A stretch of DNA of 61,674 nucleotides from Candidatus Kaiserbacteria bacterium. GTDB taxonomy: Bacteria > Patescibacteriota > Minisyncoccia > Phycocordibacterales > UBA2100. Of the stretch, positions 1 through 61,674 are shown in pieces (position 1 is the stretch's first letter; the number at the start of each line of letters is the position of its first letter). The position numbers and the translations under genes were made by a program. The stretch spans positions 1 through 61,674 of the forward strand of contig JACRFH010000028.1 in NCBI GenBank assembly GCA_016217975.1. Direction: 5' to 3'. The notes below the pieces were generated by a model. The model had not been told where the DNA came from. It ran no database searches and saw only the letters and a list, made by a program, of their open reading frames with translations.

Positions 1-140
1 CTCGTTCGTGCTTGCCTAACCAGTTGAAAGAAATTATTCGTGCTTCAAGGTGACAATCTGTGTTCGCTTTCAAAACCTCGCTGGAGGAGTTTTTGCATGC
101 CTTGAAAAGCCCACGTTTAGGGGGTTTCGTTATTCACAGT
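1..140. repeat. Left arm of a perfect 140-nt terminal inverted repeat (partner 61535..61674)
   Basis: The reverse complement of 1..140 is identical to 61535..61674, checked base by base. Identity stops at 141 versus 61534. Confidence 0.97.
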
Positions 141-771
141 GTTTTACCTGTCGCAACTCCCCTGTTTGTCCGTACGCATAAGCAAGTACAAGAAAAATGA
201 TACTTGCGCCCAAAAGATTTACAAAACTATAGAAGACCGGAGTCGAGGCACCGATTGCAATCTTGTCCATCGTGGAGCCTATCGCCATGCAGATGCAGGA
301 GATGAGCATGAAAAGAACAGGCTTGTTATACTTCGAATCAGAATCTTCATGGGTGTCGATAAGGAGCAAAAATGTCGCAAACACGATCGCGAATATCCCC
401 GAGAGTCCGAGTATCGAGACGTGCTCGCCGATGATGAAGAACGATGTCGCCGCGTTGAACACAGGCACGAGTGCGAGGACGGGTGTCACATGCGAAAGAT
501 CTCCTTCGCGGATTGCGCGAAAAAGATAATACTGTTGAACTGGATATAGAATGAACCAGATCACGAGAAGCGGCCACCAGAATTGCCACGAGAGCGCAAG
601 GAAATTGGATGGTATAGGAAAGAAGAGGAAAAGGAGAAGCGTTGGCGCGAGTGAGAAGGCTTGCTGTACGAAGCTTAAAGAAAAATTGTCGTATTGCCCC
701 GTGAGCTTCTTGTCGTAGATGCGTCGTATCCCAAATACGAGTCCGCTCAAAAGTGCAAAGGGAAGCCACAT
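130..771 (-). CDS. EamA/DMT-family transporter, apparently truncated at its C-terminus by the inverted-repeat junction
   Basis: 213-aa multi-helix membrane ORF with EamA-like layout (RAIREGDLSHVTPVLALVPVFNA). The second half has only about two helices, and the frame stops 10 nt inside the repeat. Confidence 0.55.
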   Translation of the reverse strand: MWLPFALLSGLVFGIRRIYDKKLTGQYDNFSLSFVQQAFSLAPTLLLFLFFPIPSNFLALSWQFWWPLLVIWFILYPVQQYYLFRAIREGDLSHVTPVLALVPVFNAATSFFIIGEHVSILGLSGIFAIVFATFLLLIDTHEDSDSKYNKPVLFMLISCICMAIGSTMDKIAIGASTPVFYSFVNLLGASIIFLVLAYAYGQTGELRQVKHCE

Positions 772-780
772 ATTGTCTTG

Positions 781-853
781 TCCGCCCGGTAGGGATCGAA
801 CCTACGACCTTATCCTTAAGAGGGATCTGCTCTACCAACTGAGCTACGGGCGG
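781..853 (-). tRNA. tRNA-Lys (anticodon CUU)
   Basis: Cloverleaf on the minus strand. Acceptor CCGCCCG/CGGGCGG, D arm GCTC-AGTTGGTA-GAGC, anticodon loop CT-CTT-AA, T arm GTAGG-TTCGATC-CCTAC. No encoded CCA. Confidence 0.85.
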
Positions 854-941
854 GAACGACGATGATAATATCACGAATCATTGCCCTGTCATGGTATATT
901 CCGCATGTTGGCCGCCTTCGGTGGACTTTCGGCGAGCCGAC

Positions 942-1022
942 GGGCAGGTGGTGAAATGGTAGACACGCAAGGTTTAGGACCTTGTGCCGCAAGGCGTGAG
1001 AGTTCAAGTCTCTCCCTGCCCA
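942..1022 (+). tRNA. tRNA-Leu (anticodon UAG), class II with long variable arm
   Basis: Acceptor GGGCAGG/CCTGCCC, anticodon stem CAAGG/CCTTG with loop TT-TAG-GA, variable arm GCC-GCAA-GGC, T arm GAGAG-TTCAAGT-CTCTC. No encoded CCA. Confidence 0.85.
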
Positions 1023-1055
1023 CTCAACTCGCAACGCTTACTCGTGGCAAGCCGC

Positions 1056-1370
1056 CTACTGAAAAAGATTCCCGGTGACGCCGGGGAGATTCCCCGTGCC
1101 GTCGTTGAAGCCGCCGGAATTCACGCCCAAATTGAAGGTGTTGTTTATCATGCCGATGATGCCCCAGATCGATACCATGATAAACATGCCGATGATGCCC
1201 CAGAACATGTGCTGCTTGCCTTCTTCGTGACTCGAGCTCTCATCGAGATTCCAGAGAAACTGCACAAGACCCCACAGAAACAGGAGAAATCCCGCGGCAA
1301 ATACTACCTGCATGACGGGCCCGATGATGAGTCGTTCAAACTTATCGAGCACCGTGCTGAAGGCTTGCAT
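1056..1370 (-). CDS. Small two-helix membrane protein, member of a five-gene paralog array (TrbC/VirB2-like pilin-type layout)
   Basis: 104 aa with two hydrophobic helices around a charged loop (NLDESSSHEEGKQH). The helix-2 motif MFWGIIGMFIMVSIWGIIG is shared with 1415..1789 and 2309..2647. Confidence 0.5.
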   Translation of the reverse strand: MQAFSTVLDKFERLIIGPVMQVVFAAGFLLFLWGLVQFLWNLDESSSHEEGKQHMFWGIIGMFIMVSIWGIIGMINNTFNLGVNSGGFNDGTGNLPGVTGNLFQ

Positions 1371-1414
1371 GCGCTAGTATGGAAGCCGCGGGACGGCCGT
1401 AAGATTTAAGATAT

Positions 1415-1789
1415 TTAGTACGACGGAGGCGGTACGGCGCGCGGAACGAGAGCCGAAGCGGTGCTTGAGATGCCGAAGGTCGCCTGCATGATGCGAAGAA
1501 TTCCCCAGATAGATACCATCACGAATATCGCGATAAGCCCATAGAACATGATCTTAAGGCCCTCAGATTTCTGCTCGCCCACATTGACCAAGTATTGCAC
1601 GAGTCCCCAGAAGAAAACGATGATCGCCAGCGTGATGAGGATACCGATAAGACCGTTGAGGAAACCCGCAACAAGCGATAGCGCGCCGAAAAGCCCGGCA
1701 CCCGTCCCGGTGGTCGCTTGGGCCAGTACCGCAACCGGAAGTGCAAGATTAGCAAGAACAAGCGTCGAGACCCCTATAATTTTGCGCAT
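1415..1789 (-). CDS. Small secreted/two-helix membrane protein, array paralog
   Basis: Start moved to MRKIIGVS. Signal-like N-terminus ends VLAQA and is followed by two helices. Shared motif MFYGLIAIFVMVSIWGIL. Confidence 0.55.
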   Translation of the reverse strand: MRKIIGVSTLVLANLALPVAVLAQATTGTGAGLFGALSLVAGFLNGLIGILITLAIIVFFWGLVQYLVNVGEQKSEGLKIMFYGLIAIFVMVSIWGILRIMQATFGISSTASALVPRAVPPPSY

Positions 1790-1899
1790 AATTAATTGCA
1801 AGCGTGTTCAATAATTTATAAATTGCGTAAGTCTCCTAATGGTACGGGGACGGTGCCAAAAAACAAGGGCCACCCGGGTATCGTGTGGATATCGTCGTA

Positions 1900-2316
1900 T
1901 TATCGTTTCGTCTCTTCGGCTTCGCCCGAACTTCGCGCAATCTGAATCGCAACATAGGCGGCGAGTGCGACGAGTGCAAGCGCGAGCAGCATGAGCACAA
2001 GCTGGGTGTGGAATTGCACAAATCTGATGAGTCCGAGGCCGATAACGAGCACGAACAAAATCGAGACTCCCCAGGACATAAACTGCAGCCCCTGCTCGCG
2101 GCCGGTAAGACCGAGCCGTGTGATCCAGCCGATGAAGCCTCCGACGAAGAAAAGTATTGCGGCGACCAGCATGAGGCCGACAAGCACGTTGAGGAGCCCT
2201 ACTGCTTGTGCGAGTGTAGCGCCACCATCCTGTGCGCCCGCAGGAGGTGCAGCTTCTGCTCCGACAACACCGGCTGTCATAGACCCTTGTTGCGAATATC
2301 CTCGCATACTAGCCAT
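1900..2316 (-). CDS. Small multi-helix membrane protein, divergent array paralog
   Basis: 138 aa with an Ala/Gly-rich N-terminus followed by three hydrophobic helices. Same strand and tight spacing with its neighbours. Confidence 0.45.
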   Translation of the reverse strand: MASMRGYSQQGSMTAGVVGAEAAPPAGAQDGGATLAQAVGLLNVLVGLMLVAAILFFVGGFIGWITRLGLTGREQGLQFMSWGVSILFVLVIGLGLIRFVQFHTQLVLMLLALALVALAAYVAIQIARSSGEAEETKR

Positions 2317-2647
2317 TGATAGTCCCCGGCGGATTGCCGTTGAAGACGGTTTGCGAAAGCAGGCTCAAGATGCCCCATATCGAGACCATAATAAAAAGAG
2401 CGATAATGCCCCAGAAGAAATAGGCGCGCAGTTTCTCTGGACTGCCCTCGGTGAATGTCGACATGTTATAAAAGATCCCGTAGAAATATACGACGATCGC
2501 AAACGCGATGAGTACGACCGTCGCAGCCGAGATAAGTTTTACGACGAGTGTGGCAAGCTCGCCTAATGTCTGCGGAGCGCCTTGTGCGGCAGCAACGGCG
2601 GGAAGCAGAAAAACGATGCCCGGCAGTATGATACGAAATACTTTCAT
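2309..2647 (-). CDS. Small secreted/two-helix membrane protein, array paralog
   Basis: Start moved to MKVFRIILPG. Signal-like N-terminus ends AAAQG. Shared motif FFWGIIALFIMVSIWGIL. The ATG lies 3 nt after the upstream stop. Confidence 0.55.
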   Translation of the reverse strand: MKVFRIILPGIVFLLPAVAAAQGAPQTLGELATLVVKLISAATVVLIAFAIVVYFYGIFYNMSTFTEGSPEKLRAYFFWGIIALFIMVSIWGILSLLSQTVFNGNPPGTING

Positions 2648-2649
2648 AA

Positions 2650-3078
2650 TTAGTTCACGAGTTGGGAAACGGTGCCGTTGATAAGTGTCGCGATCACCCA
2701 CGCACCGAGAATGAGAAGCGCGCCGATGATGACATACACGAAATTCTCCTTGGCTTCCGAGAGTTTGCCGGGGTTGCCTTGCGCGGATACGAATTTGAAA
2801 CCCGATATCACCAAGAAAAGCGCCACGACCGGAAGTGCGAGCATCACCATCGCTTTCAGAAATCCTGCGATGAAGGTCGGAATCGTGCTGAATGCGGAGT
2901 TCAGTGGATTCTGGACACCCTGTGCAGCGGCCACTACGGGAAGTGCAACAACAGCGGCAGTTATAAGATGCGCAAGCATGAGAGATTTCTTTTTCATCCC
3001 GCGAGATGCATGTACAAGATCTTTCATAAAATTTATGACTTTTCTAATCAGTCGGTTGTTGCTCTCAACGGGATTCAT
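2650..3078 (-). CDS. TrbC/VirB2-like pilin-type small membrane protein
   Basis: Signal-like segment ends AAAQG, followed by two helices around the loop SAQGNPGKLSEAKE. I associate this layout with conjugative-pilin-like proteins common in CPR genomes. The ORF start overlaps the upstream stop (ATGA at 3075..3078). Internal starts at 3027 or 2997 are possible. Confidence 0.55.
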   Translation of the reverse strand: MNPVESNNRLIRKVINFMKDLVHASRGMKKKSLMLAHLITAAVVALPVVAAAQGVQNPLNSAFSTIPTFIAGFLKAMVMLALPVVALFLVISGFKFVSAQGNPGKLSEAKENFVYVIIGALLILGAWVIATLINGTVSQLVN

Positions 3079-4385
3079 GTTCCTTCGCCTTCGCCTATGA
3101 TCTGCTTCATAAGCTTATCCGCCTGCGAGACAGCATCGATAATCTTCGAGCTTCCGCTCACGGTGTCTTCAATCATAGCGCGAAAGAGGTCTTCCGTCGC
3201 TACCGGATCGGGATCAAGCCACGCTCGTGAAATGATGGCCGCCTTATTGACGAGATCGGCATTCCCTTGCGCCGGAAGCGATACGGCACTTCGGAGCGCG
3301 CTCGCCATGCCTGACTGCTCCGCAAGCGCGAGCGAAACCGGCTGCTTTGCAATGAGGTAGGCGGCGGTGAGCGCGTCGGTCTGGTGCCGACTCGTGCGCG
3401 CAATGGCAATTCCATAGACCAGCGCAGTATCGAGCGTACGATCCATGGCACGAATCTGCGGCAACGGCGCCATCGCGAGATTGAGATTCGGATTGGTTTT
3501 CGCTATGTTTGCCGCTTCGCTCGCATGGCCCACGTAGAGCCCCACGTCTCCTGCAGCAAATGACGTCTGGCTCTCGGGAAGCGCACGGCTCCATGCGTAT
3601 GCATCATTTGCGGGATCGGCGAATTGCGTGTAGAAACCCAGAGCGTTTTGCGACGCTGCGGCAAGCGTCGAGCCTTGTGGCGAGATAGTCGAGACGAGGA
3701 CGCCGCGGGAATCGTGGCCAGTAATAGTGCCGCCCGCCTGTAAGATGAGCGTGGAGAGGATATCCTTGGCATTGTGAATATTGCGGTGTTCACCGAGCGC
3801 AACTCCGCTCTTTATGATCGAGCCGCCATCATCGCGCTTCGTCATTTTGCGCACCATGGGCGCTACCTCATCCCAGAACGCGGGAGGATTCGCATACCCG
3901 GCAGTTGCGAGCATGTCGCGATTCCAGAATAGGACGAGTGGATCTACGACGAGCGGCACTGCGATGATTCCGTCGTCGGCAAGATACGAGCTTGCGGCAT
4001 CGAGAAACGCGCTTTGGAATTGCGCTTGGGGGAATGAAGAATACGGAATGTGCATCGCTTTGCCAGAATCATGGAGCGCATAGTCGCCGCGAAGGATGAA
4101 CATGTCGGGGCCACCGCCCTCCGCTAGTGCCTCAGTGAGATCTCGCTCATACGTCGCTGGATCTTTGCGCACGTAGGTCACTTGTTCGAGCCTTTTATCG
4201 GCATCAATCGCCTGCTGCATCACCAGCGCGACAAGCGTATCGTCGAACGTGCCCCACATTGTGACAGGAGCAATGGCTTTTGAATTCCCGCCCGCGGTCG
4301 CGAGTGCGAAAATAAGCACGCCCGCGGCAAAAAGAGAGCCAAAGACAACGAGAAGAGTTATCTGAAAATTAGAAAGTTTTTTCAT
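3075..4385 (-). CDS. Membrane-anchored extracellular solute-binding-like protein (orphan, no permease or ATPase nearby)
   Basis: 436 aa with an N-terminal anchor (LLVVFGSLFAAGVLIFALA) and a large soluble domain. Resemblance to family-1 solute-binding proteins is weak and from memory. The start overlaps the upstream stop by 4 nt. Confidence 0.4.
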   Translation of the reverse strand: MKKLSNFQITLLVVFGSLFAAGVLIFALATAGGNSKAIAPVTMWGTFDDTLVALVMQQAIDADKRLEQVTYVRKDPATYERDLTEALAEGGGPDMFILRGDYALHDSGKAMHIPYSSFPQAQFQSAFLDAASSYLADDGIIAVPLVVDPLVLFWNRDMLATAGYANPPAFWDEVAPMVRKMTKRDDGGSIIKSGVALGEHRNIHNAKDILSTLILQAGGTITGHDSRGVLVSTISPQGSTLAAASQNALGFYTQFADPANDAYAWSRALPESQTSFAAGDVGLYVGHASEAANIAKTNPNLNLAMAPLPQIRAMDRTLDTALVYGIAIARTSRHQTDALTAAYLIAKQPVSLALAEQSGMASALRSAVSLPAQGNADLVNKAAIISRAWLDPDPVATEDLFRAMIEDTVSGSSKIIDAVSQADKLMKQIIGEGEGT

Positions 4386-4972
4386 GCAATCTTGAATACG
4401 AGCCCATAGTGGTGCGCACCGGCGTCAAACTCTTTGTGCGTTCCAAATCCTGCGTCTTTGGCAATAGCGAGCGCCGCGTCTTTACTCACCACATGACTCT
4501 TGATCGGACCCATACGCCATCCGCCCGCTGGCGGAGATTCGCTCCAATCGATAATGGCAAGCTTGCCTCGAGGTTTGAGTACCCTCTTTGCTTCCGCGAG
4601 GAGTGCATCTTTGTTTTCAACTTGAAAGAGAAGGTTAGAAACAAGCACGATATCGCAGGAAGCACTGGCAAGTTTCGATCCCTGCGGTCTCTCCAGATCA
4701 CCCCAGAGAATGTGCACCGTGCTTAATCCTTTTTTTTGTGCATCGTTGTGAATGCGGCGCAATAGATCTTTCTGAATGTCGATAGCGTACACTCTTCCGC
4801 TCCCAGCCATGCGCTGTGCCATCTCCATTACATACGCGCCCGAGCCTGACCCAAAATCAGCTATCGTCATCCCCGGCTCCACGCCAAGCGCTGCCACATT
4901 CCTCGCGGGATGCGCGAAACCCGCCGTATTCGGCATTGTCGAACGAGCGATATGCGCTCCCATTACGTTCAA
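4382..4972 (-). CDS. Class I SAM-dependent methyltransferase
   Basis: Motif I IADFGSGSGAY, post-I VYAIDI, and LKPRGKLAIID. Confidence 0.75.
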   Translation of the reverse strand: MNVMGAHIARSTMPNTAGFAHPARNVAALGVEPGMTIADFGSGSGAYVMEMAQRMAGSGRVYAIDIQKDLLRRIHNDAQKKGLSTVHILWGDLERPQGSKLASASCDIVLVSNLLFQVENKDALLAEAKRVLKPRGKLAIIDWSESPPAGGWRMGPIKSHVVSKDAALAIAKDAGFGTHKEFDAGAHHYGLVFKIA

Positions 4973-5019
4973 TTATATATCCTCCAGGAGTGAACCGCTG
5001 CAGGTACTGGGGAAAGAGT

Positions 5020-7545
5020 TTATGCGCCCGCCACTTCCTGCGCTTCAAATACTACAAACGATGCGACAGAATCGCCTTCGCGCATTTTCATGACGCGCAC
5101 TCCCTGCGTGGCGCGAGAGAGTGTTGGGATTTCGTCGAGGCCCGTGCGGATGGTTTGAGATTTCTTGGACATCGCGACGAGTTCGCCGCCTTTTGAAACG
5201 AGGACTGCTGCACCAACGAGTTGCTTGGTCTTCGCGGTAATCGACATCGTCTTGATGCCACTGCCGCCTCTCCCCTGGCATTTGTATTCAGAAAGCTTGG
5301 TCTTCTTGCCGTAGCCAGTGCTTGATACAACGAGAAGCTGCGCATCTTTTGCATCCTTCGGCACAATTCCGGTACCAACAATACTGTCTCCTGCTCCAAG
5401 CTTCATGCCGCGTACACCCGCTGCTTGCCTGCCCATTTCGCGCACATCGGATTCTTTGAAGCGGATTGACTGGCCTTTGGAAGTCGTGAGCATCACATCG
5501 TCGCCCTTGCGAACGAATTGCGCGCTGATGAGCGCGTCTCCCTTGTCGAGCGTAATGCCGATAAGACCCGAGCGGCGCACTTCTCTAAACGCAACGGCTG
5601 CGGTTTTCTTTACCGTGCCGTTTCGAGTTGCCATGAAAAGAGCAACTTCGTCTTCAGCTTTTCCTCCGGAGGAGGATCCGCCTTTGGCGGACACGGCTTT
5701 AGGCATCGCAAGAATCGATGTGATGTTTTCACCTTGCTCAATCGAAAGGAAATTCATGATTGACTTGCCCTTGGTCGCGCGCTTGCCTTCCGGCACGTCA
5801 TACATCTTGAGTTGGTAGACCTTGCCGCGATCGGAGAAGAACAGAAGATCGCAGTGCGCCGATGCGGTCAAGAATTGTGTGACGAAATCCTCTTCTTTGG
5901 TATCGAGATCGACAACACCGACGCCACCGCGCTTTTGCTTGCGGTATTCCGCGGGATTCGTGCGCTTGATGTAGCCGCCTTGCGTGAGCACCAAGACAGA
6001 TTCTTCGTCAGCGACGAGGTCTTCGGCAGAAAGAATCGTCGCGCCCTTCTTCACTATCTTGGTGCGACGATCGTCGCCGTATTTCTCCATGATCTCGCGT
6101 GTTTCGTCCTTGATCACCGTCATGAGTTTCTTATCGCTCTTGAGAAGCGCCGTAAGCTCCTCAATCAATTTCTGCACTTCCTTGAGTTCGTCCTCGATTT
6201 TCTTGCGCTCGAGACCCGCGAGCTTTTGCAGGCGCATGTCGAGAATCGCATTGGCCTGCAATTCAGAAAATTTGAATGTCTTCATCAATCCCGCTCGCGC
6301 GTCATCCACGTCTTTTGACTTCTTGATGAGCTTGATGATCTCGTCGATATGATCGAGCGCCTTTTTGAGCCCAAGCAGGATGTGTTCGCGCGCCTTGGCC
6401 TTCTCAAGATCAAATTTCGTGCGTTTGATGACGACATCTTTGCGATGAGCGATGAAATATTCGAGAAGCGCCTTGAGCGAGAGCGTCTGCGGCACGCCAT
6501 CGACAAGCGCGACGACGTTGTAGTGAAAGGCTTCTTCGAGCTGCGTGTGCTTGTAGAGATAATTCAAGACGGTCTGCGGATGCGCGTTATTCTTGAGCTC
6601 GATGACGATGCGGATGTCCTTGGTCGATTCGTCGTGGATATCACGTATGCCTTCGAGCTTCTTTTCGTGAACGAGATCCGCGATCTTGGTGATGAGATCG
6701 GCTTTGATGACTCTGAAAGGGATCGAGGTGACGATGATTTGATAGTCCCCCTTTTTGCCCTCGACTATCTCCGCGTCGCCGCGCACAACGACCGGCCCGC
6801 GGCCAGTAGTATACGCATGCCTGATATCGGTTTGATTGAACGCGATGCAGCCCGTGGGAAAATCAGGACCCTGCACAAATTGCATGAGGTCCTCGGTCGT
6901 CGCGTCGGGATTTTCTATTAAGTGAATCGCCGCCCCACACACCTCGCGCAAATTGTGCGGCGGGATGTTGCTCGCCATGCCGACGGCAATACCGAGCGTG
7001 CCGTTGAGCAGAAGATTTGGGATCGCGGCGGGAAGCACCGTTGGCTCTTGCTTGGTGTTGTCATAATTCGGGCGAAATTCCACCGTCTCTTTTTCAATAT
7101 CGCGCATCATTTCGCTGGCAAGCCTGCTCATCTTGGCTTCCGTGTATCGCATGGCCGCTGCGTTGTCGCCGTCGATCGAGCCGAAGTTGCCCTGGCCGAG
7201 GATCAGCGGATAGCGCATCGTGAAATCTTGCGCGAGCTTTACCATTGCGTCGTATACAGATGCGTCGCCGTGCGGGTGATATTTGCCCAAGACTTCTCCT
7301 ACCACGGTCGCAGATTTGCGCGTCTTTGCGGTGGCCGTGAGACCGACATCCTGCATCGCATAGAGAATGCGCCGGTGTACGGGCTTGAGTCCATCGCGGA
7401 CATCTGGGAGGGCGCGTGCGGTGATCACTGTCATTGCGTAATCGAGATACGACTCGCGCATCTCTGTCGTGATCGAACGTGCGATCACTCCTTTGTGGGG
7501 CTGCGGCGCGGGAGATGATGTTTCCGGAGTGCTTTTTCGCGCCAT
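5020..7545 (-). CDS. gyrA: DNA gyrase subunit A
   Basis: 841 aa with [28 protein letters not shown], and the active-site region AAMRYTE. C-terminal beta-pinwheel repeats are present. Confidence 0.97.
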
Positions 7546-7613
7546 AGAGGTCTCACATTATAGCAAAAACACGAGATTTCGCCACTCATTGCGAAGAAAA
7601 ATTATGAGGAAAA

Positions 7614-7820
7614 CTACCTAATCTCGACGACTCCTGCTCCCGCTGTTTGCGACGTACTTTGCAATGCAAGATTATGGATGTTGCGTACAAAAAAGAACAG
7701 CCACCCGATGAAAAGTACAAGCGTGATGCTTGCCGCAAAGATAAGAGCTACGGCGCGCCGCTCGTGCCTGGGCCTACCTTTCAGACTTTCTATGGTTTGC
7801 AGAGTGCGATGCACCACCAT
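7614..7820 (-). CDS. Small single-helix membrane protein (hypothetical)
   Basis: 68-aa ORF with one hydrophobic helix (VALIFAASITLVLFIGWLFFFV). It lies 2 nt downstream of the preceding gene on the same strand. Confidence 0.3.
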   Translation of the reverse strand: MVVHRTLQTIESLKGRPRHERRAVALIFAASITLVLFIGWLFFFVRNIHNLALQSTSQTAGAGVVEIR

Positions 7821-7821
7821 C

Positions 7822-8439
7822 TTAGGATGATAACACGACGACTTCGTTCTGTTTGTCGCTCACGTCGCGAGGCTTGATAGTGAGTTTGTCGACGGCTTTT
7901 GTGCCCTCGGCGCCCGCTTCTTTGAGAAATTGTTTGAGTGACTTGTCGTCGTACATGATGGGGATGACGATCTTGGCCTCGAGCTTCACTGCAAGCTTTT
8001 GTGCGTCGGACGGTGTGAGCATCTTGCCACCGCCAACCGGAATGATGAGCACGTCGGGCTCGTCCATTTCCAAAAGCTCTTTTGGGAGTTCAGAGGTGCC
8101 GAGTGCGCCGAGGTACAACACACTTAGCCCGTCGAATTTGATCGAGTACACCGTATTGATGAGATCACCTTCCGATGACTTCGACGTGGGAAATCCTGAT
8201 GCAGTTATTTCCTTGATTTCATATTCTCCTGCGCCATAGACGACGAATGGTCTTTTATCACCACGGCTCGCCTCGTCGGCGCCGTTCATGTCTGGATGAT
8301 TGAGCGGAATGAATGCCACATCGGCGCCAAAATTGGTTGCCTTGAAATTCTTTGAGTCTTTTGAGACCGGCCCGAATACGACTGTCGTGTCCCCTGCGGA
8401 GGCCCGTATGCATGCGCCTGTGTGATAGGTGAGAATCAT
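7822..8439 (-). CDS. MBL-fold (beta-lactamase-like) hydrolase family protein, short type
   Basis: Start moved to MILTYHTGACIRASAGD. Overall pattern matches short metallo-beta-lactamase-fold proteins. The His motif is degenerate (LNHPDMNG). Confidence 0.55.
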   Translation of the reverse strand: MILTYHTGACIRASAGDTTVVFGPVSKDSKNFKATNFGADVAFIPLNHPDMNGADEASRGDKRPFVVYGAGEYEIKEITASGFPTSKSSEGDLINTVYSIKFDGLSVLYLGALGTSELPKELLEMDEPDVLIIPVGGGKMLTPSDAQKLAVKLEAKIVIPIMYDDKSLKQFLKEAGAEGTKAVDKLTIKPRDVSDKQNEVVVLSS

Positions 8440-8584
8440 GAGCGAAAAGTATACCTTGCGCAGAAGGCTAATACAATATATAGTGTGGGTCGCCCCAAGG
8501 GGCATGTTTTTTAACAGCTAGTTCGGATAAAAACGTACGGGTATTAATAGAGCGAAGAGCTCCACCGTAGGTTCCGACAACAAA

Positions 8585-9703
8585 ATGGTAACAGCAACAG
8601 ATGAACGCGACCCACGAGTAGAGATGGACGAAGATATAGTAGAAGCGAAAAAGGGGCCGATGGAGGAGATGCTTGCGAGCTCGCCCGCGCGCCCTGAAAT
8701 TGACGACGTTGTCGAAGGCCCCGTAGTGGCTATCGGCCGCGCGCGAGTATTTGTCGATCTCTCGCCATATGGGACCGGCATTATTTATGGCCGTGAATAT
8801 CTCTCGGCCCGCGATTCTCTCAAGAATGTAAACGTCGGCGACATTGTGACCGCCAAGGTCGTCGGATCCGACAACGACGAAGGCTATATAGAATTGTCGC
8901 TGCGCGAAGCACGCCAAGCACTCATCTGGGGCGAGGCGGAGACGGCGATGCAAAAGAAAACGTCATTCACGCTTGCGATCACCGATGCCAACAAGGGCGG
9001 CCTTATCATCGCGTGGAACGGCATCCAAGGATTTCTTCCCGCTTCGCAACTGGCAGCCTCGCACTATCCGCGCGTGCCTGATGGCGATAAGGACAAGATC
9101 TTTGTCGAGCTCAAGAAACTTATCGGCACCTCACTCGATGTGCAGATCATCACTGCCTCGCCCAAGGAGCAGAAGCTTATTTTCTCCGAAAAAGGTGCTG
9201 GCTCATCGGAGAGGGCAAATCTCGTCGAGAAATATCATGTGGGCGACGTGCAGGAAGGTGTCGTCACTGGCGCCACAGAATTCGGCGTCTTCGTGAAGCT
9301 CGAAGATGGGCTTGAAGGTCTCGTGCACATCTCGGAAATGGATTGGGCGCTCGTGGAGAATCCAAAATCGCGCTACAAGGTTGGTGAAAAATTGAGCGTG
9401 AAGGTGATCGAAATCAAGGAAGGCAAGATTTCACTCTCGATCAAAGCGCTCAAGGACGATCCGTGGAAAGCTGCAGCAGCAAAATACGTCAAGGATCAGA
9501 AAGTGGATGCAGTTGTCATCAAGTACAACAAGCATGGCGCGCTTGCTTCGATCGAGGAGGGCGTTGCAGGCCTCGTGCACATTTCCGAATTCGCATCAGA
9601 AGCGGATCTGCGCGCAAAATTGGAACTCGGCAAGGTATATCCGTTTACGATTACTTTCTTCGAACCCAAAGATCGCCGGATGACCTTGAAGCCTGCGAAT
9701 TAA
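8585..9703 (+). CDS. rpsA: 30S ribosomal protein S1 (four S1 domains)
   Basis: Repeated S1 OB-fold signatures, for example GDVQEGVVTGATEFGVFVKLEDGLEGLVHISE and VDAVVIKYNKHGALASIEEGVAGLVHISE. The exact start is uncertain. Confidence 0.85.
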   Translation: MVTATDERDPRVEMDEDIVEAKKGPMEEMLASSPARPEIDDVVEGPVVAIGRARVFVDLSPYGTGIIYGREYLSARDSLKNVNVGDIVTAKVVGSDNDEGYIELSLREARQALIWGEAETAMQKKTSFTLAITDANKGGLIIAWNGIQGFLPASQLAASHYPRVPDGDKDKIFVELKKLIGTSLDVQIITASPKEQKLIFSEKGAGSSERANLVEKYHVGDVQEGVVTGATEFGVFVKLEDGLEGLVHISEMDWALVENPKSRYKVGEKLSVKVIEIKEGKISLSIKALKDDPWKAAAAKYVKDQKVDAVVIKYNKHGALASIEEGVAGLVHISEFASEADLRAKLELGKVYPFTITFFEPKDRRMTLKPAN

Positions 9704-9735
9704 TCACACCTTCGTCTCGCTCTGGAAACGTCATT

Positions 9736-9758
9736 TGTCCGAGGTTCGACCTCGGACA
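9736..9758. repeat. REP-B palindrome copy 1 (TGTCCGAGG-TTCGA-CCTCGGACA)
   Basis: Perfect 9-bp arms with a 5-nt loop, 33 nt after the rpsA stop and 38 nt before the RAYT ATG. Confidence 0.9.
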
Positions 9759-9795
9759 CCGTGAGTGTCAGTTTGTGGTGTAGTATAATTTGGCA

Positions 9796-10443
9796 ATGAC
9801 GCGACAAATCGAGTTTGCGAGCGATGAGTTGTATCACATCTACAATCGCGGTACCGAGAAGCGCATTGTATTTCTTTCCCGCTGGGATTACGACCGCTTC
9901 CTGACGCTCCTTTATCTTTGCAATCAGGAGGAGCGAATAGACGAGCGTCTCAACAGGCATACTTTGGCGCAAGCATTGGAGTTGCCCCAAGGTTCACCGC
10001 TTGTGAATATCGTTGCCTATTGCCTGATGCCCAATCACTTCCATCTTGTGCTGCGCGAAATCAGCGGGAGCGGTATAAGTCGATACATGCAGAAGGTCAT
10101 CACGGGCTACACCATGTATTTCAATAAAAAGTATGATCGAAGTGGTGTCTTATTTCAGGGGAAATTCAAAGCGGCTCATGCAAAGGATGATCGTTACCTC
10201 CAATACCTCATGGCATATGTACATCTGAACCCGACTACACTGACTAACGTATTTGAGAAAGACAAACTCTCATCTACGGTACGATCATTAAAACAATATC
10301 GATATTCGAGCTATCTGGACTATATAGGCACAAAGCGTCCGGAAAACAAATTGGTAGACATGTACGCGCTACCTGGATATCTTTCAGGCCCAAAACATTT
10401 CAAGAAACATATCAAAGAGTGGCTCGATCTGAAACTGGATTAA
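9796..10443 (+). CDS. REP-associated tyrosine transposase (RAYT, IS200/IS605 TnpA-like HUH Y1 enzyme)
   Basis: HUH motif in CLMPNHFHLVL and catalytic Tyr motif in LMAYVHLNP, about 215 aa. A TATAAT box at 9784..9789 lies only 6 nt before the ATG. Confidence 0.8.
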   Translation: MTRQIEFASDELYHIYNRGTEKRIVFLSRWDYDRFLTLLYLCNQEERIDERLNRHTLAQALELPQGSPLVNIVAYCLMPNHFHLVLREISGSGISRYMQKVITGYTMYFNKKYDRSGVLFQGKFKAAHAKDDRYLQYLMAYVHLNPTTLTNVFEKDKLSSTVRSLKQYRYSSYLDYIGTKRPENKLVDMYALPGYLSGPKHFKKHIKEWLDLKLD

Positions 10444-10450
10444 CTCAAAA

Positions 10451-10473
10451 TGTCCGAGGTCGGACCTCGGACA
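10451..10473. repeat. REP-B palindrome copy 2 (TGTCCGAGG-TCGGA-CCTCGGACA)
   Basis: Same 9-bp arms as copy 1 with a variant loop, 8 nt after the RAYT stop. Confidence 0.9.
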
Positions 10474-10490
10474 CGCAGGTTCGTATCTCG

Positions 10491-10499
10491 TGGTATAAT
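10491..10499 (+). promoter_or_regulatory. Extended -10 element (TGgTATAAT)
   Basis: TGGTATAAT lies 50 nt upstream of the ATG at 10549. No convincing -35 was seen. Confidence 0.3.
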
Positions 10500-10548
10500 A
10501 TGATTGGCGATATTTTCAATACACATCGATATCTTGTATACTCTTTCA

Positions 10549-10914
10549 ATGGACAAAGAACCCGCTCCGCTAACAGAAAAGCAACGTCAGCGAATTGTTG
10601 GCGTCATTAGAAATCTTGTTTCTGGTGGAAGTGCGAGGTCAGAAACAAGCAAGGCAGTGCAACGCCATTTGCGAGAACTGAATTTTAAGTACCCAATAAT
10701 GGTCATCTTCTCAAGTAAGAAAAACAAAAGCGAGGATCGCGTACAAGCACGTGACGAAAATCATTTTCTTGATCTTCTTCGGTATGGTCCCGAAGCGGAC
10801 GGTCTCAAAGATTCTAGTACAGACATGGTCCCAGAAATGATCCTACACCGATTGTCATATCCAAGGCGACCTCATGAGTTCATTGTCAATGTAGAACTGG
10901 ACTCTAGCGATTGA
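10549..10914 (+). CDS. Hypothetical protein
   Basis: 121 aa from MDKEPAPL. No motif recognised. AT-richer than its neighbours. Confidence 0.4.
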   Translation: MDKEPAPLTEKQRQRIVGVIRNLVSGGSARSETSKAVQRHLRELNFKYPIMVIFSSKKNKSEDRVQARDENHFLDLLRYGPEADGLKDSSTDMVPEMILHRLSYPRRPHEFIVNVELDSSD

Positions 10915-11506
10915 ACTCATTCATCGCCATCATTGGTCCTTGATTAATAGTTGCGGTTATCGCTTCACTTGTGCGCTTGAAAATCTTTTTCAGGTCGTCT
11001 AGTTCTGATGGTTTAAACTTTTGGAGAATGAATTTTAGGACGGCACCTTCCCCATGCGGTTTTTTGGCGACGCCTTTTGCAGTAGCAGGCGAGACGCCGA
11101 TCCTGATGCGTGTGAATTTCTTGGTTTTGACCGCGCGCATGACGCTCTCGAGTCCTTTGTGCCCGCCAGATCCCCTATCAAATGACATTTTCATGACTCC
11201 GAGCGGCAAATCGAGGTCGTCATAGACCACAATCATCTTCTCGGCCGCTTTTGCGCTCCCTCCTTCGCGGCGGGCAGGCTTTACATACTTCAAAACTGCG
11301 CTTCCCGACTTGTTCATAAATGTATTGGGTAACAAACATATAGTAGTGCCAACTTTTGCGACTGTCGCATTCGCTTTTTTGTCTTCTTTCCACTCTTCGA
11401 CACCGTTTTGTTTTGCAAAATGCATCACGGCCATCCTGCCTGCGTTGTGCCGCGTGCTTTCGTACTCGCTTCCGGGGTTCCCAAGACCAACAATCACCCA
11501 AGTCAT
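10904..11506 (-). CDS. pth: Peptidyl-tRNA hydrolase
   Basis: VIVGLGNPGSEYESTRHNAG at the N-terminus. Start moved to MTWVIVGLGNPG. Confidence 0.9.
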   Translation of the reverse strand: MTWVIVGLGNPGSEYESTRHNAGRMAVMHFAKQNGVEEWKEDKKANATVAKVGTTICLLPNTFMNKSGSAVLKYVKPARREGGSAKAAEKMIVVYDDLDLPLGVMKMSFDRGSGGHKGLESVMRAVKTKKFTRIRIGVSPATAKGVAKKPHGEGAVLKFILQKFKPSELDDLKKIFKRTSEAITATINQGPMMAMNEFNR

Positions 11507-11589
11507 AGTCGCAAGTATCATCCACACGCGCGAAAGTAGCAAGTGAATACACATTTACTTGACTCGGGATGCACAGCTAGTAGAATGCC

Positions 11590-12195
11590 GTGTACATGCC
11601 TGATTCGGTGATGCAAAAAGAAAGTTCACCGGACTCGTCGATCGAAAACGATCGTTCTTTGTTCTCTTATGCGCTCATTGCGCTCGTTTTGGCACTCATC
11701 ATTCGCTTCTTTATAGCGACACCCTATATCGTGCAAGGAGCATCGATGGAGCACGTCTTCGAAAATCACGATTATTTGATCATCGATAGGCTTACGTACG
11801 ATGTTTCTACTCCCAAACGAGGCGATGTGGTCGTCTTTGGACTTCCGCAAGAGACCTCGCGCGACCTCATCAAGCGCGTGATAGGGCTTCCGGAAGAGAC
11901 AGTCGTCCTTTCTGGGAAAGCTCCCGATGTCACCATCATTAATGCTACTCATCCCAATGGCTTCAAGCTCGATCAGTCGTATCTTTCAGCTGAAAATCTA
12001 GGCGGCTCAACAAATATGCGTGTGACACTTGGGCCCGATGAATACTTCGTGCTCGGCGACAATCGTCGTGTCTCTTCGGACTCGCGCATTTGGGGAGTCT
12101 TGCCGCGCAAAGACATTGTCGGCAGGGTTTTCGTCAGATTATTCCCGTTCAGCATGATCTCACTCTTTCCCGGAAAAGCTCACTATCAGGATTAA
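11590..12195 (+). CDS. lepB: Signal peptidase I
   Basis: N-terminal anchor, catalytic Ser box GASMEHV, and GDNRRVSSDSR box. Confidence 0.85.
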   Translation: MYMPDSVMQKESSPDSSIENDRSLFSYALIALVLALIIRFFIATPYIVQGASMEHVFENHDYLIIDRLTYDVSTPKRGDVVVFGLPQETSRDLIKRVIGLPEETVVLSGKAPDVTIINATHPNGFKLDQSYLSAENLGGSTNMRVTLGPDEYFVLGDNRRVSSDSRIWGVLPRKDIVGRVFVRLFPFSMISLFPGKAHYQD

Positions 12196-12204
12196 CACAA
12201 TCCA

Positions 12205-13398
12205 ATGATACGTATACGCGATACGCGACACTCTTCGACGGCAAGCCTCTTGGGGGACGCAGTGCAGATTGCCGAGTACTACGGTTTTGTTCCGCTCGAG
12301 AGTCTCGAACGAAACGAAACACTCACGAGAAAACCACCGGCGACTGCTGAAATCGAAGAACAACTCAACTTCGCCAGGCGCGATGAGCGTACACTCCCCT
12401 CGATCGCGCGCCGAATCGCACTTTCGACGCGAAAAATCGGAAACGCGATTTTTGCGTGGCGCGTTGTGCAATCCGGTGTCTCACTTCCGGGCGTCTCTCT
12501 TGAGCTTCACGTAATCGGACACGCTTCGGCCATGGCCGAAGCGCTTCTCATCGTCGTCGGAAATGCGATTGCCGAAGCCGCGGGCCTTGCAACGCGCGTA
12601 CTTTCCATCAACAACATTGGCTCAAGCGAATCATCCGGCAGATACGTGCGCGATGTAAGCGCCTACTTGCGCAAACACATCGAATCGATCTCGCCGACGC
12701 TGCGCCCGCGTGCAGCGCACGATCCGATCGGCACTTTAGTGCAGCTTATCGAGCGCGGGCACCCCGCGATCTCGCGCGCACCGCAAGCGATGGAATATCT
12801 CACTGAAGACGAGCGCAAACGTTTCTGGGAATTTCTTGAATATCTCGAAGTGTTTGGCCTGCCGTATGAATTGAGCGGGCATGTCCTCGGGAGCCGCGAT
12901 GTGTGGTCAAATTCTCTCTATGAAATTTCAACGGTCGATATGGAGACACAGGCACGCATTCCGTTTGCCTTTGGCGGCCGCTATGATCCGGTGATGAGCA
13001 GATTTGCCAGGCAGCCGGAGAGCGCGGCGATGATAGGCATCACTGTGGAGAGTCGGGGCGGCGTACGCCCTAAAAAGGCGGCGCGCTCAACTCCTGGGAT
13101 CTTTTTTGCGCATCTGGGGATGGAAGCGAGGCGGCGTGCGCTTTCGGTGATGGAGAACTTACGGCGTTCTGAAATACCCGTGCACCAATCGCTTACCTAC
13201 GAGCGCCTCGGCGATCAGATGGCCACGGCGCGCGCGCTCGCAGTACCCTATATATTGATCATGGGACACAAAGAGGCCGTTGAGAACGCAATACTGGTAC
13301 GCGAAGTCGCCACCAATTCACAAGAGCAAGTGCCGCTTGACGATCTCGCCAATTATCTGAAGCGCCGCCGCATGGGAAGCCGCGAAATCCACGCGTAA
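12205..13398 (+). CDS. Histidyl-tRNA-synthetase-like protein with degenerate catalytic motifs
   Basis: GGRYD box (AFGGRYDPV) and a C-terminal HGTP-type anticodon-binding-like domain (PYILIMGHKEAVENAILVREV). I could not find the motif-2 RxE/GRxREF pattern. Confidence 0.5.
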   Translation: MIRIRDTRHSSTASLLGDAVQIAEYYGFVPLESLERNETLTRKPPATAEIEEQLNFARRDERTLPSIARRIALSTRKIGNAIFAWRVVQSGVSLPGVSLELHVIGHASAMAEALLIVVGNAIAEAAGLATRVLSINNIGSSESSGRYVRDVSAYLRKHIESISPTLRPRAAHDPIGTLVQLIERGHPAISRAPQAMEYLTEDERKRFWEFLEYLEVFGLPYELSGHVLGSRDVWSNSLYEISTVDMETQARIPFAFGGRYDPVMSRFARQPESAAMIGITVESRGGVRPKKAARSTPGIFFAHLGMEARRRALSVMENLRRSEIPVHQSLTYERLGDQMATARALAVPYILIMGHKEAVENAILVREVATNSQEQVPLDDLANYLKRRRMGSREIHA

Positions 13399-13444
13399 CT
13401 TTTATCTTGCGGCTAATGGACTGACGTGGTATATTCACGCCTAC

Positions 13445-13762
13445 ATGATAAACGCAGAAGTGACCAAGAGCGGAAGCGAAAGCGCGCTCTCTACCATTCG
13501 CAAATTCAGCCGCAAGGTGCAGAGCACTGGCCTCATCAAGAATTCCCGCAAGCGAAGGTACTACGAGCGCGATATGTCTAAGGCGGTAAAGAAAAAGCGC
13601 GCACTCAAGCGCATCAAGAGCCATTCTGATTTCCGCAAGCTTGTAAAAGAAGGCAAGGCCGAGGAAAAACAGCATCGCCGCTCATTCCGCGATGCCGCCC
13701 CAACTCCCCGCCCGGCCACCTCCGGCAGCGGCCTCGGCGAAAACACTCCTATCGCTCGTTAG
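13445..13762 (+). CDS. rpsU: 30S ribosomal protein S21 with basic C-terminal extension
   Basis: SALSTIRKFSRKVQSTGLIKNSRKRRYYERDMSKAVKKKRALKR matches the S21 pattern. Confidence 0.75.
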   Translation: MINAEVTKSGSESALSTIRKFSRKVQSTGLIKNSRKRRYYERDMSKAVKKKRALKRIKSHSDFRKLVKEGKAEEKQHRRSFRDAAPTPRPATSGSGLGENTPIAR

Positions 13763-13769
13763 TTTTTCA

Positions 13770-14144
13770 ATGCTCGATATTCGACGTACTGTACGCTCTG
13801 CGCCATCGCTCCCTTACGAGGAGATCACTACAGCCGTTCTTGGAAAAAACTACGACCTGTCTCTCCTCATCTGCGGCGACTCGCTTGCTCGCACGGTGAA
13901 TATGAAATACCGCAGGAAGAGCTATTCACCCAACGTCCTCTCCTTCCCCTATTCCAAGATCGAGGGCGAGATATTCCTCAATGTGCGCAAGGCTAGCCGC
14001 GAAGCGCGTGTGGGAGGCATCTCAGACCGCGCCCGAATGGCCCTTTTATTTGTCCACGGTTGCTTTCATTTGAAGGGGTATCGTCATGGGCGTACAATGG
14101 AGCGCGAGGAGGCCCGCGTTTTGCGCAAGTTCGGATTCGAGTGA
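13770..14144 (+). CDS. ybeY: rRNA maturation endoribonuclease YbeY
   Basis: Zinc motif HGCFHLKGYRH (H-x3-H-x5-H). Start moved to MLDIRRTV. Confidence 0.8.
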   Translation: MLDIRRTVRSAPSLPYEEITTAVLGKNYDLSLLICGDSLARTVNMKYRRKSYSPNVLSFPYSKIEGEIFLNVRKASREARVGGISDRARMALLFVHGCFHLKGYRHGRTMEREEARVLRKFGFE

Positions 14145-14172
14145 ACGCCGCGCAAGCTTCTCTCTTGCGCAC

Positions 14173-15345
14173 ATGGCACAAAAAACATACACCGGCATCG
14201 ACATAGGCACGTACCATGTAAAAGTGGTCATCGCTGCCGCACCAGAATCCCCCGACTCACCGATGCAAATACTTGGTAGCGGCACCGCAGGCTCTCGGGG
14301 CATGCGACACGGCTACATCATCGACGTGAAGGAAGTGGGCAAGAGCGTGCGCGAGGCCATGTCGCGCGCAGAGACTGCTGCCCGCATACGGGTGAGTCAC
14401 GCGCGCGTCGCGGTGGGCGGCGTAGGGCTCGACGAAGTGAGATCGAGCGGTGATGTCACGCTCACAGCTTCGGGCGGTATCGTCACGACAGATTTGATGG
14501 AGCGAGCCGTGCGCGAAGCAGAAAAGCGTGCCGCATCCAAACTCATCAATAGAAGCGTGATCCATGCGATACCGCTCGAATATCGCCTCGACGGCGAAAA
14601 AGTATTTGGCAAACCCCTAGGCCTCCAAGGCACCAAGCTCGTCGTCGATGTCCTCCTCATTACGATGCTCACCAAACATCACGACGACATTCTTGAGGCA
14701 GTCGAAAGTGCGGGCGTGGAAGTCGAAGGTGTCATGGCATCTCCCGTTGCCGCGAGTTTTGTGACACTCTCCAAGGCGCAGAAAACCGCAGGTGTCGTCC
14801 TTGCCAACATCGGTGCCGAGACACTCTCCGTCATCGTCTACGACAATGACACACCCATATCGGTAAAAGTTTTCCCTGTTGGCGCGGCAGATATCACTGA
14901 AAAGATCGCGCTCACTTTCCAGATGCCGCTTCCCGAAGCCGAGCAGGCAAAGCGCGGCGCGGTATTGGGTGGCGACGTTCCGGGGAGAAAAATCCAATCG
15001 CTTATGAGCGCGCGCCTCAAAGAAATGTTTACACTGGTGAATGCGCACTTGCGCACGATCAATCGTCAGCGTCTGCTTCCTGCGGGCATCGTCATTACCG
15101 GTGGCGGCTCATCAATTGCAAGTGCTTCCGACGTCGCACGCACCATTCTAAGATTGCCTTCACAAGTCAGCGTCATCGGCTCCTTGGCGCGCTCGTCATC
15201 AATAGACGCCACATGGGCTGTCGCATACGGCCTCTGCAGATGGGCATATGCAGAAGAAATTTCGGGCAAAGGCCATTCATTAAGTGAAGTATTAAAAGGA
15301 GGATGGGATTCCCTGCGAGGCGCGTTCAAATCGCTCCTCCCCTAG
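14173..15345 (+). CDS. ftsA: Cell division protein FtsA
   Basis: Actin-like ATPase with N-terminal YTGIDIGTYHVKVV and later GIVITGGGSS. Located directly upstream of ftsZ. Start moved to MAQKTYTG. Confidence 0.8.
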   Translation: MAQKTYTGIDIGTYHVKVVIAAAPESPDSPMQILGSGTAGSRGMRHGYIIDVKEVGKSVREAMSRAETAARIRVSHARVAVGGVGLDEVRSSGDVTLTASGGIVTTDLMERAVREAEKRAASKLINRSVIHAIPLEYRLDGEKVFGKPLGLQGTKLVVDVLLITMLTKHHDDILEAVESAGVEVEGVMASPVAASFVTLSKAQKTAGVVLANIGAETLSVIVYDNDTPISVKVFPVGAADITEKIALTFQMPLPEAEQAKRGAVLGGDVPGRKIQSLMSARLKEMFTLVNAHLRTINRQRLLPAGIVITGGGSSIASASDVARTILRLPSQVSVIGSLARSSSIDATWAVAYGLCRWAYAEEISGKGHSLSEVLKGGWDSLRGAFKSLLP

Positions 15346-15566
15346 AGCTTTTCACCTCACATATTACGCATCAATACCGGATTTCAATCAACTTTCAGAG
15401 CTCCCCCCTTGTGATATAGTGGCCCGACTATGCCCGGTAGAACAATTTCGAATCGCCTTGATATGGGTCTCCCGGCACATAGTTCCAGTAGCCTAATTTC
15501 GTCGTATTTTCGCACATACTCAAATATGACAGCGGCAAGAATTATTCGAAATTGTACTGACCGGGT

Positions 15567-16784
15567 ATGACAAAGCTGGTCAAGCCCGATGTGGAATCTT
15601 TTGCAAGAATTCGAGTGATAGGCGTAGGCGGCTCCGGCGGCAACACCATCAATCACATGATGTCGTCCAATGTGGCGGGCGTCGATTTCATCGCGATTAA
15701 CACCGACGCGCAAGATCTTGCGAAATCAAAAGCGAGGAAGAAGATACACATCGGTAAAACTCTTACCCGCGGCCTCGGCACAGGCATGAACTCTGATATG
15801 GGCAAACAGGCTGCAGAGGAAACGCGCGAAGAAATTCAAGAAGCGGTCAAGGGGAGTGATATGGTATTCATCACCTGCGGCATGGGCGGAGGCACCGGTA
15901 CTGGTGCCGCACCAGTCGTCGCAAAACTTGCGCGAGAGCTAGGAGCACTCACCGTCGGCGTCGTCACTCGTCCCTTTGCTTTTGAAGGACAGCAGCGCAT
16001 GCGCCTCGCCGAGCAGGGGCTTACCGAGCTGAAGAAGGCCGTCGACGCGTCAATTGTGATTCCTAACGACAAATTACTCGCGATCGTGAGCCGTGAGACC
16101 GGCATCAAGAACGCATTTGCAATGTGCGACGACATTTTGAAGCAAGCGGTCGAGGGAATCTCGGATTTGATCACGCAGACCGGTATTATCAATGTCGACT
16201 TCGCCGATGTGCGCACCATCATGCAAAATGCAGGCTCGGCGCTCATGGGTATCGGCACCGCCATCGGCGAGAAGCGTGCAGAGGCTGCCGCGCGTGCCGC
16301 AATCAATTCTCCGCTCCTCGAAGTCTCCATTCACGGGGCAAAAGGTGTCCTCTTCTCGGTTGCGGGAGGCGATGATCTTGGCATGCTCGAGATCCAAGAT
16401 GCCGCCAATGTTATTACCGAAGCAATCGATCCGGAAGCCAAAGTCATCTTCGGCGCGATCCAAGACGAGAGCCTCAAAAAGGGCCAGGTCCGCGTCACCG
16501 TCATCGCAACAGGATTCCCCGAGTCGTCACTCAGAAGTGGTGGCCTATTCCCTGGCACTACACGCCTGAGTACGGTTTCGAAAAAAGACCAAGACGTACC
16601 TCCTGCTGCACCAGTGCGCGTCGTACGCGATGAAAAAAAGGAAGAGCAATCAGAGCGACCCATCGCACGCGACCCGTTCCGCATTGCCGATCATATGCCG
16701 CGCCAGAATCCCCCGCAGCCAGCGACACCAGGTGCAGACGACGAAGCATGGGGAGGACTACCGTCCTTCTTGCGAAGGAAGTAA
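15567..16784 (+). CDS. ftsZ: Cell division GTPase FtsZ
   Basis: VIGVGGSGGNTINHM and the tubulin signature GGGTGTGAAPVVA. Confidence 0.97.
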   Translation: MTKLVKPDVESFARIRVIGVGGSGGNTINHMMSSNVAGVDFIAINTDAQDLAKSKARKKIHIGKTLTRGLGTGMNSDMGKQAAEETREEIQEAVKGSDMVFITCGMGGGTGTGAAPVVAKLARELGALTVGVVTRPFAFEGQQRMRLAEQGLTELKKAVDASIVIPNDKLLAIVSRETGIKNAFAMCDDILKQAVEGISDLITQTGIINVDFADVRTIMQNAGSALMGIGTAIGEKRAEAAARAAINSPLLEVSIHGAKGVLFSVAGGDDLGMLEIQDAANVITEAIDPEAKVIFGAIQDESLKKGQVRVTVIATGFPESSLRSGGLFPGTTRLSTVSKKDQDVPPAAPVRVVRDEKKEEQSERPIARDPFRIADHMPRQNPPQPATPGADDEAWGGLPSFLRRK

Positions 16785-16799
16785 ATAGTGATTAGAGAG

Positions 16800-16855
16800 A
16801 AGTGAACAGGAAATGCATAATCCTGTGGTATCCTGCTGTTCTCTGTTCACTTTTT
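16800..16855 (+). terminator. Possible intrinsic terminator after ftsZ
   Basis: AAGTGAACAG (16800..16809) pairs with CTGTTCACTT (16843..16852) and is followed by TTT-AC-TTT. The loop is long (33 nt), so this is weak. Confidence 0.3.
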
Positions 16856-16863
16856 ACTTTTCT

Positions 16864-17787
16864 ATGTATGATCTGATTATTGTCGGAGGAGGCCCTGCGG
16901 GCGCAGCTGCTGCGGTGTACGCGGCGCGCAAACAATTGAAGACCGTACTCATCGTCCAAGAGTGGGGCGGGCAGAGCAACGTCTCGGCCGACATTCACAA
17001 CTGGATCGGAACGCCATCGATATCCGGTGCTGATCTCGCTAAGGCGTTGAAAGGACATTCGGAAAAACACGTTGGTGACTATCTTACGATCAAATCTCCT
17101 GCGATGGCAACGGGCCTCTTTGCGGCAAACGACAAGGTATCGGTGACAACAAATAAGGGAGAAATACTTGAAGCAAAGGCACTTTTAATCGCATCGGGAA
17201 GCAGCCGCCGCAAACTCGATGTGCCGGGAGCAGCCGAGTATGACCAAAAGGGCCTCACCTATTGTGCGTCATGCGACGGCCCGCTTTTTGCTGGCCAAGA
17301 TGTGGCGGTCGTGGGCGGCGGTAACGCCGGGTTTGAATCAGCGCTCCAACTCCTCGCCTATTGCAAGACCGTCTATCTCTTGAATCGTACCGAGGCTTTC
17401 AGGGCCGATGAAATAACGGTCGCGGCCGCAAAAGCACATCCAAATATGCGCATTATTATGAATGCGGTACCGGCGGCCGTGGAAGGTGCGCAATTTGTGT
17501 CAGGCCTCCGATATAAGGATGCACACACAGATGAAGAAAAGAAACTCGACGTAACCGGTATTTTCGTCGAGATAGGACTACTGCCTAATACCGGATGGCT
17601 CGGAGAGACCGTAAAATTGAACGCGATCAAACAAGTGGTAACGGACCCGATGACCCAGCGCACCTCGCACCCACGCATCTGGGCCGCGGGCGATTGCACC
17701 GACGGCCTCTATCATCAAAACAACATCGCCGCGGGTGACGCCGTGAAAGCACTCGAGGATATTTATATGACTCTCAAGAGGTCGTGA
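16864..17787 (+). CDS. trxB: Thioredoxin-disulfide reductase
   Basis: FAD motif DLIIVGGGPAGAAAAVYAARK, redox CASCDG, and NADPH motif VAVVGGGNAG. Start moved to MYDLII. Confidence 0.9.
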   Translation: MYDLIIVGGGPAGAAAAVYAARKQLKTVLIVQEWGGQSNVSADIHNWIGTPSISGADLAKALKGHSEKHVGDYLTIKSPAMATGLFAANDKVSVTTNKGEILEAKALLIASGSSRRKLDVPGAAEYDQKGLTYCASCDGPLFAGQDVAVVGGGNAGFESALQLLAYCKTVYLLNRTEAFRADEITVAAAKAHPNMRIIMNAVPAAVEGAQFVSGLRYKDAHTDEEKKLDVTGIFVEIGLLPNTGWLGETVKLNAIKQVVTDPMTQRTSHPRIWAAGDCTDGLYHQNNIAAGDAVKALEDIYMTLKRS

Positions 17788-19744
17788 TGCCAAGACTTTT
17801 GAGTTTCTCGAGGTAGCGCAAAACGGCATGCACATAGGCGGCGTGACTCCAGGTGAGGGGTGCGGCAGATATCTGCGCACCCGTATGAGGATCCAACTGC
17901 TCGGAGAGCACGCCCGAGGGCTGTGCGTGCTTCGCGGTCCAAGTAAAAATATCTCGTACCTTCTCCAAATCTGCGTCGCTCTTTGCGCGAGCTATTAAGT
18001 ATCGCGCATACCAAAGCGTCGTCATGATCCACGGATTACCCGCCGATTCCCTATCTCGACGATAATAATTGTCCCCTTCATACCGAGCAAGTCCACCAAC
18101 AGATATGCCGAGAGAGAGACGCCTGACGCTTATCTCAAACGCACGAATAAGTCGCTCGTCATCCGGTGGCAGGATTTCAAATGCATATATCCCATATGCA
18201 CTCGATATGTCCAGCGTCTTGTCTTTCGTTATAGTCTCTCCTTCTCTGTCAATGTGCTTTATAAAGTAGCCTTCTTTCTCGTCCCATAAATTTGCGAGAA
18301 TGCCGTCACGCACTTCTTCTGCGGCAGAGCGATACCGCTCCTCGTTATTCTTCTTGTTGATGATGTTCGACAGCTCTGCTGCCGCGCTCAAGGCCCCGTA
18401 TACGACAGATGCGGTGAATGTCGAGCTGCCGCGCTTTTCTTCCCATACATCGTACGAAGAAAGAGGAAGCCCGGTCGTGGGATCACGATACGAGACGAGA
18501 AAATCCGCCGCTTTCTCGATGAGCGACGTGTACAAACTTTCTATCATTTCGACATCATGGCTGTGCGTGTAGTGATTATGGAGCGCGCACAACACAAGCG
18601 CGGTTTCATCTTCTTGAATGGGCAATTCCGAATGGCCATTCCTGATCCATGGATGCCACGAACTCCCGAGAGAGCGATCGGGAAGATATTTGTGCATAAA
18701 GTAACCATCCTTGGATATTGTCTCCTTGCAAAAATCAAAAAAACGCGACGCCGTCTCGGTGTCTCCCACCTGACCGAGCGCCATCGCCGCATAGGCAGCA
18801 TCGCGTGGCCAAACATATGAATAGGTATCGAGTCCGTATTGCAACATGTCGGAATCTAAGGATGCAATAATGCCCCCGCCGCGATCTACGTGAGCGCGCA
18901 CATACATAAGGCTTTTCTTGAAAAGCGCGATATGCGCAGGCTGCAATCCATGGAAACCGTGCGATCTTGAATCGAGCCACGTCTTCCAATACGCGGCAGT
19001 GGTCATCAGAAGATTCTCCGGCGTCTCTTTCTTGAGATAGCTGTCCAACTCGCACGCATCGGGAATACTCTCGGCCGCTACTATCCAATACTCGACCGTT
19101 CGCGATTGCTGCGGCGCATACTGCTCATAAAATCCGACGGTTGAATCCGCCGGTCCATGCTCAATAGGATTCTTGCTCAATTGCCCATCTTCTGCATCCT
19201 TGTGCGTGCCCTCATGCCCGGCGAAATTAGCAAGGCCCGTCGCATAATCCTGAAATGGTGCGCCATCTATCGTGCCGCCGATGAGAAAAACCCTGCGGCC
19301 TTTGTAGTGCACGATCGAATGACTTTCCGGATCGTAGTACGCGGTATCTCCCCCGTGTGATTTGTAGATTTCAAATTGGTGACCGACATACAGTTTTATT
19401 TCTCTACCTCGTGCTCCGTCGTTTCTGATCGTGATATGTCGAAGAAATATGGCATGATCGTGGCATACGGCATCGGCAAATTCGAGTGACACCTGGAGCC
19501 TCGGATGAAGCGCGTGGATGCGACTTATGAGCGCCTCTTCCTCGCATCCCACGCGTATCTGCCAATTTCTATCGTGTGAGAGCCAGCTCATTTCACCATC
19601 GACCCAAATGCCAACGCGGTGGACGTAGTGCCCCCGCACATGATCCTCAAGCCCCACATGCGGATAATAAATATCGCGCACGGCAGCCTTGTCATCAAGC
19701 GCTACGCACAATTCGCCGTTGGAAAGAACAATCGAGCGGGACAT
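17774..19744 (-). CDS. Glycoside hydrolase family 15 (glucoamylase/glucodextranase-like)
   Basis: 656 aa with an N-terminal beta-sandwich and an (alpha/alpha)6 domain. Contains YSYVWPRDAAYAAMAL and SEQLDPHTG. Confidence 0.8.
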   Translation of the reverse strand: MSRSIVLSNGELCVALDDKAAVRDIYYPHVGLEDHVRGHYVHRVGIWVDGEMSWLSHDRNWQIRVGCEEEALISRIHALHPRLQVSLEFADAVCHDHAIFLRHITIRNDGARGREIKLYVGHQFEIYKSHGGDTAYYDPESHSIVHYKGRRVFLIGGTIDGAPFQDYATGLANFAGHEGTHKDAEDGQLSKNPIEHGPADSTVGFYEQYAPQQSRTVEYWIVAAESIPDACELDSYLKKETPENLLMTTAAYWKTWLDSRSHGFHGLQPAHIALFKKSLMYVRAHVDRGGGIIASLDSDMLQYGLDTYSYVWPRDAAYAAMALGQVGDTETASRFFDFCKETISKDGYFMHKYLPDRSLGSSWHPWIRNGHSELPIQEDETALVLCALHNHYTHSHDVEMIESLYTSLIEKAADFLVSYRDPTTGLPLSSYDVWEEKRGSSTFTASVVYGALSAAAELSNIINKKNNEERYRSAAEEVRDGILANLWDEKEGYFIKHIDREGETITKDKTLDISSAYGIYAFEILPPDDERLIRAFEISVRRLSLGISVGGLARYEGDNYYRRDRESAGNPWIMTTLWYARYLIARAKSDADLEKVRDIFTWTAKHAQPSGVLSEQLDPHTGAQISAAPLTWSHAAYVHAVLRYLEKLKSLGITTS

Positions 19745-19746
19745 AG

Positions 19747-20055
19747 ATGAAAATAGTATACACTAGTGCGATGCAGCATTTTCGCTCTCCATATGGATCA
19801 ATATTGCTCACAGACGAGCGCAAGCGGCATATCCTTGAATTTCATCCTGAAGTGAGAATGTATCTGCGATACTTCGTAGATACTCTCGCGAAGCCTGAAT
19901 ATGAAAGTCGTTCCGTGCACGATGCCGCGGTCGTCATTTGCTACCAATATATACCGCGACGAAAGCGATATCTGGCGATCGTCGTAAAGACGGGGACGAG
20001 ACCCTTCATCCTGACCGCCTATCTTGCGAGAAAACTGAAACAAGATACACTATGA
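19747..20055 (+). CDS. Hypothetical small protein, possible toxin-like partner of the downstream DUF2283-like gene
   Basis: 102 aa. Its stop overlaps the next start (ATGA at 20052..20055). No catalytic motif recognised. Confidence 0.35.
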   Translation: MKIVYTSAMQHFRSPYGSILLTDERKRHILEFHPEVRMYLRYFVDTLAKPEYESRSVHDAAVVICYQYIPRRKRYLAIVVKTGTRPFILTAYLARKLKQDTL

Positions 20056-20285
20056 CCATGCTTAAGTACTTCTACGACAAAGAAGCAGATATCTTTTACT
20101 TCTCCCAGGGCACGCCAAGCGCCTTTGATCAGACCATCGAGGCTGGCGATGATGTACTCTTGCGTATAAGTCCTCGCACGAAACGCGTGCGTGGATTTAC
20201 GCTCCTCAATGCGTCGCGCAAGACGAGAAATGCTCCGACTGGAGTACCCTTCACTCTCGTCCCGAATGTCTCCGTGCGAGCTTAA
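20052..20285 (+). CDS. DUF2283-like small protein
   Basis: The N-terminus MTMLKYFYDKEADIFYFS is the pattern I associate with DUF2283 (YDKEADxLYI). Confidence 0.5.
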   Translation: MTMLKYFYDKEADIFYFSQGTPSAFDQTIEAGDDVLLRISPRTKRVRGFTLLNASRKTRNAPTGVPFTLVPNVSVRA

Positions 20286-20331
20286 GGTCTGCGCACAACT
20301 CCCCTTGGTAGAACGGCAGAACAGAAGACAC

Positions 20332-20760
20332 TTATTTCTTTTTAGGTCTTACTTTCCGAATGCCGACGATCATTGAGAGAGATATCAGGTGCCAGGCACG
20401 ACTTTCTTCTCCTGATCCCGGAGCGCCGCGAACCAGAAATCTTCCGTTATCAACCTCAACAAAAACACGGTCACCTGCGCTGCGCCAGACACGCCTCTCG
20501 AATGTCCCGGTTTTCTTGTTTATATTGGGAGCTCGTTCTTTTATGCGCAATTCGAAATTGTCGCCTGGCACTATACCTGCCACCTGAATAAGATCATCAA
20601 CGCGCGCCATATCTTGAGCGGTTTCAAGATTATAATCAGAGCGTTTTTTACCATAGCGACTGTCGAGACTATATGAATCTTTCGCCGCATCAGGGTCCAT
20701 ATGCATTCGAGTGATCTCCGAACGCGGACCGTTCTTCTCATTCTTAGGATCTGAATCCAT
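20332..20760 (-). CDS. Hypothetical protein, tightly spaced downstream of GH57
   Basis: 143 aa from MDSDPKNEK. Its ATG at 20760 lies 1 nt after the GH57 stop codon (20762..20764). Confidence 0.4.
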   Translation of the reverse strand: MDSDPKNEKNGPRSEITRMHMDPDAAKDSYSLDSRYGKKRSDYNLETAQDMARVDDLIQVAGIVPGDNFELRIKERAPNINKKTGTFERRVWRSAGDRVFVEVDNGRFLVRGAPGSGEESRAWHLISLSMIVGIRKVRPKKK

Positions 20761-20761
20761 A

Positions 20762-21958
20762 TTAGAGATTGCGCTTCTCCAGGCGCAATCTAAGATCCGA
20801 AAGGGCATTCATATATGCAATGTAGGCGTCATAGGGTGATTCATAGGGAGAAAAATAGGCATGCACGTCGCCATCGGCGAACCATTTGGTGCACATGTAA
20901 TAGAAGTGATCCGACGTCTGGAGCTTGCGCCAATCGTCCATGATCTTGTGGTCGTTGGCAAGAAGCACCGGCTCCTCAAGATCGTAGATCGCTTTGATCG
21001 CTGCTTCTTGCATTGGGTTCCCCACCCAAGCGGTAAGATCACGATCGGTGTCGGCCCAGGTGACGATGTGCGGCATGTCAATCTCGCCTTTATGATCATG
21101 CGCACGGATCACTTCCGATGGCGTCCGGAATTTAAGCTCGGGATTCTTGAAGACCTCTTCGGGGAGATGCTCGAGAAAACTGAAAATACCGGTGGCTTCC
21201 CATTGATGCTCGCCGAAAGTCTCATAATCCATAAAGAGGTTTACGGTATCGCCCTCCGTCGCGGAGAGCCACGCGCCGAATTTCTCGGCCGTGAGCGGCC
21301 ACTCGCTCCAATCGCGAGATGAAAAGCGAAATGCCACATCGTCGGAGAGTTTGTAATTCTTGAGAAGCAACTTGATTTTCGATGCGCCTGCGGGTTGGTA
21401 AACATAATTGGGACTCTTCCAGCCCAAGATTGGATCCCAACCTTCCGCCAAGATGCCGTCGTAGCCTGCCCTCTCTGCCCAAGAACCCAGGTCATTTCTG
21501 TATGAAAGTTCGGTATTGCGAAACACTCTGGGCCAGTACCCGAAGAGTCGTTGGATGAGGGAGCGGTGGTGCGACACCTGGCGCTCAAATTCGGGAAGTG
21601 AGTAGAAAAACGCGAGCGAATGATAGTACGTCTCTCCCAATACTTCGGCTTGCCCCGTATCAAGCACGGCTTTAAAGAGTGCGAGGGCATCCGGAGCATA
21701 CCGCTCAAGCTGTTCCAAGACAACTCCTGAAAATGAGAAACTCACGCGCATCTCGTGATGTTTTTTGAGCAGGTCGAGAAGCAACTGCGTCGTGGGGACG
21801 TAGGATTTGCGTGCGACCTTCTCGATGATGCGGCGATTATTGAGATCGGTGTCGGAGCGGTCGTTGAAATATTCTGGATCATTGCCGATATCAAACACGC
21901 GATAGCGCTTGACGCGATACGGCTGGTGAACTTGAAAATAAAAGCAGACTGATTTCAT
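20762..21958 (-). CDS. Glycoside hydrolase family 57 (alpha-amylase/branching-enzyme-like)
   Basis: N-terminus MKSVCFYFQVHQPYRVKRY and EHQWEATG-type segments are typical of GH57. Confidence 0.8.
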   Translation of the reverse strand: MKSVCFYFQVHQPYRVKRYRVFDIGNDPEYFNDRSDTDLNNRRIIEKVARKSYVPTTQLLLDLLKKHHEMRVSFSFSGVVLEQLERYAPDALALFKAVLDTGQAEVLGETYYHSLAFFYSLPEFERQVSHHRSLIQRLFGYWPRVFRNTELSYRNDLGSWAERAGYDGILAEGWDPILGWKSPNYVYQPAGASKIKLLLKNYKLSDDVAFRFSSRDWSEWPLTAEKFGAWLSATEGDTVNLFMDYETFGEHQWEATGIFSFLEHLPEEVFKNPELKFRTPSEVIRAHDHKGEIDMPHIVTWADTDRDLTAWVGNPMQEAAIKAIYDLEEPVLLANDHKIMDDWRKLQTSDHFYYMCTKWFADGDVHAYFSPYESPYDAYIAYMNALSDLRLRLEKRNL

Positions 21959-21965
21959 AAAAAGC

Positions 21966-21993
21966 GTATAGGGTATAGGGTATAGGGTATAGC
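21966..21993. repeat. Tandem heptamer (GTATAGG x3 plus GTATAGC)
   Basis: Four head-to-tail 7-mers begin 8 nt upstream of the GH57 ATG (21958, minus strand). Confidence 0.9.
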
Positions 21994-22045
21994 TAAACGC
22001 AAAAACGCTCGGTCGCAGGCCGTTGACATCGCATCATTATACAAC

Positions 22046-23278
22046 CTACGCGGTCAATTCATGGATAATGCTATCCACTTTTTGAGCCGCGCTCTCCCAG
22101 GTAAGGCGATCGGCTTCACGAATGCCATTCTTGGAAAGTGAACTCGAGAGCGGCGCGTGCTTGAGTGTCGAGAGAATCTTATTGGCCATCTCATCGATAT
22201 CCCAAAAATCGGCCTTGAGCGCATGGCGCACCACTTCCGATATCCCCGACTGCTTTGAAACTAATACCGGAACTCCAAGCTTCATAGCTTCAAGTGTCGA
22301 GAGACCGAAAGGCTCTGAGACGGAAGGCATCACAAAAAGATCAGCCGCCGCGTACATTTCATGACGCTCATGTCCTCCAACAAAACCCGTGAAAAGTACT
22401 TTGTCGGAGATACCGAGCCGTGCCGCGAGATCCATCACCTGTGACTCCATATCCCCAGACCCAGAAAGCACAAAAAGTACCTTATTGTTGCGCTCGCTTA
22501 CACGCTTTGCGGTGCGCACGAAATAATCAGGGCCTTTTTGAAGGGTAATTCGCCCGAGAAAAAGAACCAATTTATAGCCAGCGTGTTTGAGCTGTCGCAG
22601 ACGCGGGAGCGCGCCACTTCCTGTAGGCGCCGTCGATTCGTCGATACCATTGTGAACCACACGGATCTTTTCTGCTGGTATCCCATATTCCCGCACGATG
22701 AGATCCTTGGTGAATTGCGACACCGCAATAACGACATCCGCAGCCTGCATTCCTTCTTTTTCCAATTCGTACACCTGTTCGTTGATGCTCTCTTTATTCC
22801 ACCCCGCCTTCGCCGAGGCTTCGGCGGGCACAGCGCATCTATCAAATTCAGTCGCGTGTACATGCACGATGAGCGGCTTCCCAGTCGCTTTTTTGGCTTC
22901 GACACCAGCACCAAACGAGAGCCAATCGTGCGCATAGATGATGTCGAATTGTTCCTCAAGTGCGATCTCTCTACCTGCCTGAGCATAACGCAAGACCTCT
23001 TCCATCAAGTCAAAACCGTATACCTCTGGCCGTGCATACTTTTTGTTCCACGCATACGCTCTCACAGGCGAGTTGATGATGCGCGCCGCGATTTCCGGAA
23101 TGTCTGCAAAAACCATTTTTACCCACGGCGCTCCCACATCGAGCTTTTTCGGCATTACAAACAACACCGACGCGCCCAAGCTTGTCATGGCACGCGTGAG
23201 TCCATAGCATGCCACTCCCAACCCTCCGCTATGGTGCGGAGGAAATTCCCAACCAAACATCAAAACGCGAGTTTTCAT
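22046..23278 (-). CDS. Glycogen-synthase-like glycosyltransferase (GT-B fold, GT4/GT5 type)
   Basis: MFGWEFPPHHSGGLGVACYGL at the N-terminus. C-terminal EPFGLSTLEAM motif. Confidence 0.8.
   Translation of the reverse strand: MKTRVLMFGWEFPPHHSGGLGVACYGLTRAMTSLGASVLFVMPKKLDVGAPWVKMVFADIPEIAARIINSPVRAYAWNKKYARPEVYGFDLMEEVLRYAQAGREIALEEQFDIIYAHDWLSFGAGVEAKKATGKPLIVHVHATEFDRCAVPAEASAKAGWNKESINEQVYELEKEGMQAADVVIAVSQFTKDLIVREYGIPAEKIRVVHNGIDESTAPTGSGALPRLRQLKHAGYKLVLFLGRITLQKGPDYFVRTAKRVSERNNKVLFVLSGSGDMESQVMDLAARLGISDKVLFTGFVGGHERHEMYAAADLFVMPSVSEPFGLSTLEAMKLGVPVLVSKQSGISEVVRHALKADFWDIDEMANKILSTLKHAPLSSSLSKNGIREADRLTWESAAQKVDSIIHELTA
22803..22830. repeat. 28-nt hairpin element, copy 1 (identical to 52718..52745), in frame inside the GT gene
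   Basis: CCCGCCTTCGCCGAGGCTTCGGCGGGCA is read on the minus strand as PAEASAKAG. Confidence 0.9.
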
Positions 23279-23343
23279 GGTTTACGCAACATCTTCACGC
23301 CATTGTACCACCGGCGTGTACAAATTCTTCCGTCATGAAAAAA

Positions 23344-23366
23344 ATGGCAAGGTTCAACCTTGCCAT
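23344..23366. repeat. REP-A palindrome copy 1 (ATGGCAAGG-TTCAA-CCTTGCCAT), terminator-like
   Basis: Perfect 9-bp arms with an A-run before and a T-run after, 36 nt downstream of the minus-strand stop at 23402. Confidence 0.9.
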
Positions 23367-23401
23367 TTCGAGATCAGAGTTAGTACTCACAATGCTGCCG
23401 A

Positions 23402-23686
23402 TCAATTTGAGACAGGCCACTCGGTCTCAGGAAGATTTAGTGCCCCCGCTATTGTTCTAAGTTTGTGCTGAACTCTCAATACTCGTGCTTTCTCGGGACT
23501 CATGGCAGCTTTATCGAGCGTCTTATCTACGTCGGCCGTCGCCTCTCTTATTCGTACATATTCAGCCTTCATCTCCTGTTGGACAAACATATCCATATTC
23601 GGTTCACAGCGATCAGACAAGGCATTTACTTCCTGAAAAAGTATTTCCAGTGTTCCACTTTCTCCTGTATTTGGTTCTTGTTGCAT
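23402..23686 (-). CDS. Hypothetical small acidic helical protein
   Basis: 94-aa ORF followed by a terminator-like palindrome. No motif recognised. Confidence 0.4.
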   Translation of the reverse strand: MQQEPNTGESGTLEILFQEVNALSDRCEPNMDMFVQQEMKAEYVRIREATADVDKTLDKAAMSPEKARVLRVQHKLRTIAGALNLPETEWPVSN

Positions 23687-23691
23687 AATTA

Positions 23692-23922
23692 TTATTCGTC
23701 GAGATTTTCAACTTGGTCAAACCAGTCACTTACTGATCCGATGACAAGATTTCCTTCGGCGCGCTTATTAAGTTTGCTCCAAAATTGACTTCGCTCATCA
23801 TCTGGCAAAGCATCAACCTGATCTTTAACGCGCTTTAACTCTCGTAACATTTCCCTTGCCTTATTCTCAAGCCCCTTAATCATGCCGTCAAAATCTGGTC
23901 CTTTCGGTGCTTCGTTCGACAT
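23692..23922 (-). CDS. Hypothetical small helical protein
   Basis: Start moved to MSNEAPKGPD. The longer ORF would read through the REP-B3 palindrome. Confidence 0.35.
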   Translation of the reverse strand: MSNEAPKGPDFDGMIKGLENKAREMLRELKRVKDQVDALPDDERSQFWSKLNKRAEGNLVIGSVSDWFDQVENLDE

Positions 23923-23999
23923 AAAGTAAAAAACTAGTCTTGTATGAGTGAATAGTTGCACATCCGTTAATTTCGTCAACTTCTCATCCGAGGTTCTTC

Positions 24000-24024
24000 G
24001 TGTCCGAGGTTCGACCTCGGACAC
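24000..24024. repeat. REP-B palindrome copy 3 (GTGTCCGAGG-TTCGA-CCTCGGACAC)
   Basis: 10-bp arms. It is preceded by a partial half-site duplication (TCCGAGGTTC at 23987..23996). Confidence 0.9.
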
Positions 24025-24129
24025 CAAGAGCTGATTTTTGTTGTGTAATATCTCAATAAACATGGACTACGAATGCTGCAGAAACTGATATACCTTTGGT
24101 GGATGTCATGTTTGTGCTAACCTCTCCTG

Positions 24130-24894
24130 ATGCCGCTTCCTCGTGCCCTACTTTTTGACCTCGATGATACGCTCGCGGAGAGCTTTGAGTTACCGACGCC
24201 CGAGATTATAGAGCGCGTGATGCGCATGCTCGATCAGGTGCCCGTTGCCATCATCACTGGTCGCGATTTTCCGTGGATGGAGAGGAGTTTTTTGCCGGCC
24301 TTGACACTCGCTCCGCATGTCGACCGATTCTTTCTCTTCCCAGAGGGTGCCGCGCAATGTCTCCAGTGGAACGGCACCACATGGAAAGACTGGTATGCAA
24401 AATCGATCACGCCCGAAGAACGTGAACGCATCCGTAAGGCAGTGGAAACGTCCGTTCGTGAGACCAACGTGCTTGACGGACTCGCGATATCCGGAGCGCA
24501 GTTCGTGCAAAAGCGGGCAATGGTTGCTTTCGCCGCGCTTGGTGTCGAAGTCCCGGGTAATCTGAAATATTCCTGGGATCCGGACAACGCCCGCCGAAGA
24601 GCGCTTCGAGATGCTATCGCCGCCAAGCTCCCGGAATTCGACGTGCTTATGGGCGGCGCAACATCCATCGATGTTACGGAAAAAGGCATCAACAAGTCGT
24701 ACGGCGTGCGCTGGCTCTCAGAACATTTGCGTATCCCAGCATCGGAGATGCTCTACATCGGTGACGCGCTCTTCCCGGGCGGCAACGACGAGGTCGTGAA
24801 GCAGACCGGGATACAGACGCAGGCGACGAAAGGCCCTTCCGAAACTGCCGTAATTATCGATAGTCTGCTCGCGCAATACCAAGCCGCAAAGTGA
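24130..24894 (+). CDS. HAD-IIB family hydrolase (sugar-phosphate phosphatase/phosphomannomutase-like)
   Basis: Motif I LFDLDDTLA, TGR motif II, SIDVTEKGINKS, and motif IV GDALFPGGNDE. Confidence 0.7.
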   Translation: MPLPRALLFDLDDTLAESFELPTPEIIERVMRMLDQVPVAIITGRDFPWMERSFLPALTLAPHVDRFFLFPEGAAQCLQWNGTTWKDWYAKSITPEERERIRKAVETSVRETNVLDGLAISGAQFVQKRAMVAFAALGVEVPGNLKYSWDPDNARRRALRDAIAAKLPEFDVLMGGATSIDVTEKGINKSYGVRWLSEHLRIPASEMLYIGDALFPGGNDEVVKQTGIQTQATKGPSETAVIIDSLLAQYQAAK

Positions 24895-24906
24895 TACAAT
24901 CAGTGC

Positions 24907-25683
24907 ATGAGCGCGAAACGAATCGCGATTGTGTGTGGAGTGCTGTTGGCGATCCCGTTTACCACATCAGCTGAGATCCTTTCTGCAGGATTCCCGCCGC
25001 ATTCTCTATGGCTCTCAAAGACTAATGCGTCTGCCGGTGAAAACATCCGAATCTACACCGTCGTATACGATAGCGGCACAGCTGCGATTTCAGGAACTGT
25101 CTCGTTCTTTGTCGACGACGCCGTTCTTGCGCAGCAGCAGTTCAAGCTTGCCTCCGGCGATAGCAGTATTATTTCTGCTGATTGGACCGCAAAAGAAGGA
25201 GCACACGCGTTTACCGCTCGAATAGATGGGCTGAAAGACGACAGAGGCTCACCGATTTCGATTTCCAATGCCTCCGCTGAAAGCGTATCTCTCGCGGTTT
25301 CTTCTCCAGCGCCTCCATCTGGAATGCAGGCGGCGATCACTTCTGCGCAAACGACATTCGCAAGCACGACACCGATCGCGCTCCAAACCGCATCCAAAAT
25401 CGCAAACACCGCAGAATTTGTCCGTAAATCTGCTGTTGCAAGTCTCCAGGGTGCCTTAAACAAAAACCCAAAGAGCTCAGGATTCGTGCTGGGCACAAGC
25501 ACGGCAGCAGAAACCGCGTCGTCCGGTTCTCTTTTTTCAAATATATGGGAGGCCATTTTGAAAGCACTGCTTTTTATCTGCCAAATCCAATGGCTTTTCT
25601 ACGCCGCAGTCCTTGCAATTGTGTACATACTCTTCAAACTCCTGCGCACCTACCTCCTTGAGCGCCGCCGCCCCAATTTCTGA
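24907..25683 (+). CDS. Secreted protein with C-terminal membrane anchor (hypothetical)
   Basis: Signal peptide (VLLAIPFTTSA), a beta-rich middle, and a C-terminal helix (WLFYAAVLAIVYILFKLL). Confidence 0.45.
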   Translation: MSAKRIAIVCGVLLAIPFTTSAEILSAGFPPHSLWLSKTNASAGENIRIYTVVYDSGTAAISGTVSFFVDDAVLAQQQFKLASGDSSIISADWTAKEGAHAFTARIDGLKDDRGSPISISNASAESVSLAVSSPAPPSGMQAAITSAQTTFASTTPIALQTASKIANTAEFVRKSAVASLQGALNKNPKSSGFVLGTSTAAETASSGSLFSNIWEAILKALLFICQIQWLFYAAVLAIVYILFKLLRTYLLERRRPNF

Positions 25684-25685
25684 CG

Positions 25686-27125
25686 TCATCCAGGCGAAAT
25701 GATAGAAATCCAGCCATTCCCACTTACGTCATTTGATCCGACATAGAGCGTGTTCCCTTCGCAATCCATTGATGTAGCACTTGAGGGTAATGTAGTTGAT
25801 GCTATCGCGGTAAAACTATTGTCCGCATTCCTATGCAAAACGATAAACTTTGTCTTACTCGCAATAAACGCAAAATCGTCGCGAATTCGTAGTCCATAGA
25901 TGCTTGTCTGATTGTTCGTGCCTATATCAAAACTACTTTGCGCGGAGATACTCGTCGGATCTGAGACATCAAGAACATACAATTCATTCGTTCCGAACGA
26001 TCTGCCTAGATAGATACTATCTCCGACAAGATATAACCTTTCGCCATAATTAGATCCTACGCCTGGTGGATATGGTGACGTATAACCTCCCAAGTACGAT
26101 GGATGCATGGGATCGATGACATCGAGCACTGCCATATTTTCAGAACCTGGACTTGCTATATATGCATGTCTATCTCGTACGATAATCGAGTTCGCGTCAT
26201 GCCCGAGTGAATATCCACCTTTCCAGACGGGACTTGCAGGTGAGTGTACATCAATGATTTGCAACTCCTGAGCAGCTTCCGACGTGAGGCCCAAATAAAC
26301 ATATCCATCATGGTAGCTGATGGCATTCCCGTCTCCACCTCCAGTCGTCGTCGTCGAAACCATGCTGATAGTGCCATCCGTGACATCCATTATCTGAAAC
26401 TGTGGCGTGTGCGTGAGAGATGAATTTTTACTCGCAAGATATGCGTATCGCTTATGCGCGAGAAAATCATCAGCGACGCGCAAAGCAGTTGGTCCGAGCG
26501 TCGCAGATGCCTTATTGCTGAAATTCGTATCAATAACCGGATGACTGGGAATCGAGGCATCGATGATGAAAAGCACTGGGTCTGTTTTATATGATCGTCG
26601 ATCCGAGGTGACGTATACTTTTCCCTTATATGCGTCAACGTCACTTATCGAGAACAGACTTGTCGTGCCCAGAAGCGATGAAATTGTGCTACTGGCAATC
26701 CTCGGATTCGACCAATCTCCCGATGGCGTGGAGTCACATGTATCCGGCGAATTCACGTTCTCGATATTCGTCACAAGCGTCATATAGCTCGTGGCAATCG
26801 CCGGATTTTCTGTCATGGTGACACGCGTCGTCACGAGCTTGGTTACGAAATCTGGCTGGAGCGTCACGGAAACAGATTTCGTGTAGTCACTGATTGTTGA
26901 GGTCGGATTAACCAGATTAAAATCCTTGCGAGCAAGCGATTGCACCTCTTCGATAAGCGTCCTTGCACCGGAAACCACCTCTGCGCTCTGCACCGAACTC
27001 GTGAGCGACGTCTGATTTCCAAACGCTGCGATCTCGACGGCCGTGATCATCATCACCCCAATTGCCATCGCAATGACAATCTCGATGATCGAGAAACCGT
27101 GATCAGTCACAAACACCTCCAACAT
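25686..27125 (-). CDS. Prepilin-type N-terminus fused to an LVIVD-like beta-propeller (candidate pilus tip or adhesin subunit)
   Basis: MLEVFVTDHG-FSIIEIVIAMAIG is a class III signal. Repeats follow: LFIIDASIPSHP, FQIMDVTDGT, LQIIDVHSPASP, MAVLDVIDPMHP, LYVLDVSDPTS. An alternative start at 27158 would overlap the pilin gene. Confidence 0.7.
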   Translation of the reverse strand: MLEVFVTDHGFSIIEIVIAMAIGVMMITAVEIAAFGNQTSLTSSVQSAEVVSGARTLIEEVQSLARKDFNLVNPTSTISDYTKSVSVTLQPDFVTKLVTTRVTMTENPAIATSYMTLVTNIENVNSPDTCDSTPSGDWSNPRIASSTISSLLGTTSLFSISDVDAYKGKVYVTSDRRSYKTDPVLFIIDASIPSHPVIDTNFSNKASATLGPTALRVADDFLAHKRYAYLASKNSSLTHTPQFQIMDVTDGTISMVSTTTTGGGDGNAISYHDGYVYLGLTSEAAQELQIIDVHSPASPVWKGGYSLGHDANSIIVRDRHAYIASPGSENMAVLDVIDPMHPSYLGGYTSPYPPGVGSNYGERLYLVGDSIYLGRSFGTNELYVLDVSDPTSISAQSSFDIGTNNQTSIYGLRIRDDFAFIASKTKFIVLHRNADNSFTAIASTTLPSSATSMDCEGNTLYVGSNDVSGNGWISIISPG

Positions 27126-27135
27126 CGTTTTCTTG

Positions 27136-27594
27136 TTAGCGTGACAAACAGTACGCACTTGAAATGCCTAATGCAGATTCCTTATATCCCTCCGAGCAAA
27201 CCAAATACCTGCCAAGCGACGAACTAAACGAAACGGTATACCCTGTGTCAGCTAGAGTCCCAGTGCTTGGATCCATGGGGAGCGATGCGGGGATGTATGT
27301 TGGCACGAGGCACGAAGCGAGATCGGCTCCGGATGTACCGATCGTGGAGGTTGAAACACCAATCGTGATAGTGCCGCACTTGAATAAACCTTTATTGTCG
27401 ACAGTGTTTTGACCTATTGCATTCAGAAGCGTATTGATATTCGATTCACGTTGAGAGTTGCGAGCTTGAGCAAACTGTCTCGCCGGGTTGATGGCGATGA
27501 GCACGATTGCTGCAAGAATCGCAATAAGACCGATAACAACCAAAATCTCGATGAGCGTAAATGCTCGTTCTTTCTTTTTACCAACATTGAACAT
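27136..27594 (-). CDS. Type IV pilin (probable major subunit)
   Basis: MFNVGKKKERA-FTLIEILVVIGLIAILAAIV, 152 aa, with a Cys pair in the C-terminal domain. Confidence 0.8.
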   Translation of the reverse strand: MFNVGKKKERAFTLIEILVVIGLIAILAAIVLIAINPARQFAQARNSQRESNINTLLNAIGQNTVDNKGLFKCGTITIGVSTSTIGTSGADLASCLVPTYIPASLPMDPSTGTLADTGYTVSFSSSLGRYLVCSEGYKESALGISSAYCLSR

Positions 27595-27687
27595 ACTTGT
27601 AGGAAGATGTTAGTTGACCCCAATAATTACGAGATTTATACCGTGCAGGATTCCCATGCACAACAAGCCCTAGGGGACAACTTTCTG

Positions 27688-27716
27688 TTGACAATGTATC
27701 CTATATGGGATACAAT
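27688..27716 (+). promoter_or_regulatory. Near-consensus sigma70-type promoter with an embedded palindromic operator, upstream of the DinJ-YafQ pair
   Basis: TTGACA (27688..27693), a 17-nt spacer, then TACAAT (27711..27716). The spacer carries the inverted repeat TGTATCC-n6-GGATACA (27695..27714). Confidence 0.6.
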
Positions 27717-27728
27717 TGATATATAAGT

Positions 27729-28013
27729 ATTTCAACCAACAAAAGTGCCTATATTCGTGCGCGCGTTCGACCACAGATCAAGAAGGATGCCGAGCGCGTC
27801 TTGGATCGCCTTGGTATGAGTACGACCGATGCGGTCTCGGTATTTTTGCGCCAGATATATCTGCAGGACGGTCTTCCATTCGACGTTAAGATCCCGAACG
27901 AGGAAACGCAATCGGCTTTCCGTGAAGATCTCTCGAAAGCGAAAAGGTACACCGATGTCAATAAGATGTTCGATGATATTCTTGGTAAAAATTGGAGAAA
28001 GAAGCGATCATAG
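27729..28013 (+). CDS. dinJ: DinJ/RelB-family antitoxin (start codon uncertain)
   Basis: YIRARVRPQIKKDAERVLDRLGMSTTDAVSVFLRQIYLQDGLPFDV aligns with the DinJ pattern. There is no in-frame ATG, GTG or TTG between the TGA at 27717 and the TTG at 27801. Confidence 0.65.
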   Translation: MSTNKSAYIRARVRPQIKKDAERVLDRLGMSTTDAVSVFLRQIYLQDGLPFDVKIPNEETQSAFREDLSKAKRYTDVNKMFDDILGKNWRKKRS

Positions 28014-28019
28014 CCCCAC

Positions 28020-28289
28020 ATGTGGACCGTCATCCATACAAAACGGTTCGCGAAAGGCCTCGCCACGATGCAGAAGCGCGGCAACGATATTGCAAGTGCA
28101 GAGCGAGCAATCGCGTACATGCAAAAGCACGGACAGGCGGAATCGCGCGCGCATCCGCATAAACTCACGGGGGTTTGGGAAGGCTATTGGGAATCTCATA
28201 TCGGTTTCGATTGGCTCTTGATATACACCATAACCAGCAAGACCATAACTCTCTGGCGCACCGGCACCCACGAAGATCTTTTCGGATAG
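28020..28289 (+). CDS. yafQ: YafQ-family type II toxin (mRNA interferase)
   Basis: HPHKLTGVWEGYWESHIGFDWLLIYTI...LWRTGTHEDLFG closely follows the YafQ consensus. Confidence 0.85.
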   Translation: MWTVIHTKRFAKGLATMQKRGNDIASAERAIAYMQKHGQAESRAHPHKLTGVWEGYWESHIGFDWLLIYTITSKTITLWRTGTHEDLFG

Positions 28290-28305
28290 ACTTTGTACCC
28301 GATGA

Positions 28306-28755
28306 CTACGGGACAACGCAGGACGGTCCAGAATATGTGGGTATTTCTTGATACCCGCCGGAAAAGTCCCCTGACGTCGTATCAATGTAAGCTACGAGAT
28401 TGGTATATGCACCGTTGTAGGTAGCACGCGTTTGCATCATCGCCGTGGTGCCGGTAATTACGACACTACAGATCTTACAAACCTTTTGCACACCACTCCC
28501 GCCGCATGTACCACCCACGCTCACACACTCTCCCCCGGAGATCGGCGTGTAGGTAGAGTTTTGCGCGATCTTGAGCGCTGCTGCTTGCATGCATCCTTCC
28601 GCAAGTACCTCGCTCATCTTTTTGTTTTCGGCGTCCAAAATGCCATACCGAGCATAAAATGTCGAGACGCCAAGAGTAAAGACAAAAATCGAGAGTATGG
28701 CACCAATGATAATCACCGACATGAGTGCAATAAATCCTCGAGTGTCATCTTTCAT
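28306..28755 (-). CDS. Pilus minor-subunit-like protein (PilX-like hydrophobic N-terminus, no Glu5)
   Basis: MKDDTRG-FIALMSVIIIGAILSIF, with Cys-rich C-terminal domain. Sits in the pilin operon. Confidence 0.5.
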   Translation of the reverse strand: MKDDTRGFIALMSVIIIGAILSIFVFTLGVSTFYARYGILDAENKKMSEVLAEGCMQAAALKIAQNSTYTPISGGECVSVGGTCGGSGVQKVCKICSVVITGTTAMMQTRATYNGAYTNLVAYIDTTSGDFSGGYQEIPTYSGPSCVVP

Positions 28756-28756
28756 A

Positions 28757-29263
28757 TCACAGGTATAGGTAGCGCGTCGTCGACGCGGTTTGTGAAATTA
28801 TCATGCCATTGGAAGTCGTTGCGCTGATGATAAATCCAACTTCTAAACGCGCTTGCGTGCGTATGAAAACGAGATTGCTAATACGTACGTTGGAATTATT
28901 GAGTGTCTCTGCAGATGCACACGTCACGCCTCCCACCGAGAGTCGCATGTCGCTCCCAGCGAGGCAGATCTGTACGGGATTTCCTTCAGACGCGTCTCGC
29001 ATTGTGACGGAAAGTCGTGCAGCACTTGGCACAGCAACCGATTCTGCGCCGTCGAGCGCCCAATTAATCTTACTCGCAAGAAAATCCTGTTCGAGCTGCA
29101 TCATGGCTTTTGTTTGATTACGACCCCCAGACTCAAAAAACGCATACGCGGATGCGAGGAGGCCGCCGATCACAATTGTGAAGAGCGCAAGATACACGAG
29201 CGTCTCGATAAGAGTGATACCTGCCGAGTATCTGGATGTCATATCAATAGTTAATTCGTCCAA
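28757..29263 (-). CDS. Prepilin-type minor pilin
   Basis: RYSAG-ITLIETLVYLALFTIVIGG is a class III signal. Confidence 0.7.
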   Translation of the reverse strand: MDELTIDMTSRYSAGITLIETLVYLALFTIVIGGLLASAYAFFESGGRNQTKAMMQLEQDFLASKINWALDGAESVAVPSAARLSVTMRDASEGNPVQICLAGSDMRLSVGGVTCASAETLNNSNVRISNLVFIRTQARLEVGFIISATTSNGMIISQTASTTRYLYL

Positions 29264-29745
29264 CTGATCTGGCCCAAAGGGCTCACGGTGATCTCCGATG
29301 TCTTGCTCTCACCCGAAAGTGTGATCGTGATCGGGCCCGACGTCGTTGCAGAGAGCTGCGTAAATATGAAGTCGCCGTTAAATGAATGAGTGACATTTAC
29401 ATCCGTCTCGAACGAAGAATTCATCTCGTCCCCCGCATCGTATACAGCGCCCTGAAAGAGAATATATTTGTCGGGCTGAATATGGACACCGTGCGGTTTG
29501 CCATCTTCGCAATCGCTTCCATAACATAGATTATTGATCGCCTGCGCGCGAGCGCGCTGGAGAAGCGCAAGCAAGAGATCCCGATCCGAATGATATGTGG
29601 CACCTCGATATGATTCCATGCTCACAAGCAGCCCAAAACTGCTTATAATCACAAACATTCCCATCACGAGGAGCACTTCGATCAGAGTGAACCCATTCCC
29701 CATATATGGACATGGCATGTCCATAAATTGCTTGGAACGAGACAT
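29251..29745 (-). CDS. Prepilin-type minor pilin (GspH/FimT-like)
   Basis: YMGNG-FTLIEVLLVMGMFVII is a class III signal. Confidence 0.7.
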   Translation of the reverse strand: MSRSKQFMDMPCPYMGNGFTLIEVLLVMGMFVIISSFGLLVSMESYRGATYHSDRDLLLALLQRARAQAINNLCYGSDCEDGKPHGVHIQPDKYILFQGAVYDAGDEMNSSFETDVNVTHSFNGDFIFTQLSATTSGPITITLSGESKTSEITVSPLGQISWTN

Positions 29746-29747
29746 AC

Positions 29748-30830
29748 CTAGCGGGGGTTGAGATTGGACGTAATGGAATAGATCGGGGTGATGATTGATA
29801 TTGCGATAAACCCGACAATCAGCCCCATCACGATCATGAGGATTGGCTCCAGAAGTGTGGTGAGATTTTTCGTGAGATCGCTTATCTCGTCTTCGTACAT
29901 GAGCGAGAGATATGAAAGCGTACCGGCAAGATCTCCGGTCGACTCGCCTACCGAGATCATCTGCGCCATGATTACCGGAAAGAGTTTTGTATTGCCTTTG
30001 AATTGCATTGAAAATCTCTGACCCTTCATCATGCGCTCTTTGACGGCTAGTAATTGCGCACGGTAGACAAGATTTTTAGTCGAGGCGGCGACAAGCTCGA
30101 GTGCCTCCACAATGCGCGTATCGCTTTTGAGAAGGAGCGACATCGTGCGACAGATATTCGTGAGATTATACGTACGAGACAGCTTCCCCAAAATCGGTAT
30201 GCGCAAAAGCGCGTGATCAAGCAGCAGATGAAATCCAGTAGAGTATCGCATGAGTACAATGGTGAACATGACAAGCGCTGCGAGTCCCGCAATAAGATAC
30301 AGTCCAAAATGACTAAGAAATTTGCTAATCGCAATAAGCGCGCGGGTAGAGAATGGAAGCGTCGAGTGTACGCTTTGGAAAACCGGGATAATCTTCGGAA
30401 AGATAAATACCGTGAGCATGATTGTGATGCCAAACGTGCATGCAACGATAAGTGCCGGGTAGATGAGCGCGCCGTATACCTGTCTGCGGAGCGCTTGTTT
30501 CTTTTTAAGTTCTTGCGAAAGATATTCGAGATTTTCGTGCAAGGTGCCGCTCGTTTCCCCTACACGAATAATCTGAATTGAAAATTCACCAAACGCCCTT
30601 CTGAACTTCGAGACTGCCTCAGAAAGTCCCTTCCCGTGTGAGACGTCAGTAATCAGGCTCTCAAATATAAAGATAGACGAGCGGGTACGCGCTTCGTCTT
30701 TGAGCATCGCGAGAGCCTGCATGATCGGCATACCGCTTTTCAGGATCATGGCGAGACGTTTGGTGAAGAGAATCTGATCTTGATTGGAAAATCGCAGTAT
30801 TCTTGGTTTCTTTTTTTGCATCTTTTTCAT
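29748..30830 (-). CDS. pilC: Type IV pilus platform protein PilC (GspF family)
   Basis: 360 aa with two GspF-type repeats and three hydrophobic helices. Its start overlaps the pilB stop by 4 nt. Confidence 0.85.
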   Translation of the reverse strand: MKKMQKKKPRILRFSNQDQILFTKRLAMILKSGMPIMQALAMLKDEARTRSSIFIFESLITDVSHGKGLSEAVSKFRRAFGEFSIQIIRVGETSGTLHENLEYLSQELKKKQALRRQVYGALIYPALIVACTFGITIMLTVFIFPKIIPVFQSVHSTLPFSTRALIAISKFLSHFGLYLIAGLAALVMFTIVLMRYSTGFHLLLDHALLRIPILGKLSRTYNLTNICRTMSLLLKSDTRIVEALELVAASTKNLVYRAQLLAVKERMMKGQRFSMQFKGNTKLFPVIMAQMISVGESTGDLAGTLSYLSLMYEDEISDLTKNLTTLLEPILMIVMGLIVGFIAISIITPIYSITSNLNPR

Positions 30831-32065
30831 TCGTGCCGCATACGGAGCACCTCTTCAATCGTTGTGTCCCCTCGCGCCGCTTTCCCAAAACCATCTTCGA
30901 TCATCGGCACCATTCCTTTCGTGCGAGCGCAGACGCGAAGCTCGTTCGCCGAAGCCTTCCCCACTATTGCCTCGCGGAGCGTGTCATCGATTTCAAGTAC
31001 CTCATGAATGCCGACACGTCCTCGATAGCCGGTACCATTACATGCGTCGCATCCTGCGCCGCAATAGTATGTCGCGTCGGTTACAATGTTCTCCCGAGGT
31101 AGTATCTCGGAGATACTCGCACGTTCTGCATCGCGGACGACACGCTCGCGTTTGCAATCGCGGCAGATACGACGAACGAGCCGCTGCGCAATCGCAAGGT
31201 TCACCGTGGAGGCAATCAAATATGGTTCGACCTTCATATCGAGAAGCCGCGGTAGAGTCGTCGGTGCGTCACTTGTGTGTAAGGTCGAGAGGAGAAGATG
31301 GCCGGTGAGCGCGGTATTCACTGCCAGTCCAGCGGTCTCTACATCCCGAATTTCTCCAACCATAATAATATTCGGATCTTGCCGCAGCAGGCTTCGAAGC
31401 CCACTGCCAAACGTTAGGCCGCTCCGCGTATTAACCTGAATCTGATTGATCCCCGGTATCGAATATTCTATCGGATCTTCTATGGTGATAATCGATATGC
31501 CAGGGACGTTGAGCATTTTTACGATCGTATACAAAGTCGTGGTCTTCCCGCTTCCCGTCGGCCCTGTCGCAAGGATCATGCCATGCGGCATATGGGCGGC
31601 GCGAACGATTTTCGCATAATTTTCTGGCGTAAAATCGAGCGTGTCGAGCGTGAATTCTGCCGCGTGATCCGAGAGTAACCGCAGGACGGCGTTCTCGCCA
31701 TAGTACGTCGGCATAATGGAGACGCGGACATCAACGCTTCCCCCTATGTCGAGTGCGAGTCGGAAACGTCCATCTTGCGCTGCGTTATGTTCGTCGGTAC
31801 GCAAGCCCGAAAGAATCTTCACGCGCGCGATCGCCTCAAGATGGGTTGATAGAATCATCTCGTGAATATCCTGGAGCACACCGTCGATCCTGAATCGAAC
31901 CATCACACTACTTCCTCGCGGATCAAGGTGGATATCACTTGCGCGCGAAGCGTAGGCATCGCTGACTAAGACCTCGACGAGCCTGATGATTGACACGTCA
32001 CCTTTCGAAAGCTCTCTTTTCACCTGCCATCCTGTGCCGGCCGACAGATTGATGACGGGCATCAT
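30827..32065 (-). CDS. pilB: Type IV pilus assembly ATPase (GspE/PilB family, short form)
   Basis: Walker A GPTGSGKTTT, Walker B IMVGEIRD, His box TGHLLLSTLHT, and tetracysteine CRDC...CDAC. At 412 aa it lacks a long N-terminal domain. Confidence 0.92.
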   Translation of the reverse strand: MMPVINLSAGTGWQVKRELSKGDVSIIRLVEVLVSDAYASRASDIHLDPRGSSVMVRFRIDGVLQDIHEMILSTHLEAIARVKILSGLRTDEHNAAQDGRFRLALDIGGSVDVRVSIMPTYYGENAVLRLLSDHAAEFTLDTLDFTPENYAKIVRAAHMPHGMILATGPTGSGKTTTLYTIVKMLNVPGISIITIEDPIEYSIPGINQIQVNTRSGLTFGSGLRSLLRQDPNIIMVGEIRDVETAGLAVNTALTGHLLLSTLHTSDAPTTLPRLLDMKVEPYLIASTVNLAIAQRLVRRICRDCKRERVVRDAERASISEILPRENIVTDATYYCGAGCDACNGTGYRGRVGIHEVLEIDDTLREAIVGKASANELRVCARTKGMVPMIEDGFGKAARGDTTIEEVLRMRHE

Positions 32066-32259
32066 GCAACGCTTCGGCGATAATTAATGATGTAGCGGCA
32101 GATCATAGCTGCCATGAGGATGAAATAGGTAGCGGTGAGCGCGAGGAAACAAACTGCGATCCAATAATTTCCGGAGTGGAGAAGCAAATATCCGGCGTAG
32201 ACGCCGAGAGGCGAAATAGATGTTCCGAGTCCTACCGTGCCGCCATTGAAGTTAAGCAT
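32062..32259 (-). CDS. Small two-helix membrane protein (hypothetical)
   Basis: 65 aa. Its stop overlaps the pilB start by 4 nt, and it lies 12 nt after the GT2 stop. Confidence 0.35.
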   Translation of the reverse strand: MLNFNGGTVGLGTSISPLGVYAGYLLLHSGNYWIAVCFLALTATYFILMAAMICRYIINYRRSVA

Positions 32260-32271
32260 GATCGTATGATG

Positions 32272-33642
32272 TTATCGTACCCTTGTCCCCCACGCGCCTT
32301 CAGTATATCCGCATATGCGGAATATGTGCCGCCCCGTGTCGAACAATCCGTGGATCTTGCGGAACCGCGTTTTTTTGACAGTATGACGCACGCCATTGAA
32401 TACAAGAAATACGTACGACCCCAAAAGCGCAAACGTCATCGCGTATCCATACACGAATTCCGGAATGAGACTCAAGCGCAAGAGCCAATCATATCCATCG
32501 CGTTCTTCGTAGAGGCGCATGAGCCAAATCTGAAAGATATACCACACCGCGAGTTGCACAAACGATAGTGTAATTATGAGTCGCGACACCGTAGGAGGAA
32601 CAAAGCCGCCGCCACGAGCAAAGAAAAGAAGATACGCAACCATGGCGAGCGTGGCAAGAAACACGGTATGCCCCATGATGTCCTGAAATATCGATGAGAG
32701 CCTCTTTGCCCGGGCAACGACCGTGATGCCGCCGTACGACCAGCGCGTCCTCTGCCGCCAAAATCGCGATAGACGTTCGGGGACCATCGTCCACGCGGGC
32801 GCATGCCTGGCGGATTTCACACTCCAGCCTTTCGCTTTGAGGCGCGTCGTTACTTCATAATCTTCGATGAGATGACCTTCTCTGAATCCGCCTACTTCCT
32901 TTAAGGCGTTCGCGCGAAAGGCGGTGAGCATGCCGTGCATCACCAGGGGGCCGTTTAGAAATCCCTCATCGGCAAGACGTATGGCATTGAAGCCGACGTA
33001 TTCCAATCCTTGGAGGCGCGTGAGAAGATTCTTGTTCTTGTTCAAGACGCGACATTGCGAACACACGGCACCGAGGCACGCACAACTCATAAGCTCGCCC
33101 GCGAGATTTGAGATCGTCGCTCTCTCTATCACCACATCATCATCGAGCGTGAGGATAACATCGGGTACATACGTCGTATCGCTCCAGATGTGTGAGAGGG
33201 CGACGTTCAAGGCTCCGGCCTTGAGTTTGTTTGCGGGTGTGCGCACGACGCGGATCTTGTCGGAAATCAAGATGACGTCCTCAAGAATTTTCATGCAATC
33301 GAGGTACTGGCGCGGTGTCGAGTCATCGACTATATAGATGTATATGCCGGGATTCCACCGCACAAGATCCGCTGCCAACCGATAGGTCAATGGACCCGGC
33401 GCATACGTTGGAATGACTGCGCAGACATTCGTTTGCGCAATCTTGAGTGGCTCGCGTGCATGCACATGCGGCACCACAAAACTTCGCACGTCCCTTACAG
33501 TTTTTCCTGCATTTTTTCTGAACCGTGAAAATGGATATACCATGGCGCTTGACTGCGCTGGTTCCCCTAACACAAGTAAGTATATCGCGCCGCGACCATT
33601 GACATGCGTGCATATTGATAGGGTGTTGATATCGTCAACCAC
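32272..33642 (-). CDS. Processive family-2 glycosyltransferase (cellulose/chitin/hyaluronan-synthase-like)
   Basis: IVDDSTP, TLDDD and the QRTRW (QxxRW) motif, followed by C-terminal transmembrane helices. Confidence 0.8.
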   Translation of the reverse strand: MVDDINTLSICTHVNGRGAIYLLVLGEPAQSSAMVYPFSRFRKNAGKTVRDVRSFVVPHVHAREPLKIAQTNVCAVIPTYAPGPLTYRLAADLVRWNPGIYIYIVDDSTPRQYLDCMKILEDVILISDKIRVVRTPANKLKAGALNVALSHIWSDTTYVPDVILTLDDDVVIERATISNLAGELMSCACLGAVCSQCRVLNKNKNLLTRLQGLEYVGFNAIRLADEGFLNGPLVMHGMLTAFRANALKEVGGFREGHLIEDYEVTTRLKAKGWSVKSARHAPAWTMVPERLSRFWRQRTRWSYGGITVVARAKRLSSIFQDIMGHTVFLATLAMVAYLLFFARGGGFVPPTVSRLIITLSFVQLAVWYIFQIWLMRLYEERDGYDWLLRLSLIPEFVYGYAMTFALLGSYVFLVFNGVRHTVKKTRFRKIHGLFDTGRHIFRICGYTEGAWGTRVR

Positions 33643-33689
33643 GAGACCTTTGTCGGATGGCGATATTCACAACCAAAACCTACAGTTAG

Positions 33690-33717
33690 TTGACTTTTCG
33701 TGCCTAGTCTGTACTAT
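33690..33717 (+). promoter_or_regulatory. Candidate sigma70-type promoter for the NYN-domain gene
   Basis: TTGACT (33690..33695), a 16-nt spacer, then TACTAT (33712..33717), 85 nt upstream of the start at 33803. Confidence 0.35.
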
Positions 33718-33802
33718 CTTAGGCATAACTCCTGTTGCTTCGGTGGCAGGACGCGAAGCCGCACTTTGTTGCGGCTTCTGCATTTCTCGATATGCTATGT
33801 GA

Positions 33803-34420
33803 GTGAAAACCTACGTCTACATCGATGGTTTTAATCTGTTCTATGGCGCACTCAAGAAAAGCCCGTATAAATGGCTTGATATTTCAAAGCTCTGCGCATA
33901 TTTGTTGCAAGGGCATCAGATTGAAACTATTAAATATTTCACTGCGCCCATGAAAATTCGCGATGGAGAAGACCACGACAAATCGAATCGCCAACAGATA
34001 TATCTACGCGCACTCCGGACGCTCCCCAATGTTGAGATTGTCGAGGGCTTCTTTCTAACCCACAAAGTAACAATGAAACGAGCAGACGGTCGAGGATTTG
34101 TGGATGTAATCAAGACTGAAGAAAAAGGAACCGACGTAAAACTCGCCGCGCATTTACTTCACGACGGACATAGGGATGAATATGAAATGGCCGCAGTAAT
34201 CTCGAACGATGCCGACCTCGCGGAACCAATACGCATGGTCGTAGAGGATTTGAAGCGGCCCGTCGTTGTAATAAGTCCGTTCAAGAAAAACACGCTGGCT
34301 CTCGCCAAAGTTGCCAGCTCACGAAGAAAAATCCGCAAAGGCGTCTTGAGTATTTCGCAATTTCCCGATGAACTCGCGGATGAAATCGGGACATTCAAGA
34401 AACCCGAGGCATGGTCTTAA
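33803..34420 (+). CDS. NYN-domain (LabA/PIN-like) protein
   Basis: VYIDGFNLFYGA, EEKGTDVKLAAHLL and VISNDADL motifs. Confidence 0.8.
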   Translation: MKTYVYIDGFNLFYGALKKSPYKWLDISKLCAYLLQGHQIETIKYFTAPMKIRDGEDHDKSNRQQIYLRALRTLPNVEIVEGFFLTHKVTMKRADGRGFVDVIKTEEKGTDVKLAAHLLHDGHRDEYEMAAVISNDADLAEPIRMVVEDLKRPVVVISPFKKNTLALAKVASSRRKIRKGVLSISQFPDELADEIGTFKKPEAWS

Positions 34421-34439
34421 TCAGGTCTTCCCAGAGATC

Positions 34440-35732
34440 TCAAAACGCACCGACGCCCTTGGGTGAGCCGAGGCCTGTGGGGCCGTCGAATCCTGCCGTG
34501 GCAGTGCAGAGATACGAACCTCCGCAGCTGCCGTTGCTCCCGCTTACGATGTCGTGGAGATTGCTTGAATTTCCAAGCGTATATGGGATTTGGTTGGCAT
34601 TTCCAGAAGTATTGCCAGAGAGCGCATAGACTGCGGCTATGATGGGAGAAGAGAGACTCGTCCCTCCCACTTGCCACCATCCCGACTGGCCAAAGTAGTT
34701 CACGCTGTCGTACACTGCCGCGCCGGTATTTGGATCCGCAACGGCCGAGACATCCGCATTTGTGCGGCGCGCGCAACCCGTATCCGTCTGCCAGGATTGT
34801 TTTGCTTCAAACGCGCTGCATCCGCTTCCGGCACCGCTCCACGTCAGCTCGCTATTATACGAGCCGTCGGAATTAAGGAACAAGCTCGTACCGCCGACGG
34901 ACGTCACGTAGCGCGAGGACGCGGGGTACTCGGCACCATAGCCACTATCTCCCGATGAGACGGTAAACGCGACTCCTGGGCGATTGAAATGGTGATCGTA
35001 TGACGTTTCGCCCGAAAACTCATTGGAGCCGTACGAATTTGAAACGACGTTTGCACCAAGTGCGACCGCGCGATCCACCGCCGTCATCATATTGCTGTAG
35101 CTTGAAGAGTCGGCCTCGACGAGAAGTATGCTGCAATTCTGACACATGGCGTGCGCCACCTCCACATCGAGCGCAATCTCAAGCGCCCAGCCAGCATTTG
35201 TGCGTGGGTAGCGAGTGCCTCCTCGCTGATCTACTTTCTTGAAACACGGCACGGCAGAGTTTGCAATCGCGCCTGCGCACGCGGGCAATTTTGGAATACC
35301 AAACGTGGTGCTATAGGTATCGAGATCGCTTTGGATATTGGGATGATTATACGCATCCACGATCGCGATGATCTTTTTACTTCCCGCAATTCCGTTCACG
35401 CCGTACGCACTGCGCAATTGCGCGGGGCCATAGCCGGCAATGATCTTTGATGAGGCACGCGGCGTAAGTCCCGCGTCTGCAATTACGCGCGCGTTGCAGT
35501 GCGTCTCGCCATCTGCTGCGTCGGTGCATACCGCCACGTGCGGATTGAAACGTACGCCAAACCTGCTCTCGATATCCAGTCGCGCAAACTGCTCCTGATC
35601 CCTCTCTGAAACCGCATCTTGCCGCGCCTGCATCCGATCAGCCACCCTCCCCGCGACATCGGCAAAGGCAGCCATGCCAAAAAGCAGTGTCGTCAGAGCT
35701 ATGCCCGAGGCAACTATGCCCTTTTTGCTCAT
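34440..35732 (-). CDS. Secreted S53 (sedolisin/kumamolisin-like) serine peptidase with pro-domain
   Basis: Signal peptide, SGDSGYG, and catalytic-Ser box GGTSLSSPIIAAVYAL. Start moved to MSKKGIVAS. Confidence 0.8.
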   Translation of the reverse strand: MSKKGIVASGIALTTLLFGMAAFADVAGRVADRMQARQDAVSERDQEQFARLDIESRFGVRFNPHVAVCTDAADGETHCNARVIADAGLTPRASSKIIAGYGPAQLRSAYGVNGIAGSKKIIAIVDAYNHPNIQSDLDTYSTTFGIPKLPACAGAIANSAVPCFKKVDQRGGTRYPRTNAGWALEIALDVEVAHAMCQNCSILLVEADSSSYSNMMTAVDRAVALGANVVSNSYGSNEFSGETSYDHHFNRPGVAFTVSSGDSGYGAEYPASSRYVTSVGGTSLFLNSDGSYNSELTWSGAGSGCSAFEAKQSWQTDTGCARRTNADVSAVADPNTGAAVYDSVNYFGQSGWWQVGGTSLSSPIIAAVYALSGNTSGNANQIPYTLGNSSNLHDIVSGSNGSCGGSYLCTATAGFDGPTGLGSPKGVGAF

Positions 35733-35888
35733 GTCTGTATGGTACCACAAGTCGCCCTATCTTGTAATCCAACTCTTGTTCTTAACTGTAAAGAGCGCGT
35801 ACACGCTCATCCCAGGGGGAGAAGATATGCATAGCGCAGGAGCCGAAACGGGCCCAAAGAAAGGACCCGGATCGGGATATCACCCGTA

Positions 35889-35924
35889 GCAAAAGGTGTG
35901 GCCATAGGGAAACATGGCCACACC
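35889..35924 (-). terminator. Intrinsic terminator (minus strand)
   Basis: 11-bp stem GGTGTGGCCAT / ATGGCCACACC (35895..35905 and 35914..35924), followed on the minus strand by TTTTG. Confidence 0.55.
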
Positions 35925-35954
35925 CCCCGTCGCAATGAAGCGACCTGTCGTCAA

Positions 35955-36149
35955 CTACCGCAGGATCATCTCCTGCAGCATGCATTGGTGCTCTGCCCTG
36001 TCTCGTTTCTTTTTGCAAAGAAGCGTCCTGCCGTTCAGACAGGCTCGCGTGGCTTCGAAGAGAAGCTCCGCGTCTTTTTGGGACAGATCCTTGATGTCGA
36101 GATAGAGCCTGAGCTTTATCTCGATCGCTGGCGACTCATGACGATGCAT
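35955..36149 (-). CDS. Small hypothetical protein (64 aa)
   Basis: SD-like AAGGGGG lies 6-7 nt before the ATG. The terminator hairpin lies 30 nt after the stop. The protein is charged and helical. Confidence 0.4.
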   Translation of the reverse strand: MHRHESPAIEIKLRLYLDIKDLSQKDAELLFEATRACLNGRTLLCKKKRDRAEHQCMLQEMILR

Positions 36150-36357
36150 TGGAAACCCCCTTTCTCGTCATGTGGATGTGTTATACGCCTAAAAAGCGAA
36201 AATTCAAAGAGGCCTTTGGAGTATGTTAAATTGCACCTTAGTTGAGAACATCTGCGTTCCCTTTGCTGTCCCCCCGTCCAGCGAAGGATGCGATGGTCTC
36301 GATGGGTCCCCGAATGCCTAGTCGCATTCGGGGACTCGATGCTTTACTACGGATTGT

Positions 36358-36759
36358 TTAGAAGAAGCTGAAAAAGCTGCGCAGGCGCACCCACAGGCTT
36401 ATGAAGAAATTGACGTGGGCGGTAGTGGAGGCCGCCTGGACATCGATAGTAGTACTCGCTTGTGTACCTTGAGCTGCATCGAGGGGCAAAACGGTGGGCG
36501 CTTGTATCGGCGGCTTGGTAATGATCGTGGCGCTGTGGACAACGCCGTCGGAGGCAGCGCGAATCTCGATCTTGCCCGAATCACCATCGAGCATTGTATG
36601 GATTTCTGCATCAGCGTCTGAATTTCCGGTGACCGTCACCTGCCCCGACGAGACCTGACCGCCGGTATTAGTATCGCCGTAGTTTTGCACGACCAGCGCG
36701 GAAACCGCGACAGGAAATACGAGTGCAAACCCCGCAAAGAGAGTTCCTATTTTTTGCAT
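36358..36759 (-). CDS. Small secreted protein, weak member of the shared-module family
   Basis: Signal peptide (FALVFPVAVSA), then GGQVSSGQVTVTGNSDADAEIHT. Hydrophobic-basic C-terminus FFISLWVRLRSFFSFF. Confidence 0.55.
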   Translation of the reverse strand: MQKIGTLFAGFALVFPVAVSALVVQNYGDTNTGGQVSSGQVTVTGNSDADAEIHTMLDGDSGKIEIRAASDGVVHSATIITKPPIQAPTVLPLDAAQGTQASTTIDVQAASTTAHVNFFISLWVRLRSFFSFF

Positions 36760-36825
36760 ACCCCCACCCTACCATATCAGTGACGCGCGGCAAATTTGGG
36801 TTTACGAAACCCAAATTCTTTCACG

Positions 36826-37305
36826 TTAGCGTACCTGAAAACCGCGAATGATGATAAGCGTGGAATTGAGCCGGTTGACGGAATTCGAAACGGAGCTCGT
36901 ATTGCCCGAATTTACCGTCCCGCCGGTCTCGCCCGTGCCTCCGTCGCCGCCACTCCCAGCTAACGCTCCACCGTTATTGTTGCTGGAAGGAACAGGCGGA
37001 ACTATGTTAGTCGCATCGGAATTGCTATTGGGTGGTGCCACACCATCTGCGCCTTGTGGGCCAGCGGGTGGTGTCGTATTGCCGCCCGAATTTGCGCTTG
37101 CACCGGTAGAATTCCCGGGGTCAGTGTGTGCGAAGGGATCCCGAGGGACGACGGGACGCACGGGAATGAGCGGAGTGGTGCTGGTCACTTTTGGCACGAC
37201 GGTAACGGAGATTGCAAAAGCCGATGCTGGAGTCGTGAGCATCGCGGAGATCGCGACTACCGCAGAGACCAAACTGAAGAGCGAAACGCGGGAATATAAT
37301 TTCAT
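36826..37305 (-). CDS. Small secreted Gly/Asn/Pro-rich protein with C-terminal shared module
   Basis: Start moved to MKLYSRVSLF (signal peptide). The C-terminus is NNNGGALAGSGGDGGTGETGGTVNSGNTSSVSNSVNRLNSTLIIIR. Confidence 0.6.
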   Translation of the reverse strand: MKLYSRVSLFSLVSAVVAISAMLTTPASAFAISVTVVPKVTSTTPLIPVRPVVPRDPFAHTDPGNSTGASANSGGNTTPPAGPQGADGVAPPNSNSDATNIVPPVPSSNNNGGALAGSGGDGGTGETGGTVNSGNTSSVSNSVNRLNSTLIIIRGFQVR

Positions 37306-37337
37306 AGATGTTGCCGATAATTTATAATGTGCCGCTA

Positions 37338-40300
37338 TCAGTGGGATTTCGAGAACCAACCGCCAATAGCATTGAGAATATTTTTGTTGTCTTTTGCGTT
37401 TGCTTTCGTCGTTTGCGGTTTTGCGGGAACTTTTGGTTTCGCAATGGGGATTGCCGCAGCTGCGGGCATAGCACTTCCGGTAGTCTTCAGAGTTGAGGTG
37501 GCGGGAGATGCAGGAGGGATGGATTGTGTCGAAGGAGGAACTCCGCCGCACGCGAGGATATTAATCTTCTTGATCGTCGAGGCGTATACGCTTCCCGTCG
37601 GTGATTTCAAACCCAGCGGCTTCAAAATATCTGCGGCATATTTGGTCTGGAATGCGCGCACGGCCGCAAGAGTGAGCGTCCCAAAGAAGCCGCTTGTGGG
37701 AAGCTTGGTACCTATGGTGTTGTTGAGGAAGGTCTGCAATTTCGTCACCTGCGCCCTGTTGGTAGAGCCCATTTGGAGATTGCTGGTGATGAGCGCCTCG
37801 CATCCCCCCGAAGAAGAGTGGCCGGTATTTGAAGTCGAAACGCCCAATACTTTTCCTCCCGCAAATATCTGCACGTCATTGGATGCATCAAAAGGTTTGA
37901 GGAAGGTCGCGTCGCTCGTTGAATCAGGATTTCCCCGCGTGCCGGTGACTTCGGCCACGTTGTGATATACACCCGGCGTCGAACTTGCAGAAAATTCCAT
38001 CGTATAGGTCACCGTTATCTGATCGCCGGGAGCTACCGTGTCGAGCGCCCACTGATGTTGTGAACGTACGCTTCCCGCCGGATCATAGAGCGTGTCGGTG
38101 AGGACGCCATGATAGAGCGCGCCTGCGCTACTGTCGTTACTTACAACCACGGTGTAGTCCACCTTGGTGGGGAGTGTCGAGGTGGAGATGCTCGAGGTCT
38201 TGGTCACCGTCATTTTTGGATCTGCGGACCATCCGAGTGCATTGTTTGAGAAACCTCCCGCTACAATTCCACCCCCGCCTGCTGAACCAGAAGAACCGGT
38301 GTCTCCGGTGTTTGCAGTTTCGGTATTGGTACTCGCACCTCCGCCGCCTTGCCCAGTGCCCTCTGAACCGGAAGGACTGCCTCCGCCCCCTCCGCCCGAG
38401 CTCGAAACCGGCGGGCCTCCACCACCCGAGGAACCACTACCGCTTGAGCCGCCCGATGTGGGACTTGTCCCACCACCCGAAGTGCCAGAGCCTGCGCTTG
38501 AAGAAGTTCCCCCGCCCGAACTACCGCTCGCAGGCGGAGAAGAAAATCCGACCGGGAGGTTGATCGTCGCCGTATTGTTGCTTGAATCCTGATCATGCTG
38601 GTCCGACCCGGTGCCGACCGATGCCACAAGCGGTGCCGTCACGAAGCCACTCGAAGTAAGACCCGGCGCAAACACGCGCGCCGATGCGTCGATTGTCACG
38701 GTCGCACCTGGCGCGAGCGTGCCCAGATTCCACTGTATTCCCGAGGGAATACTAGTGAAGCGAACCGTGCTTCTCCCGAAGACAAGAAGATTTGCATTAA
38801 ACGCCGCCTGCAGTGTCGCCGTATTTGCGGCAACATCGCCGATATTTTGGACGGTGAAATGATACGTGACGTCAGTGCCCGGAGCGGTCGGATTGGGCGC
38901 ATCGACGGTGGCCGTCACTTTGAGATCGGGGCTGTGGCCGCCGAAATCGATATCGCCGTTCCAATCGCCCGCGATGTTGAAGACAGCAAACATGAAATTG
39001 CGATTCACGACATTGGTGTTGACCATGTTCACGACATTGGCGCTCGCATACGCATCACCCGTTTTGATTTTTGCGGCGCCATCCTCCACCTGTGCCGTGT
39101 TTGCGCCGGTTTCGGCCCACACATTGACGTCGGTATTCACGATCGCTTTATTTGTCGACGACGCAATGAAGTTCGCCGAATTATAGATACCTTGCGAGCC
39201 CTGCGTCGAATTGACCGCGCCGTTGCTATAGACCTCGACACCATAGTCGGTGCGGCGCCAGCTCATGCCTTCGGGAAGACCCTTCACCGTGCCGCGCCAT
39301 GCTCCCGAGACGTGGAAGACGAAGAGCGCCGATGAGCCTCCCACATGCGTTTGGTTGGCGGCGGTGAAGCTATTGGATGACGTGTGCGCGGTGCCAGTCG
39401 TTATCTCGCCGTGCCCGAGAGCGGTCGAAGTCGCGACGTTTTGCCCGGTGATCGCGTTTGCGGTCGTGGTGCCGGTAAATGTTTCGTTGTTGTTGTTTTG
39501 CACGATGTACGAGCTCGAGTTCAGATCGGGCAGCGTATTTCCCTTCTCAAAGAACGATCTAAAGAAATTCGCATCTGGAAGAACGATGTCGCCTTGCATG
39601 TCGCCGAAATTATCAAATGATGAAACGAGGTATTTCGAATTGATGAAATTCGTGTTGACGAGGTTGAGTACTCCGGCAGATGCGTAAGCGTTGCCGGTCT
39701 GCATATCTATATTGCCTGCGCGCGTCGAGGTCGCCGAGTTGCGACCGGTCGCCGCGCGTACCTCTACGATATTGTTGACCGTTCCCTCATTTTTGTTGAG
39801 TATTTGCAGCGTCGCGCTATTGAGACACGTGAGAATGGTACAGCCGAGCTGTGTCGGGCTTGCGCCTACTCCTCCGCCGATGAGGTAGGAGAGATCAGCA
39901 GCGCGCAGATCAAGACTGTCGCTCCCTTGCGGCTTCAGAAACAAGACTAGTCCCTTGGAATTGAAGAAATTAGTGTTGACGACGTTTAAGACTTGCGCGG
40001 AAGCGTTTGCCGATCCCGTGTGCACCGTAGAGTCGCCTTCTCCTCCCTCTCCCTTGTTCTCACCGGTAAATGCGATCGTCTCGTCGCTCGTGGTGACGAC
40101 GCCGGCATTCTCCGTATCGGCGGTAATCCTTGAGCTGTTGGTCGCGCCCGGCCCGTCAATGCTCGAGCGTGTGATGTTGAGAATGTTGCTCACCGTCGTC
40201 GAGGCAACTGCGCTTCCGGTAAATATGGTGCCGCCGATTTTGGCTCCGGTGCCATCGGTCGAGGTCGCAACTTTAAACAAAGGATCGATCGCGAGCGCTT

Positions 40301-41084
40301 CTGTCGAAGTCGCGCTTGCGTCTAAGACGGGCCGTGTGTCGTTTGGTCCCGGAAGCGGCGGGCCACTCGTCACATTCTGAAAATCCGTGTTGTCGGTATC
40401 GGACTGGCCCGTGGGCACGACACCAGAACCCGTGGAAGCAGTCGAGGCCGTATTCGGATTGCCAGGATCTGCCGTGGGAGTTGAGCCGCTTCCTCCGGTC
40501 GGAGGTGTGGACGTGGCACCCGAGGTTGGCGGCGTCGACGATGCCGATCCAGAACCCGGATCGGTCGGCGGCGTACTCGTCGCGGTTGGCGCAGTTGATG
40601 TCGCAATCGGCGGCGTGGTTGTCGACGCGCCGGAATCTGGAGGGGTTGATGTTGCACTTCCCGAATCCGGTGGTGAGATTGGTGTGGGATCTATATAAGA
40701 AACGATGACATTAAATGTAACGGGTATCGCGGCATTACTTGCCGCATCTGCGGCTGTGCAGGTGACGAGTGTAGTCCCGACTGGAAAATTCGAATCGGAT
40801 CCGGGTGAGCACAAGGCAACACCGGGTGGATCAATGTTGTCGGACGTAGCCGGCGCCACATATGAGACCACAATGCCCGTCGAGGACGCGGCGGTCACGC
40901 TTATGTCGCTCATGCTTGCGATCACCGGAGGAGTGATATCCGTGTGTGCATCAATCGCCGCCTGGAGCCTCTCGGAGACCTGGTCGGCACTGGTGATTAC
41001 GGGAGAAAGAGGACTGTAGACAAGAACCGTCACCAGAAGTGCGGCGAGAGTCCGAGCTATTGGTGTTGACAGATGTTTGTTCAT
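37338..41084 (-). CDS. Giant (1248 aa) surface protein: HYR-like domain, Pro/Thr linker, five shared modules, DUF11-like domain, Gly/Ser tract, second Ig-like domain, peptidoglycan-binding domain
   Basis: Signal peptide. HYR-like PPVIASMSDISVTAASSTGIVVSYVAPATSDNIDPP. Modules such as TGDAYASANVVNMVNTN. DUF11-like PDLKVTATVDAPNPTAPGTDVTYHFTVQNIGD. PG_binding_1-like NRAQVTKLQTFLNN...AVRAFQTKYA. Confidence 0.75.
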   Translation of the reverse strand: MNKHLSTPIARTLAALLVTVLVYSPLSPVITSADQVSERLQAAIDAHTDITPPVIASMSDISVTAASSTGIVVSYVAPATSDNIDPPGVALCSPGSDSNFPVGTTLVTCTAADAASNAAIPVTFNVIVSYIDPTPISPPDSGSATSTPPDSGASTTTPPIATSTAPTATSTPPTDPGSGSASSTPPTSGATSTPPTGGSGSTPTADPGNPNTASTASTGSGVVPTGQSDTDNTDFQNVTSGPPLPGPNDTRPVLDASATSTEALAIDPLFKVATSTDGTGAKIGGTIFTGSAVASTTVSNILNITRSSIDGPGATNSSRITADTENAGVVTTSDETIAFTGENKGEGGEGDSTVHTGSANASAQVLNVVNTNFFNSKGLVLFLKPQGSDSLDLRAADLSYLIGGGVGASPTQLGCTILTCLNSATLQILNKNEGTVNNIVEVRAATGRNSATSTRAGNIDMQTGNAYASAGVLNLVNTNFINSKYLVSSFDNFGDMQGDIVLPDANFFRSFFEKGNTLPDLNSSSYIVQNNNNETFTGTTTANAITGQNVATSTALGHGEITTGTAHTSSNSFTAANQTHVGGSSALFVFHVSGAWRGTVKGLPEGMSWRRTDYGVEVYSNGAVNSTQGSQGIYNSANFIASSTNKAIVNTDVNVWAETGANTAQVEDGAAKIKTGDAYASANVVNMVNTNVVNRNFMFAVFNIAGDWNGDIDFGGHSPDLKVTATVDAPNPTAPGTDVTYHFTVQNIGDVAANTATLQAAFNANLLVFGRSTVRFTSIPSGIQWNLGTLAPGATVTIDASARVFAPGLTSSGFVTAPLVASVGTGSDQHDQDSSNNTATINLPVGFSSPPASGSSGGGTSSSAGSGTSGGGTSPTSGGSSGSGSSGGGGPPVSSSGGGGGGSPSGSEGTGQGGGGASTNTETANTGDTGSSGSAGGGGIVAGGFSNNALGWSADPKMTVTKTSSISTSTLPTKVDYTVVVSNDSSAGALYHGVLTDTLYDPAGSVRSQHQWALDTVAPGDQITVTYTMEFSASSTPGVYHNVAEVTGTRGNPDSTSDATFLKPFDASNDVQIFAGGKVLGVSTSNTGHSSSGGCEALITSNLQMGSTNRAQVTKLQTFLNNTIGTKLPTSGFFGTLTLAAVRAFQTKYAADILKPLGLKSPTGSVYASTIKKINILACGGVPPSTQSIPPASPATSTLKTTGSAMPAAAAIPIAKPKVPAKPQTTKANAKDNKNILNAIGGWFSKSH

Positions 41085-41187
41085 GTTTCCCTCTATGAGG
41101 ACTCCTTTGGGATCCGGATGGGCCGTCCTTTTACCACAAACAAGACCTCATGAGAAGGAAGGATCATTGTCTGATCCTTCCTTGCTT

Positions 41188-41622
41188 TTATCGCGCACGT
41201 GCGGCTCCCGGCGCTATACAACCCGATGTTCGCGCATCACATTGGGGTGCAGGCGTGGGAGCTGGCGCAGGAGGTGGCGGATCGTCCGCAGGAGCGGGAG
41301 GATCGTTCACGGGACCGGTATTTGTCTCATGCACGTCGACAGTCTGATCGCCAGTGGTGACTGTGCCGCCAGTGTTTCCACCCGAATTTACGCTACCGTC
41401 GGTCGTCGATGTGATACCTCCCGATGGAGGCGGTCCGCCAGCTGGCGGATTAGGTGGCGTCGCGGGAGTCGATGGCACAGGGGAAGAGCTTACCGGTGCG
41501 CTCTGCAGGGTAGCGCGAAGATCAGAGCGCAGATCCGCAAATGCAGAGAATGCCGGCGACAACACCGCCCCGATCACGACTGCCAAGATTGCTGCGCGCA
41601 TACGTGTGTTTTGGGTGTTCAT
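41188..41622 (-). CDS. Small secreted Pro-rich protein with one shared module
   Basis: Signal peptide (AVVIGAVLSPAFSAFA). Module NSGGNTGGTVTTGDQTVDVHETNTG. Pro-rich tail with two Cys. Confidence 0.55.
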   Translation of the reverse strand: MNTQNTRMRAAILAVVIGAVLSPAFSAFADLRSDLRATLQSAPVSSSPVPSTPATPPNPPAGGPPPSGGITSTTDGSVNSGGNTGGTVTTGDQTVDVHETNTGPVNDPPAPADDPPPPAPAPTPAPQCDARTSGCIAPGAARAR

Positions 41623-41818
41623 AATTGTTTTATCGCAAGCGCTCCATGTATGCGTTTAGTGCCGTCCATCCTTGCGCGGCGTCCCGGTGAACTGCCGGGA
41701 GTGGTGGAAGACTCACACAAACCGCGGCAGATGCTGCAAGCGGAGAGAGCGCAATAAGAACCGTGGTACTGATCGCAAATCCTTTGATTGCTGACGCCAT
41801 AAAAAGATGTGACTTGAA

Positions 41819-42301
41819 TTAACGAAGACTAATGCGCACGATATTGGCGTTGATCACGTTGAGTGCGGTCGCGTTAGTTACCACGCTCCCTGCTCTCACC
41901 AGTCCTCCGGGAGAGGCATTGCCGCCGTTGCCGCCGTTGCCGCTCGAGGGGCCGCCGTTGTTGTCGTTACCATTTTCATTCCCATCACCATTGGGATTTA
42001 CTGGGATTGCGTTCGGATTATTTTGAGATGGTTCGTTCGTGTTGCCATCATTACCTCCTGCATTACTGTGAGATGGAGGAGTATCATCGGGCCTGCCACC
42101 GCGAGTACTCGCGAGCGTAAGATGCGCAAGAAGATCGCTCGCAAGATTGGCGTGAACTATCCCCTGCGACTGCCCACCAAGAGCGCGTGCGAGTGCGTTA
42201 CCACCACCGAGTGCCGCATTTGATTCCGCACTCGCCGCAAGCGGAGAGAGTGTGAGAAGTACTGTCGTGCCGGTAACTAGTGCCTTGAGTGTTTTTTTCA
42301 T
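41819..42301 (-). CDS. Small secreted Gly/Asn-rich protein with C-terminal shared module
   Basis: Signal peptide (TVLLTLSPLAASA). The C-terminus is DNNGGPSSGNGGNGGNASPGGLVRAGSVVTNATALNVINANIVRISLR. Confidence 0.6.
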   Translation of the reverse strand: MKKTLKALVTGTTVLLTLSPLAASAESNAALGGGNALARALGGQSQGIVHANLASDLLAHLTLASTRGGRPDDTPPSHSNAGGNDGNTNEPSQNNPNAIPVNPNGDGNENGNDNNGGPSSGNGGNGGNASPGGLVRAGSVVTNATALNVINANIVRISLR

Positions 42302-42505
42302 ACTGATTTCGAATTTGTCTTCCCTGAAAGCTGGAAGCTGATAACTGAAAGCTAGTAATGGTTCCCTCTCTGAAGTCTCGTTTCCACGCCCTTCAACTTT
42401 GTTCAGGGTAAAAAGACCTCATGAGAAGGAGGGATAAAACTCGAGCGAGCGATATCCCTACCTTCTTCAGTTCCCGATTCCTTGGGCCTGATACGTCAGA
42501 TCAAA

Positions 42506-43225
42506 CTAGATGCGAACACGAATCATGGACGTGTTCAACATGTTGATCGTTCCTGCAGTCGAAGAGGCTGCTCCAGTGCCGATTGTGCCACCGAGACCAC
42601 CTGCTCCACCTGCCCCGCCAGTGCCAGCATGGGCACCGCCGTTGTTCTCGCTGCCTACGCCACCGTCAACGACGCCGCCGTTGCCAGCTGCACCACCGGT
42701 CGAGCCATCTGCCGTGTTCTCGCCTGTGCGAGCCTTGGCGCGTGTGTCGTTATCGATGTGGTTCTGGGTCGGATACTGTCTGCTGTTATCCGTGGTGACA
42801 TCAAGAGTCAAGCTGTTGATATCGCCGCAACCGCAGTCCCCGAGGTCAACACCAGTGTCGGTGTTGTTGAGGTCATTGGAGGTTCCAGCCGTTGCCGTCG
42901 CGTCACCTGTTGTGACGAGTCCGCCAGCACCGCCGTTGCCGCCGTTGCCGCCGTTGCCGCCGAGTGCACCGCCGTTGTTTTCAGAGCCGTTCGACGTTAC
43001 ATCGCCGCCCTGACCGCCTGTACCGCCCGTGCTTCCGCCGGCTGTGTTGTCGCCAGTGTGTGAGCGAGCAGAGGTCGTGTTGTCGATCGAACCACGGTTT
43101 GTGGTCGTGATCGTGATGTGTGTGGAATTCACAGCCGCAAACGCAGGAGCTGCGAATGCGAATGTTCCCATAGACGTAGCAACCATAGTTGCGATTGCTG
43201 CCGCCTTTCTGAGTGAGTTTGTCAT
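42506..43225 (-). CDS. Secreted Gly/Asn-rich protein with two copies of the shared module
   Basis: Start moved to MTNSLRKAAAIATMV (signal peptide). Internal duplication: SHTGDNTAGGSTGG...LVTTGDATATAGTSNDLNNT and ARTGENTADGSTGG...TIGTGAASSTAGTINMLNTSMIRVRI. Confidence 0.65.
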   Translation of the reverse strand: MTNSLRKAAAIATMVATSMGTFAFAAPAFAAVNSTHITITTTNRGSIDNTTSARSHTGDNTAGGSTGGTGGQGGDVTSNGSENNGGALGGNGGNGGNGGAGGLVTTGDATATAGTSNDLNNTDTGVDLGDCGCGDINSLTLDVTTDNSRQYPTQNHIDNDTRAKARTGENTADGSTGGAAGNGGVVDGGVGSENNGGAHAGTGGAGGAGGLGGTIGTGAASSTAGTINMLNTSMIRVRI

Positions 43226-43385
43226 ATCGATTTTATTCGTTATGTGTTTTGTAATGAATAAGTTCCTGAAAGAGGCGCTTGCACACCTCCTGCAGGTATC
43301 GACCATTAATGTGGGCTGGAGCCCACGACGCGATCTCCCTAGTCCAACCACGTCGTGTGCTTCACTTTTTAATTTTTCCTTCTAA

Positions 43386-43427
43386 AGAACAAACAAAAAC
43401 AGCGAACCGCGGAATACGCTTCGCTGT
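43386..43427 (-). terminator. Intrinsic terminator (minus strand) inside the 5' region of gene 42506..43225
   Basis: Stem AACAGCGAA / TTCGCTGTT (43397..43405 and 43419..43427) with an inner GCG/CGC extension, followed on the minus strand by TTTTTGTTTGTT. Confidence 0.6.
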
Positions 43428-43552
43428 TCACACTTTCTTTATTTCTCCTGCGGTCATAATTAACCGCTGGTTCCCCTTGCCCCGTGACAACGCAGTTGTT
43501 TTACGGGGCTTGTTGCTTCTTCGCCTTTTCGGGCGCGCACGCAACGTTTTGG

Positions 43553-43580
43553 GATTATCACTCGTCTGGCACACAAGTCA
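43553..43580 (-). promoter_or_regulatory. Candidate sigma70-type promoter (minus strand)
   Basis: On the minus strand: TTGACT (43580..43575), a 16-nt spacer, then GATAAT (43558..43553). Confidence 0.4.
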
Positions 43581-43624
43581 ATGAAATAGTGAGAGAAAGG
43601 CGCATTGCGCAGGTCTCTTGACTT

Positions 43625-43653
43625 CCTGTCAAAGAAAATCTCCCGTGCTATAA
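43625..43653 (+). promoter_or_regulatory. Candidate extended -10 promoter (plus strand)
   Basis: TGcTATAAT at 43645..43653 with a weak -35 CTGTCA at 43625..43630 (17-nt spacer). No plus-strand CDS lies downstream. Confidence 0.45.
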
Positions 43654-43659
43654 TTTCCC

Positions 43660-43881
43660 TCCAAACGAAGATACGGATTCGAAGTGGATCCAAAACCTAG
43701 GGAAACCAGCGAAAGCTGATCGGTCTTGGATCCGCTTCGGAGCCCTACCAAAGAAAGTCCGTACAAAAGGACCTTAATCGACCGGCATCCTATATGAAGA
43801 AGTGGGGGTGTCAATTTCTTTTCGTTGCGTAGTATGACGGAGGTACGGCACAAAAATGGCAAGGTTCAACCTTGCCATTTT
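43660..43881 (+). ncRNA. Candidate ~220-nt structured ncRNA of unknown class
   Basis: Bounded by the promoter above and by the REP-A2 hairpin plus T-run. Internal helices: GGATCCAA/TTGGATCC (43685..43692 / 43725..43732), CAGC-GAAA-GCTG (43706..43717), GTCC/GGAC, and a closing CCTCC/GGAGG (43657..43661 / 43838..43842). No convincing ORF. Confidence 0.35.
43855..43877. repeat. REP-A palindrome copy 2, bidirectional terminator
   Basis: AAAAATGGCAAGGTTCAACCTTGCCATTTTT, 29 nt downstream of the minus-strand stop at 43906. Confidence 0.9.
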
Positions 43882-43905
43882 TGTGCGGTTAGTTCGTAAT
43901 ATATT

Positions 43906-46758
43906 TTACTCGCAATTCACCAAAGAATTCGAGCCGCTCCCGGGATTACAGCTATCGATCCCTGGTCCGCCATTGATTGCGTCATTTCCTGTGCCAGTCG
44001 TCACTGTGTCGTTACCTCCACCCGCATTCACGGCGTTCTGTCCATTTCCGGCATTAATGATGTCGCTCCCGCCACCAGTTTTGATGGTATCGTTTCCATT
44101 TCCCGTCGTGATCGTGTGATTGCCATCACCTGTCGAGATCGTGTTGTTGCCATTACCCGTGCTGATGAATGCATTGCCATCTCCGGTTTTGATTGTATTT
44201 TGCCCACCGAGAGCATCAATTGTGGCATTCCCAGAGCCCAGAGTGATGATGTCATTTCCTGCTCCGGTGCACACGATATAATCCCCCGTGCCTGCCTTTA
44301 CGACGTCGTTGCCGCCATTGCCTTTAAACATCGTAAACGGGACGAGTGTGACGATGTCGTTTCCGGGAGAACCATTCCGGAGAGTGTAGCCCGTGGGCGG
44401 TGCTGAAAGAGTACAGGCGTTCGCCGGAGGCGGCGGAGGCGGGCATGGAGTGTTCCACACGACCACCCATTTATTCACGGTAATGTTGCCGAAATTCGGG
44501 ATCAAGGTATGCGGCGTCCCCGCTTGAGCTTGCGCGAGCGTATTTCCCGTGGTGTAACCCACAAGCTTGAATTGCTGGCCGTTTGCGCAATTGGGGCCGA
44601 CGACCGGAGTCGTTGTGTCTTCATTCGTTGTATAGCTCGATCCGTTGGTCATGTCGGAAGTCACCGCTTCATACGCATTCGGTGTATTGAATCCAATAGT
44701 GCTCAAAGCATAATTACCGCTTCCCGCGCCGCCGAGATTCACCGCATTCCAGCTAGCCGTCATCGGGAAAGCTGCGCTACCAGCATTCCCTGCGGTTGCA
44801 TGCACGCCACTGATATTTTTAACAATCGTCACTTTGACATCCTTGCCGTTTACGAACGTGCAGATAACTTCGTCGCCGCTGTGTACCGTGATCTGCTCTC
44901 CACCCGCGATTGGTGTGCCAATGCTCTGATTTTCGTACACGCACGAGACGCTCTTGAAAGTCCATCCTGCGGGAGGCGTGAGTTCGTTGACGTCATACGT
45001 TCCTGGATTGAGTGACATCGGCGAAGATGTCGCCCAGCCATTTACGGTCGTGAGTGCGGGGACCGCGGGATTCATGGGACCAGTAACTGTGAAGTTGAAT
45101 GTGTCATTGCCATTGAGCGTCTTTTTGACAATCGTAAGAGTTGCTGGCGGGCACGTTTTGTTCCAAACGATTACGTATTTGTCGCTCGTGATATTTGTGA
45201 AGCTTGGGATGGTCGAGGTCGAAGGAGTCCCGGACTGCGCATCGGAAAGCGTCTCTCCCGTGGTGTAGCCCTCGAGCGCAAACGGCTTGTCTTCGGCACA
45301 GCTCGCGCCGACGACCGACTCACTGGTCACTTCATGCGTCGCGTAATCCGAGCCAGCATTAGCATTTGCAAACGATGCCTCGTAGGCCGGATCGCTTCCC
45401 CATCCGGCAGGCCCCAGGGTAAACGGCGCGTCCACCGCATTGCCATACGTAACGGAATTAAACGTGGTGAGCATCGGGAAGTCGGAATTGTTGCCGCTTG
45501 CGATAGTCGCATGCGCGCCGTCGATGTATTTCTCGATCTTCACCGTAATCGGTGGGAGTGGCCCGTTGCATGGGCCCGCAAGATCTGATGTCGTGAGCCA
45601 CGGCGTGTAGTCGATGGTGACGCTCGTGCCGACCGAATCGCCCGAGCCTGGGCCGATAGGCCCGGGACCGCTCGAAGAGCCCCACCAGTTGCACTCGGCG
45701 TTTATCGATTCAGTGCCGCTATATGCGATGCCTTTTGCGTTGCCGGCGATGCTGTTGCGGTTTATGACGTTTGTCGAGATTGTTCCTGCCGCCTGACCCG
45801 CCGAGAGGAAGATGCCTTCGCCACTTTGCGTAGCGCCATTTCCGATAAACGTATTGAGAGTGATTGTGTCTCGCTGTCCACCCCGATCTACAGCCGTATT
45901 GCCAAAGGAGGTAAGTTCAAGTCCGCCTCGACCGTTTCCGTCGAAGGTATTGTTGGTGATCGTGGTGTCCTGAATGCCGCCCTGCAAACCAGGGAACGAG
46001 TTGTTTTTGAAGGTATTGCCGGAAATATCGCCGAATCCGAACGCTCGTGAGCCGAGATTTGCGCCGGTGACATTGGCCTGGAACAAATTGCCGGTCATCT
46101 TCGGTGAGCGCGGCGTCGCGCTTATACCGACATTGTGATTGCCGTCGACGAAGAAGCCTGTCGCGTGTCCATTAACGACGTTGTTGTTGGTAAACCAAAG
46201 TCCTGCGAAACTGTCAGTGTCCAAGTGAACGACATCACCACTCCCCGTTTGCGAAATGCCGTCAATTTCATTCTTGTCGATGTTGATGTCTTTGCCGCTG
46301 TCGTTGAGGAACATTCCGTTGCCGGTAAATCCTATGATGCGATTGTTGAGAATGCTCAAGCCGTCGAGCGGTCCGCTAGTCGAAAGAATGCTTTGCGCGC
46401 CGCCCGAGATCGTGAAGCCGTCGACAGTCGCCCCCGCAGAACCCGTCACCAGTGTGATACCCGCCCCGGAGACCGGAGCAATGATGGATTCGCTTGCAAC
46501 ACGTCCGCGCGCGTCAACGCCGTTTTGCGCGCCTTTCAGATTCACCGAGCGATTGAGTGTAATATTTTCTGCATACGTGCCAGCTGCCACATTTATCGTC
46601 GTGCATCCCGCGTCATTTATCGCGTCTTGGATCGTCGCATAATCGCCGGGCACACTGCACGTAGGCCCTGCCGCGAGAGTGACCCCTGCGTACGCGAGAA
46701 GTGCGAAAGCGATAAGGCTGATAAGCGGGGCTACCTTCGAGGGAATCGAAGTATGCAT
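43906..46758 (-). CDS. Secreted 950-aa protein: right-handed parallel beta-helix (pectate-lyase/NosD-like) repeats, two prealbumin/SpaA-like domains, C-terminal Gly-Asp nonapeptide (RTX-like) repeats
   Basis: Signal peptide. Beta-helix repeats include NNRIIGFTGNGMFLND, NNVVNGHATGFFVDG and NTFKNNSFPGLQGG. SpaA-like TLTIVKKTLNGNDTFNFTVTG...GTYDVNELTPPAGWTF. The C-terminus carries more than 10 repeats of the GxGNDxI type. Confidence 0.7.
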   Translation of the reverse strand: MHTSIPSKVAPLISLIAFALLAYAGVTLAAGPTCSVPGDYATIQDAINDAGCTTINVAAGTYAENITLNRSVNLKGAQNGVDARGRVASESIIAPVSGAGITLVTGSAGATVDGFTISGGAQSILSTSGPLDGLSILNNRIIGFTGNGMFLNDSGKDINIDKNEIDGISQTGSGDVVHLDTDSFAGLWFTNNNVVNGHATGFFVDGNHNVGISATPRSPKMTGNLFQANVTGANLGSRAFGFGDISGNTFKNNSFPGLQGGIQDTTITNNTFDGNGRGGLELTSFGNTAVDRGGQRDTITLNTFIGNGATQSGEGIFLSAGQAAGTISTNVINRNSIAGNAKGIAYSGTESINAECNWWGSSSGPGPIGPGSGDSVGTSVTIDYTPWLTTSDLAGPCNGPLPPITVKIEKYIDGAHATIASGNNSDFPMLTTFNSVTYGNAVDAPFTLGPAGWGSDPAYEASFANANAGSDYATHEVTSESVVGASCAEDKPFALEGYTTGETLSDAQSGTPSTSTIPSFTNITSDKYVIVWNKTCPPATLTIVKKTLNGNDTFNFTVTGPMNPAVPALTTVNGWATSSPMSLNPGTYDVNELTPPAGWTFKSVSCVYENQSIGTPIAGGEQITVHSGDEVICTFVNGKDVKVTIVKNISGVHATAGNAGSAAFPMTASWNAVNLGGAGSGNYALSTIGFNTPNAYEAVTSDMTNGSSYTTNEDTTTPVVGPNCANGQQFKLVGYTTGNTLAQAQAGTPHTLIPNFGNITVNKWVVVWNTPCPPPPPPANACTLSAPPTGYTLRNGSPGNDIVTLVPFTMFKGNGGNDVVKAGTGDYIVCTGAGNDIITLGSGNATIDALGGQNTIKTGDGNAFISTGNGNNTISTGDGNHTITTGNGNDTIKTGGGSDIINAGNGQNAVNAGGGNDTVTTGTGNDAINGGPGIDSCNPGSGSNSLVNCE

Positions 46759-46999
46759 ATTGGTTTCCTTAAGTTATAAAAAACCTTAGGAGTAATGGCC
46801 ACTGATAATAATGACATGAGCGCAACCTCTGCCAATCCTATTGACTGCGTATGAAATCTTGGTGAACTGCGGGCCTGCGGGGCAGGTGTCTCGGAGGGGC
46901 CCCGCAGGGCTTGGCCCGAGGACAGGCGATTTTTCAGCAGAAAAATCGCGAACTCCGGAGAAACGCCTGCCCTGCGCGGCTTTCTTGATGGGCCCAACT

Positions 47000-47025
47000 A
47001 AAAACGCCCCTCCAGAGGCGTTTTT
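47000..47025 (-). terminator. Intrinsic (bidirectional-looking) terminator after gene 47053..49194
   Basis: AAAAACGCC-CCTCCAGA-GGCGTTTTT, 28 nt downstream of the minus-strand stop. Confidence 0.65.
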
Positions 47026-47052
47026 AGTTTTGAGTCTGGTTCTCGATCTCTG

Positions 47053-49194
47053 TCACTCGAGCGAGAAGTAGCGCTTCCACGCCCACCACCCACCGGCCAA
47101 GATCAGGATAAGGAGAACGAACAGCCACCAGAGACTGCGCACGTCTTTCATAGCTCCGGTAGAAGTCGCCGTACTCGTGCTCGAAGATGAGAAAACGCTT
47201 GACGACGGGTTCGTATCTACCGTTGTACCCGTTGGATTCTGCCTTGGTCCCGAAGCTGCCGGCGTATAGCCCGCACCCCCTGCTCTTGCGCGAGCGATGA
47301 TCGATTGCTCATCGGCGGTAAGCGGAAACGGCACGCCTCCGCAATACAACTCGTTTATCTTCTTTCGCGTCGTGAGGTAGACGTAGCCGGTGGGCTCGCT
47401 GATGCCCCATGGCGTAAGAACGTCTGATGCGTATTTCACCTGGAATTTCTTCACCGCGTCCAAGGTCGCCGCGTCATACATGCCACTTAGTGAGAGTGAA
47501 TTCTTTTCGAAAGCATTCAAGAATACTTGAAGACGCAAGACTTGTTCGCGATCGTTGCTTCTTCCCTCTTTGATGAAGCTCGTAAGGAATGCGCCACAGC
47601 TTCCGGCGGGCACCGTGGATGCGCCTAGCACTTCTCCGCCTCCGCCAACTCCAAATGTGGGGATGATAGAGCCGCCTCCGCCTCCAAGTGAGCCGACGAT
47701 CGGGCCGTTGCCTCCTCCTCCACCTCCCCCGCCTCCTCCTCCACCACCGCCTCCCGAAGACGCTGGGACTGTCGAAGGACTGCTTCCAGGGGCAGTGGAC
47801 ACGAAGCTCTTTGTCGCCGTGTTGTTATCAGTGTTTGAATCAGGGTTGTTGCTCGTTATCGTCGCAGTGTTGGTTATGGTAGCCCCTGCCGTGCTGCTGC
47901 CAACGGTGACGGCAATTTTCAGTTTCGTGCTCGAGCCATTTGCGAGCTCTCCGATTGTCCAGATGCCAGTCGAGGTGGCATATGCGCCATTTCCATCATC
48001 GGATACGTAGGTGACGCCGCTTGGCAACACATCAGTTACCGTCGCCCCCGCCGCAGTGTTGGGGCCGTTGTTGGTCGCAGTAAGCGTGTATAACACACCC
48101 GTCCCGGGATTTGGCGACGCCTCGCTCACTTCTTTTGCGAGCGACACATCAGCCGTCGAGGTGCTGTAGGTGTTGGTGACGGTGCAGACGCTCGTGCTGC
48201 CTACTCCCATCACGCCCTGACATCCCGAAGTCCGCGTCATCGCGTATGTCCCCGGGCCGCCGGTTTCCGTCACATTGAAGGCACCGACACCGAGCGTCAA
48301 TGTCGTGCCAGTAGCACTTCCCGTGAATGACGAATTAGAAACGCTTGTCCCCGTTACGTGCATGGTGAAGTCGCTCGAGGTCGCCGAGCCTCCAAGGGAG
48401 TTGTCGACGAGCTTCGTCACCGTGAGCTGCGGAATGAATGCAGCACAATCGGGATCGGCAAGATCTACAAGACCATCTCCATCGTTGTCGACTCCGTCGG
48501 AGCAAAGCGCGAGCGTGTTTTCTGGAATGCCGCCGCCTCCTCCGCCTCCTCCTCCGCCGGCAGTTGCAGCTTCGTTATTTCCTTCTCGATTGTATGATGC
48601 CGAATTTGACGCGTCAAAATCGGTGTGACATCCGGGATCAAGAATATCAATCTTTTCATCCAAGTCGTTATCAATCCCATCTCGGCACTGTGGTACAAAT
48701 AGAAGCTCGTTGTCCAAGTCCGGGTCATATGCGCCTAAACCACCTGTGCCCGTATTGATGTGACATGCAGGATCGCCAGCATCGATGAGTCCGTCGTCGT
48801 CGTTGTCGAGTCCGTCCCGACATTGCGGAACAAAAAGCGACTCATCATCGAGCGTTGGGTCGTAGGTATTATTGACATTTCCTCCCGTATGGCAGGCCGG
48901 ATCCTCGCCATCGATGAACCCGTCTGGTATGGGTTCGTTATCAATGCCGTCCGAGCACTGTGCCTGATGTCCGCCTTGCTCTTGGCACTGATCTGGAAAA
49001 AGATTTACAGGTGTACCATGACTATCTATTGCAGTGAAAACTATACAGACGATGCATCCCCCGGAATTCGGGAACGGGCAACTGTCGGCTGATAATGCTC
49101 GAGCTGGACGCTGGTTTCCCACGACGATGGAGACGATTGCAAGCACCAAAAAAAGCGTGCCGCAAATCGTCCACATCTTTTTTTTCAACGCCAT
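47053..49194 (-). CDS. 713-aa surface protein: four Cys-bracketed Asp-rich repeats, poly-Gly tracts, DUF11-like domains, peptidoglycan-binding domain, C-terminal membrane anchor
   Basis: QCSDGIDNE...DPACH, QCRDGLDNDDDGLIDAGDPACH, QCRDGIDNDLDEKIDILDPGCH, LCSDGVDNDGDGLVDLADPDCA. G11 and G15 runs. DUF11-like VSLAKEVSEASPNPGTGVLYTLTATNNGP. PG_binding_1-like REQVLRLQVFLN...AVKKFQVKYA. C-terminal WWLFVLLILILAGGWWAW. Confidence 0.7.
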   Translation of the reverse strand: MALKKKMWTICGTLFLVLAIVSIVVGNQRPARALSADSCPFPNSGGCIVCIVFTAIDSHGTPVNLFPDQCQEQGGHQAQCSDGIDNEPIPDGFIDGEDPACHTGGNVNNTYDPTLDDESLFVPQCRDGLDNDDDGLIDAGDPACHINTGTGGLGAYDPDLDNELLFVPQCRDGIDNDLDEKIDILDPGCHTDFDASNSASYNREGNNEAATAGGGGGGGGGGIPENTLALCSDGVDNDGDGLVDLADPDCAAFIPQLTVTKLVDNSLGGSATSSDFTMHVTGTSVSNSSFTGSATGTTLTLGVGAFNVTETGGPGTYAMTRTSGCQGVMGVGSTSVCTVTNTYSTSTADVSLAKEVSEASPNPGTGVLYTLTATNNGPNTAAGATVTDVLPSGVTYVSDDGNGAYATSTGIWTIGELANGSSTKLKIAVTVGSSTAGATITNTATITSNNPDSNTDNNTATKSFVSTAPGSSPSTVPASSGGGGGGGGGGGGGGGNGPIVGSLGGGGGSIIPTFGVGGGGEVLGASTVPAGSCGAFLTSFIKEGRSNDREQVLRLQVFLNAFEKNSLSLSGMYDAATLDAVKKFQVKYASDVLTPWGISEPTGYVYLTTRKKINELYCGGVPFPLTADEQSIIARARAGGAGYTPAASGPRQNPTGTTVDTNPSSSVFSSSSTSTATSTGAMKDVRSLWWLFVLLILILAGGWWAWKRYFSLE

Positions 49195-49484
49195 ACGCTC
49201 TGAAAATTAAAAGATGAGTAATAATTTTTTTCAATATTTTCTATGCCCAAGCGTACTACCGTGCACGCACGCGTCAATTTTTTTCTGCGTCAGACACCAA
49301 ATCAAATGGACTGTCTAACAGACAATCTCTGTCCGTGAGGATGTCCTTATGGAGTGCTCACTTTGAGCCATGAATCCAACGACGTCATTTGCCAGCTCGT
49401 CGCCATTTCGCACCTGTAGCCGCGTTCGAAAAACGAGAATTTCGCGTTCCAGCGACCAAAATGAAGTAATTTAATCTCCAAAAT

Positions 49485-49886
49485 TTAGAAGTATTTCTTC
49501 CAACTCTCAAACCGCGGCATTTTGCCGAGAATCTTGGTCGCGACAAAACGAGAAACTAGACCTATTACAAACCCCAACATTGCGAGTACAAGATCCTGCA
49601 TCAAAAAAAGCGAACTACTACCCCATTCGAAAAGAAGAATAGGAATCAGAAATACGATAACGAGTATATATTTCCTTCGCTCACCAAAAAGTACGAACAT
49701 TAGCGGTATAAGGAAGATGTAGTTAAGCATCAGTCCAACAATGTCGCCTAAGTCAAGCCAAGCCCCTCCTGATTCGTGGAAAATTGCTTTGTACAAACTC
49801 CAACTCTGCTTAGCCAAGAGTCCTGCGAATAGAATTACTGCCGCAAACAAAATTGCATATCTGATCACGTTTTTGACAGACGTCAT
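49485..49886 (-). CDS. Hypothetical four-helix membrane protein
   Basis: 133 aa, AT-rich, 4 nt after the upstream stop. Confidence 0.4.
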   Translation of the reverse strand: MTSVKNVIRYAILFAAVILFAGLLAKQSWSLYKAIFHESGGAWLDLGDIVGLMLNYIFLIPLMFVLFGERRKYILVIVFLIPILLFEWGSSSLFLMQDLVLAMLGFVIGLVSRFVATKILGKMPRFESWKKYF

Positions 49887-49889
49887 AAT

Positions 49890-52004
49890 TTAATGACTGA
49901 CTAGCCAATTAATATCTGCAACAAGCAAGTCGTACGCTTGCTTGTTGATGTCTCGATCCTCTCGCGCATCCTGAAGATCTTCTAGCATATCCTCATATGC
50001 CTCAATTCTATCACCTCTTTTCTTCATTTGCGCCGCTTTCCCCAGACTCTTCAAAAAAGAGTCTCTAAATTTCTTGGACTTAATCCATCTGGCATTATAT
50101 GCGCGATTGACATCATTTTGAGTACTACTGATTGTAGCTACTATTTGAACGCTACCAATCGTTGCATTTGATCCAGTCACTCCAACATTGATATCGTGCT
50201 CTGTTATCAAGTCCGGTTGCGTCAGGCCGGTGAAGAATTGCGTGGTTGAAGTCGCATCATTTATCGCACTGGCGGCAATCGTGTAAGACCCGCCAGACCC
50301 GGTGCCTTGCGTAATGACTTTGTATTTGCCATTCAGGGGATTGGGAATGGTGACATATTCTTCGTCCGTACCGAATCCGGAATAGAAAGCATCTGGTATC
50401 TCGTTAATTTCCTGACTAGTTGTGAACTCTTTTCCGATCCTCTTTCCATCCGGGCCTATCACAACAATATCTGCAGGGGAAAGAACCTGAAATATGAGTA
50501 TCCCCTTTGCGGTTCCTAACAATCCATGACTGTTGTTTATGAGAGTTGACGCCTCTTGACCAGCGAGCTTCTTGAACACCGATCCTTCGGTTGCGGTAGG
50601 AAGCTCGTTGTGTTCAAAATTCACAATGTTGAGATCGTTTGCAATGAAGCTTGCCGATGAGAGAGGAACGGTGCCATCTCCCACCCCTCTTTCCAAGCCT
50701 TGATCGGTTGATGCTTTCCCGAAATTCTCGGGCTTCCCGAAACCCCAGAGTGCAGTGGTGCTTATCGTGGTTGGTGGAACGACTCGAATGACGCTAATAG
50801 TGGTACTGCTAGTGAGTTTCCCTACAAAGTTTGTGATCGCTATGCCAGAGCTATAAAGCGCAGACATGTTATTGTCTAAATCCGACAAGAAAAGGTTTCC
50901 GGGATACCAATTCGTATTTGGATATGATGAAATAGCTGAAGAGTCGGCATGCTTAATGTAGCTGTAGACTGGTAATAATTCTTGTGCTGATGGAATTGGC
51001 TTACTTCTGACATAATTAAACAGACTCGTATATCCATTTTCTATGGCTTCGATTAAAAGAAAATACTTAAAGAGTCGCCCTTCACGTGTCACATCAGTTT
51101 CCCCGCCTTCCCACATCAAATATGCATTTGGGGCACCCATTTGCGGAGTGCCGAGGAAGATGAGTTTGCGGACGTCGTGGGCATAATCGCCAGATTGGAT
51201 ATATTGGCGGGCGACGAGTCCTCCCATTGAATGCGCCACGATATCCACCTTGTCGCATCCGCATATCGCTTTTACATCTGCAATCTTTTGTTTCAAGAGC
51301 GCAGCCGTGTCGCGATTTGATACATGCCAGTCATACGGGAAAGGAAATAGTGTTTTGTCTTTCTCATACCCATTGGCTACCAAGGTATCGATGAGATTGT
51401 CGTAGGTATGCGCGATCGGATCGATGAGCCACTCTCCGTTGTGCTCTGCAGAGCCCAAAATCCCGGGAATAATAATGACGGGAGTGAAATTGCTGCTCGC
51501 CGCTTCTTGTATGGTGAAATGCAGAGTCTCGATAGATGGCGGGCCAAATTGCGCATGGGCGGACTTAGCAAATATGTCGGCCAGAAATTGTTTGAGACGA
51601 TCATTGAAATTGAGCACCGGCCCCGGCTCCTCGATGACGTCAAGCTCGTACTCGCCTTCCGCGGGCCACGCAAGCTCCGTATCGCCCAATACATTTTGCC
51701 TAAAGAACGTACCAATCTGCACGCGCGCCGGCGTCGCGCCCGAATTGTCTATTGCATACAAGACGCCCGAGACCGGCCCAAACGCGAGCGGATCAAAAAT
51801 ATATGCGGGCGCGGGAGTATTGAGCGGTACCTCATAGGTGCCCCCGTGCGAAATCTCGATCTGCGTCGGCGTCCCACCATTTTCATCGCCCCAAATGAAA
51901 GTCGACGCGTGCGCGGATACGGGCAACGCAAAAATAAACGCGGCCGCGACCATTGCGACGTATGCTGATAAAACCCCAACGCCCGACCGCATGGCGCGCA
52001 ACAT
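49890..52004 (-). CDS. Secreted alpha/beta-hydrolase (lipase/LCAT/PGAP1-like) with large C-terminal extension
   Basis: Signal peptide after MLRAMRSGVG. Nucleophile elbow DIVAHSMGGLVARQY. The start was chosen downstream of the palindromes, and alternatives exist at 52028 and 51992. Confidence 0.65.
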   Translation of the reverse strand: MLRAMRSGVGVLSAYVAMVAAAFIFALPVSAHASTFIWGDENGGTPTQIEISHGGTYEVPLNTPAPAYIFDPLAFGPVSGVLYAIDNSGATPARVQIGTFFRQNVLGDTELAWPAEGEYELDVIEEPGPVLNFNDRLKQFLADIFAKSAHAQFGPPSIETLHFTIQEAASSNFTPVIIIPGILGSAEHNGEWLIDPIAHTYDNLIDTLVANGYEKDKTLFPFPYDWHVSNRDTAALLKQKIADVKAICGCDKVDIVAHSMGGLVARQYIQSGDYAHDVRKLIFLGTPQMGAPNAYLMWEGGETDVTREGRLFKYFLLIEAIENGYTSLFNYVRSKPIPSAQELLPVYSYIKHADSSAISSYPNTNWYPGNLFLSDLDNNMSALYSSGIAITNFVGKLTSSTTISVIRVVPPTTISTTALWGFGKPENFGKASTDQGLERGVGDGTVPLSSASFIANDLNIVNFEHNELPTATEGSVFKKLAGQEASTLINNSHGLLGTAKGILIFQVLSPADIVVIGPDGKRIGKEFTTSQEINEIPDAFYSGFGTDEEYVTIPNPLNGKYKVITQGTGSGGSYTIAASAINDATSTTQFFTGLTQPDLITEHDINVGVTGSNATIGSVQIVATISSTQNDVNRAYNARWIKSKKFRDSFLKSLGKAAQMKKRGDRIEAYEDMLEDLQDAREDRDINKQAYDLLVADINWLVSH

Positions 52005-52063
52005 ATGGCGGCCATTATGGCACTTCATGAACAAATGAACCTTAATCACCTGTGGAAAAGTAG

Positions 52064-52103
52064 ATATATCTCTCCTTGCGCGGCCGCGCAAGGAGAGATA
52101 TAT
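52064..52103. repeat. Perfect 40-bp palindrome without loop (centre GCGGCCGC)
   Basis: ATATATCTCTCCTTGCGCGG|CCGCGCAAGGAGAGATATAT. It lies 8 nt from REP-A3. Confidence 0.95.
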
Positions 52104-52110
52104 GTTAAAA

Positions 52111-52133
52111 ATGGCAAGGTTCGACCTTGCCAT
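52111..52133. repeat. REP-A palindrome copy 3 (loop variant TTCGA), terminator-like
   Basis: AAAAATGGCAAGGTTCGACCTTGCCATTTT, 70 nt downstream of the minus-strand stop at 52204. Confidence 0.9.
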
Positions 52134-52203
52134 TTTCACGGCGTGCATTGCTGTTTTTAGGTATATCTCTAGCCTCCGCGGCCGCATCAGCTAGCGATAT
52201 ATA

Positions 52204-53277
52204 TCAAAACGCCTCGGCTGCTGAAGCCGTGATTGCGCTCGGATCCACTGTGGGCCGCGTGAAGATGAAATTGTCGGCTGTTGCAAATAGAGTGCCCATG
52301 AGGACAAAAAGCGCGCCCGCGGCGATTGCTTTGCCGCGGTGATGCCACCTCAATTCAAGCCCGGTCGCAAGTGCAAATATCGCCGCGAGGAGGAGCGCCA
52401 CGAAATAATATGCGTATTGCAAAAGCGAGCGCGGCGAACCGAACATGTGCGCCCAGAATGATGCGTATCGCGGCGCAGGAGCGGACTGGACTCCAGATTG
52501 CGCGCTCTGCGGTTGTCCTGCGGTGGAATCAAGCACGGTTGCAGGCGAGGGCGAAGCAGCAAGTACATCTTTTTGAGAAACTTCTTTTCCGGTGAGCGGT
52601 GCGGGCGCCAGCTGATCGGCTGGCTGCGTGCTTGCACCGAGCACAACCGTCCCTGTTGCAGTGGTTGCAAGCGCTGGCTCGGCGGGATTTTGCGGCGTGA
52701 TCTCATGGGTCGGCGCACCCGCCTTCGCCGAGGCTTCGGCGGGCAAGCCAAATTCCTGCACGACAAATGTCGTCGAGCGGCCCTCATAGAAGCCTTGCGC
52801 AACCGCGATCCCGATTTCGGTAAAATGCGGATCAAGAATATTTTCGCGATGCGTGCGCGAATTCATCCATGCATTATTTACATCCGTCGAATCGCTAAAA
52901 TCTACCGCCAGATTCTCCCCCGCATATTTGTATCTATACCCAGCTTCCTCAAACCAGTGCCATGGATCGACACCCTCCGGCGAAATATGTGCAAAGTAGC
53001 TCTTAGCTGCCATGTCGTTGGCCTTGGCTTGTGCCGCAGCAACCAAAAGAGGATTGAGAGTCAGCGTCGAGACGTTGTTGACATTGCGATCGTTGTTGGC
53101 CATGTCAACCAAGACCGCGGCCATGACCGATGCGTACTGAGCAGTGCCAATAAGATATTTATCGAGCGAGGTGGCAACAAAGATCACGATAGTGAGCGCC
53201 GCGACGGAAAGCCCTGCCGCGCCTACGAGCTCAAATTCTCGCCAAGACAGTTTCTTGTCTTTATGATTCTTCACCAT
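52204..53277 (-). CDS. Membrane-anchored CAP/SCP (PR-1-like, YkwD-type) domain protein
   Basis: N-terminal helix. CAP core AKANDMAAKSYFAHISPEGVDPWHWF...YAGENLA...AWMNSRTHRENILDP. Low-complexity linker and C-terminal helices. Confidence 0.75.
   Translation of the reverse strand: MVKNHKDKKLSWREFELVGAAGLSVAALTIVIFVATSLDKYLIGTAQYASVMAAVLVDMANNDRNVNNVSTLTLNPLLVAAAQAKANDMAAKSYFAHISPEGVDPWHWFEEAGYRYKYAGENLAVDFSDSTDVNNAWMNSRTHRENILDPHFTEIGIAVAQGFYEGRSTTFVVQEFGLPAEASAKAGAPTHEITPQNPAEPALATTATGTVVLGASTQPADQLAPAPLTGKEVSQKDVLAASPSPATVLDSTAGQPQSAQSGVQSAPAPRYASFWAHMFGSPRSLLQYAYYFVALLLAAIFALATGLELRWHHRGKAIAAGALFVLMGTLFATADNFIFTRPTVDPSAITASAAEAF
52718..52745. repeat. 28-nt hairpin element, copy 2 (identical to 22803..22830), in frame inside the CAP-domain gene
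   Basis: The same 28 nt are again read on the minus strand as PAEASAKAG. Confidence 0.9.
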
Positions 53278-53295
53278 GCAATTATATGCGCAATA

Positions 53296-55110
53296 TCACC
53301 CAAACGTAAACGTATAGACTTGTAGACCGGGATCAGAAATAATAAATTCAAGCAAATGATCGCCATAGACAGTGTCGTTTACAATAGTGTAGAGGCGATT
53401 CTCGTTGATTCGCACGTAGCTCCTGCCATCTTTGAAAATAATATCTTTGCCGGCAGACGCGGCATTCAGTGGCTCGCTATCGCGCAACACTTCTACCTCG
53501 ATGTCCTTCCCTGTCTTTGATCCGGCGACGATGTAGACGCTCTTGGCCTGGTAGCGATAGTCAATCCGATCGCTGCCGACGCTGCTGCTCCCCACGCCCG
53601 GAGGTGTCTCCGCATATTCAGGCATGATGCTCCACGATCCGATAAGATAGAGTGCGTTCTTTCTCACCGTATCCGGTTCGGTAAATATTTGCACGCCGCT
53701 CTTTCCGGCAATGCCATTCCCTAAATATTCGTTGCGAAGCGCGCCAAAATACGTCTCTCCCGAACCGAGTTTAGTTTCGTCAACCGATATCACCCCTGAA
53801 AGAGATGCAGCGGGCGCAGGCGGCATTGCCATCCCTAGCCTTTGTGCGCGCTCCTGCAAAGCAGTCTGTATTGCACGCTCGGTCTCGTCATAATTCCCTT
53901 CTCCAGCATGATCAAACACGATGTAGCCATCGATGTCGATGAGATACTTGCGCGGCCAATACTGATTGCCAAAGGCCCTCCACGTGCTGTACTCGTTGTC
54001 GAGCACCACGGGATATTTGAGTCCAAAACCAGTTACCGCATTCTGCACATTTCTAAGCACATGCTCGAAAGCAAACTCTGGCGTATGCACACCGATTATT
54101 TCGAGTCCCTGATCATGATATGTGTCGTACCAATCTCTCAAGTACGGAAGCGTACGCTGACAATTTATGCAGCTATAGGTCCAGAAATCAATGAGTACAA
54201 CTCTTTTCCCTTTGAATTCGCTGATCGTTATCGGTGTACCATCCGTATTAATGTATCCGTCGATTGAGGCAAGTTCGGGAGCTCTGTCAAACTGCATTGC
54301 CTTCTTTGCGTCACCGACGACTCCCGAAGTAGACGATGCGTCCTTGCAGGTACCATCGGAACATAGCAGCGGATTTTTTGCGGATTGTGCTCGTCTCTCC
54401 AGGAGATTTTGCTCAAGCTTGGTGATGTCATACACATGTGAAATGAGCCATGCTTCGAGCGGCTGCTCATAGCCCACGAATATAATGACACCAACGACGA
54501 TGAAGAGCGCGCCGATCGTACGCTTAAACCAGCCTCTCGGGTCCGCTGCAAGCCCAAGCTTGTCGACAAGTCTCTGTCCGACAAGTGCGACAACCAAAAG
54601 CATGAGCACGAGTCCGATCGTGTATGCGAGAAGATCCAATAGCCCCACCGCAAATGACGCTGGGAGCACGGTTGCGAGGATAACAAAATAAGTCGGACTG
54701 CACGTGGAAAACACGGGCCCGAGCGCCGCTCCCACCAATACATCTCCCCAGAATGAATGCAGTTGATAGCCACTAGCCACTAGGCGATTAGAATTCCGAT
54801 TCAGACGATTCACGACGGGAAGAGGATCCCAGATTTGCGGAAAGAGTGTTATGAGACCAAAGATGATCAGGATTCCGCCCGAAAACCGCTCGTAGGCATA
54901 TTGCGGAATGTCGATGAATAGCGTCGAAGATTTAAGAAGAAGTGTAAAAAGAATGACCGACACGCCAAGCGAGAGCGCGACGGTAACGGCACGAGCGCGA
55001 TTGACGCCGCCGGAGACCGACCCTCCGACAATGATCGGAAGAAGCGGCAGCACGCATGGCGCAAGCACGGTGAGCACACCAGCAAGAAACGCGATCAAGA
55101 AGAGTGTCAT
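53296..55110 (-). CDS. DipZ-like fusion: CcdA/DsbD-type membrane domain, thioredoxin-like (redoxin) domain, C-terminal beta-sandwich
   Basis: N-terminal CcdA-like helices with LAPCVLPLLP. Redoxin domain with WTYSCINCQRTLP (CxxC). Confidence 0.8.
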   Translation of the reverse strand: MTLFLIAFLAGVLTVLAPCVLPLLPIIVGGSVSGGVNRARAVTVALSLGVSVILFTLLLKSSTLFIDIPQYAYERFSGGILIIFGLITLFPQIWDPLPVVNRLNRNSNRLVASGYQLHSFWGDVLVGAALGPVFSTCSPTYFVILATVLPASFAVGLLDLLAYTIGLVLMLLVVALVGQRLVDKLGLAADPRGWFKRTIGALFIVVGVIIFVGYEQPLEAWLISHVYDITKLEQNLLERRAQSAKNPLLCSDGTCKDASSTSGVVGDAKKAMQFDRAPELASIDGYINTDGTPITISEFKGKRVVLIDFWTYSCINCQRTLPYLRDWYDTYHDQGLEIIGVHTPEFAFEHVLRNVQNAVTGFGLKYPVVLDNEYSTWRAFGNQYWPRKYLIDIDGYIVFDHAGEGNYDETERAIQTALQERAQRLGMAMPPAPAASLSGVISVDETKLGSGETYFGALRNEYLGNGIAGKSGVQIFTEPDTVRKNALYLIGSWSIMPEYAETPPGVGSSSVGSDRIDYRYQAKSVYIVAGSKTGKDIEVEVLRDSEPLNAASAGKDIIFKDGRSYVRINENRLYTIVNDTVYGDHLLEFIISDPGLQVYTFTFG

Positions 55111-55146
55111 GCAGAAATACTATCATTTTCGGGCTATAATTCCGAT

Positions 55147-56820
55147 ATGATATTGCGAGATCGAATAGCCGCTCTTATCAAGGGCGACGTACTGGATGAT
55201 GCGTTTACGCGGGCGAAATACAGTCGTGACACGAGTATTTTTGAGCGCTCTCCCAAAGTCGTCGTGTTCCCCAAAAATGCGGATGATGTTTCCGCGCTCG
55301 TAAAATTCGTGAATGACGCGCGAGACCACGGAGAGAATCTCTCTGTCACCGCACGATCCGCCGGTACCGATATGACCGGCGGACCTCTCACCGATTCAAT
55401 CTCTGTCGTCTTCACGAAATATATGAATCACATAATTGATATTGGGCCTGATCCCGACGCAAAGGACGGGACAGGTTATGCTGTTGCCGAGCCTGGTGTG
55501 TATTACCGCGATCTCGAAAAAGAGTCGCTAGCTAAATACGGCACTATATATCCGGCGTATCCCGCGTCGCGTGATCTCTGCGCGATCGGCGGCATTGTGT
55601 CTAATAATTCTGCGGGTGAATTGAATCTCCGTTACGGTAAGACTGATAGACACGTACGCGAGCTCGACGTTGTTCTTTCAGATGGTTCGCATGCGCAGAT
55701 TCAACCGATTTCGTTAAACGAACTTGCCGCCAAAGAAAAAGAAGCAACATTTGAAGGACGCCTCTACAAACAGATTCATGCGCTCATTGATGAGAACCGC
55801 GAGGAGATTGAGAAAGCCCGACCCACCGTCACCAAAAATTCTGCAGGATACGGTTTGTGGAATGTGATTGACGAAAAAAAGGGCATATTCGATCTTAATC
55901 AGCTGATCGTCGGAAGCCAAGGCACGCTTGCCTTTGTCACCCGCGCCAAGCTCGAAATGGTGAAGACAAAACCACATCGTGCTATGCTCGTCGTTTTCCT
56001 TGCGGATCTCCACATACTGCCCGAGATAGTGACTCGCGTGCTCGCCTTCGATCCCGAATCATTTGAATCATATGACGACAAGACCTTTTCTCTCGCGGTA
56101 CGCCTCATGCCGCGAATGCTTTCGCACATGGGCCCATATGCGGCGCTCAAACTCGGACTCGCCTTCATCCCGGATATTTGGACTGTAATCCGGGGAGGTG
56201 TTCCGAAACTGATTCTACTTGCTGAATTCGCCGAAGATTCGGGAGATGAAGCGGTCGAGAAAGCGCGAATGGCGAGACACTCGCTCGAGGGTCTCGCGGT
56301 CTCGACTCGCATTGCAAAAAGCGAGGCACAGTCGGCCAAGTACTGGAAAGTGCGACGAGAGAGCTTCGCGCTCCTGCGCAAGAATTTCCATGGCCGGTAT
56401 GCGGCACCCTTTATCGACGACATTGTCGTACACGTCGAGGACTACCCTAAATTCCTGCCCGAGCTCGAAAATCTGGTCCGCGGACATCGGTTCATCTACA
56501 CAATCGCTGGGCACATCGGCGATGGCAATTTTCACATCATTCCGCTTGTAAAAATGAACGGCGAAGCGGATCGCAAAGAAATGCTCGAACTCATGCCCAA
56601 AGTCTATGCACTTGTAGGGAAATACAGGGGCTCGATTACCGGCGAGCACAACGACGGCATCATTCGCACCCCGTACTTGCCCACGATGTTTAGCCCTCGT
56701 ATGATCGAGCTTTTCGCGCAGATAAAACACATCTTCGACCCCCTAGGTGTCTTCAATCCGGGAAAAAAGACGGGCGGGACCTTTGCCGATATCGAACGCA
56801 GTATGATCAAGAAAATATGA
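55147..56820 (+). CDS. FAD-linked oxidase/dehydrogenase (GlcD / D-lactate dehydrogenase-like)
   Basis: FAD_binding_4-like N-terminus (VVFPKNADDVSALVKFVN...VTARSAGTDMTGG). C-terminal GEHNDGIIR and IFDPLGVFNPGK. Confidence 0.8.
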   Translation: MILRDRIAALIKGDVLDDAFTRAKYSRDTSIFERSPKVVVFPKNADDVSALVKFVNDARDHGENLSVTARSAGTDMTGGPLTDSISVVFTKYMNHIIDIGPDPDAKDGTGYAVAEPGVYYRDLEKESLAKYGTIYPAYPASRDLCAIGGIVSNNSAGELNLRYGKTDRHVRELDVVLSDGSHAQIQPISLNELAAKEKEATFEGRLYKQIHALIDENREEIEKARPTVTKNSAGYGLWNVIDEKKGIFDLNQLIVGSQGTLAFVTRAKLEMVKTKPHRAMLVVFLADLHILPEIVTRVLAFDPESFESYDDKTFSLAVRLMPRMLSHMGPYAALKLGLAFIPDIWTVIRGGVPKLILLAEFAEDSGDEAVEKARMARHSLEGLAVSTRIAKSEAQSAKYWKVRRESFALLRKNFHGRYAAPFIDDIVVHVEDYPKFLPELENLVRGHRFIYTIAGHIGDGNFHIIPLVKMNGEADRKEMLELMPKVYALVGKYRGSITGEHNDGIIRTPYLPTMFSPRMIELFAQIKHIFDPLGVFNPGKKTGGTFADIERSMIKKI

Positions 56821-57860
56821 CTCGATTCCTCCGCTATATTCCATATTCGATATTCCTCATCCCTTTCAGTGCTTCCGCGCACGAGGTGTACGTCCTCGAC
56901 TCAGCCGCCATCATGCGCGATATCGTAAATCCCTCGCCAAATCCCCTCGCGCTCATTTTGCAAGACCCGCAACAATTCCTCTTCTGGGCTCTCATAGGCG
57001 CAATACTCATCTCGACTGTTTTTACGATGTCAATTACGCACCGCGTGCAGGATACGTTTTCACCATTTCTCATGCGCCTCAAGCCCTGGGCAGCGCCAAT
57101 TGCCCGCGTTACGCTCGGCGCATGCCTCATCGCGAGTGCATATAATAATGCGCTCTTCGGGCCAGAGCTTCCGTTTTCTGATTTCGGCACCTTTGGAAGA
57201 ATGATCCAGATCACGCTCTATATAAGCGGCATCTTGAGTCTTGTTGGACTTTGGACGCGCGCCGCAGGCTCTCTCGCGCTCTTGATATTTGCCGCTGGAA
57301 TCGCGAAATACAACATCTACATGTTCACCTACGCCAATTACCTCGGCGAGATATTCTTTGCGATGATCCTTGGAAGCGGACGATTCTCTCTTGATCACTG
57401 GCTGAACCTCCCAAAGATGGCAAGGTTCAACCTTGCCATCTTTGCCAAACTCGGACGGCGATTGGAACCGTACGCATTTCCCGTTTTGCGTATCCTTTTC
57501 GGAATCTCAATCGCATTCGCTTCGTACTATGCCAAATTTGTACACAGTCAACTCGCGCTCGACGTCGTCACCAAGTATCACCTTACCAACTTCTTCCATT
57601 TCGACCCTCTCTTTATTGTCCTCGGCGCATTCTGCGTGGAACTTTTGATCGGACTATTCTTGATACTCGGCGTCGAGATTCGCCATACTGCCCTTTTCTT
57701 CCTATTCTGGCTCGCCCTTTCGCTCCTCTATTTCGGCGAGGCCGTCTGGCCGCACCTTGTGCTCGTGGGCGTCCTCCTCGCGCTCTTTTGCCACGGCTAC
57801 GACAAACTCTCCTTAGAAGGCTACTACTTCAAACGAGGGTCCCGTGAGCCTGTGTTATGA
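56817..57860 (+). CDS. Polytopic membrane protein, two DoxX-like halves joined by a linker that contains a REP-A palindrome
   Basis: 347 aa with helices on both sides of residue ~200. The linker LNLPKMARFNLAIFAKLG is encoded by the palindrome at 57413..57443. The DoxX assignment is tentative. Confidence 0.5.
   Translation: MTRFLRYIPYSIFLIPFSASAHEVYVLDSAAIMRDIVNPSPNPLALILQDPQQFLFWALIGAILISTVFTMSITHRVQDTFSPFLMRLKPWAAPIARVTLGACLIASAYNNALFGPELPFSDFGTFGRMIQITLYISGILSLVGLWTRAAGSLALLIFAAGIAKYNIYMFTYANYLGEIFFAMILGSGRFSLDHWLNLPKMARFNLAIFAKLGRRLEPYAFPVLRILFGISIAFASYYAKFVHSQLALDVVTKYHLTNFFHFDPLFIVLGAFCVELLIGLFLILGVEIRHTALFFLFWLALSLLYFGEAVWPHLVLVGVLLALFCHGYDKLSLEGYYFKRGSREPVL
57413..57443. repeat. REP-A palindrome copy 4 with 13-bp arms, in frame inside a CDS
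   Basis: AAAGATGGCAAGG-TTCAA-CCTTGCCATCTTT. It has no flanking A5/T5 runs, unlike copies 1-3. Confidence 0.9.
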
Positions 57861-57897
57861 TTTTACTGTATTTATTTAGCAAGTAATTGATCGCGAT

Positions 57898-58236
57898 ATG
57901 TCACAAGACGACATGAAAGATGGTGAAGAAATCAAGATGACGCTGGAGCAGACTTTAAAAAACTTGGAAGCCACATTTAAGGAGAAGATTGAAGGCATGT
58001 TGGAAGATAAAGAGACAAGGGCATCATCGGACGAAGATTCAGATATGGGTAATTTCCTCCAAAACCTTCAGAGTTTTTGGACGAAAAAGAGAGGTGGTAC
58101 TAATGACTTTAAAAAGCAGCAGACTCTTGATCAAGTAGAGGCGTGGGCTAAGACTCTGCATCCAAAAGCGGAGATGTTTATGGAAGCAGACCCAGAAAGT
58201 GACTCGGAAGATCTCACCCTGCGATTGAACCCTTAG
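57898..58236 (+). CDS. Hypothetical acidic protein
   Basis: 112 aa, Glu/Asp/Lys-rich. No motif recognised. Confidence 0.35.
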   Translation: MSQDDMKDGEEIKMTLEQTLKNLEATFKEKIEGMLEDKETRASSDEDSDMGNFLQNLQSFWTKKRGGTNDFKKQQTLDQVEAWAKTLHPKAEMFMEADPESDSEDLTLRLNP

Positions 58237-58781
58237 ACTATTTCCCTCTTGGATCGGACGAACAACATCAGCACAATAAGAAATGCAAACAGCGAGAGGG
58301 CCATCATCGGGAAAGTTACATAGCCAAACTCAACGAAGGTAATTTTGGCACAGCTGGGACCATTCGCCGAACACGGCAGCGTGCCCGCAGGAAACATCTG
58401 TAGTGCATGATGATAGAGCGCAAACGCGGCACCTAATGCGGAGAGCCAGATTGAATACAGCACGGCCGCTCTTTGGAGATCGGGCTTCCAGAGTGCAAGA
58501 CCAAAAAGAAGCGCTTGTGGATACAGACATACGCGCTGCCACCAGCACAGGAAGCATGGTTCAAAGCCGAGGACTTCAGAATAGAAAAGCGTAAGACCGA
58601 TCCCGACAAGTGAGAGTAGGAATCCAATCCATATACCCCACCGAGCAAGAAAGTTGGCAATGTCTTGAAGGTCGGTGAATTTACGACGGAGGAAATAGAG
58701 TGCGAGAAATGCGGCAGCACCAAATTGCATCAAGACCGTGCCGACCGAGAGCCAGTAATTAAGCGTTTCCGTCGGAAACAT
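58233..58781 (-). CDS. DsbB/BdbC-family disulfide bond formation protein
   Basis: Four helices, the CxxC in FEPCFLCWWQRVCLYP, and a second Cys pair (LPCSANGPSC). Confidence 0.75.
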   Translation of the reverse strand: MFPTETLNYWLSVGTVLMQFGAAAFLALYFLRRKFTDLQDIANFLARWGIWIGFLLSLVGIGLTLFYSEVLGFEPCFLCWWQRVCLYPQALLFGLALWKPDLQRAAVLYSIWLSALGAAFALYHHALQMFPAGTLPCSANGPSCAKITFVEFGYVTFPMMALSLFAFLIVLMLFVRSKREIV

Positions 58782-58784
58782 ATC

Positions 58785-59219
58785 TCATTGAGCTTGTGAG
58801 CTCTGCGACGATGGTGTAGTTATCTTTGAAAACGCAGTTTTGTCTCCGGTAACCGTGCAGCCAGAAAATGCTGCCCACTCGTCTATGGTGTGCTCGCCAC
58901 CGAGCTCTGCGCCATCGGGCCGCACCCACGTAGGATACCCTTTTATTCCTTTATCGATACAGACTTGCGTCTGGCCCTGGCCATCAGGAGTCGAGCATTC
59001 CACGTAGGAAAGATAGTGGGCCGCTGAACCGAAAAGTGCCTTGGTGCGCTGACAATGCGGGCACCAGAAGGCCCCGTAGAAAATCACACCCTGTGATTTG
59101 ATGCACTGCGCCAATTTGTCGTACTGACTCGGCTTGGCCGTTATCAAGAAGCTCGACGCAAGACCAACGACAATAAGCGCCGCGAGAATTCCCCAGAAGA
59201 TCAAGACTCCTTTCTTCAT
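58785..59219 (-). CDS. Membrane-anchored thioredoxin-fold protein (DsbA/VKOR-partner-like)
   Basis: N-terminal anchor. GAFWCPHCQRTK is the CxxC. Lies 3 nt upstream of the DsbB-like gene. Confidence 0.7.
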   Translation of the reverse strand: MKKGVLIFWGILAALIVVGLASSFLITAKPSQYDKLAQCIKSQGVIFYGAFWCPHCQRTKALFGSAAHYLSYVECSTPDGQGQTQVCIDKGIKGYPTWVRPDGAELGGEHTIDEWAAFSGCTVTGDKTAFSKITTPSSQSSQAQ

Positions 59220-59248
59220 TGCGGAAAATATAGCATACTTCTGGTGAA

Positions 59249-59776
59249 ATGGTATACGAGGACATCATCGGCAGGATGACGAAGGGCTCAGGGTTTGGCC
59301 GTGACGAATCCGAGACCTCTTTCGTACTCAAAGTAGTGCAGCCCGGCTTGGTTGGTCTCATGGACGGCTCGGTCTCGACGCTCGCTCCGATTTTTGCCGC
59401 CGCATTTGCGACGCACGAACCGCATATCGCTTTTCTTATCGGCGCATCGGCCGCGACAGGCGCGGGCATTTCTATGGCCTTTGCAGAAGCACTCTCGGAT
59501 ACCGGCGAAGAAACAGGCCGCGGGCACCCATTCATGCGCGGCGCGATTGTCGGTGTGATGACATTCGTCGGCGGTATCTTGCACACGCTCCCATTTCTTC
59601 TCTCGCACTACACCGCGGCACTTTCCCTTGCCTTCCTGGTTGTCGGAATCGAGCTCGTTGCCATTGCGTACATCCGCTTCCATTTTTTCAAAATGCGATT
59701 TTGGATGTCGGTCCTGCAAGTCGTCCTCGGCGGTGCCTTGGTATTAGCGGCCGGCCTCCTGATAGGCAGCGCGTGA
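59249..59776 (+). CDS. VIT1/CCC1-family iron/manganese transporter (membrane domain only)
   Basis: GLVGLMDGSVSTLAPIFAAAF and MAFAEALSD motifs, 175 aa. Confidence 0.7.
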   Translation: MVYEDIIGRMTKGSGFGRDESETSFVLKVVQPGLVGLMDGSVSTLAPIFAAAFATHEPHIAFLIGASAATGAGISMAFAEALSDTGEETGRGHPFMRGAIVGVMTFVGGILHTLPFLLSHYTAALSLAFLVVGIELVAIAYIRFHFFKMRFWMSVLQVVLGGALVLAAGLLIGSA

Positions 59777-59789
59777 TACTCTTTGAGAT

Positions 59790-61454
59790 ATGAATGAATG
59801 GGGTGAATCGGTATTGGAATCGGGCGATGGCAAGAATATTGCGGAGCGACGCGCGGAAGGTGCACGGGTGGTCGCCCGTTATAAAGAATTGGTACAGGAA
59901 CGCGAGCAAAAAGCGAACCGGGTTCTGCTAGAAATGAAAGGGGTTATCAAACAATCAGGGCATACGATCAGAGAAGTCTTTGGTGACGACGTTGAGCACG
60001 GTTATGAAGTGCTGAACGTATACTCACCCGAATTCATCATCGAGACAATACAAAAACTGCATGGCGAGAAACTCCCGCTCAAAGGCATATATCTCGCAAG
60101 TACCTTGCTTCACAGAGAAGCTTGTAAAGAGTTCGGAAGTTGGCCACAAGCAATCTCAGCAGCAGGTATTGGTACGGTCGGTACGTTATATACAGAGGTG
60201 GACTGGATTAATGACAAACGGATACGAGACCATTTGATCAAGCTGCTCGAGAATTCTTCTGTTAAATGGTCCGAGATGGAATATGTCGGCGCGCAGCTCG
60301 TAGAGATTAAGCCAAACTCATTCAGAGATTGGTACTATAAGACTCTCGGGCCCCGCACCGCAACCTGGCGTGAAGATTTCATGGATCTTCTGCAGAGCAT
60401 AGATAAGAATGTCCCAGTAGCTACAAAAAAGAAGGAACGGTCAGGTACTATCGAGCTGCGACCGATCCCATCCCTGCGGGAGATTGAAACCGCTCTCTTG
60501 GAACTGGGGATTAAACCAGCTGCGAAAAAAGATGAAAAACCCGGACATGTGGCTGAGTCTACGAAAACATTATTCCGACTGAAACAGATCGCAAGCGAGC
60601 GATTAAAGGAATTATGTGTGCTTCAGGAGAAAGCGGCAGTAATGGCTGAACATGAGGGGTTTACGCTTGAGCAGCTATTTCCTAAAGAGTTCAAAAATAG
60701 ATCGGGAAAAAGAAGTAAAATCTGGACTCCCGAATTCATCGCCAGTACGATCAAAAAGCTCCACAACGAGGGCTTGCCCATCAACTCCTCCGCCGTGCAG
60801 GATCATGCAATTATGAGTGCTGCATATCGAGAATTCGGCGGATGGGAAAATGCAGTGAGAGCCGCGGGAATCGACTACGACCGGGTTCGTTTCAACGAAA
60901 AGGCGCCTCGTGAGGGCGGATTCTTTCAAAAACAAAGCAGATGGTCTCCCGAAAGATTGACTTTGGAAATCCAGCGGCGGTACAGGCTACATCTCCCCCT
61001 AAATCTCAAAGCGGTCGAGAAATCCGATTCTCGCCTAATTTCCCAAGCCAAGAAATACTATCCTCAACGTTCATGGTATGAGGCCCTGCGTACAGCAGGA
61101 TTTGACGCGGATGAAATCAACCTGAGAGGCAGAGGTTCCCGCATGAAATATCCTACTTATAAGGTTAGCTTGCCGCGCAACTGGGTATCTATACACGCCC
61201 CTATTGGGGGCGAGCCCGAATTGACTCTTGAGGGAAGTCGACGTATTGCTACGGAAGATACGGAAGCGATCGCAAAAGTAGACGTACGGCTAATTATCGA
61301 AGCAATATTAAGACAAGGAAGTCTAAGTCGTGAAATGAATCGTCAGCTTCGTAGATATCACGAAGGGCAGCACTTGGAAGATGAGGAATTCGAGGCGCTG
61401 ACCGACGCAATAAATCAGAGTCCGGAGCTAGACAAACTTCTCAAGACGCAGTGA
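59790..61454 (+). CDS. 554-aa protein with three copies of a ~50-aa helical repeat resembling the homing-endonuclease-associated repeat
   Basis: YSPEFIIETIQKLHGEKLPLK...ACKEFGSWPQAISAAGI. WTPEFIASTIKKLHNEGLPIN...AYREFGGWENAVRAAGI. WSPERLTLEIQRRYRLHLPLN...QRSWYEALRTAGF. No nuclease motif seen. Confidence 0.55.
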   Translation: MNEWGESVLESGDGKNIAERRAEGARVVARYKELVQEREQKANRVLLEMKGVIKQSGHTIREVFGDDVEHGYEVLNVYSPEFIIETIQKLHGEKLPLKGIYLASTLLHREACKEFGSWPQAISAAGIGTVGTLYTEVDWINDKRIRDHLIKLLENSSVKWSEMEYVGAQLVEIKPNSFRDWYYKTLGPRTATWREDFMDLLQSIDKNVPVATKKKERSGTIELRPIPSLREIETALLELGIKPAAKKDEKPGHVAESTKTLFRLKQIASERLKELCVLQEKAAVMAEHEGFTLEQLFPKEFKNRSGKRSKIWTPEFIASTIKKLHNEGLPINSSAVQDHAIMSAAYREFGGWENAVRAAGIDYDRVRFNEKAPREGGFFQKQSRWSPERLTLEIQRRYRLHLPLNLKAVEKSDSRLISQAKKYYPQRSWYEALRTAGFDADEINLRGRGSRMKYPTYKVSLPRNWVSIHAPIGGEPELTLEGSRRIATEDTEAIAKVDVRLIIEAILRQGSLSREMNRQLRRYHEGQHLEDEEFEALTDAINQSPELDKLLKTQ

Positions 61455-61534
61455 ACTTTGATCGATCGTGCACAACGCGCATTTGCAGCCCACAGGCTTG
61501 ATGAATTCGTCGAAATATTCCTCGCCGTAATCAA

Positions 61535-61674
61535 ACTGTGAATAACGAAACCCCCTAAACGTGGGCTTTTCAAGGCATGCAAAAACTCCTCCAGCGAGGT
61601 TTTGAAAGCGAACACAGATTGTCACCTTGAAGCACGAATAATTTCTTTCAACTGGTTAGGCAAGCACGAACGAG
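61535..61674. repeat. Right arm of the perfect 140-nt terminal inverted repeat
   Basis: Identical to the reverse complement of 1..140. It starts 80 nt after the stop of the 554-aa gene. Confidence 0.97.

Follow-up and report, generated by a model that had tools for sequence, protein, structure and literature searches.

The 1.2-kb insert between the genes for ribosomal protein S1 and pth in a Kaiserbacteria/Patescibacteria (CPR) genome (0.94 Mb; assembly 90.6 % complete) carries a small gene for a Y1 HUH protein bracketed by two copies of one 23-nt palindrome. This raises the question of whether gene and palindrome form a REP/RAYT-type system, a minimal insertion sequence, or a host protein amid regulatory hairpins. 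To our knowledge, nearly all characterised REP/RAYT systems come from Proteobacteria, and no description of such an arrangement was found in the literature for Patescibacteria. Evidence from the window (the whole stretch of 61,674 nucleotides analysed; Table 1), the source genome assembly and related genomes points to a REP/RAYT-type module ("REPtron") as the likely identity of the locus in this Kaiserbacteria-like genome.

Table 1. Coordinates of the features at the Y1 HUH gene, of palindrome copies elsewhere in the window, and of window-type copies on other contigs (contig:position)
Feature	Position	Strand	Basis or remark
Upstream palindrome copy, TGTCCGAGG-TTCGA-CCTCGGACA	9736..9758	.	Sequence, fold
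TATAAT -10 hexamer, predicted leaderless promoter	9784..9789	+	6-nt spacer to ATG at 9796
RAYT-like Y1 HUH gene, 215 aa	9796..10443	+	Pfam, motif conservation, fold
Downstream palindrome copy, TGTCCGAGG-TCGGA-CCTCGGACA	10451..10473	.	7 nt past stop codon
Orphan 121-aa ORF with TATACT-N6-ATG of its own	10549..10914	+	In 1.2-kb S1-pth insert together with RAYT module
C28-type sister copy, AAATGGCAAGG-TTCAA-CCTTGCCATTT	23342..23368	.	Own RAYT paralogue on contig C28
Half-site TCCGAGGTTC, duplicating 24003..24012	23987..23996	+	Read from sequence
Solo palindrome copy GTGTCCGAGGTTCGACCTCGGACAC, 11-bp stem	24000..24024	.	Intergenic, 13.5 kb from gene
C28-type sister copy, stem extended to 18 bp	43848..43886	.	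Census
C28-type sister copy, loop TTCGA	52108..52136	.	Census
C28-type sister copy within ORF 56817..57860, in frame, read as KMARFNLAI	57412..57444	.	Census, translation
Window-type copy, 1 mismatch	C42:29955	.	Genome census
Window-type copy, loop TCGAA	C46:15760	.	Genome census
Degenerate window-type copy	C13:5729	.	Genome census

The 215-aa protein possesses the HUH motif (NHFHLVL, with N80-H81-F82-H83) and the tyrosine motif (YVHLNP, Y141 to P146) on which the initial annotation had based its assignment; NHFH and YVHLNP are invariant across 46 homologues, including N80, H81, H83 and Y141 as well as H143, L144, N145 and P146. Further characteristics are an FQG motif (residues 120–122, within LFQG), an insertion of ~21 aa preceding the HuH motif and a C-terminal tail of 69 aa that includes the 'SS' motif (YRYSSY, 168–173); no HTH match was obtained in the Pfam search. 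The profile searches proposed at the outset agreed with expectation for Pfam Y1_Tnp (31.8 bits, cut-off 23) but not for the RAYT equivalog of NCBIfam (NF047646), which scored 40.1 bits and hence below its cut-off of 80 bits. REP_Tyr_transpos is nevertheless the sole NCBIfam match of all six paralogues encoded in the genome (33–49 bits, compared with 179 for the E. coli RayT control). The best Foldseek match of the AF2 model (pLDDT 78, pTM 0.81) is 4ER8 (E 3.5e-4, probability 1.0), E. coli TnpA-REP bound to a REP hairpin, followed by the TnpA proteins of IS608 and ISDra2 (probabilities 0.9–0.99). A sequence search of the PDB with the single protein retrieved no match, and one with the 46-sequence profile retrieved only marginal matches (ISDra2 TnpA and 4ER8).

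On the basis of motif tables in the literature, HMM scores, BLAST comparison with three references and the fold, the protein is assigned to class 2 TnpA-Y1 (RAYT side) rather than to IS200. The Y motif reads Y---NP in class 2 and Y---Q in IS200 (Quentin 2018, PMC6006769, Table 1). The IS200 model of NCBIfam (NF033573) had no match anywhere in the genome at E ≤ 1, compared with matches in 8 of 14 control genomes. This null result together with the Y---NP motif, the 4ER8 match and the REP_Tyr_transpos match sets the protein apart from ordinary IS200 TnpA. Within class 2, sequence comparison places it nearest to subclass 2.1 / Group 1 ('TIRYT') and not to the classical REP-associated groups: BLASTP returned E 1e-18 against subclass 2.1 / Group 1 proteins versus E 0.05 against E. 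coli RayT/TnpA-REP (YafM, b0228), a member of subclass 2.2 (Quentin 2018) or Group 2 (Bertels et al. 2017). The closest non-CPR sequences are likewise subclass 2.1 proteins (~28–31 % identity, E 1e-18 to 1e-19), examples of the subclass being plasmid 'transposases', Rhodospirillum rubrum WP_011387744.1 and Legionella adelaidensis WP_131739603.1. Subclass 2.1 / Group 1 was reported to be without REP-like sequences (Quentin 2018, PMC6006769).

The palindrome flanks the gene on both sides, as initially described, with the downstream distance corrected from 8 to 7 nt. Its upstream copy (10-bp stem, 3-nt loop; -11.3 kcal/mol and z -4.3 when folded as DNA) is located 32 nt past the S1 stop codon and 37 nt ahead of the ATG. 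A single substitution separates the loop of the downstream copy (TCGGA) from the reverse complement of its upstream counterpart (TTCGA). The palindrome starts with TGTCC and is perfect, without a bulge; neither the canonical 5' GT[AG]G foot nor a conserved flank outside the palindrome was found. The distant third copy was retrieved at the position originally given, together with its neighbouring half-site, possibly what is left of a second copy. Single-stranded folds of the window copies range from -11.2 to -14.3 kcal/mol (z -4.3 to -5.3). Each flanking copy closely follows a stop codon, which would suit ordinary terminators of the S1 and Y1 genes, the other copies being chance matches. However, the pattern TGTCCGAGG-N5-CCTCGGACA matches three times in the window against none expected from 100 dinucleotide-preserving shuffles, the same 23-mer recurs at five loci, gene-specific pairing of hairpins is observed at more than 80 independent loci and the palindrome is confined to genomes with the orthologous gene, so that coincidence is effectively refuted.

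Genome-wide, the window type of palindrome is present in five copies plus one degenerate copy for the one gene; two further sites and the degenerate one thus add to the copies known from the window, and one member of this family of 5–6 copies is in frame within ileS. No REPIN doublet of this type was detected in the genome census, only the half-site at 23987. The RAYT-like gene is one of six paralogues (35–50 % identity) that all retain the HuH, Y-HLNP and SS motifs, with FQG changed to FES in the C4 and to WQG in the C39 paralogue. Paralogues on contigs C16, C28, C59 and C39 each have their own distinct perfect palindrome on both sides, dispersed in 5, 12, 5 and 10 copies per type, respectively. 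The C19 paralogue has one palindrome copy at its stop codon, the upstream side being lost to the contig end, and the C4 paralogue only a degenerate inverted repeat upstream. A GTAG sequence is found solely in the C39-type palindrome, where it is situated inside the stem; this type also forms doublets (C39:20369 and C39:20439), which occur in relatives as well. Solo palindromes are more numerous than genes, and copies are in frame within ileS, leuS, argS, pheT, murD and other genes, contributing segments of 8–9 codons. Alignments of ileS and leuS segments from 13 relatives each revealed neither an insertion boundary nor a target site for the intragenic copies, as the palindrome-encoded residues fall into hypervariable loops without length gain; no empty or filled site could be defined for a solo palindrome.

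Among 41 genomes, the window palindrome is present only in the source genome (G000, five copies) and a sister genome (G020, three copies), and it co-occurs solely with the orthologous gene. Co-divergence of gene and palindrome is evident from the correlation between protein identity and hairpin-arm identity (Mantel r = 0.31, reached by 0 of 2000 permutations). At the loci of relatives, flanking hairpins were found in 70 of 78 and matched pairs in 43 of 78; the corresponding numbers for named Patescibacteria genomes are 64/78 and 38/78, as compared to 6/78 for intragenic control segments. Across the homologous loci, the hairpins have a conserved inner core, AGG-N5-CCT. An always inverted arrangement of the flanking copies, as seen in four sets of the source genome, was dropped as a rule, since 22 of the 43 matched pairs are inverted and 19 direct, with 2 of another orientation. 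Gene copies are distributed patchily (0–10 per genome) and are never near-identical, as paralogue identity does not exceed 65 % in any of 17 genomes. A protein database search returned more than 4,800 matches, with up to 10 copies in sampled genomes smaller than 1 Mb.

The chromosomal context bears on whether the locus is still an insertion sequence. In most of 30 relatives, the convergent S1 and pth genes adjoin each other directly, the gap being empty; it is occupied by a module only in the source genome, in G020 and in G016. The gene of G020 is a 71 %-identical orthologue with the same palindrome, whose flank loops (TTCGA and TCGAA) are exact reverse complements, whereas the gene in G016 is 43 % identical and accompanied by another palindrome. 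Long-term vertical 'domestication', as implied by the initial annotation along with the RAYT/REP architecture that is upheld here, is therefore unproven. The orphan 121-aa ORF matches no Pfam family, homologues are absent from the rest of the genome as well as from the G020 and G016 loci, and its membership in the RAYT module is uncertain. A search of 9704..10903 for remnants of a duplicated S1 or pth gene end detected none. Such patchy occupancy, with a different palindrome in G016, and the 0–10 copies per genome would also be expected of a still-mobile minimal IS200/IS605-type element with the hairpins as ends and the solo palindromes as one-ended or decayed remnants; IS200 has the same gross anatomy (~0.7 kb, one gene, subterminal hairpins). 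No TnpB-like or TnpB-sized ORF adjoins the gene at this locus, in agreement with the early description; the lack of IS ends noted there is no discriminator, because IS200 ends are hairpins themselves. Discrimination comes from other properties. IS200 copies have a mean identity of 99 % (Quentin 2018, PMC6006769, Table 1), but no two copies exceed 65 % in any of the 17 genomes; the Y motif is Y---NP and NF033573 finds no match; solo palindromes outnumber genes and are in part located in frame within essential genes; and roughly every second pair of flanking copies has an inverted orientation (22 versus 19), in contrast to the direct ends of IS608-type elements. An insertion sequence of this kind is accordingly an unlikely explanation.

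The promoter region invites a second alternative. The TATAAT hexamer and its 6-nt spacing were read correctly at the outset, and the suggested leaderless transcript gains comparative support: the G020 orthologue retains TATAAT-N6 in front of a GTG start, and -10-like hexamers at -12/-13 precede 33 of 78 and 47 of 78 homologues in the two locus sets. Yet the predicted leaderless layout, conserved in the family, is also a genome-wide habit of the host: TAnnnT-N6-ATG is found at the start of ORFs of 100 aa or more in 113 cases, versus ~10 at other spacings. The CGGACA of the hairpin was considered as a -35 element (cf. TTGACA) and rejected, since the upstream copy ends 25 nt from the -10 hexamer here and the distance is 6 nt in G020, i.e., its position is not fixed. 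In most homologues, the upstream hairpin has a fixed place just before the -10 box, C28-type copies follow stop codons and are flanked by A- and T-runs like bidirectional terminators, and the S1-pth spacer of module-less relatives often contains a terminator-like hairpin. All this would agree with host terminators or operators to which a Y1 protein was co-opted as hairpin-binding regulator or nuclease acting on its own expression or on local DNA structure, without mobilising repeats. However, the window type has no T-run, in-frame copies in ileS, leuS, argS, pheT and murD fit neither terminator nor operator, and dispersal of identical 23-nt sequences requires a copying mechanism. Moreover, the invariance of every catalytic residue suggests that the cleavage chemistry has been retained. 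A primarily regulatory role of the palindromes is consequently regarded as very improbable.

For the REP/RAYT-type module, a mode of action may be envisaged by analogy with E. coli TnpA-REP and IS608, which supply the model for how the hairpin would be bound and cleaved, for movement of the palindrome and for autoregulation. The 215-aa protein would act as ssDNA HUH endonuclease/strand-transferase, with His81 and His83 holding the metal and Tyr141 as nucleophile, and its target would be the hairpin formed by its own 23-nt palindrome on ssDNA. The AGG-loop-CCT apex of this hairpin is common to the whole protein clade, the outer 6–7 bp being private to the gene and its orthologue. Cleavage and rejoining beside the hairpin could occasionally copy or move the palindrome and so yield the small dispersed family of 5–6 copies, of which the two bracketing the gene may represent 'home' copies. 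Binding of the protein at the upstream copy, just upstream of the -10 box, might exert feedback on expression. The five other paralogues of this genome would then constitute parallel systems with palindromes of their own. With only 5–6 copies, as opposed to hundreds in Proteobacteria, the label 'REP family' is a stretch.

Here, proteins nearest to subclass 2.1 / Group 1, a lineage described as REP-less, have clear hairpin families of their own in several sets side by side, and these RAYT-like sets reside in genomes among the most streamlined known. One may speculate that Patescibacteria harbour a large radiation of mutually orthogonal, still-active ssDNA hairpin-mobilising RAYT-like enzymes, a generalisation that is presently rather doubtful. 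If true, each enzyme would combine recognition of the common AGG-N5-CCT apex with that of an outer stem of its own, and palindromic segments of 8–9 codons would have been written into surface loops of essential genes, e.g. ileS, leuS, argS, pheT and murD, thereby providing a significant source of protein-sequence novelty in reduced genomes as well as a natural library in which hundreds of proteins are paired with specific hairpins. The hundreds of natural gene-hairpin pairs with a common core and differing outer stems could be used to study hairpin choice by Y1 enzymes, and in-frame copies in essential genes bear on the origin of unusual CPR protein insertions. With respect to annotation, RAYT-like genes are currently labelled 'transposase' or 'hypothetical', and the palindromes are likely assembly breakers.

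Compared with known systems, the module resembles the E. coli REPtron (4ER8) in its overall organization: (i) the HUH/Y1 fold with the best structural match and the class-2 Y---NP motif, (ii) hairpin repeats that flank the gene and are dispersed genome-wide, and (iii) few gene copies and diverged paralogues, each with a repeat family of its own. It differs in its marginal sequence similarity (BLASTP E 0.05; NF047646 40 versus 179 bits), in the perfect palindrome without bulge and GT[AG]G foot, in the 69-aa 'SS' tail and ~21-aa pre-HuH insertion of the protein, and in having 5–6 repeat copies versus hundreds; this number is far lower than the tens to hundreds of repeats in Groups 2 and 3 but of similar order to the 12–14 reported for Groups 1 and 4. 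Similarity to subclass 2.1 TnpA-Y1 (Group 1 RAYT, TIRYT/TIRtron) concerns the protein, which has a similar length and matches the signature NH[YF]H / FQ / Y[IV]HLNP / SS tail exactly. A subset of TIRYT inverted repeats is self-complementary and constitutes small repeat families (Di Nocera 2013, PMC3733652), but their GGGGWSAS is absent here, where the flanks are perfect 23-nt hairpins with an AGG-N5-CCT core; likewise, the distal HTH tail of this subclass (Bac_DnaA_C, HTH_23 and HTH_28 in the Legionella control) has no counterpart in the 215-aa protein.

Recognition of ssDNA hairpins is the accepted mechanism in the IS200/IS605 family, and the HUH/Y1 fold as well as the single small gene between hairpins are shared with IS200, IS608 and ISDra2 TnpA (subclass 1.1). 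Unlike these, the module has Y---NP instead of Y---Q, no NF033573 match, no identical multi-copy elements and no adjoining tnpB, and solo hairpins exceed genes. In-frame palindromes in conserved genes, including those of tRNA synthetases, recall intragenic REPs and the Rickettsia palindromic elements (RPEs; Di Nocera 2013, PMC3733652). In contrast to these elements, the segments found here comprise 8–9 codons in variable loops without visible length gain, and every palindrome family is tied to a resident RAYT-like gene.

The window gene and its flanking palindromes represent a REP/RAYT-type module, supporting the initial annotation's overall reading of a REP-associated tyrosine transposase (RAYT) bracketed by its cognate palindromes. 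Both the HUH and the Tyr motif on which this assignment was based were confirmed in the coding sequence. The protein matches Pfam Y1_Tnp with 31.8 bits (cut-off 23), and its sole NCBIfam match is REP_Tyr_transpos (NF047646) with 40.1 bits, i.e., below the 80-bit cut-off. Residues N80, H81, H83, Q121, G122, Y141, H143, L144, N145, P146 and S171 are invariant across 46 homologues. The AlphaFold2 model (pLDDT 78, pTM 0.81) is structurally closest to E. coli TnpA-REP with bound REP hairpin (4ER8; E 3.5e-4, probability 1.0), followed by IS608, ISDra2 and IS200 TnpA.

In the motifs tabulated by Quentin et al. 2018 (PMC6006769), Y---NP marks class 2 TnpA-Y1 proteins (RAYT side), and the set NH[YF]H, FQ, Y[IV]HLNP and SS tail marks subclass 2.1, the counterpart of Group 1 of Bertels and of the 'TIRYT' proteins. 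This placement agrees with the BLASTP ranking, in which R. rubrum and Legionella plasmid 'transposases' with subclass 2.1 motifs (E 1e-18 to 1e-19) stand far above E. coli RayT (E 0.05). In contrast to the Legionella protein, the window protein carries no distal HTH tail, and compared to proteobacterial subclass 2.1 it has ~21 additional residues ahead of HuH. In about a dozen RAYT-like genes, the gene's own palindrome is also present in frame within this very region (nt +131 to +182, ~residues 45–60).

Coordinates and copy numbers of the module and related palindromes (window positions, unless preceded by a contig (C) of the same genome, G000; L, loci from relatives)
Feature	Position	Strand	Remarks
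TATAAT	9784..9789		6 nt ahead of ATG
RAYT-like Y1 gene	9796..10443	+	215 aa; motifs NHFH, YVHLNP
Upstream copy, TGTCCGAGG-N5-CCTCGGACA	9736..9758		pattern search
Downstream copy, TGTCCGAGG-N5-CCTCGGACA	10451..10473		pattern search
Third copy, TGTCCGAGG-N5-CCTCGGACA	24000..24024		pattern search
Half-site near third copy	23987..23996		as initially annotated
Further window-type copies	C42:29955, C46:15760; C13:5729 (degenerate)		whole-genome census
C16 (window) paralogue, TGTCCGAGG-N5-CCTCGGACA			5 genome copies (+1 degenerate)
C28 paralogue, AAATGGCAAGG-TTSAA-CCTTGCCATTT	in window: 23344, 43856, 52111, 57417		12 genome copies, 4 in window
C59 paralogue, ATGATGGATTT-CSG-AAATCCATCAT			5 genome copies
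C39 paralogue, ATGTAGGACA-N5-TGTCCTACAT			10 genome copies
Perfect palindrome TATGGACATGSCATGTCCATA	29705-29725, C22:6614, C54:38382, C59:14471, C63:4523		5 copies
Perfect palindrome ATATATCTCTCCTTGCGCGGCCGCGCAAGGAGAGATATAT	52064-52103, C21:6136		40 nt, 18-bp stem; first copy abuts C28-type copy at 52108
Intragenic copies	C46:15760, C11:6548, C46:11559, C40:35060		ileS-, leuS-, argS-, pheT-like
Intragenic copies	C53:5547, C57:24332, C56:33162, 57417		first two murD-, carB-like
RAYT-like genes with internal own palindrome	C59:56987; L013, L035, L048, L057, L059, L063, L064, L065, L070, L074, L077

Both flanking palindromes, the third copy and the neighbouring half-site were found as initially annotated. 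Shuffled sequences yielded 0 expected matches for the three observed in the window, and each copy folds as single-stranded DNA with -11 to -14 kcal/mol (z ~ -4 to -5). The genome-wide census added copies outside the window; among the solo copies, that at 24000 is intergenic, that on C42 lies upstream of a gene and the third is in frame within a 983-aa ileS-like ORF (translated LSEVEPRT).

The genome (943,729 bp, 65 contigs, 51% G+C, 90.6% complete) is of the Kaiserbacteria/Parcubacteria type, and homologues of the window protein likewise bear the names Patescibacteria, Kaiserbacteria or Parcubacteria. It harbours six RAYT-like paralogues (C16, C28, C19, C4, C59 and C39; tblastn and Pfam model) sharing 35–50% identity. 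All six retain the HuH, Y-HLNP and SS motifs, while FQG varies to FES (C4) and WQG (C39). Each of the C16, C28, C59 and C39 paralogues has a copy of its own palindrome on either side; the C19 paralogue has a single copy at its stop, the upstream side being lost to the contig end, and the C4 paralogue only a degenerate inverted repeat upstream.

An unbiased census revealed 17 multi-copy perfect-hairpin families, some without a resident gene in the assembly. The TATGGACATGSCATGTCCATA family has no assigned RAYT-like gene, and neither does GATTGAGGTTAAACCTCAATC (three copies), which flanks a RAYT homologue in the relative G001; both families may be orphans or their genes unassembled. The hairpin repeats AAGACGCGCC-CCTC-GGCGCGTCTT and ATACAAGCGGCTCCC-N4-GGGAGCCGCTTGTAT mostly reside at fixed distances from contig ends (~70 nt in C28, C29, C43 and C58, also C7:167 and, internally, C27:2073; near the ends of C15, C19, C20, C46, C61 and C64) and are probably parts of longer, assembly-breaking repeats.

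Gene and palindrome are specifically linked, and this holds generally. The nearest homologue among 40 relatives (71% identical), from the sister genome G020 ('Parcubacteria group bacterium Gr01-1014_8'), is likewise located between the genes for ribosomal protein S1 and pth and flanked by the window's palindrome, with the loops TTCGA and TCGAA being exact reverse complements. Of 41 genomes, only G000 (5 copies) and G020 (3 copies) contain TCCGAGG...CCTCGGA with a TTCGA-like loop (TTCGA, TCGAA, TCGGA or TTTAA). Perfect flank hairpins of at least 8 bp were found at 70 of 78 homologous loci of relatives (matched upstream-downstream pair at 43), their stem sequence varying gene by gene; the upstream hairpin typically ends 10–25 nt ahead of the start, the downstream one lies at most ~20 nt from the stop. 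Of a further 78 loci, drawn independently from named genomes (including Kaiser-, Nomura-, Vogel-, Taylor-, Yonath-, Adler- and Lloydbacteria and Paceibacteria), 64 had hairpins and 38 matched pairs (intragenic control, 6/78), nearly always with the inner core AGG-N5-CCT. Hairpin-arm identity tracks protein identity (Mantel r = 0.31, reached by 0 of 2000 permutations), which is an indication only, since kin are not independent. A 3,591-bp stretch containing a RAYT module plus flanks is 100% identical in two genomes assigned to different species (L021, G021:C30; L022, G006:C22); this could reflect contigs shared between bins or very recent exchange.

Some mobility of the whole module is suggested by its genomic setting: S1 and pth are directly adjacent and convergent in most of 30 relatives, and only G000, G020 and G016 have a module in the gap, that of G016 comprising a 43% identical gene and another palindrome. 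The alternative of an ordinary IS200 TnpA is opposed by the Y---NP motif, by more solo hairpins than genes and by the absence, among 17 genomes, of any with two RAYT-like copies above 65% identity. Moreover, the IS200 model NF033573 had zero matches in G000 at E<=1, but matched in 8 of 14 control genomes. Thus, the RAYT/REP type proposed initially stands, whereas domestication with vertical inheritance is not established, given the few module-bearing S1-pth gaps and the different module of G016. The 1.2-kb insert of the window also holds an orphan 121-aa ORF (10549..10914), for which neither a Pfam match nor a homologue in G000 or at the G020 and G016 loci was found. The S1-pth pair is convergent across genus and order, often 50–150 nt apart with a terminator-like hairpin between (window 9704-10903; loci L112-L140), and its gap is a variable spot, where some relatives have other ORFs instead.

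Sister-family copies are in frame in genes read, from flanking residues alone, as leuS, argS, pheT, murD, carB-like and RNase-J-like, and the membrane-protein ORF 56817..57860 of the window likewise contains an in-frame C28-type copy. Intragenic REPs are known elsewhere, including tRNA synthetase genes (Di Nocera 2013, PMC3733652). Alignment of the palindrome-encoded segments with orthologues revealed variable loops and no length gain, so insertion is not demonstrable. These segments comprise 8–9 residues in long conserved ORFs (e.g., LSEVEPRT, KCRTSDVLH, NVGHPMSY, MARFNLAI), and the reading frame of one and the same palindrome differs between genes. At the protein level, LeuRS of G009 (L100) reads KVSTTRTSDVLV in place of the palindrome-encoded KCRTSDVLH of G000 leuS and may retain an old copy at this site.

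The TATAAT noted 6 nt before the ATG is indeed present, and TATAAT-N6-start is kept in the G020 orthologue (start codon GTG). A -10-like hexamer starts at -12/-13 in 33/78 and 47/78 homologues of the two sets (any other position, at most 4). Across the genome, ORFs of at least 100 aa start at 113 TAnnnT-N6-ATG sites, versus ~10 at other spacings; the orphan ORF at 10549 also follows this geometry (TATACT-N6-ATG, 10534-10551). Leaderless mRNAs thus appear common in this organism, and leaderless expression of the window gene is likely from its conserved promoter geometry, without being peculiar to this gene.

Full-text literature searches retrieved no description of REP/RAYT systems in CPR/Patescibacteria, and Quentin 2018 (PMC6006769) reports subclasses 2.1 and 2.3 as having yielded no REP-like sequences. 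By analogy with the E. coli TnpA-REP and IS608 paradigms, the window protein would bind, cleave and mobilize its hairpins. The module is a variant within the known REP/RAYT kind: its protein resembles subclass 2.1 but lacks the HTH tail, its palindromes are perfect, with an AGG-N5-CCT core but without a GTAG foot, the repeat families are very small, and a reduced genome carries several orthogonal sets.

Follow-up and report, generated by a model that had tools for sequence, protein, structure and literature searches.

Rickettsia palindromic elements (RPEs) were reportedly described by Ogata and colleagues in 2000, and RPE-1, which measures about 100–150 bp, is limited to Rickettsia. Short GC-rich hairpin inserts within protein-coding genes are also represented by the mobile GC clusters of yeast mitochondria and by 'byp' elements. 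For REPIN/RAYT and IS200/IS605 systems a single-strand 'peel and paste' transposition is said to have been worked out by Nunvar (2010), Bertels and Rainey (2011) and Ton-Hoang (2012). REP-type repeats are normally lineage-specific, as are REP/RAYT pairs, and generic REPs reach tens to hundreds of copies per genome.

REPs are GC-rich imperfect palindromes of 20–40 nt with a tetranucleotide tag at one end, which are mostly intergenic, although some are translated within genes (Di Nocera, De Gregorio & Rocco 2013, BMC Genomics 14:522, PMC3733652). CGTC REPs carry a CGTC (or TGTC/CCTC) tag, a stem of 8–9 bp opening with A/T pairs, a loop of 4–5 nt and a CCA tail (PMC3733652). Intragenic GTAG/CGTC REPs already provide examples of in-frame palindromic repeats outside Rickettsia, and RPE-4 and RPE-6 have been equated with CGTC REPs (PMC3733652). 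Here we analyzed a stretch of 61,674 nt from Candidatus Kaiserbacteria (the window), in which an earlier note made from the sequence alone had pointed out an RPE-like hairpin within two unrelated genes.

Two copies of a hairpin unit in the window

The 28-mer CCCGCCTTCGCCGAGGCTTCGGCGGGCA occurs at 22803–22830 and at 52718–52745 (+ strand) with 0 mismatches and, as reported in the earlier note, the sequences flanking the two copies are unrelated. No third copy with up to 3 mismatches was found in the window. A chance origin had been judged very unlikely, which agrees with our finding that none of 100 dinucleotide shuffles of the window yielded any 28-mer match. Both copies are located in ORFs of the minus strand and are read in one frame as PAEASAKAG, with in-frame readings DRCAVPAEASAKAGWNKE in the glycosyltransferase and EFGLPAEASAKAGAPTHE in the CAP protein. 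This part of the original description stood, but the CAP copy had to be reinterpreted: it is not a plain addition of nine residues and instead replaces linker sequence. In mRNA sense the predicted fold corresponds to the one claimed: six GC pairs form the outer stem, a GAA/GAA internal loop separates it from a short inner stem, and a small loop closes the structure; folding energies of 44-nt windows at the two copies were −22.5 and −26.9 kcal/mol.

The element is slightly longer than the 28-mer (Table 1). On the mRNA strand copy 1 reads 5'-CTGTG-C-CCGCC-GAA-GCC-TC-GGC-GAA-GGCGG-G-3', encoding (A)VPAEASAKAG, and copy 2 reads 5'-CTTG-C-CCGCC-GAA-GCC-TC-GGC-GAA-GGCGG-G-3', encoding LPAEASAKAG. 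Tag and unit length of copy 2 agree with the family consensus. In an Rfam scan of the window only two tRNAs passed the gathering threshold and the element region gave noise. The contig also has an odd terminal inverted repeat of 140 nt.

Table 1. Position of the hairpin units, their host genes and the transposase-like ORF in the window
Feature	Position	Strand	Evidence and context
Y1 (HUH) transposase-like ORF, candidate trans-acting mobilizer	9790..10443	+	Pfam Y1_Tnp 31.8 bits (cut-off 23)
Host gene 1: GT-B glycosyltransferase, GT4/GT5-like, glycogen-synthase-like	22046..23278	-	Pfam, NCBIfam, Foldseek
Hairpin unit copy 1, 31 nt	22803..22833	-	exact repeat, fold; inside glycosyltransferase gene
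Host gene 2: CAP/YkwD-domain protein	52204..53277	-	Pfam CAP, NCBIfam YkwD, homolog alignment
Hairpin unit copy 2, 30 nt	52718..52747	-	exact repeat; linker directly after CAP domain

Structure and boundaries of the hairpin unit

The unit is composed of a 26-nt hairpin and a 4–5-nt tag, giving a total of 30–31 nt. In the hairpin the 6-bp GC stem leads to an unpaired 3x3 internal loop, which reads GAA/GAA or TTC/TTC depending on the strand; beyond it come 3 bp of inner stem, closed by a loop of 2 nt. The tag CYTG is located at the 5' side of the hairpin on the GAA/GAA strand, the window copies showing CTTG and CTGTG. In the flank consensus derived from 120–130 copies it appears as CARG 3' of the hairpin at positions +2 to +5, which equals CYTG on the opposite strand. 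Pairing between positions −1 and +1 was seen in 88% of copies and none further out. Since only this one additional pair exists, neither a longer stem involving the flanks nor a 'guide' pairing of the tail with the target found support.

Across variants the outer stem covaries while the center is conserved and the 3x3 internal loop stays unpaired. Compensatory variants of the outer stem include CCTCC/GGAGG, CGGCC/GGCCG, CAGCC/GGCTG and CCGAC/GTCGG, and the inner stem varies from GCCGAGGC to GCTGAAGC. Cells with double changes numbered 81 compared to 40.9 ± 6 in shuffles (0/500 shuffles reach 81), and the covariation score of the symmetric fold was 0.206 versus 0.118 in shuffles. The hairpin is very likely the conserved unit.

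Several other readings of the structure were discarded. The minimum-free-energy fold of the DNA, a shifted 6-bp stem with a tetraloop, gave a covariation score of 0.090 and has one pair broken in 66/106 sequences. Inspection for a motif resembling archaeal bulge-helix-bulge introns showed that the two 3-nt loops face each other and are not staggered. That the unit is free of stops in all six frames was not taken as a sign that it evolved this way, since the same holds for 30% of the shuffles matched in composition and for 83% of random palindromes.

Insertion into the glycosyltransferase gene

Top Foldseek matches of the glycosyltransferase are P. abyssi glycogen synthase, GlgM, MshA and BshA. 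In the alignment of its homologs DR[CS]GG is present without an insert in about 114 of 120 sequences, and the nearest relatives P0026 (79% identity) and P0036 show TGC GGC GG at the site without the element. The nearest relatives L248, L249, L135 and L136 have empty sites, and comparison with them places the entry point of copy 1 at TGCG^GCGG. The copy comes after the invariant HATEFDR motif and breaks up a nearly invariant Gly-Gly. The nine residues, for which the earlier note had proposed an ortholog alignment, represent an insertion that is absent from about 114/120 homologs including the two nearest relatives. The same note had expected the peptide in a surface loop between conserved GT-B elements, and the AF2 model (mean pLDDT 84) indeed places a low-confidence segment, with the inserted residues 147–154 below 50, between well-predicted elements. 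The hairpin in the glycosyltransferase is, on comparison with these homologs, very probably a true insertion.

A second lineage, P0018, has a stem-compensated copy at the same nucleotide of the glycosyltransferase, accompanied by a different frame-restoring indel. The two copies in this family agree in their junction and both have a 5-nt tag, which is atypical; this could reflect a shared history rather than independent hits. A metagenome scan for filled or empty alleles of the window's glycosyltransferase site returned 0 matches.

Replacement of linker sequence in the CAP protein

In the CAP protein, residues 58–176 belong to the Pfam CAP domain and residues ~179–188 to the element; the protein also has a long linker of low complexity and, towards its C-terminus, a hydrophobic region. 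According to the homolog alignment copy 2 takes the place of part of a variable linker without forming a clean insertion; some homologs have loosely similar Ala/Ser-rich sequence in this linker. At the position of copy 2 the closest ortholog contains a diverged family member in opposite orientation (alignment score 26, reached by 8/5000 shuffles). The junction of the copy in the CAP gene of L247 is ACG^CCC, without target duplication.

Distribution across bacteria and phages

The exact 24-nt core CCGCCTTCGCCGAGGCTTCGGCGG was detected in at least 119 genome stretches and 13 viral contigs, in isolate genomes and long-read MAGs alike. The phyla concerned are Pseudomonadota (Bradyrhizobium isolates), Acidobacteriota, Planctomycetota, Verrucomicrobiota, Bacteroidota, Myxococcota and Patescibacteria. 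By our own estimate, a 24-mer would be expected by chance about 0.004–0.1 times in 596 Gb. Both 28-mers of the window are almost certainly members of one dispersed hairpin family. The element is not confined to CPR genomes, the identical core being present in many phyla as well as in phage contigs. Copy numbers per genome look low, with 2 in 61.7 kb here and 1–5 exact cores elsewhere.

In Bradyrhizobium a CGTC-tagged REP carries the unit within its loop (CGTCATTGCGAGCG...GCAATCCAG); because of this nesting the unit is a module separate from the CGTC REP. An inverted doublet of the unit was found in L108. In a plasmid collection megablast gave no match and blastn weak partial matches only. Literature searches with nucleotide words of the element and the encoded peptides retrieved no paper, and a search for CPR together with palindromic repeats yielded nothing relevant.

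Copies inside other genes and their junctions

Many copies are intergenic, and most intragenic ones lie between domains or at domain edges. Other hosts of the core are TrpRS, PheRS-beta, PutA, Lnt, an ABC ATPase, a GNAT and an E1 dehydrogenase. Among 17 copies in long ORFs at low-GC loci, 9 read [PS]AEASAKAG, 6 read PAFAEASAG[KR] and 2 use other frames. Both orientations relative to transcription occur among intragenic copies (9 vs 6).

In TrpRS (L074) the 30 nt were inserted cleanly, as GGC^unit^TAT, and the nested copies (L080, L059/L065, L011) are exact 30-nt insertions that always entered at GCT(T)^CGGCGG. No target duplication was found at the clean junctions (L074 GGC^TAT, L247 ACG^CCC and the nested copies). 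Target preference is weak: TGCG^GCGG and GCT(T)^CGGCGG recur, yet GGC^TAT is used as well. Taken with the compensatory stem changes and the low-confidence segment of the AF2 model, the glycosyltransferase insertion supports the view that a palindromic mini-element is tolerated in frame within ORFs in the manner of RPEs.

Search for a mobilizing enzyme

The window contains a Y1 transposase-like ORF (Table 1), whose best NCBIfam match is the REP-associated tyrosine transposase at 40 bits, under the cut-off of 80. The hairpins that flank this ORF belong to another family, TGTCCGAGGT(T)CGACCTCGGACA, and not to that of the 30-mer. No Y1 homologs were found within the 8-kb neighborhoods of 130 copies when the window's Y1 protein was compared with all ORFs by phmmer. 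Orientation of the copies was not biased relative to local GC skew in 8-kb windows (61:51, p = 0.4), this being a low-power test.

Origin and spread of the unit

We lean towards reading the two 28-mers as copies of a mobile DNA hairpin that is small, non-autonomous and REP-like. Copies would enter without target duplication. Within genes a copy would survive only if the change in length is a multiple of three, directly or after repair, and only if the frame yields a flexible peptide rich in Ala, Ser, Glu and Lys (PAEASAKAG or PAFAEASAGK) that falls in a loop or in a linker between domains. One copy would thereby have landed at TGCG^GCGG in the glycosyltransferase, within the Gly-Gly loop that follows HATEFDR, and the other would have come to lie in the linker behind the CAP domain. 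For the host proteins the copies are probably neutral passengers. Features in line with a REP-like nature are the combination of tag and hairpin, the lack of target duplication, the intragenic copies and the RAYT-like Y1 gene on the contig. Less easily reconciled with this reading are the seemingly low copy numbers, the replacement seen in the CAP gene in place of a clean insertion, and the tag and junction common to the two glycosyltransferase copies.

As to the means of transfer, our leading guess for the mobilizer is an HUH/Y1 single-strand transposase. The unit may tentatively be pictured as moving as single-stranded DNA through a RAYT- or IS200-like enzyme of this type acting in trans, for which the chances are somewhat below even. 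Several observations speak against a Y1/RAYT mobilizer: the tag is neither GTAG nor CGTC, the window's Y1 gene is flanked by another hairpin, the 8-kb neighborhoods of 130 copies yielded no Y1 homolog, the low-power test gave no orientation bias, and the center is near-identical across phyla, which is unusual for REP/RAYT pairs. A more far-reaching proposal, which we regard as doubtful, is that the unit represents a third superfamily of tagged palindromes (CYTG), carried between phyla with phages as probable vehicles, mobilized by a broadly conserved host or phage function and not by a lineage-specific RAYT, and acting as a recurrent source of 10-residue linkers in housekeeping proteins.

Spread without a dedicated transposase, by template switching, gene conversion between hairpins or break capture guided by GC-rich microhomologies such as GGCGG, would account for the resemblance of the recurrent sites to the element's own arm (TGCG^GCGG and the nested GCT(T)^CGGCGG). 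It would also fit the CAP copy, which replaces the diverged, inverted family member of the closest ortholog and looks like the product of conversion or hairpin inversion, as well as the absence of Y1 homologs near the 130 copies and of a strand bias in the low-power test. However, boundaries are sharp and constant even at unrelated sites without microhomology (TrpRS GGC^TAT, CAP L247 ACG^CCC), the conserved asymmetric tag and unpaired internal loop suggest recognition by a protein, and every genome would have needed an incoming donor copy to explain the reach across phyla. We consider spread of this kind unlikely.

Less likely again is that the hairpin is kept for a function, either as an RNA or DNA signal (mRNA stability, pausing, protein binding) or as a selected flexible protein linker. 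The covarying stem and the strongly conserved center could be taken in this sense, but recognition by a mobilizer predicts covariation among dispersed copies equally well. Insertion that recurs in one loop or linker of the glycosyltransferase and CAP families would suit a functional role, and effects of REPs on mRNA stability and termination are known (PMC3733652); on the other side, intragenic copies take both orientations relative to transcription, the hosts are unrelated, many copies are intergenic, the nearest orthologs lack the element and no Rfam family matches. An ancestral protein motif, chance convergence or an assembly or contamination artifact is effectively refuted. The variable CAP linker with its loosely Ala/Ser-rich homologs and the odd terminal inverted repeat of the contig might have hinted at such an origin, but the identity holds at the nucleotide level and is matched by 0/100 shuffles, about 114/120 glycosyltransferase homologs are without the element, and the core recurs in isolate genomes and long-read MAGs and lies in frame within conserved genes from unrelated taxa.

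Significance

A fixed 30-nt hairpin found near-verbatim from Bradyrhizobium to Patescibacteria and phage contigs is atypical for REP-type repeats, and this near-identity across phyla points to a mobilizing activity that is probably widespread. The unit also illustrates how small mobile DNA can remodel proteins, with PAEASAKAG and PAFAEASAGK in loops and linkers of tRNA synthetase, PutA, Lnt, ABC ATPase and glycosyltransferases. In separate lineages the same permissive sites were struck repeatedly, a shared history of the two glycosyltransferase copies being possible. In MAG annotation, the motif accounts for unusual Ala-rich insertions as well as for many small Arg-rich ORFs that are spurious, and it could mark recent DNA exchange. 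Should the doubtful third superfamily prove real, 10-residue linker insertions would recur in housekeeping proteins, those of genome-reduced Patescibacteria included.

Comparison with known systems

While the in-frame behavior is already known, the tag and the distribution of the element were not found described in the literature searched. A MITE, i.e. a DDE-derived element with terminal inverted repeats and target-site duplication, does not correspond to the unit, as no duplication is seen at its clean junctions. The mobile GC clusters and byps of yeast are likewise GC-rich hairpin inserts in genes of a lower-GC genome, but they belong to eukaryotic organelles and are unrelated in sequence; moreover, byps are skipped by the ribosome whereas for the element simple in-frame translation is enough.

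With REPIN/RAYT and IS200/IS605 systems the unit has in common a hairpin and an adjacent short tag as recognition unit and the lack of target-site duplication. Precise excision, possible in such systems, would account for the patchy presence among glycosyltransferase and CAP orthologs. The inverted doublet in L108 and the RAYT-like gene within the window also recall these systems. In contrast to these systems, the element is a single hairpin without distinct left and right ends, is conserved across phyla, and has neither a strand bias detectable in the low-power test nor a transposase tied to the hairpin; a REPtron, in which a RAYT is flanked by its own REPs, was not seen, as no RAYT flanked by this hairpin was found in the window or the 8-kb neighborhoods.

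From GTAG REPs the element differs in its tag, which is CYTG (CARG on the other strand), and from CGTC REPs in its 6-bp G/C stem, 3x3 internal loop, 3-bp inner stem, 2-nt loop and missing CCA tail. Unlike both, it has a fixed length of 30 nt, a conserved 3x3 internal loop, a core common to many phyla and phage contigs, and a large share of intragenic copies in low-GC genomes. Shared with them are the size range of 20–40 nt, an imperfect palindrome that is rich in GC and bears a conserved tetranucleotide tag on one end, stems kept by complementary changes, a mostly intergenic location with some copies translated inside known genes, nesting in or association with other repeats, and the occurrence of some families in distant taxa. 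As a short dispersed palindrome whose stem is kept by complementary changes, the 26-nt hairpin resembles a generic REP. Compared with RPEs the element is smaller (30–31 nt), has another tag and no sequence relationship, and extends over many phyla, but it shares with them in-frame palindromic insertion into unrelated protein-coding genes and translation as extra surface peptides at permissive sites.

Repeat copies in the window

The 28-nt repeat CCCGCCTTCGCCGAGGCTTCGGCGGGCA occurs exactly twice in the window, once in a gene for a glycosyltransferase (GT) and once in a gene for a CAP/YkwD-domain protein, and the sequence surrounding the two sites is unrelated. With up to 3 mismatches allowed, no third copy was found in the window and none in 100 dinucleotide shuffles, which confirms the exact repeat in two genes reported in the earlier note. 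Translation gave PAEASAKAG in the same frame of both minus-strand ORFs, also as read there. The G+C content of the element is about 75%, compared with about 52% for the window. The ends of the window, which is the entire contig, form a perfect inverted repeat; since its length equals k-1 for k = 141, it may not be a real terminal repeat but a product of the assembly graph where the genome has an inverted repeat. Judging from sequence, the GC-rich palindromes within two further ORFs may be other intragenic hairpin inserts.

Features of the window and sites of the unit in checked host genes of other genomes
Feature	Position	Strand	Description	Basis
GT-B glycosyltransferase gene	22046..23278	minus		long ORF; Pfam Glycos_transf_1, Glyco_transf_4, Glyco_transf_5 matches
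CAP/YkwD-domain protein gene	52204..53277	minus		long ORF
28-nt repeat	22803-22830; 52718-52745			
GT copy	22803-22833		31 nt, 5-nt tag CTGTG	
CAP-gene copy	52718-52747		canonical 30-nt unit, tag CTTG	
Contig ends	1-140; 61535-61674		perfect 140-nt inverted repeat	
Palindrome CGCTTCGGCCATGGCCGAAGCG	12522-12543		GC-rich, inside ORF 12205-13398	
Palindrome TCCGCCGGTACCGATATGACCGGCGGA	55357-55383		GC-rich, inside ORF 55147-56820	
Palindrome ATATATCTCTCCTTGCGCGG/CCGCGCAAGGAGAGATATAT	52064-52103		perfect, 40 nt, between CAP gene and lipase-like gene	
Y1 RAYT-like ORF	9790-10443			
Hairpin TGTCCGAGGT(T)CGACCTCGGACA	9736-9758; 10451-10473		bracketing the Y1 ORF	
Hairpin TGTCCGAGGT(T)CGACCTCGGACA, third copy	24000-24024		upstream of ORF 23692-24063	
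AAAATGGCAAGGTTCRACCTTGCCATTTT, four copies	23342-23368; 43848-43886; 52108-52136; 57412-57444		A- and T-runs on both sides	
Lnt (L015)			unit between LNT_N and CN_hydrolase	Pfam
GNAT/FemAB-like (L051)			unit C-terminal, past the domain	Pfam
ABC ATPase (L070)			unit immediately before signature motif	Pfam
TrpRS/TyrRS (L074)			unit at catalytic-domain end	Pfam
PheRS-beta (L081)			unit between B5 and FDX-ACB	Pfam
E1 dehydrogenase (L108)			linker; two units, inverted orientation	Pfam
PutA (L084)			unit between Pro_dh and Aldedh	Pfam

Insertion in the GT gene and replacement in the CAP gene

We aligned the GT with its 120 best homologs using MAFFT. About 114 of the 120 read HATEFDR[CS]-GG-x-x-G-[VI]-N where the window protein has HATEFDRC-AVPAEASAKAG-WNKES-IN. 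Both nearest relatives, P0026 (79% identity outside the site) and P0002, have the short form, with empty sites (lacking the hairpin unit) of GAT CGA TGC GGC GGT CCA and GAT CGT TCG GGC GGA GCG. The alignment indicates that the GT copy is an insertion. One further homolog with just 68% identity to the window protein, P0018, carries AVPSEASAKEGRLP at the same position; its DNA (TGC GCT GTG CCC TCC GAA GCC TCG GCG AAG GAG GGG) is identical to the window copy in tag and junction and differs in one stem pair, G:C to T:A, which is compensated. The nearest relative of P0018, P0036 (84% identity), again has an empty site (TGC GGC GGG CCG).

Comparison with empty sites gives TGCG^[31 nt]^GCGG for both filled alleles. 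In the filled allele at the GT locus L121 GGCGGT is retained, followed by two extra bases (31 + 2 = 33), and in the window about seven bases are missing (31 - 7 = 24). We infer that 31 nt were inserted at this nucleotide on two separate occasions, with a different indel restoring the frame each time; alternatively, a single early insertion and many precise losses thereafter may account for both alleles. A different 27-nt hairpin, CTGTCTGCGTGSGGCGCACAGGCAG, is found at the same Gly-Gly codons in the homologs P0080 (L137 754-1971) and P0084 (L138 10001-11236). It has the form CTGTCTGCGTG(G/C)GGCGCACAGGCAG and encodes LSAWGAQAG or LSACGAQAD. A second hairpin type at these codons shows that elements land, or survive, in this GT loop repeatedly.

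An AlphaFold2 model of the window GT (69 homologs) had a mean pLDDT of 84 and matched the folds of glycogen synthase, GlgM, MshA and BshA. The inserted residues 147-154 fell below 50 between well-predicted elements, in keeping with the loop placement expected in the earlier note. Every family-invariant residue is retained; of the nearly invariant Gly-Gly, one Gly is left. Gene order around the GT (GT, GH57, GH15, FtsZ) is conserved and, together with the best protein matches, assigns the contig to Paceibacteria/Parcubacteria; the alpha-glucan metabolism part, GT, GH57, GH15, is common to window positions 17774-23278 and the related Patescibacteria contigs L136 and L138.

The last residue of the CAP domain is 176, and translation of the element gives roughly residues 179-188. 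Without the 30-nt unit the window protein would read EFG-APTHEITPQNP, and its closest ortholog P0122 (82% identity) has EFG-APSSESLAR-APTQEIVPENP; the unit-less linker is thus nine residues shorter than that of P0122 and also shorter than in all other homologs. The extra 27 nt of P0122 form a hairpin of the same layout as the unit, and their alignment to it in opposite orientation scored 26, a value reached by 8 of 5000 shuffles. Family members occupy this linker in other lineages as well: in P0189 a perfect CCCTCC...GGAGGGCAAG unit lies in opposite orientation, shifted onward by one codon, and the linker of P0125 reads LPAEALAQAG, a family member judged from protein alone. In the CAP gene the unit has taken the place of older sequence in a variable linker, and the earlier claim of a peptide added to both proteins holds for the GT only. 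The exchange could have come about through an insertion combined with a deletion between GCGCC repeats, through conversion or through inversion of the hairpin.

Structure and distribution of the unit

Flank statistics were taken from 120-130 copies, among the matches listed, with an exact 24-nt core CCGCCTTCGCCGAGGCTTCGGCGG. The base 5' of the core is T/C and the base 3' is A/G, the two pairing in 88% of copies, and the following four bases are C-A-R-G; no pairing with flanks was found beyond this pair. A hairpin of 26 nt and a tag of 4 nt thus make up a 30-nt unit, which reads 5'-CYTG-Y-CCGCC-GAA-GCC-YC-GGC-GAA-GGCGG-R-3' on the other strand. In three independent cases (L080, L059/L065, L011) one copy is nested in another, as an insertion of exactly 30 nt at the host copy's GCT(T)^CGGCGG.

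Near exact matches the outer stem shows the compensatory variants CCTCC/GGAGG, CGGCC/GGCCG, CAGCC/GGCTG and CCGAC/GTCGG, and in the inner stem GCCGAGGC is changed to GCTGAAGC, again with compensation; in the internal loop the three bases that face each other vary and remain unpaired. A viral scan keyed on the centre TTCGCCRAGGCTTCGG alone gave 124 matches, 42 of them with a perfect 6-bp outer stem (at least 12 sequence types), usually with CARG next. All 106 distinct viral matches were aligned, background included, and the symmetric fold was scored. Double-change cells numbered 81 versus 40.9 +/- 6 in shuffles and the covariation score was 0.206 versus 0.118, both reached by 0 of 500 shuffles; the symmetric-fold value also exceeded all slid controls. 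The ViennaRNA DNA-parameter fold, with a shifted 6-bp stem and a tetraloop, received less support (score 0.090, one pair broken in 66 of 106 sequences). These comparisons point to the hairpin as the conserved object. Predicted RNA folding energies of the two copies were -22.5 and -26.9 kcal/mol on the strand that carries the GAA/GAA loops and the tag at its 5' side, and weaker on the opposite strand (-14.3 and -20.8 kcal/mol).

Scanning one genome per GTDB species revealed the core in at least 119 stretches; by our own arithmetic, far less than one 24-mer match is expected by chance in 596 Gb. Hosts among the matches listed include Bradyrhizobium isolates, Acidobacteriota (many Vicinamibacterales), Planctomycetota, Verrucomicrobiota, Bacteroidota, Myxococcota, Burkholderiaceae, Methylomirabilota, Omnitrophota and, within the Patescibacteria, Saccharibacteria, Paceibacterota and others, with locus G+C from 0.35 to 0.72. 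The same core is present in 13 IMG/VR viral contigs. The hairpin repeat is a cross-phylum family and not lineage-specific. In Vicinamibacterales a second hairpin, ACCGCCGTAGCTTTAGCGGAGGCTGG, follows the 30-mer, and in Rhizomicrobium the 30-mer belongs to a longer repeated unit.

Intragenic copies and reading frames

Seventeen copies among the matches listed, at loci of at most 58% G+C, fall within stop-free frames that run for 250 codons or more. Nine read [PS]AEASAKAG, six PAFAEASAG[KR], and two fall in Arg-rich frames, whose ORFs are probably spurious. All seven host ORFs checked with Pfam are real genes. The TrpRS copy, in a Paceibacterota MAG of 35% G+C, cleanly separates the Gly codon of a motif from its Tyr codon (GGC^unit^TAT), and the target is not duplicated at this junction. 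As most intragenic copies use two frames, the shared frame of the window copies is what a survival filter predicts, and it is no evidence for a shared peptide origin. That the unit has no stop codon in any frame is unremarkable given its composition. At L051 a CCTGCC...GGCAGG hairpin adjoins the 30-mer.

Possible mobilisation

The unit forms a dispersed family of fixed size with a conserved asymmetric tag and compensated structure; it inserts without target duplication, is patchy among orthologs and has copies on phage contigs. By analogy, the hairpin may have been moved by a single-strand HUH-type transposase, a reading we hold tentatively and at somewhat under an even chance. Its architecture is that of REPs (tagged palindromic repeats), a weak Y1_Tnp gene adjoins one CAP homolog on its contig, and a window Y1_Tnp protein has the REP-associated tyrosine transposase as its best NCBIfam match, below the model cut-off. 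However, a different hairpin family flanks the window Y1 gene, no Y1 gene was found in the 8-kb loci of 130 other copies, and identity across phyla is atypical for pairs of REPs and RAYTs, their Y1/HUH transposases. A weak test of unit orientation against GC skew found no bias. Repair- or replication-templated copying is an unlikely source of the copies, and what is left of the probability goes to another activity, possibly phage-borne. Selection for an RNA or DNA function need not be invoked to account for the observations, and the presence of intragenic copies in either orientation speaks against it.

A TATAAT-like box lies about 25-30 nt past each hairpin of the Y1-gene type. Possible identities are therefore terminator-promoter cassettes or the genome's own REP family. 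The AAAATGGCAAGGTTCRACCTTGCCATTTT copies look like bidirectional terminators; they have the loop GGTTCRACC in common with the Y1-gene hairpins, and the stems differ complementarily.

Comparison with known repeats

The literature searched yielded no account of the unit's sequence or peptides, nor of elements of this type in CPR genomes, in agreement with the earlier note, which had taken the element for a Rickettsia-like in-frame palindrome. That likeness is supported, but such behaviour has been described outside Rickettsia as well: known in-frame palindromic repeats include Rickettsia palindromic elements and, in Opitutus, Thauera, Xanthomonas and other taxa, intragenic REPs of the GTAG and CGTC superfamilies (PMC3733652). 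In REPs a tetranucleotide tag and hairpin are recognised and cut as single-stranded DNA by RAYTs (PMC3733652). The unit lacks the defining tags of both the GTAG and CGTC superfamilies and differs from REPs in stem layout. L108 and L025 each carry two inverted units about 30-60 nt apart in one ORF (ALPAEASAKAAQ...QPAYAEASAGKR), and such pairs resemble REPIN-like doublets. In Bradyrhizobium (isolates L014, L032, L048, L054, L061 and L075) a CGTC-tagged REP encloses the unit in its loop, as CGTCATTGCGAGCGCAGCGAC-[unit]-AAGCAATCCAG.

What the first reader, a model, noticed from the sequence alone, without database searches (positions are those of the whole stretch)
36358..43225. Same-strand cluster of secreted Gly/Asn-rich proteins sharing a short module with a 1248-aa wall-binding giant: candidate undescribed surface-fibre or matrix system
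Six consecutive minus-strand genes all carry signal peptides and a recurring ~25-40-aa module that I cannot assign to a named family.

**Module shape.** An optional NNGG...GNGG.GG Gly/Asn run, then G-G-[TL]-V-x-[TSA]-G-[DNS]-[AT]-x-[AST]-x-[AST]-x-x-x-N-x-[LVI]-N-[TAN]-[TN]-x-[IV].

**Examples.**
- Giant protein: GDSTVHTGSANASAQVLNVVNTNFFN, GNIDMQTGNAYASAGVLNLVNTNFIN, HGEITTGTAHTSSNSFTAANQTHVG, AAKIKTGDAYASANVVNMVNTNVVN, GGTIFTGSAVASTTVSNILNIT.
- 42506..43225 (two copies): GGLVTTGDATATAGTSNDLNNTDTG and GGTIGTGAASSTAGTINMLNTSMIRVRI.
- 41819..42301: GGLVRAGSVVTNATALNVINANIVRISLR.
- 36826..37305: GGTVNSGNTSSVSNSVNRLNSTLIIIR.
- 41188..41622: GGTVTTGDQTVDVHETNTG.
- 36358..36759 (weaker): GQVTVTGNSDADAEIHT.

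In three of the small proteins the module is the extreme C-terminus and ends in an alternating hydrophobic strand. In the giant, three modules are preceded by a second element ([AEFI]TG-x-N-x-A), and two of those are followed by an Asp/Gly box (FGDMQGDI, AGDWNGDIDF).

The Asn/Gly/Ala-rich, strand-turn-strand look recalls stacked beta-solenoid or functional-amyloid repeats (curli CsgA GxGNxA repeats, chaplins) without matching them.

**Inference.** The small proteins may be polymerising or capping subunits. The giant, with HYR-like, DUF11-like and peptidoglycan-binding domains, may be the cell-wall-attached base or a self-contained version.
Basis: partly seen in the sequence, partly recalled or inferred. 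Interest (0 to 1): 0.8.

Follow-up and report, generated by a model that had tools for sequence, protein, structure and literature searches.

The report
Conserved CPR surface-protein module gene cluster
Six neighbouring genes of an uncultivated Kaiserbacteria (CPR) bacterium encode secreted proteins built from one previously undescribed beta-rich module, in a gene arrangement conserved across dozens of related genomes and preceded by a conserved structured RNA control region, which makes it a strong but functionally untested candidate for a major cell-surface structure of these tiny bacteria.

Summary
The six minus-strand genes exist. Each product has a Sec-type N-terminus. A shared module is real, not a composition effect.

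- **Module.** Profiles built from relatives of the 239-aa protein (P6) hit P2, P5 and four sites in the 1248-aa giant. No local shuffle (0/300) and no other window ORF reaches these scores.
- **Homology.** A profile-profile comparison shows that P6 is a two-repeat miniature of the giant's 4.5-repeat domain (97.7%, E 1.8e-12). P4 is a probable member. P1 is only a possible one.
- **No known family.** Pfam, NCBIfam, PHROGs, PDB sequences and Foldseek give no match.
- **Synteny.** Across 80 metagenomic loci the order U713–P6–P5–P4–U950–giant–P2–P1 recurs. A small module protein sits upstream of the giant in 47/54 loci. All 191 labelled neighbours lie on the same strand.
- **Anchoring.** Some relatives carry sortase and LPXTG signals instead of a peptidoglycan-binding domain.
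- **Best reading.** The giant is a wall-tethered, fibrillar-adhesin-like scaffold, and its secreted short paralogues co-assemble with it, as in the long/short chaplin or CsgB/CsgA logic. Co-assembly and amyloid character are inferred, not shown.
- **Unexpected extra.** A conserved, covarying regulatory RNA region lies upstream of P6 and is absent from Rfam.

The parts
42506..43225 (-). P6: 239-aa secreted protein with two full module repeats (aa 32-127 = 42845-43132; aa 136-239 = 42509-42820). A conserved Cys pair lies between the repeats. Gly positions in the GGN-type loops are invariant. The extreme C-terminus is ...N-x-L-N-T-x-x-x-R-V-R-[ILM].
   Evidence: Exact match to NCBI HY968_02320, Candidatus Kaiserbacteria. 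95 homologous clusters, none with a Pfam domain. Alignment A1. hhalign vs the giant domain: 97.7%.
41819..42301 (-). P5: 160-aa secreted protein with one C-terminal module (aa 104-160 = 41822-41992) ending ...NIVRISLR.
   Evidence: 35 bits to the P6-derived HMM, 0/300 shuffles. Family vs P6 family: 97.6%. Orthologues sit in the same position in many loci.
41188..41622 (-). P4: 144-aa secreted Pro-rich protein. It carries a short, loop-less module variant (aa 66-107 = 41302-41427: GGITS.T.G.V.SGGNTGG.VTTGD..V.V.E.N.GP.N) and a C-terminal Cys pair followed by R-x-R.
   Evidence: The best-conserved block of the family is the module. 25-27 orthologues lie upstream of giants. hhalign vs P6 family: 89%. 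The single-sequence HMM score is marginal.
37338..41084 (-). Giant, 1248 aa.
- Signal peptide.
- HYR domain (aa 48-128 = 40701-40943).
- Pro/Thr/Ser linker.
- Module domain: a half repeat plus four full repeats, aa 283-716 = 38937-40238. Individual repeats: 40170-40238, 39936-40139, 39576-39830, 39276-39524, 38937-39188.
- DUF11/CLIPPER (aa 720-842 = 38559-38927).
- Gly/Ser linker.
- Second DUF11-type domain (about aa 955-1060 = 37905-38222, position approximate).
- PG_binding_1-like domain (aa 1110-1149 = 37638-37757).
- Lys/Pro-rich tail.
   Evidence: Pfam. 37 homologues of the module domain, none with a Pfam hit on that part. AF2 model pLDDT 74.7, pTM 0.70, all-beta. 146 of the best 150 library representatives cover the module region.
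36826..37305 (-). P2: 159-aa secreted protein with one C-terminal module (aa 65-159 = 36829-37113) ending ...LIIIRGFQVR.
   Evidence: 38-39 bits to the P6-derived HMM, 0/300 shuffles. Family vs P6 family: 98%. P2-like genes lie between giant and P1 in L017, L018, L023 and L024.
36358..36759 (-). P1: 133-aa secreted protein with a possible degenerate module (aa 27-64 = 36568-36681) and a conserved aromatic, amphipathic C-terminal tail (...FFISLWVRLRSFFSFF).
   Evidence: The P1 family lies directly downstream of giants, or between P6 and the giant, in 24/34 loci that have both flanks. Relation to the module is inconclusive (hhalign 40-48%). The P1-family HMM weakly hits P4 (E 3e-4).
43226..43905 (-). 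Conserved non-coding control region upstream of P6. Elements in order along the minus strand:
- U950 terminator, 43849-43882.
- Promoter-like P0 (TTGACA-16-TAGGAT), 43787-43814.
- 81-nt hairpin, 43670-43749. Its apical CGCUGGUUUCCC (43700-43711) is complementary to GGGGAACCAGCG (43465-43476).
- Conserved promoter-like P1 (about 43603-43633).
- Conserved promoter-like P2 (TTGACT-16-GATAAT), 43554-43581.
- Small hairpin with a conserved AUG in its loop, 43448-43469.
- Intrinsic terminator, 43390-43427.
- Long hairpin, 43311-43365.
- Conserved GGUCGAU, 43295-43304.
   Evidence: nhmmer conservation in at least 20 loci. Covariation in the hairpin: 17 of 22 pairs, 0/500 shuffles. CM R1 hits once per locus in 31 loci, always 362-733 nt upstream of the P6-like start. 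Loop-leader duplex of 9-14 nt (11-14 in 25 of 26 loci) with compensatory changes. Promoters. Terminator and downstream hairpins covary. No Rfam match.
41134..41183 (-). 12-bp hairpin followed by a U-rich tail, directly after the P4 stop codon and before the giant's start. It may be a partial terminator separating P6-P5-P4 from the giant.
   Evidence: Sequence read directly. The hairpin was flagged by the scan. Conservation was not tested.
43906..46758 (-). U950: syntenic accessory secreted protein with a right-handed beta-helix, a SpaA_4 prealbumin-like domain and RTX repeats. It has no module.
   Evidence: Pfam. U950-like genes lie inside the cluster in many loci, often between P4 and the giant.
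47053..49194 (-). U713: syntenic accessory protein with acidic double-disulfide repeats, DUF11, a PG_binding_1-like domain and a C-terminal TM helix. It usually lies at the upstream edge of the cluster.
   Evidence: Pfam and NCBIfam. Synteny.

Best explanation
This is a conserved cell-envelope locus of Patescibacteria. It occurs in Parcubacteria lineages such as Kaiserbacteria, Sungbacteria and Minisyncoccia, with divergent versions in Microgenomates. Its proteins are Sec-secreted and built from one undescribed beta-rich module.

**The module (shown).** Its order is:
1. A strand, N-x-x-x-[VI]-x-N-x-[VT].
2. A turn, A-x-TG-x-N-x-A.
3. A variable loop. It is short in the giant and a conserved 30-40-aa GGN-type Gly/Asn loop in P6, P5 and P2.
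4. G-x-[VI]-x-TG-x-A-x-A-x-x-x-x-N-x-x-N-[TN]-[NT], followed by a hydrophobic strand.

A Cys pair is often present between repeats.

**The proteins (shown).**
- The 1248-aa protein has the build of a wall-tethered fibrillar adhesin: HYR, then 4.5 modules at the distal end, then two CLIPPER/DUF11 stalk domains with flexible linkers, then a peptidoglycan-binding-like domain.
- P6 has two modules. P5 and P2 have one each, at the extreme C-terminus. P4 has a short variant. P1 perhaps has a degenerate copy. All five are free, secreted paralogues.

**Function (inferred).**
- The short paralogues co-assemble with the module domain of the anchored protein, and with each other, to form a surface layer or fibre tethered to the wall.
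- This is the same logic as long versus short chaplins, or CsgB versus CsgA.
- The short proteins end right after the strand that, in the giant, is followed by the FN-x-FGD-x-x-GDI-x-LP element. Their last strand could therefore be completed by a partner.
- P6 is probably the main, tightly controlled component. It has its own multi-promoter region and a structured leader with an internal terminator. A hairpin separates P6-P5-P4 from the giant.
For: - **Real homology beyond composition.**
- **Colinearity.** The two P6 repeats align with consecutive giant repeats. P6's Gly loops, and the giant's FGD..GDI element, appear as mutual insertions.
- **Extracellular location.** Signal peptides. HYR, DUF11 and PG_binding_1. 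DUF11/CLIPPER is an isopeptide stalk domain of fibrillar adhesins (bioRxiv 10.1101/2025.04.25.650565).
- **Conserved operon-like order** over 80 metagenomic loci and several MAGs: 47/54 loci with a small module gene upstream, and 191/191 labelled neighbours on the same strand.
- **Interchangeable anchors in relatives.** PG-binding domain, C-terminal TM helix, or LPATG/LAVTG with an adjacent sortase.
- **Variable repeat number in unanchored paralogues** (1, 2, and 4 or more).
- **The Gly loops are conserved, not a random linker.** P6 Gly-loop positions are invariant across 30 homologues.
- **Dedicated regulation of P6.**
- **Precedent.** Anchored long chaplins with two domains and secreted short chaplins with one domain, with co-assembly tethering the layer (PMC5618241).
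Against: - No direct evidence of any protein-protein contact or polymer.
- The AF2 model of P6 is poor (pLDDT 55). No multimer prediction was possible.
- The giant's module domain is predicted as one compact folded body (pTM 0.70), so it need not have an open, templating edge.
- P6 is hydrophilic (G 23%, T 15%, A 13%, N 10%), unlike chaplins.
- No chaperone, usher or secretin-like assembly factor is in the cluster.
- P1 is absent from about 30% of loci with both flanks. P5, P4 and P2 are each dispensable in some lineages.
- PG_binding_1 is below Pfam's threshold in the window protein.
Confidence: 0.45

Rival explanations
1. The module is a ligand-binding (adhesive or lectin-like) domain. The giant is an ordinary fibrillar adhesin that presents it. 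The small proteins are independent soluble or loosely wall-associated binding factors, for example for host-cell surface polymers or an exopolysaccharide. They do not polymerise or dock onto the giant.
For: - The giant's architecture matches the fibrillar-adhesin scheme, with the module domain at the distal N-terminal end.
- CPR bacteria are thought to be episymbionts that need attachment factors.
- The module domain is predicted as a self-contained fold.
- A GT2 processive-type glycosyltransferase is syntenic in 11 other loci.
Against: - It does not explain why 1-, 2- and multi-repeat unanchored copies are kept next to the anchored copy, on the same strand, in nearly every locus.
- It does not explain why the one-repeat proteins consist of little more than a signal peptide, a linker and a truncated module ending at the C-terminus.
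Confidence: 0.3
2. A true functional amyloid: cross-beta fibres of P6, P5 and P2, nucleated by the giant, equivalent to curli, Fap or chaplin fibres.
For: - The composition is Asn/Gly/Thr-rich with strand-turn-strand repeats.
- The TG-x-N-x-A turn is reminiscent of curlin G-x-x-N-x-A.
- The nucleator-plus-subunit gene logic is present.
- The top (non-significant) Foldseek hits are CsgA 8c50 and FapC 9nqd.
Against: - The Foldseek hits are meaningless (E 0.8-1.3, TM 0.06-0.13).
- There is no Curlin_rpt, chaplin or TasA match even at E up to 1.
- The predicted strands in the giant are long, 10-21 residues, rather than short solenoid rungs.
- The long conserved Gly loops are not a feature of known amyloid subunits.
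Confidence: 0.12
3. The similarity is only low-complexity Gly/Asn/Thr composition in unrelated secreted proteins, and the cluster is a chance neighbourhood.
For: The proteins are compositionally biased. HMMER reports high bias terms.
Against: - 0/300 local-composition shuffles reach the observed scores.
- The compositionally similar U950 and U713 do not score.
- hhalign gives 97.7% with colinear repeats.
- No other window ORF is hit.
- Synteny holds across 80 loci.
Confidence: 0.02

Closest known systems
Streptomyces chaplins (long ChpA-C and short ChpD-H; Pfam PF03777)
   Same: - One small domain occurs in multi-copy, wall-anchored 'long' proteins and in single-copy secreted 'short' proteins that co-assemble on the cell surface.
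- There is a conserved Cys pair.
- Long forms are anchored by sortase in chaplins (PMC5618241). Module proteins in some relatives of this locus (L005, L007) are also sortase-anchored.
   Different: - There is no sequence match to the chaplin domain.
- The module here is larger (60-100 aa) and hydrophilic.
- The window's long form is anchored by a PG-binding-like domain and also carries HYR and CLIPPER domains.
- No amyloid evidence exists.
Curli CsgA/CsgB and Pseudomonas FapC/FapB
   Same: - A subunit and an envelope-associated partner share the same imperfect strand-turn-strand repeat.
- Gly/Asn/Ala-rich turn motifs are present.
- The genes are adjacent.
   Different: - There is no Curlin_rpt match.
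- CPR cells have no outer-membrane secretion apparatus.
- The motif spacing differs (TG-x-N-x-A vs G-x-x-N-x-A).
- The structural match is not significant.
Fibrillar adhesins with CLIPPER (DUF11) stalks
   Same: The giant has a signal peptide, a distal non-stalk domain, CLIPPER/DUF11 stalk domains and a wall-anchoring module.
   Different: - The distal domain is an undescribed 4.5-repeat module.
- There are only two stalk domains.
- The adhesin is embedded in a conserved operon of short paralogues of its head domain. This is not a described feature of fibrillar adhesins.
Bacillus TasA/TapA-SipW fibres
   Same: A secreted major subunit plus a wall-associated accessory protein encoded in one operon in a monoderm (PMC5618241).
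   Different: There is no camelysin/TasA fold signal and no dedicated signal peptidase in the cluster. The subunits here are repeat-based.
Attenuator leaders, antisense kissing-loop RNAs and invertible promoters (for the upstream control region)
   Same: - Promoter, then structured leader, then intrinsic terminator, then gene.
- A hairpin loop is complementary to a distant site.
- 12-14-nt inverted repeats flank promoters upstream of a surface-protein gene.
   Different: - There is no Rfam family.
- The hairpin lies upstream of two of the three promoters.
- No recombinase was found among the window ORFs scanned.
- No locus has the promoter segment inverted (0 of 26).

Membership tests
Curli (CsgA/CsgB, Pfam Curlin_rpt) | Sequence match to the curlin repeat | tested here: not met
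   Pfam hmmscan at E up to 1 gave no Curlin_rpt hit for any of the six proteins.
Curli (CsgA/CsgB, Pfam Curlin_rpt) | Beta-solenoid fold superposable on CsgA | tested here: not met
   Foldseek of the giant's module-domain model vs PDB: CsgA 8c50 at E 0.81, TM 0.06-0.07.
Curli (CsgA/CsgB, Pfam Curlin_rpt) | Cross-beta amyloid fibres (dye binding, SDS resistance) | not testable with these tools
   Needs recombinant protein.
Chaplins (Pfam PF03777/DUF320) | Chaplin domain | tested here: not met
   No Pfam hit.
Chaplins (Pfam PF03777/DUF320) | Anchored multi-domain long forms plus secreted single-domain short forms | tested here: met
   Giant with 4.5 modules and an anchor. P6 with 2 modules. P5 and P2 with 1. 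This is a resemblance in architecture only.
Chaplins (Pfam PF03777/DUF320) | Sortase sorting signal on long forms | tested here: inconclusive
   Absent in the window's giant, which has a PG_binding_1-like domain instead. LPATG/LAVTG signals and an adjacent sortase are present in relatives L005 and L007.
Chaplins (Pfam PF03777/DUF320) | Hydrophobic, surface-active domain | tested here: not met
   P6 composition is G 23, T 15, A 13, N 10, S 7, D 6 %.
TasA/TapA (camelysin fold, SipW) | Peptidase_M73/TasA domain and a SipW-type signal peptidase in the operon | tested here: not met
   No such Pfam hits in the cluster or its neighbours.
Fibrillar adhesin | Signal peptide | tested here: met
   N-terminal MNKHLSTPIARTLAALLVTVLVYSPLSPVITSA|D, hydropathy maximum 3.07 (heuristic).
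Fibrillar adhesin | Stalk of repeated Ig-like or isopeptide domains | tested here: met
   DUF11/CLIPPER, two stretches, E 6.5e-15. DUF7507, E 1.8e-7. Only two copies.
Fibrillar adhesin | Cell-wall anchoring domain | tested here: inconclusive
   PG_binding_1 at 18.3 bits, below the 23-bit cut-off. Homologues P0004 and P0005 carry precomputed PF01471.
Fibrillar adhesin | Known adhesive head domain | tested here: not met
   The head is HYR plus an undescribed module domain with no Pfam, NCBIfam or PDB match.
RTX beta-roll | GGxGxDxUx nonapeptide repeats (HemolysinCabind) in the Gly loops | tested here: not met
   HemolysinCabind hits only U950, none of the six proteins.
Any Rfam RNA family (upstream region) | Covariance-model match | tested here: not met
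   Nothing at gathering scores. At E up to 10 there are only chance hairpin hits, and none covers 43670-43749.
Invertible promoter (inverton) | Inverted repeats flanking a promoter | tested here: met
   CGCTGGTTTCCC (43700-43711) and GGGGAACCAGCG (43465-43476) flank promoter-like P1 and P2.
Invertible promoter (inverton) | Both orientations observed, and a recombinase present | tested here: not met
   0 of 26 loci carry the promoter in reverse orientation. No recombinase among the window ORFs scanned. Read-level data were not available.

The most novel reading that the evidence does not exclude
A Patescibacteria-wide surface polymer built by templated stacking, or strand complementation, of a new beta-module. 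A wall-anchored protein with 4.5 repeats would act as nucleator and tether. Secreted subunits with one or two repeats (P6 as the major one) would extend it. Production of the major subunit would be set by a new RNA switch: a hairpin loop pairs with the leader of the P6 mRNA upstream of a conserved attenuator. This would be the first defined surface-structure system, and the first dedicated regulatory RNA, specific to CPR bacteria.
Probability: 0.2. Interest if true: 0.85.

Novelty: new variant of a known kind. Interest (0 to 1): 0.65.

Why it matters
CPR/Patescibacteria make up a large share of bacterial diversity. They are mostly uncultivated and are thought to live attached to other cells, yet the proteins that form their surface are essentially unknown.

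- **A concrete target.** This locus is conserved across many lineages and encodes only secreted proteins. It is built on a domain with no counterpart in Pfam, NCBIfam or the PDB, and it has its own elaborate control region.
- **What can now be tested.** It gives targets for metaproteomics, cryo-ET labelling, recombinant assembly assays and structure determination. It also makes the question 'what is the CPR cell surface made of and how is it regulated' directly testable.
- **Annotation.** The module and the small-protein families deserve family models, so that thousands of 'hypothetical proteins' can be annotated consistently.
- **The upstream RNA.** It is a candidate new cis-regulatory or antisense RNA class in a phylum from which few regulatory RNAs are known.

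Tried and rejected
- **Genome scan with the P6 alignment.** The tool chose the Gly-rich stretch as its pattern and returned one short locus. The single genome-contig scan was lost this way.
- **Metagenome scan with the 32-sequence giant alignment.** A 10-sequence alignment worked.
- **AF2 of P6 with 30 homologues.** pLDDT 55, unusable, so it was not fold-searched.
- **Foldseek of the giant-domain model.** Nothing significant against PDB or BFVD.
- **Profile searches of PDB sequences.** Nothing except Gly-linker artefacts.
- **PHROGs.** Nothing, so no phage link.
- **Representative-library search with A3.** 9222 hits. The profile also contained DUF11, so the counts at weak E-values are inflated by DUF11-only proteins. 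Only the statement that 146 of the best 150 cover the module region is used.
- **Cluster-member look-up.** Almost no names.
- **Literature searches** for CPR surface proteins, amyloids, adhesins or Kaiserbacteria. No description of this family. One query was malformed.
- **A first iterative-profile script timed out** and was rewritten.
- **RTX-type Ca-binding in the Gly loops** and **PGRS identity of the loops.** No Pfam hit in the window proteins. One distant relative, P0131, does carry PGRS repeats N-terminal to a P6-like part.
- **Sortase or exosortase-type signal at the C-terminal R-V-R-I.** Rejected because no TM segment follows it.
- **Lipoproteins.** Rejected because there is no lipobox Cys.
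- **The long GTG-started ORFs 42506-43351 and 36826-37551** as true gene starts. Rejected because homologues start at the ATG in front of the signal peptide, and the P6 extension overlaps the conserved RNA leader.

Full report
**Source and gene set.** The 239-aa product of 42506-43225 is identical to NCBI protein HY968_02320 of a Candidatus Kaiserbacteria MAG on a 61,674-bp contig. The window is therefore a CPR/Patescibacteria chromosome piece. Its wider context is housekeeping: gyrA, S1, ftsA, ftsZ and type IV pilus genes. Six consecutive minus-strand ORFs lie at the coordinates given:
- P1, 36358-36759
- P2, 36826-37305
- the 1248-aa giant, 37338-41084
- P4, 41188-41622
- P5, 41819-42301
- P6, 42506-43225

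All six begin with a basic n-region, a hydrophobic core and an AxA-type cleavage site. This is a heuristic; SignalP was not available.

**Is the module more than composition?**
- I built HMMs from an alignment of 30 P6 homologues (A1), leaving out the signal peptide. I then asked whether they find the other window proteins.
- They score P2 at 38-39 bits and P5 at 35 bits. They score the giant at aa 283-305, 353-373, 462-481 and 673-693, at 15-18 bits each.
- None of 300 shuffles that preserve composition within 30-residue windows reaches these scores.
- The neighbouring Gly/Asn-rich proteins U950 and U713 behave like their own shuffles.
- Of 314 six-frame ORFs in the window, only cluster members are hit.

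**Profile-profile comparison.**
- P6 family against the giant's central domain: 97.7% probability, E 1.8e-12.
- The two P6 repeats align colinearly with two consecutive giant repeats.
- The Gly-rich loops of P6, and the giant's S-x-YL...FN-x-FGD-x-x-GDI-x-LP element, appear as mutual insertions.
- P5 and P2 families against the P6 family: 97.6% and 98.0%.
- P4 is a probable member. The best-conserved block of its 22-member family is the quoted peptide, GGITS.T.G.V.SGGNTGG.VTTGDE.V.V..VN.GPTN. The hhalign value of 89% is partly due to aligned signal peptides.
- P1 is only possible (40-48%). Orthologues show a clearer copy, and the P1-family HMM weakly hits P4.

**Shape of the module.** It is larger than first described. 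Its order is:
1. A leading strand, N-x-x-x-[VI]-x-N-x-[VT].
2. A-x-TG-x-N-x-A.
3. A loop.
4. G-x-[VI]-x-TG-x-A-x-A-x-x-x-x-N-x-x-N-[TN]-[NT].
5. A hydrophobic strand.

A C-x(1-4)-C mini-loop often precedes a repeat. In P6 the Gly positions of the long GGN-type loops are invariant across homologues of 33-83% identity. The loops are therefore structural, not random linkers.

**Known families and structures.**
- Pfam (E up to 1), NCBIfam and PHROGs give nothing for the small proteins or for aa 251-720 of the giant. The same holds for divergent relatives.
- The giant carries HYR (aa 48-128), two DUF11/CLIPPER-type stretches, and a sub-threshold PG_binding_1.
- DUF11 was recently renamed CLIPPER. 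It was shown to be an isopeptide-bonded CnaA-like stalk domain typical of fibrillar adhesins (bioRxiv 10.1101/2025.04.25.650565).
- Profile searches of all PDB sequences find nothing real.
- AF2 with 32 homologues models the giant's module domain as an all-beta body of 4.5 repeats (pLDDT 74.7, pTM 0.70).
- Foldseek finds no significant neighbour in the PDB. The best hits are CsgA, FapC, a beta-helical antifreeze and an RTX block, at E of at least 0.8 and TM about 0.06. BFVD also gives nothing.
- The P6 model is unreliable (pLDDT 55).

**How widespread, and is the neighbourhood conserved?**
- The giant's domain has homologues named from Sungbacteria, Minisyncoccia, Parcubacteria, Paceibacterota and Microgenomates MAGs.
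- A profile search of 1.84 billion representatives returned 9222 hits. That count is inflated by the DUF11 part of the profile. Still, 146 of the best 150 cover the module region, at more than 480 bits.
- P6 has 95 homologous 90%-identity clusters of very uniform length.
- Five assembly contexts and 80 metagenomic loci fetched with the giant's domain were annotated with family HMMs. The recurrent order, always on one strand, is U713-like, P6, (P5), (P4), (U950-like), giant, (P2), P1.
- 47 of 54 loci with at least 1.5 kb of upstream flank have a small module protein upstream of the giant. In the seven exceptions, P4/U950-type genes or a P1-like gene lie in that flank instead, so a P6-type gene may sit beyond the contig end.
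- 191 of 191 labelled neighbours share the giant's strand.
- P1-like genes are present in 24 of 34 loci with both flanks.
- Unanchored paralogues with four or more repeats also occur.
- In more distant lineages the anchor changes:
  - a C-terminal TM helix on the giant-like protein;
  - LPATG or LAVTG sorting signals on neighbouring module or DUF11 proteins, with an adjacent sortase (L005, L007).
- A GT2 glycosyltransferase (window 32272-33642) recurs in 11 loci, and a membrane-tethered CAP-domain protein (52204-53277) in 19.

**Most likely mechanism.**
- *Shown:* the proteins are homologous and secreted, their genes are co-conserved, and one member has wall-tethering and stalk domains.
- *Inferred:* the short paralogues dock onto, or polymerise from, the module domain of the tethered protein to form a surface layer or fibre.
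- The closest precedent is the chaplin system. Long chaplins with two domains are sortase-anchored. Short one-domain chaplins co-assemble with them, and a conserved Cys pair is present (PMC5618241).
- CsgB/CsgA and FapB/FapC follow the same nucleator-subunit logic.
- One point fits strand completion by a partner. P6, P5 and P2 end exactly after the strand that, in the giant, is followed by the FGD..GDI element.
- Arguments against:
  - There is no interaction evidence.
  - The giant's domain is predicted as a closed compact body.
  - The composition is hydrophilic.
  - No assembly factor is encoded in the cluster.
- I put 0.45 on the co-assembly reading, 0.30 on independent binding proteins, 0.12 on a bona fide amyloid, and 0.02 on coincidence.

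**Unexpected finding outside the given coordinates: overview.** The 680-nt spacer upstream of P6 (43226-43905) is conserved at nucleotide level in at least 20 loci whose proteins are only 40-80% identical. Along the minus strand it contains the elements below.

**Upstream hairpin.**
- The U950 terminator lies at 43849-43882.
- A promoter-like P0 (TTGACA-16-TAGGAT) lies at 43787-43814. Similar TTGACA...TAGTAT elements sit 9-64 nt upstream of the hairpin in about 20 of 29 loci.
- An 81-nt hairpin lies at 43670-43749.
  - It folds at -41.9 kcal/mol, z = -4.7.
  - Of the 22 pairs of its long stem, 17 show compensatory changes.
  - For the tested structure (26 pairs, including a 4-bp inner helix), 92.5% of cells are paired, against 82% in shuffles and 27-50% when the partner is slid. 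No shuffle (0/500) reaches the observed value.
- A covariance model of the hairpin finds exactly one copy per locus in 31 loci. The copy is always on the gene strand. It lies 362-733 nt (median 470) upstream of the P6-like start.

**Loop-leader complementarity.**
- The apical CGCUGGUUUCCC (43700-43711) is complementary to GGGGAACCAGCG (43465-43476).
- A contiguous duplex of 9-14 nt exists in all 26 loci examined (11-14 nt in 25 of them).
- Compensatory changes occur in L058/L059, L074, L070 and L079, and interior differences are G-U wobbles.
- Permuting the partners never reaches the observed mean length (0/200).
- Between the two sites lie two conserved promoter-like elements. One is a near-invariant TTGAC-17-GATAAT (43554-43581).

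**Downstream leader.** After the leader site come:
- a small hairpin with a conserved AUG in its loop;
- a conserved intrinsic terminator (43390-43427; 9 of 12 pairs compensatory);
- a 22-bp hairpin (43311-43365; 16 pairs compensatory);
- a third hairpin (5 of 8 pairs compensatory).

**Reading of the control region.**
- Rfam has no match.
- I read this as an attenuator-type leader, modulated by an upstream hairpin RNA acting in cis or in trans.
- The rival is a phase-variable invertible promoter bounded by the 12-14-bp inverted repeats.
- Against the rival: no locus has the inverted orientation (0/26). No recombinase was found among the window ORFs scanned. The left repeat sits inside a covarying hairpin. 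Neither reading is proven.
- With the hairpin after P4 (41134-41183), this suggests that P6(-P5-P4) is expressed separately from, and probably above, the giant. That would be expected for a major structural subunit.

**Verdict.**
'Undescribed, conserved, secreted module system with an anchored long form' is solid. 'Fibre, matrix or amyloid' is a reasonable but untested inference.
- The domain family is new to curated databases and to the PDB. The system-level logic resembles known anchored-long/secreted-short surface assemblies and fibrillar adhesins, so I rate it a new variant of a known kind.
- Interest is 0.65. The locus offers a concrete handle on the unknown CPR cell surface and comes with a candidate new regulatory RNA.

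Noticed in passing
window 43226-43905 (minus strand); also L001 9302-10000 and about 29 other loci: A conserved, covarying non-coding control region lies upstream of P6. It holds an 81-nt hairpin (43670-43749). The hairpin's loop is complementary to a leader site (43465-43476) lying beyond two conserved promoters. A conserved intrinsic terminator (43390-43427) and two further covarying hairpins follow. It is not in Rfam. Candidate readings are a new attenuator or antisense RNA, or alternatively an invertible promoter.
   Followed up: yes
window 43448-43469 and downstream to about 43390: A conserved AUG sits in the loop of the small leader hairpin. It opens short ORFs of variable length and poorly conserved sequence (9 codons in the window: MTAGEIKKV). 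These run toward the leader terminator. The complementary GGGAAACCAGCG lies 10-15 nt upstream of this AUG, where a ribosome-binding site would be. Leader-peptide attenuation is possible.
   Followed up: partly
window 41134-41183: A 12-bp hairpin with a U-rich tail lies right after the P4 stop and about 50 nt before the giant's start. It may be a partial terminator that sets a P6-P5-P4 to giant expression ratio.
   Followed up: no
window 43906-46758 and 47053-49194: Two large secreted proteins are conserved members of the same neighbourhood but lack the module. U950 has a beta-helix, SpaA_4 and RTX repeats. U713 has acidic double-disulfide repeats, DUF11, a PG-binding-like domain and a C-terminal TM helix.
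   Followed up: partly
window 32272-33642, 34440-35750, 52204-53277, 53296-55110: - A GT2 processive-type glycosyltransferase recurs next to the cluster in 11 other loci.
- A membrane-tethered CAP/SCP-domain protein recurs in 19 other loci.
- An S8 peptidase recurs in at least two (L001, L057).
- A DsbD-thioredoxin fusion lies nearby, which may be relevant to the conserved Cys pairs of the module proteins.
   Followed up: partly
L005 6667-12306; L007 8001-15723: In Microgenomates-like and other distant loci the module proteins come with a sortase gene. One neighbour carries LPATG or LAVTG plus a TM segment and a basic tail. The giant-like proteins end in a TM helix preceded by K-[VI]-N-L-[AG]-W.
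   Followed up: partly
protein P0131 (366 aa, Logan contig of 1.6 kb): A P6-like two-repeat protein carries an N-terminal extension that matches Pfam PGRS repeats (E 8e-14). This hints that the GGN-type loops are related in style to PE_PGRS glycine repeats.
   Followed up: no
window 25686-32065: A type IV pilus block (PilB, PilC, several N_methyl prepilins and a 490-aa LVIVD-repeat prepilin-like protein) lies a few kb downstream on the same strand. PilB/PilC are adjacent to the cluster in only one other locus (L041), so the linkage is probably incidental.
   Followed up: partly
window 42506-43351 and 36826-37551: The longest ORFs for P6 and P2 start at upstream GTG codons and add 42 and 82 residues. 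Homologues begin at the ATG in front of the signal peptide, and the P6 extension overlaps the conserved RNA leader. These extensions are likely artefacts.
   Followed up: yes
window 33803-34420 (+) and 59790-61454 (+): A NYN-domain gene on the opposite strand interrupts the otherwise co-directional surface-gene region. An HNH_repeat (homing-endonuclease-associated) protein lies near the window's end.
   Followed up: no
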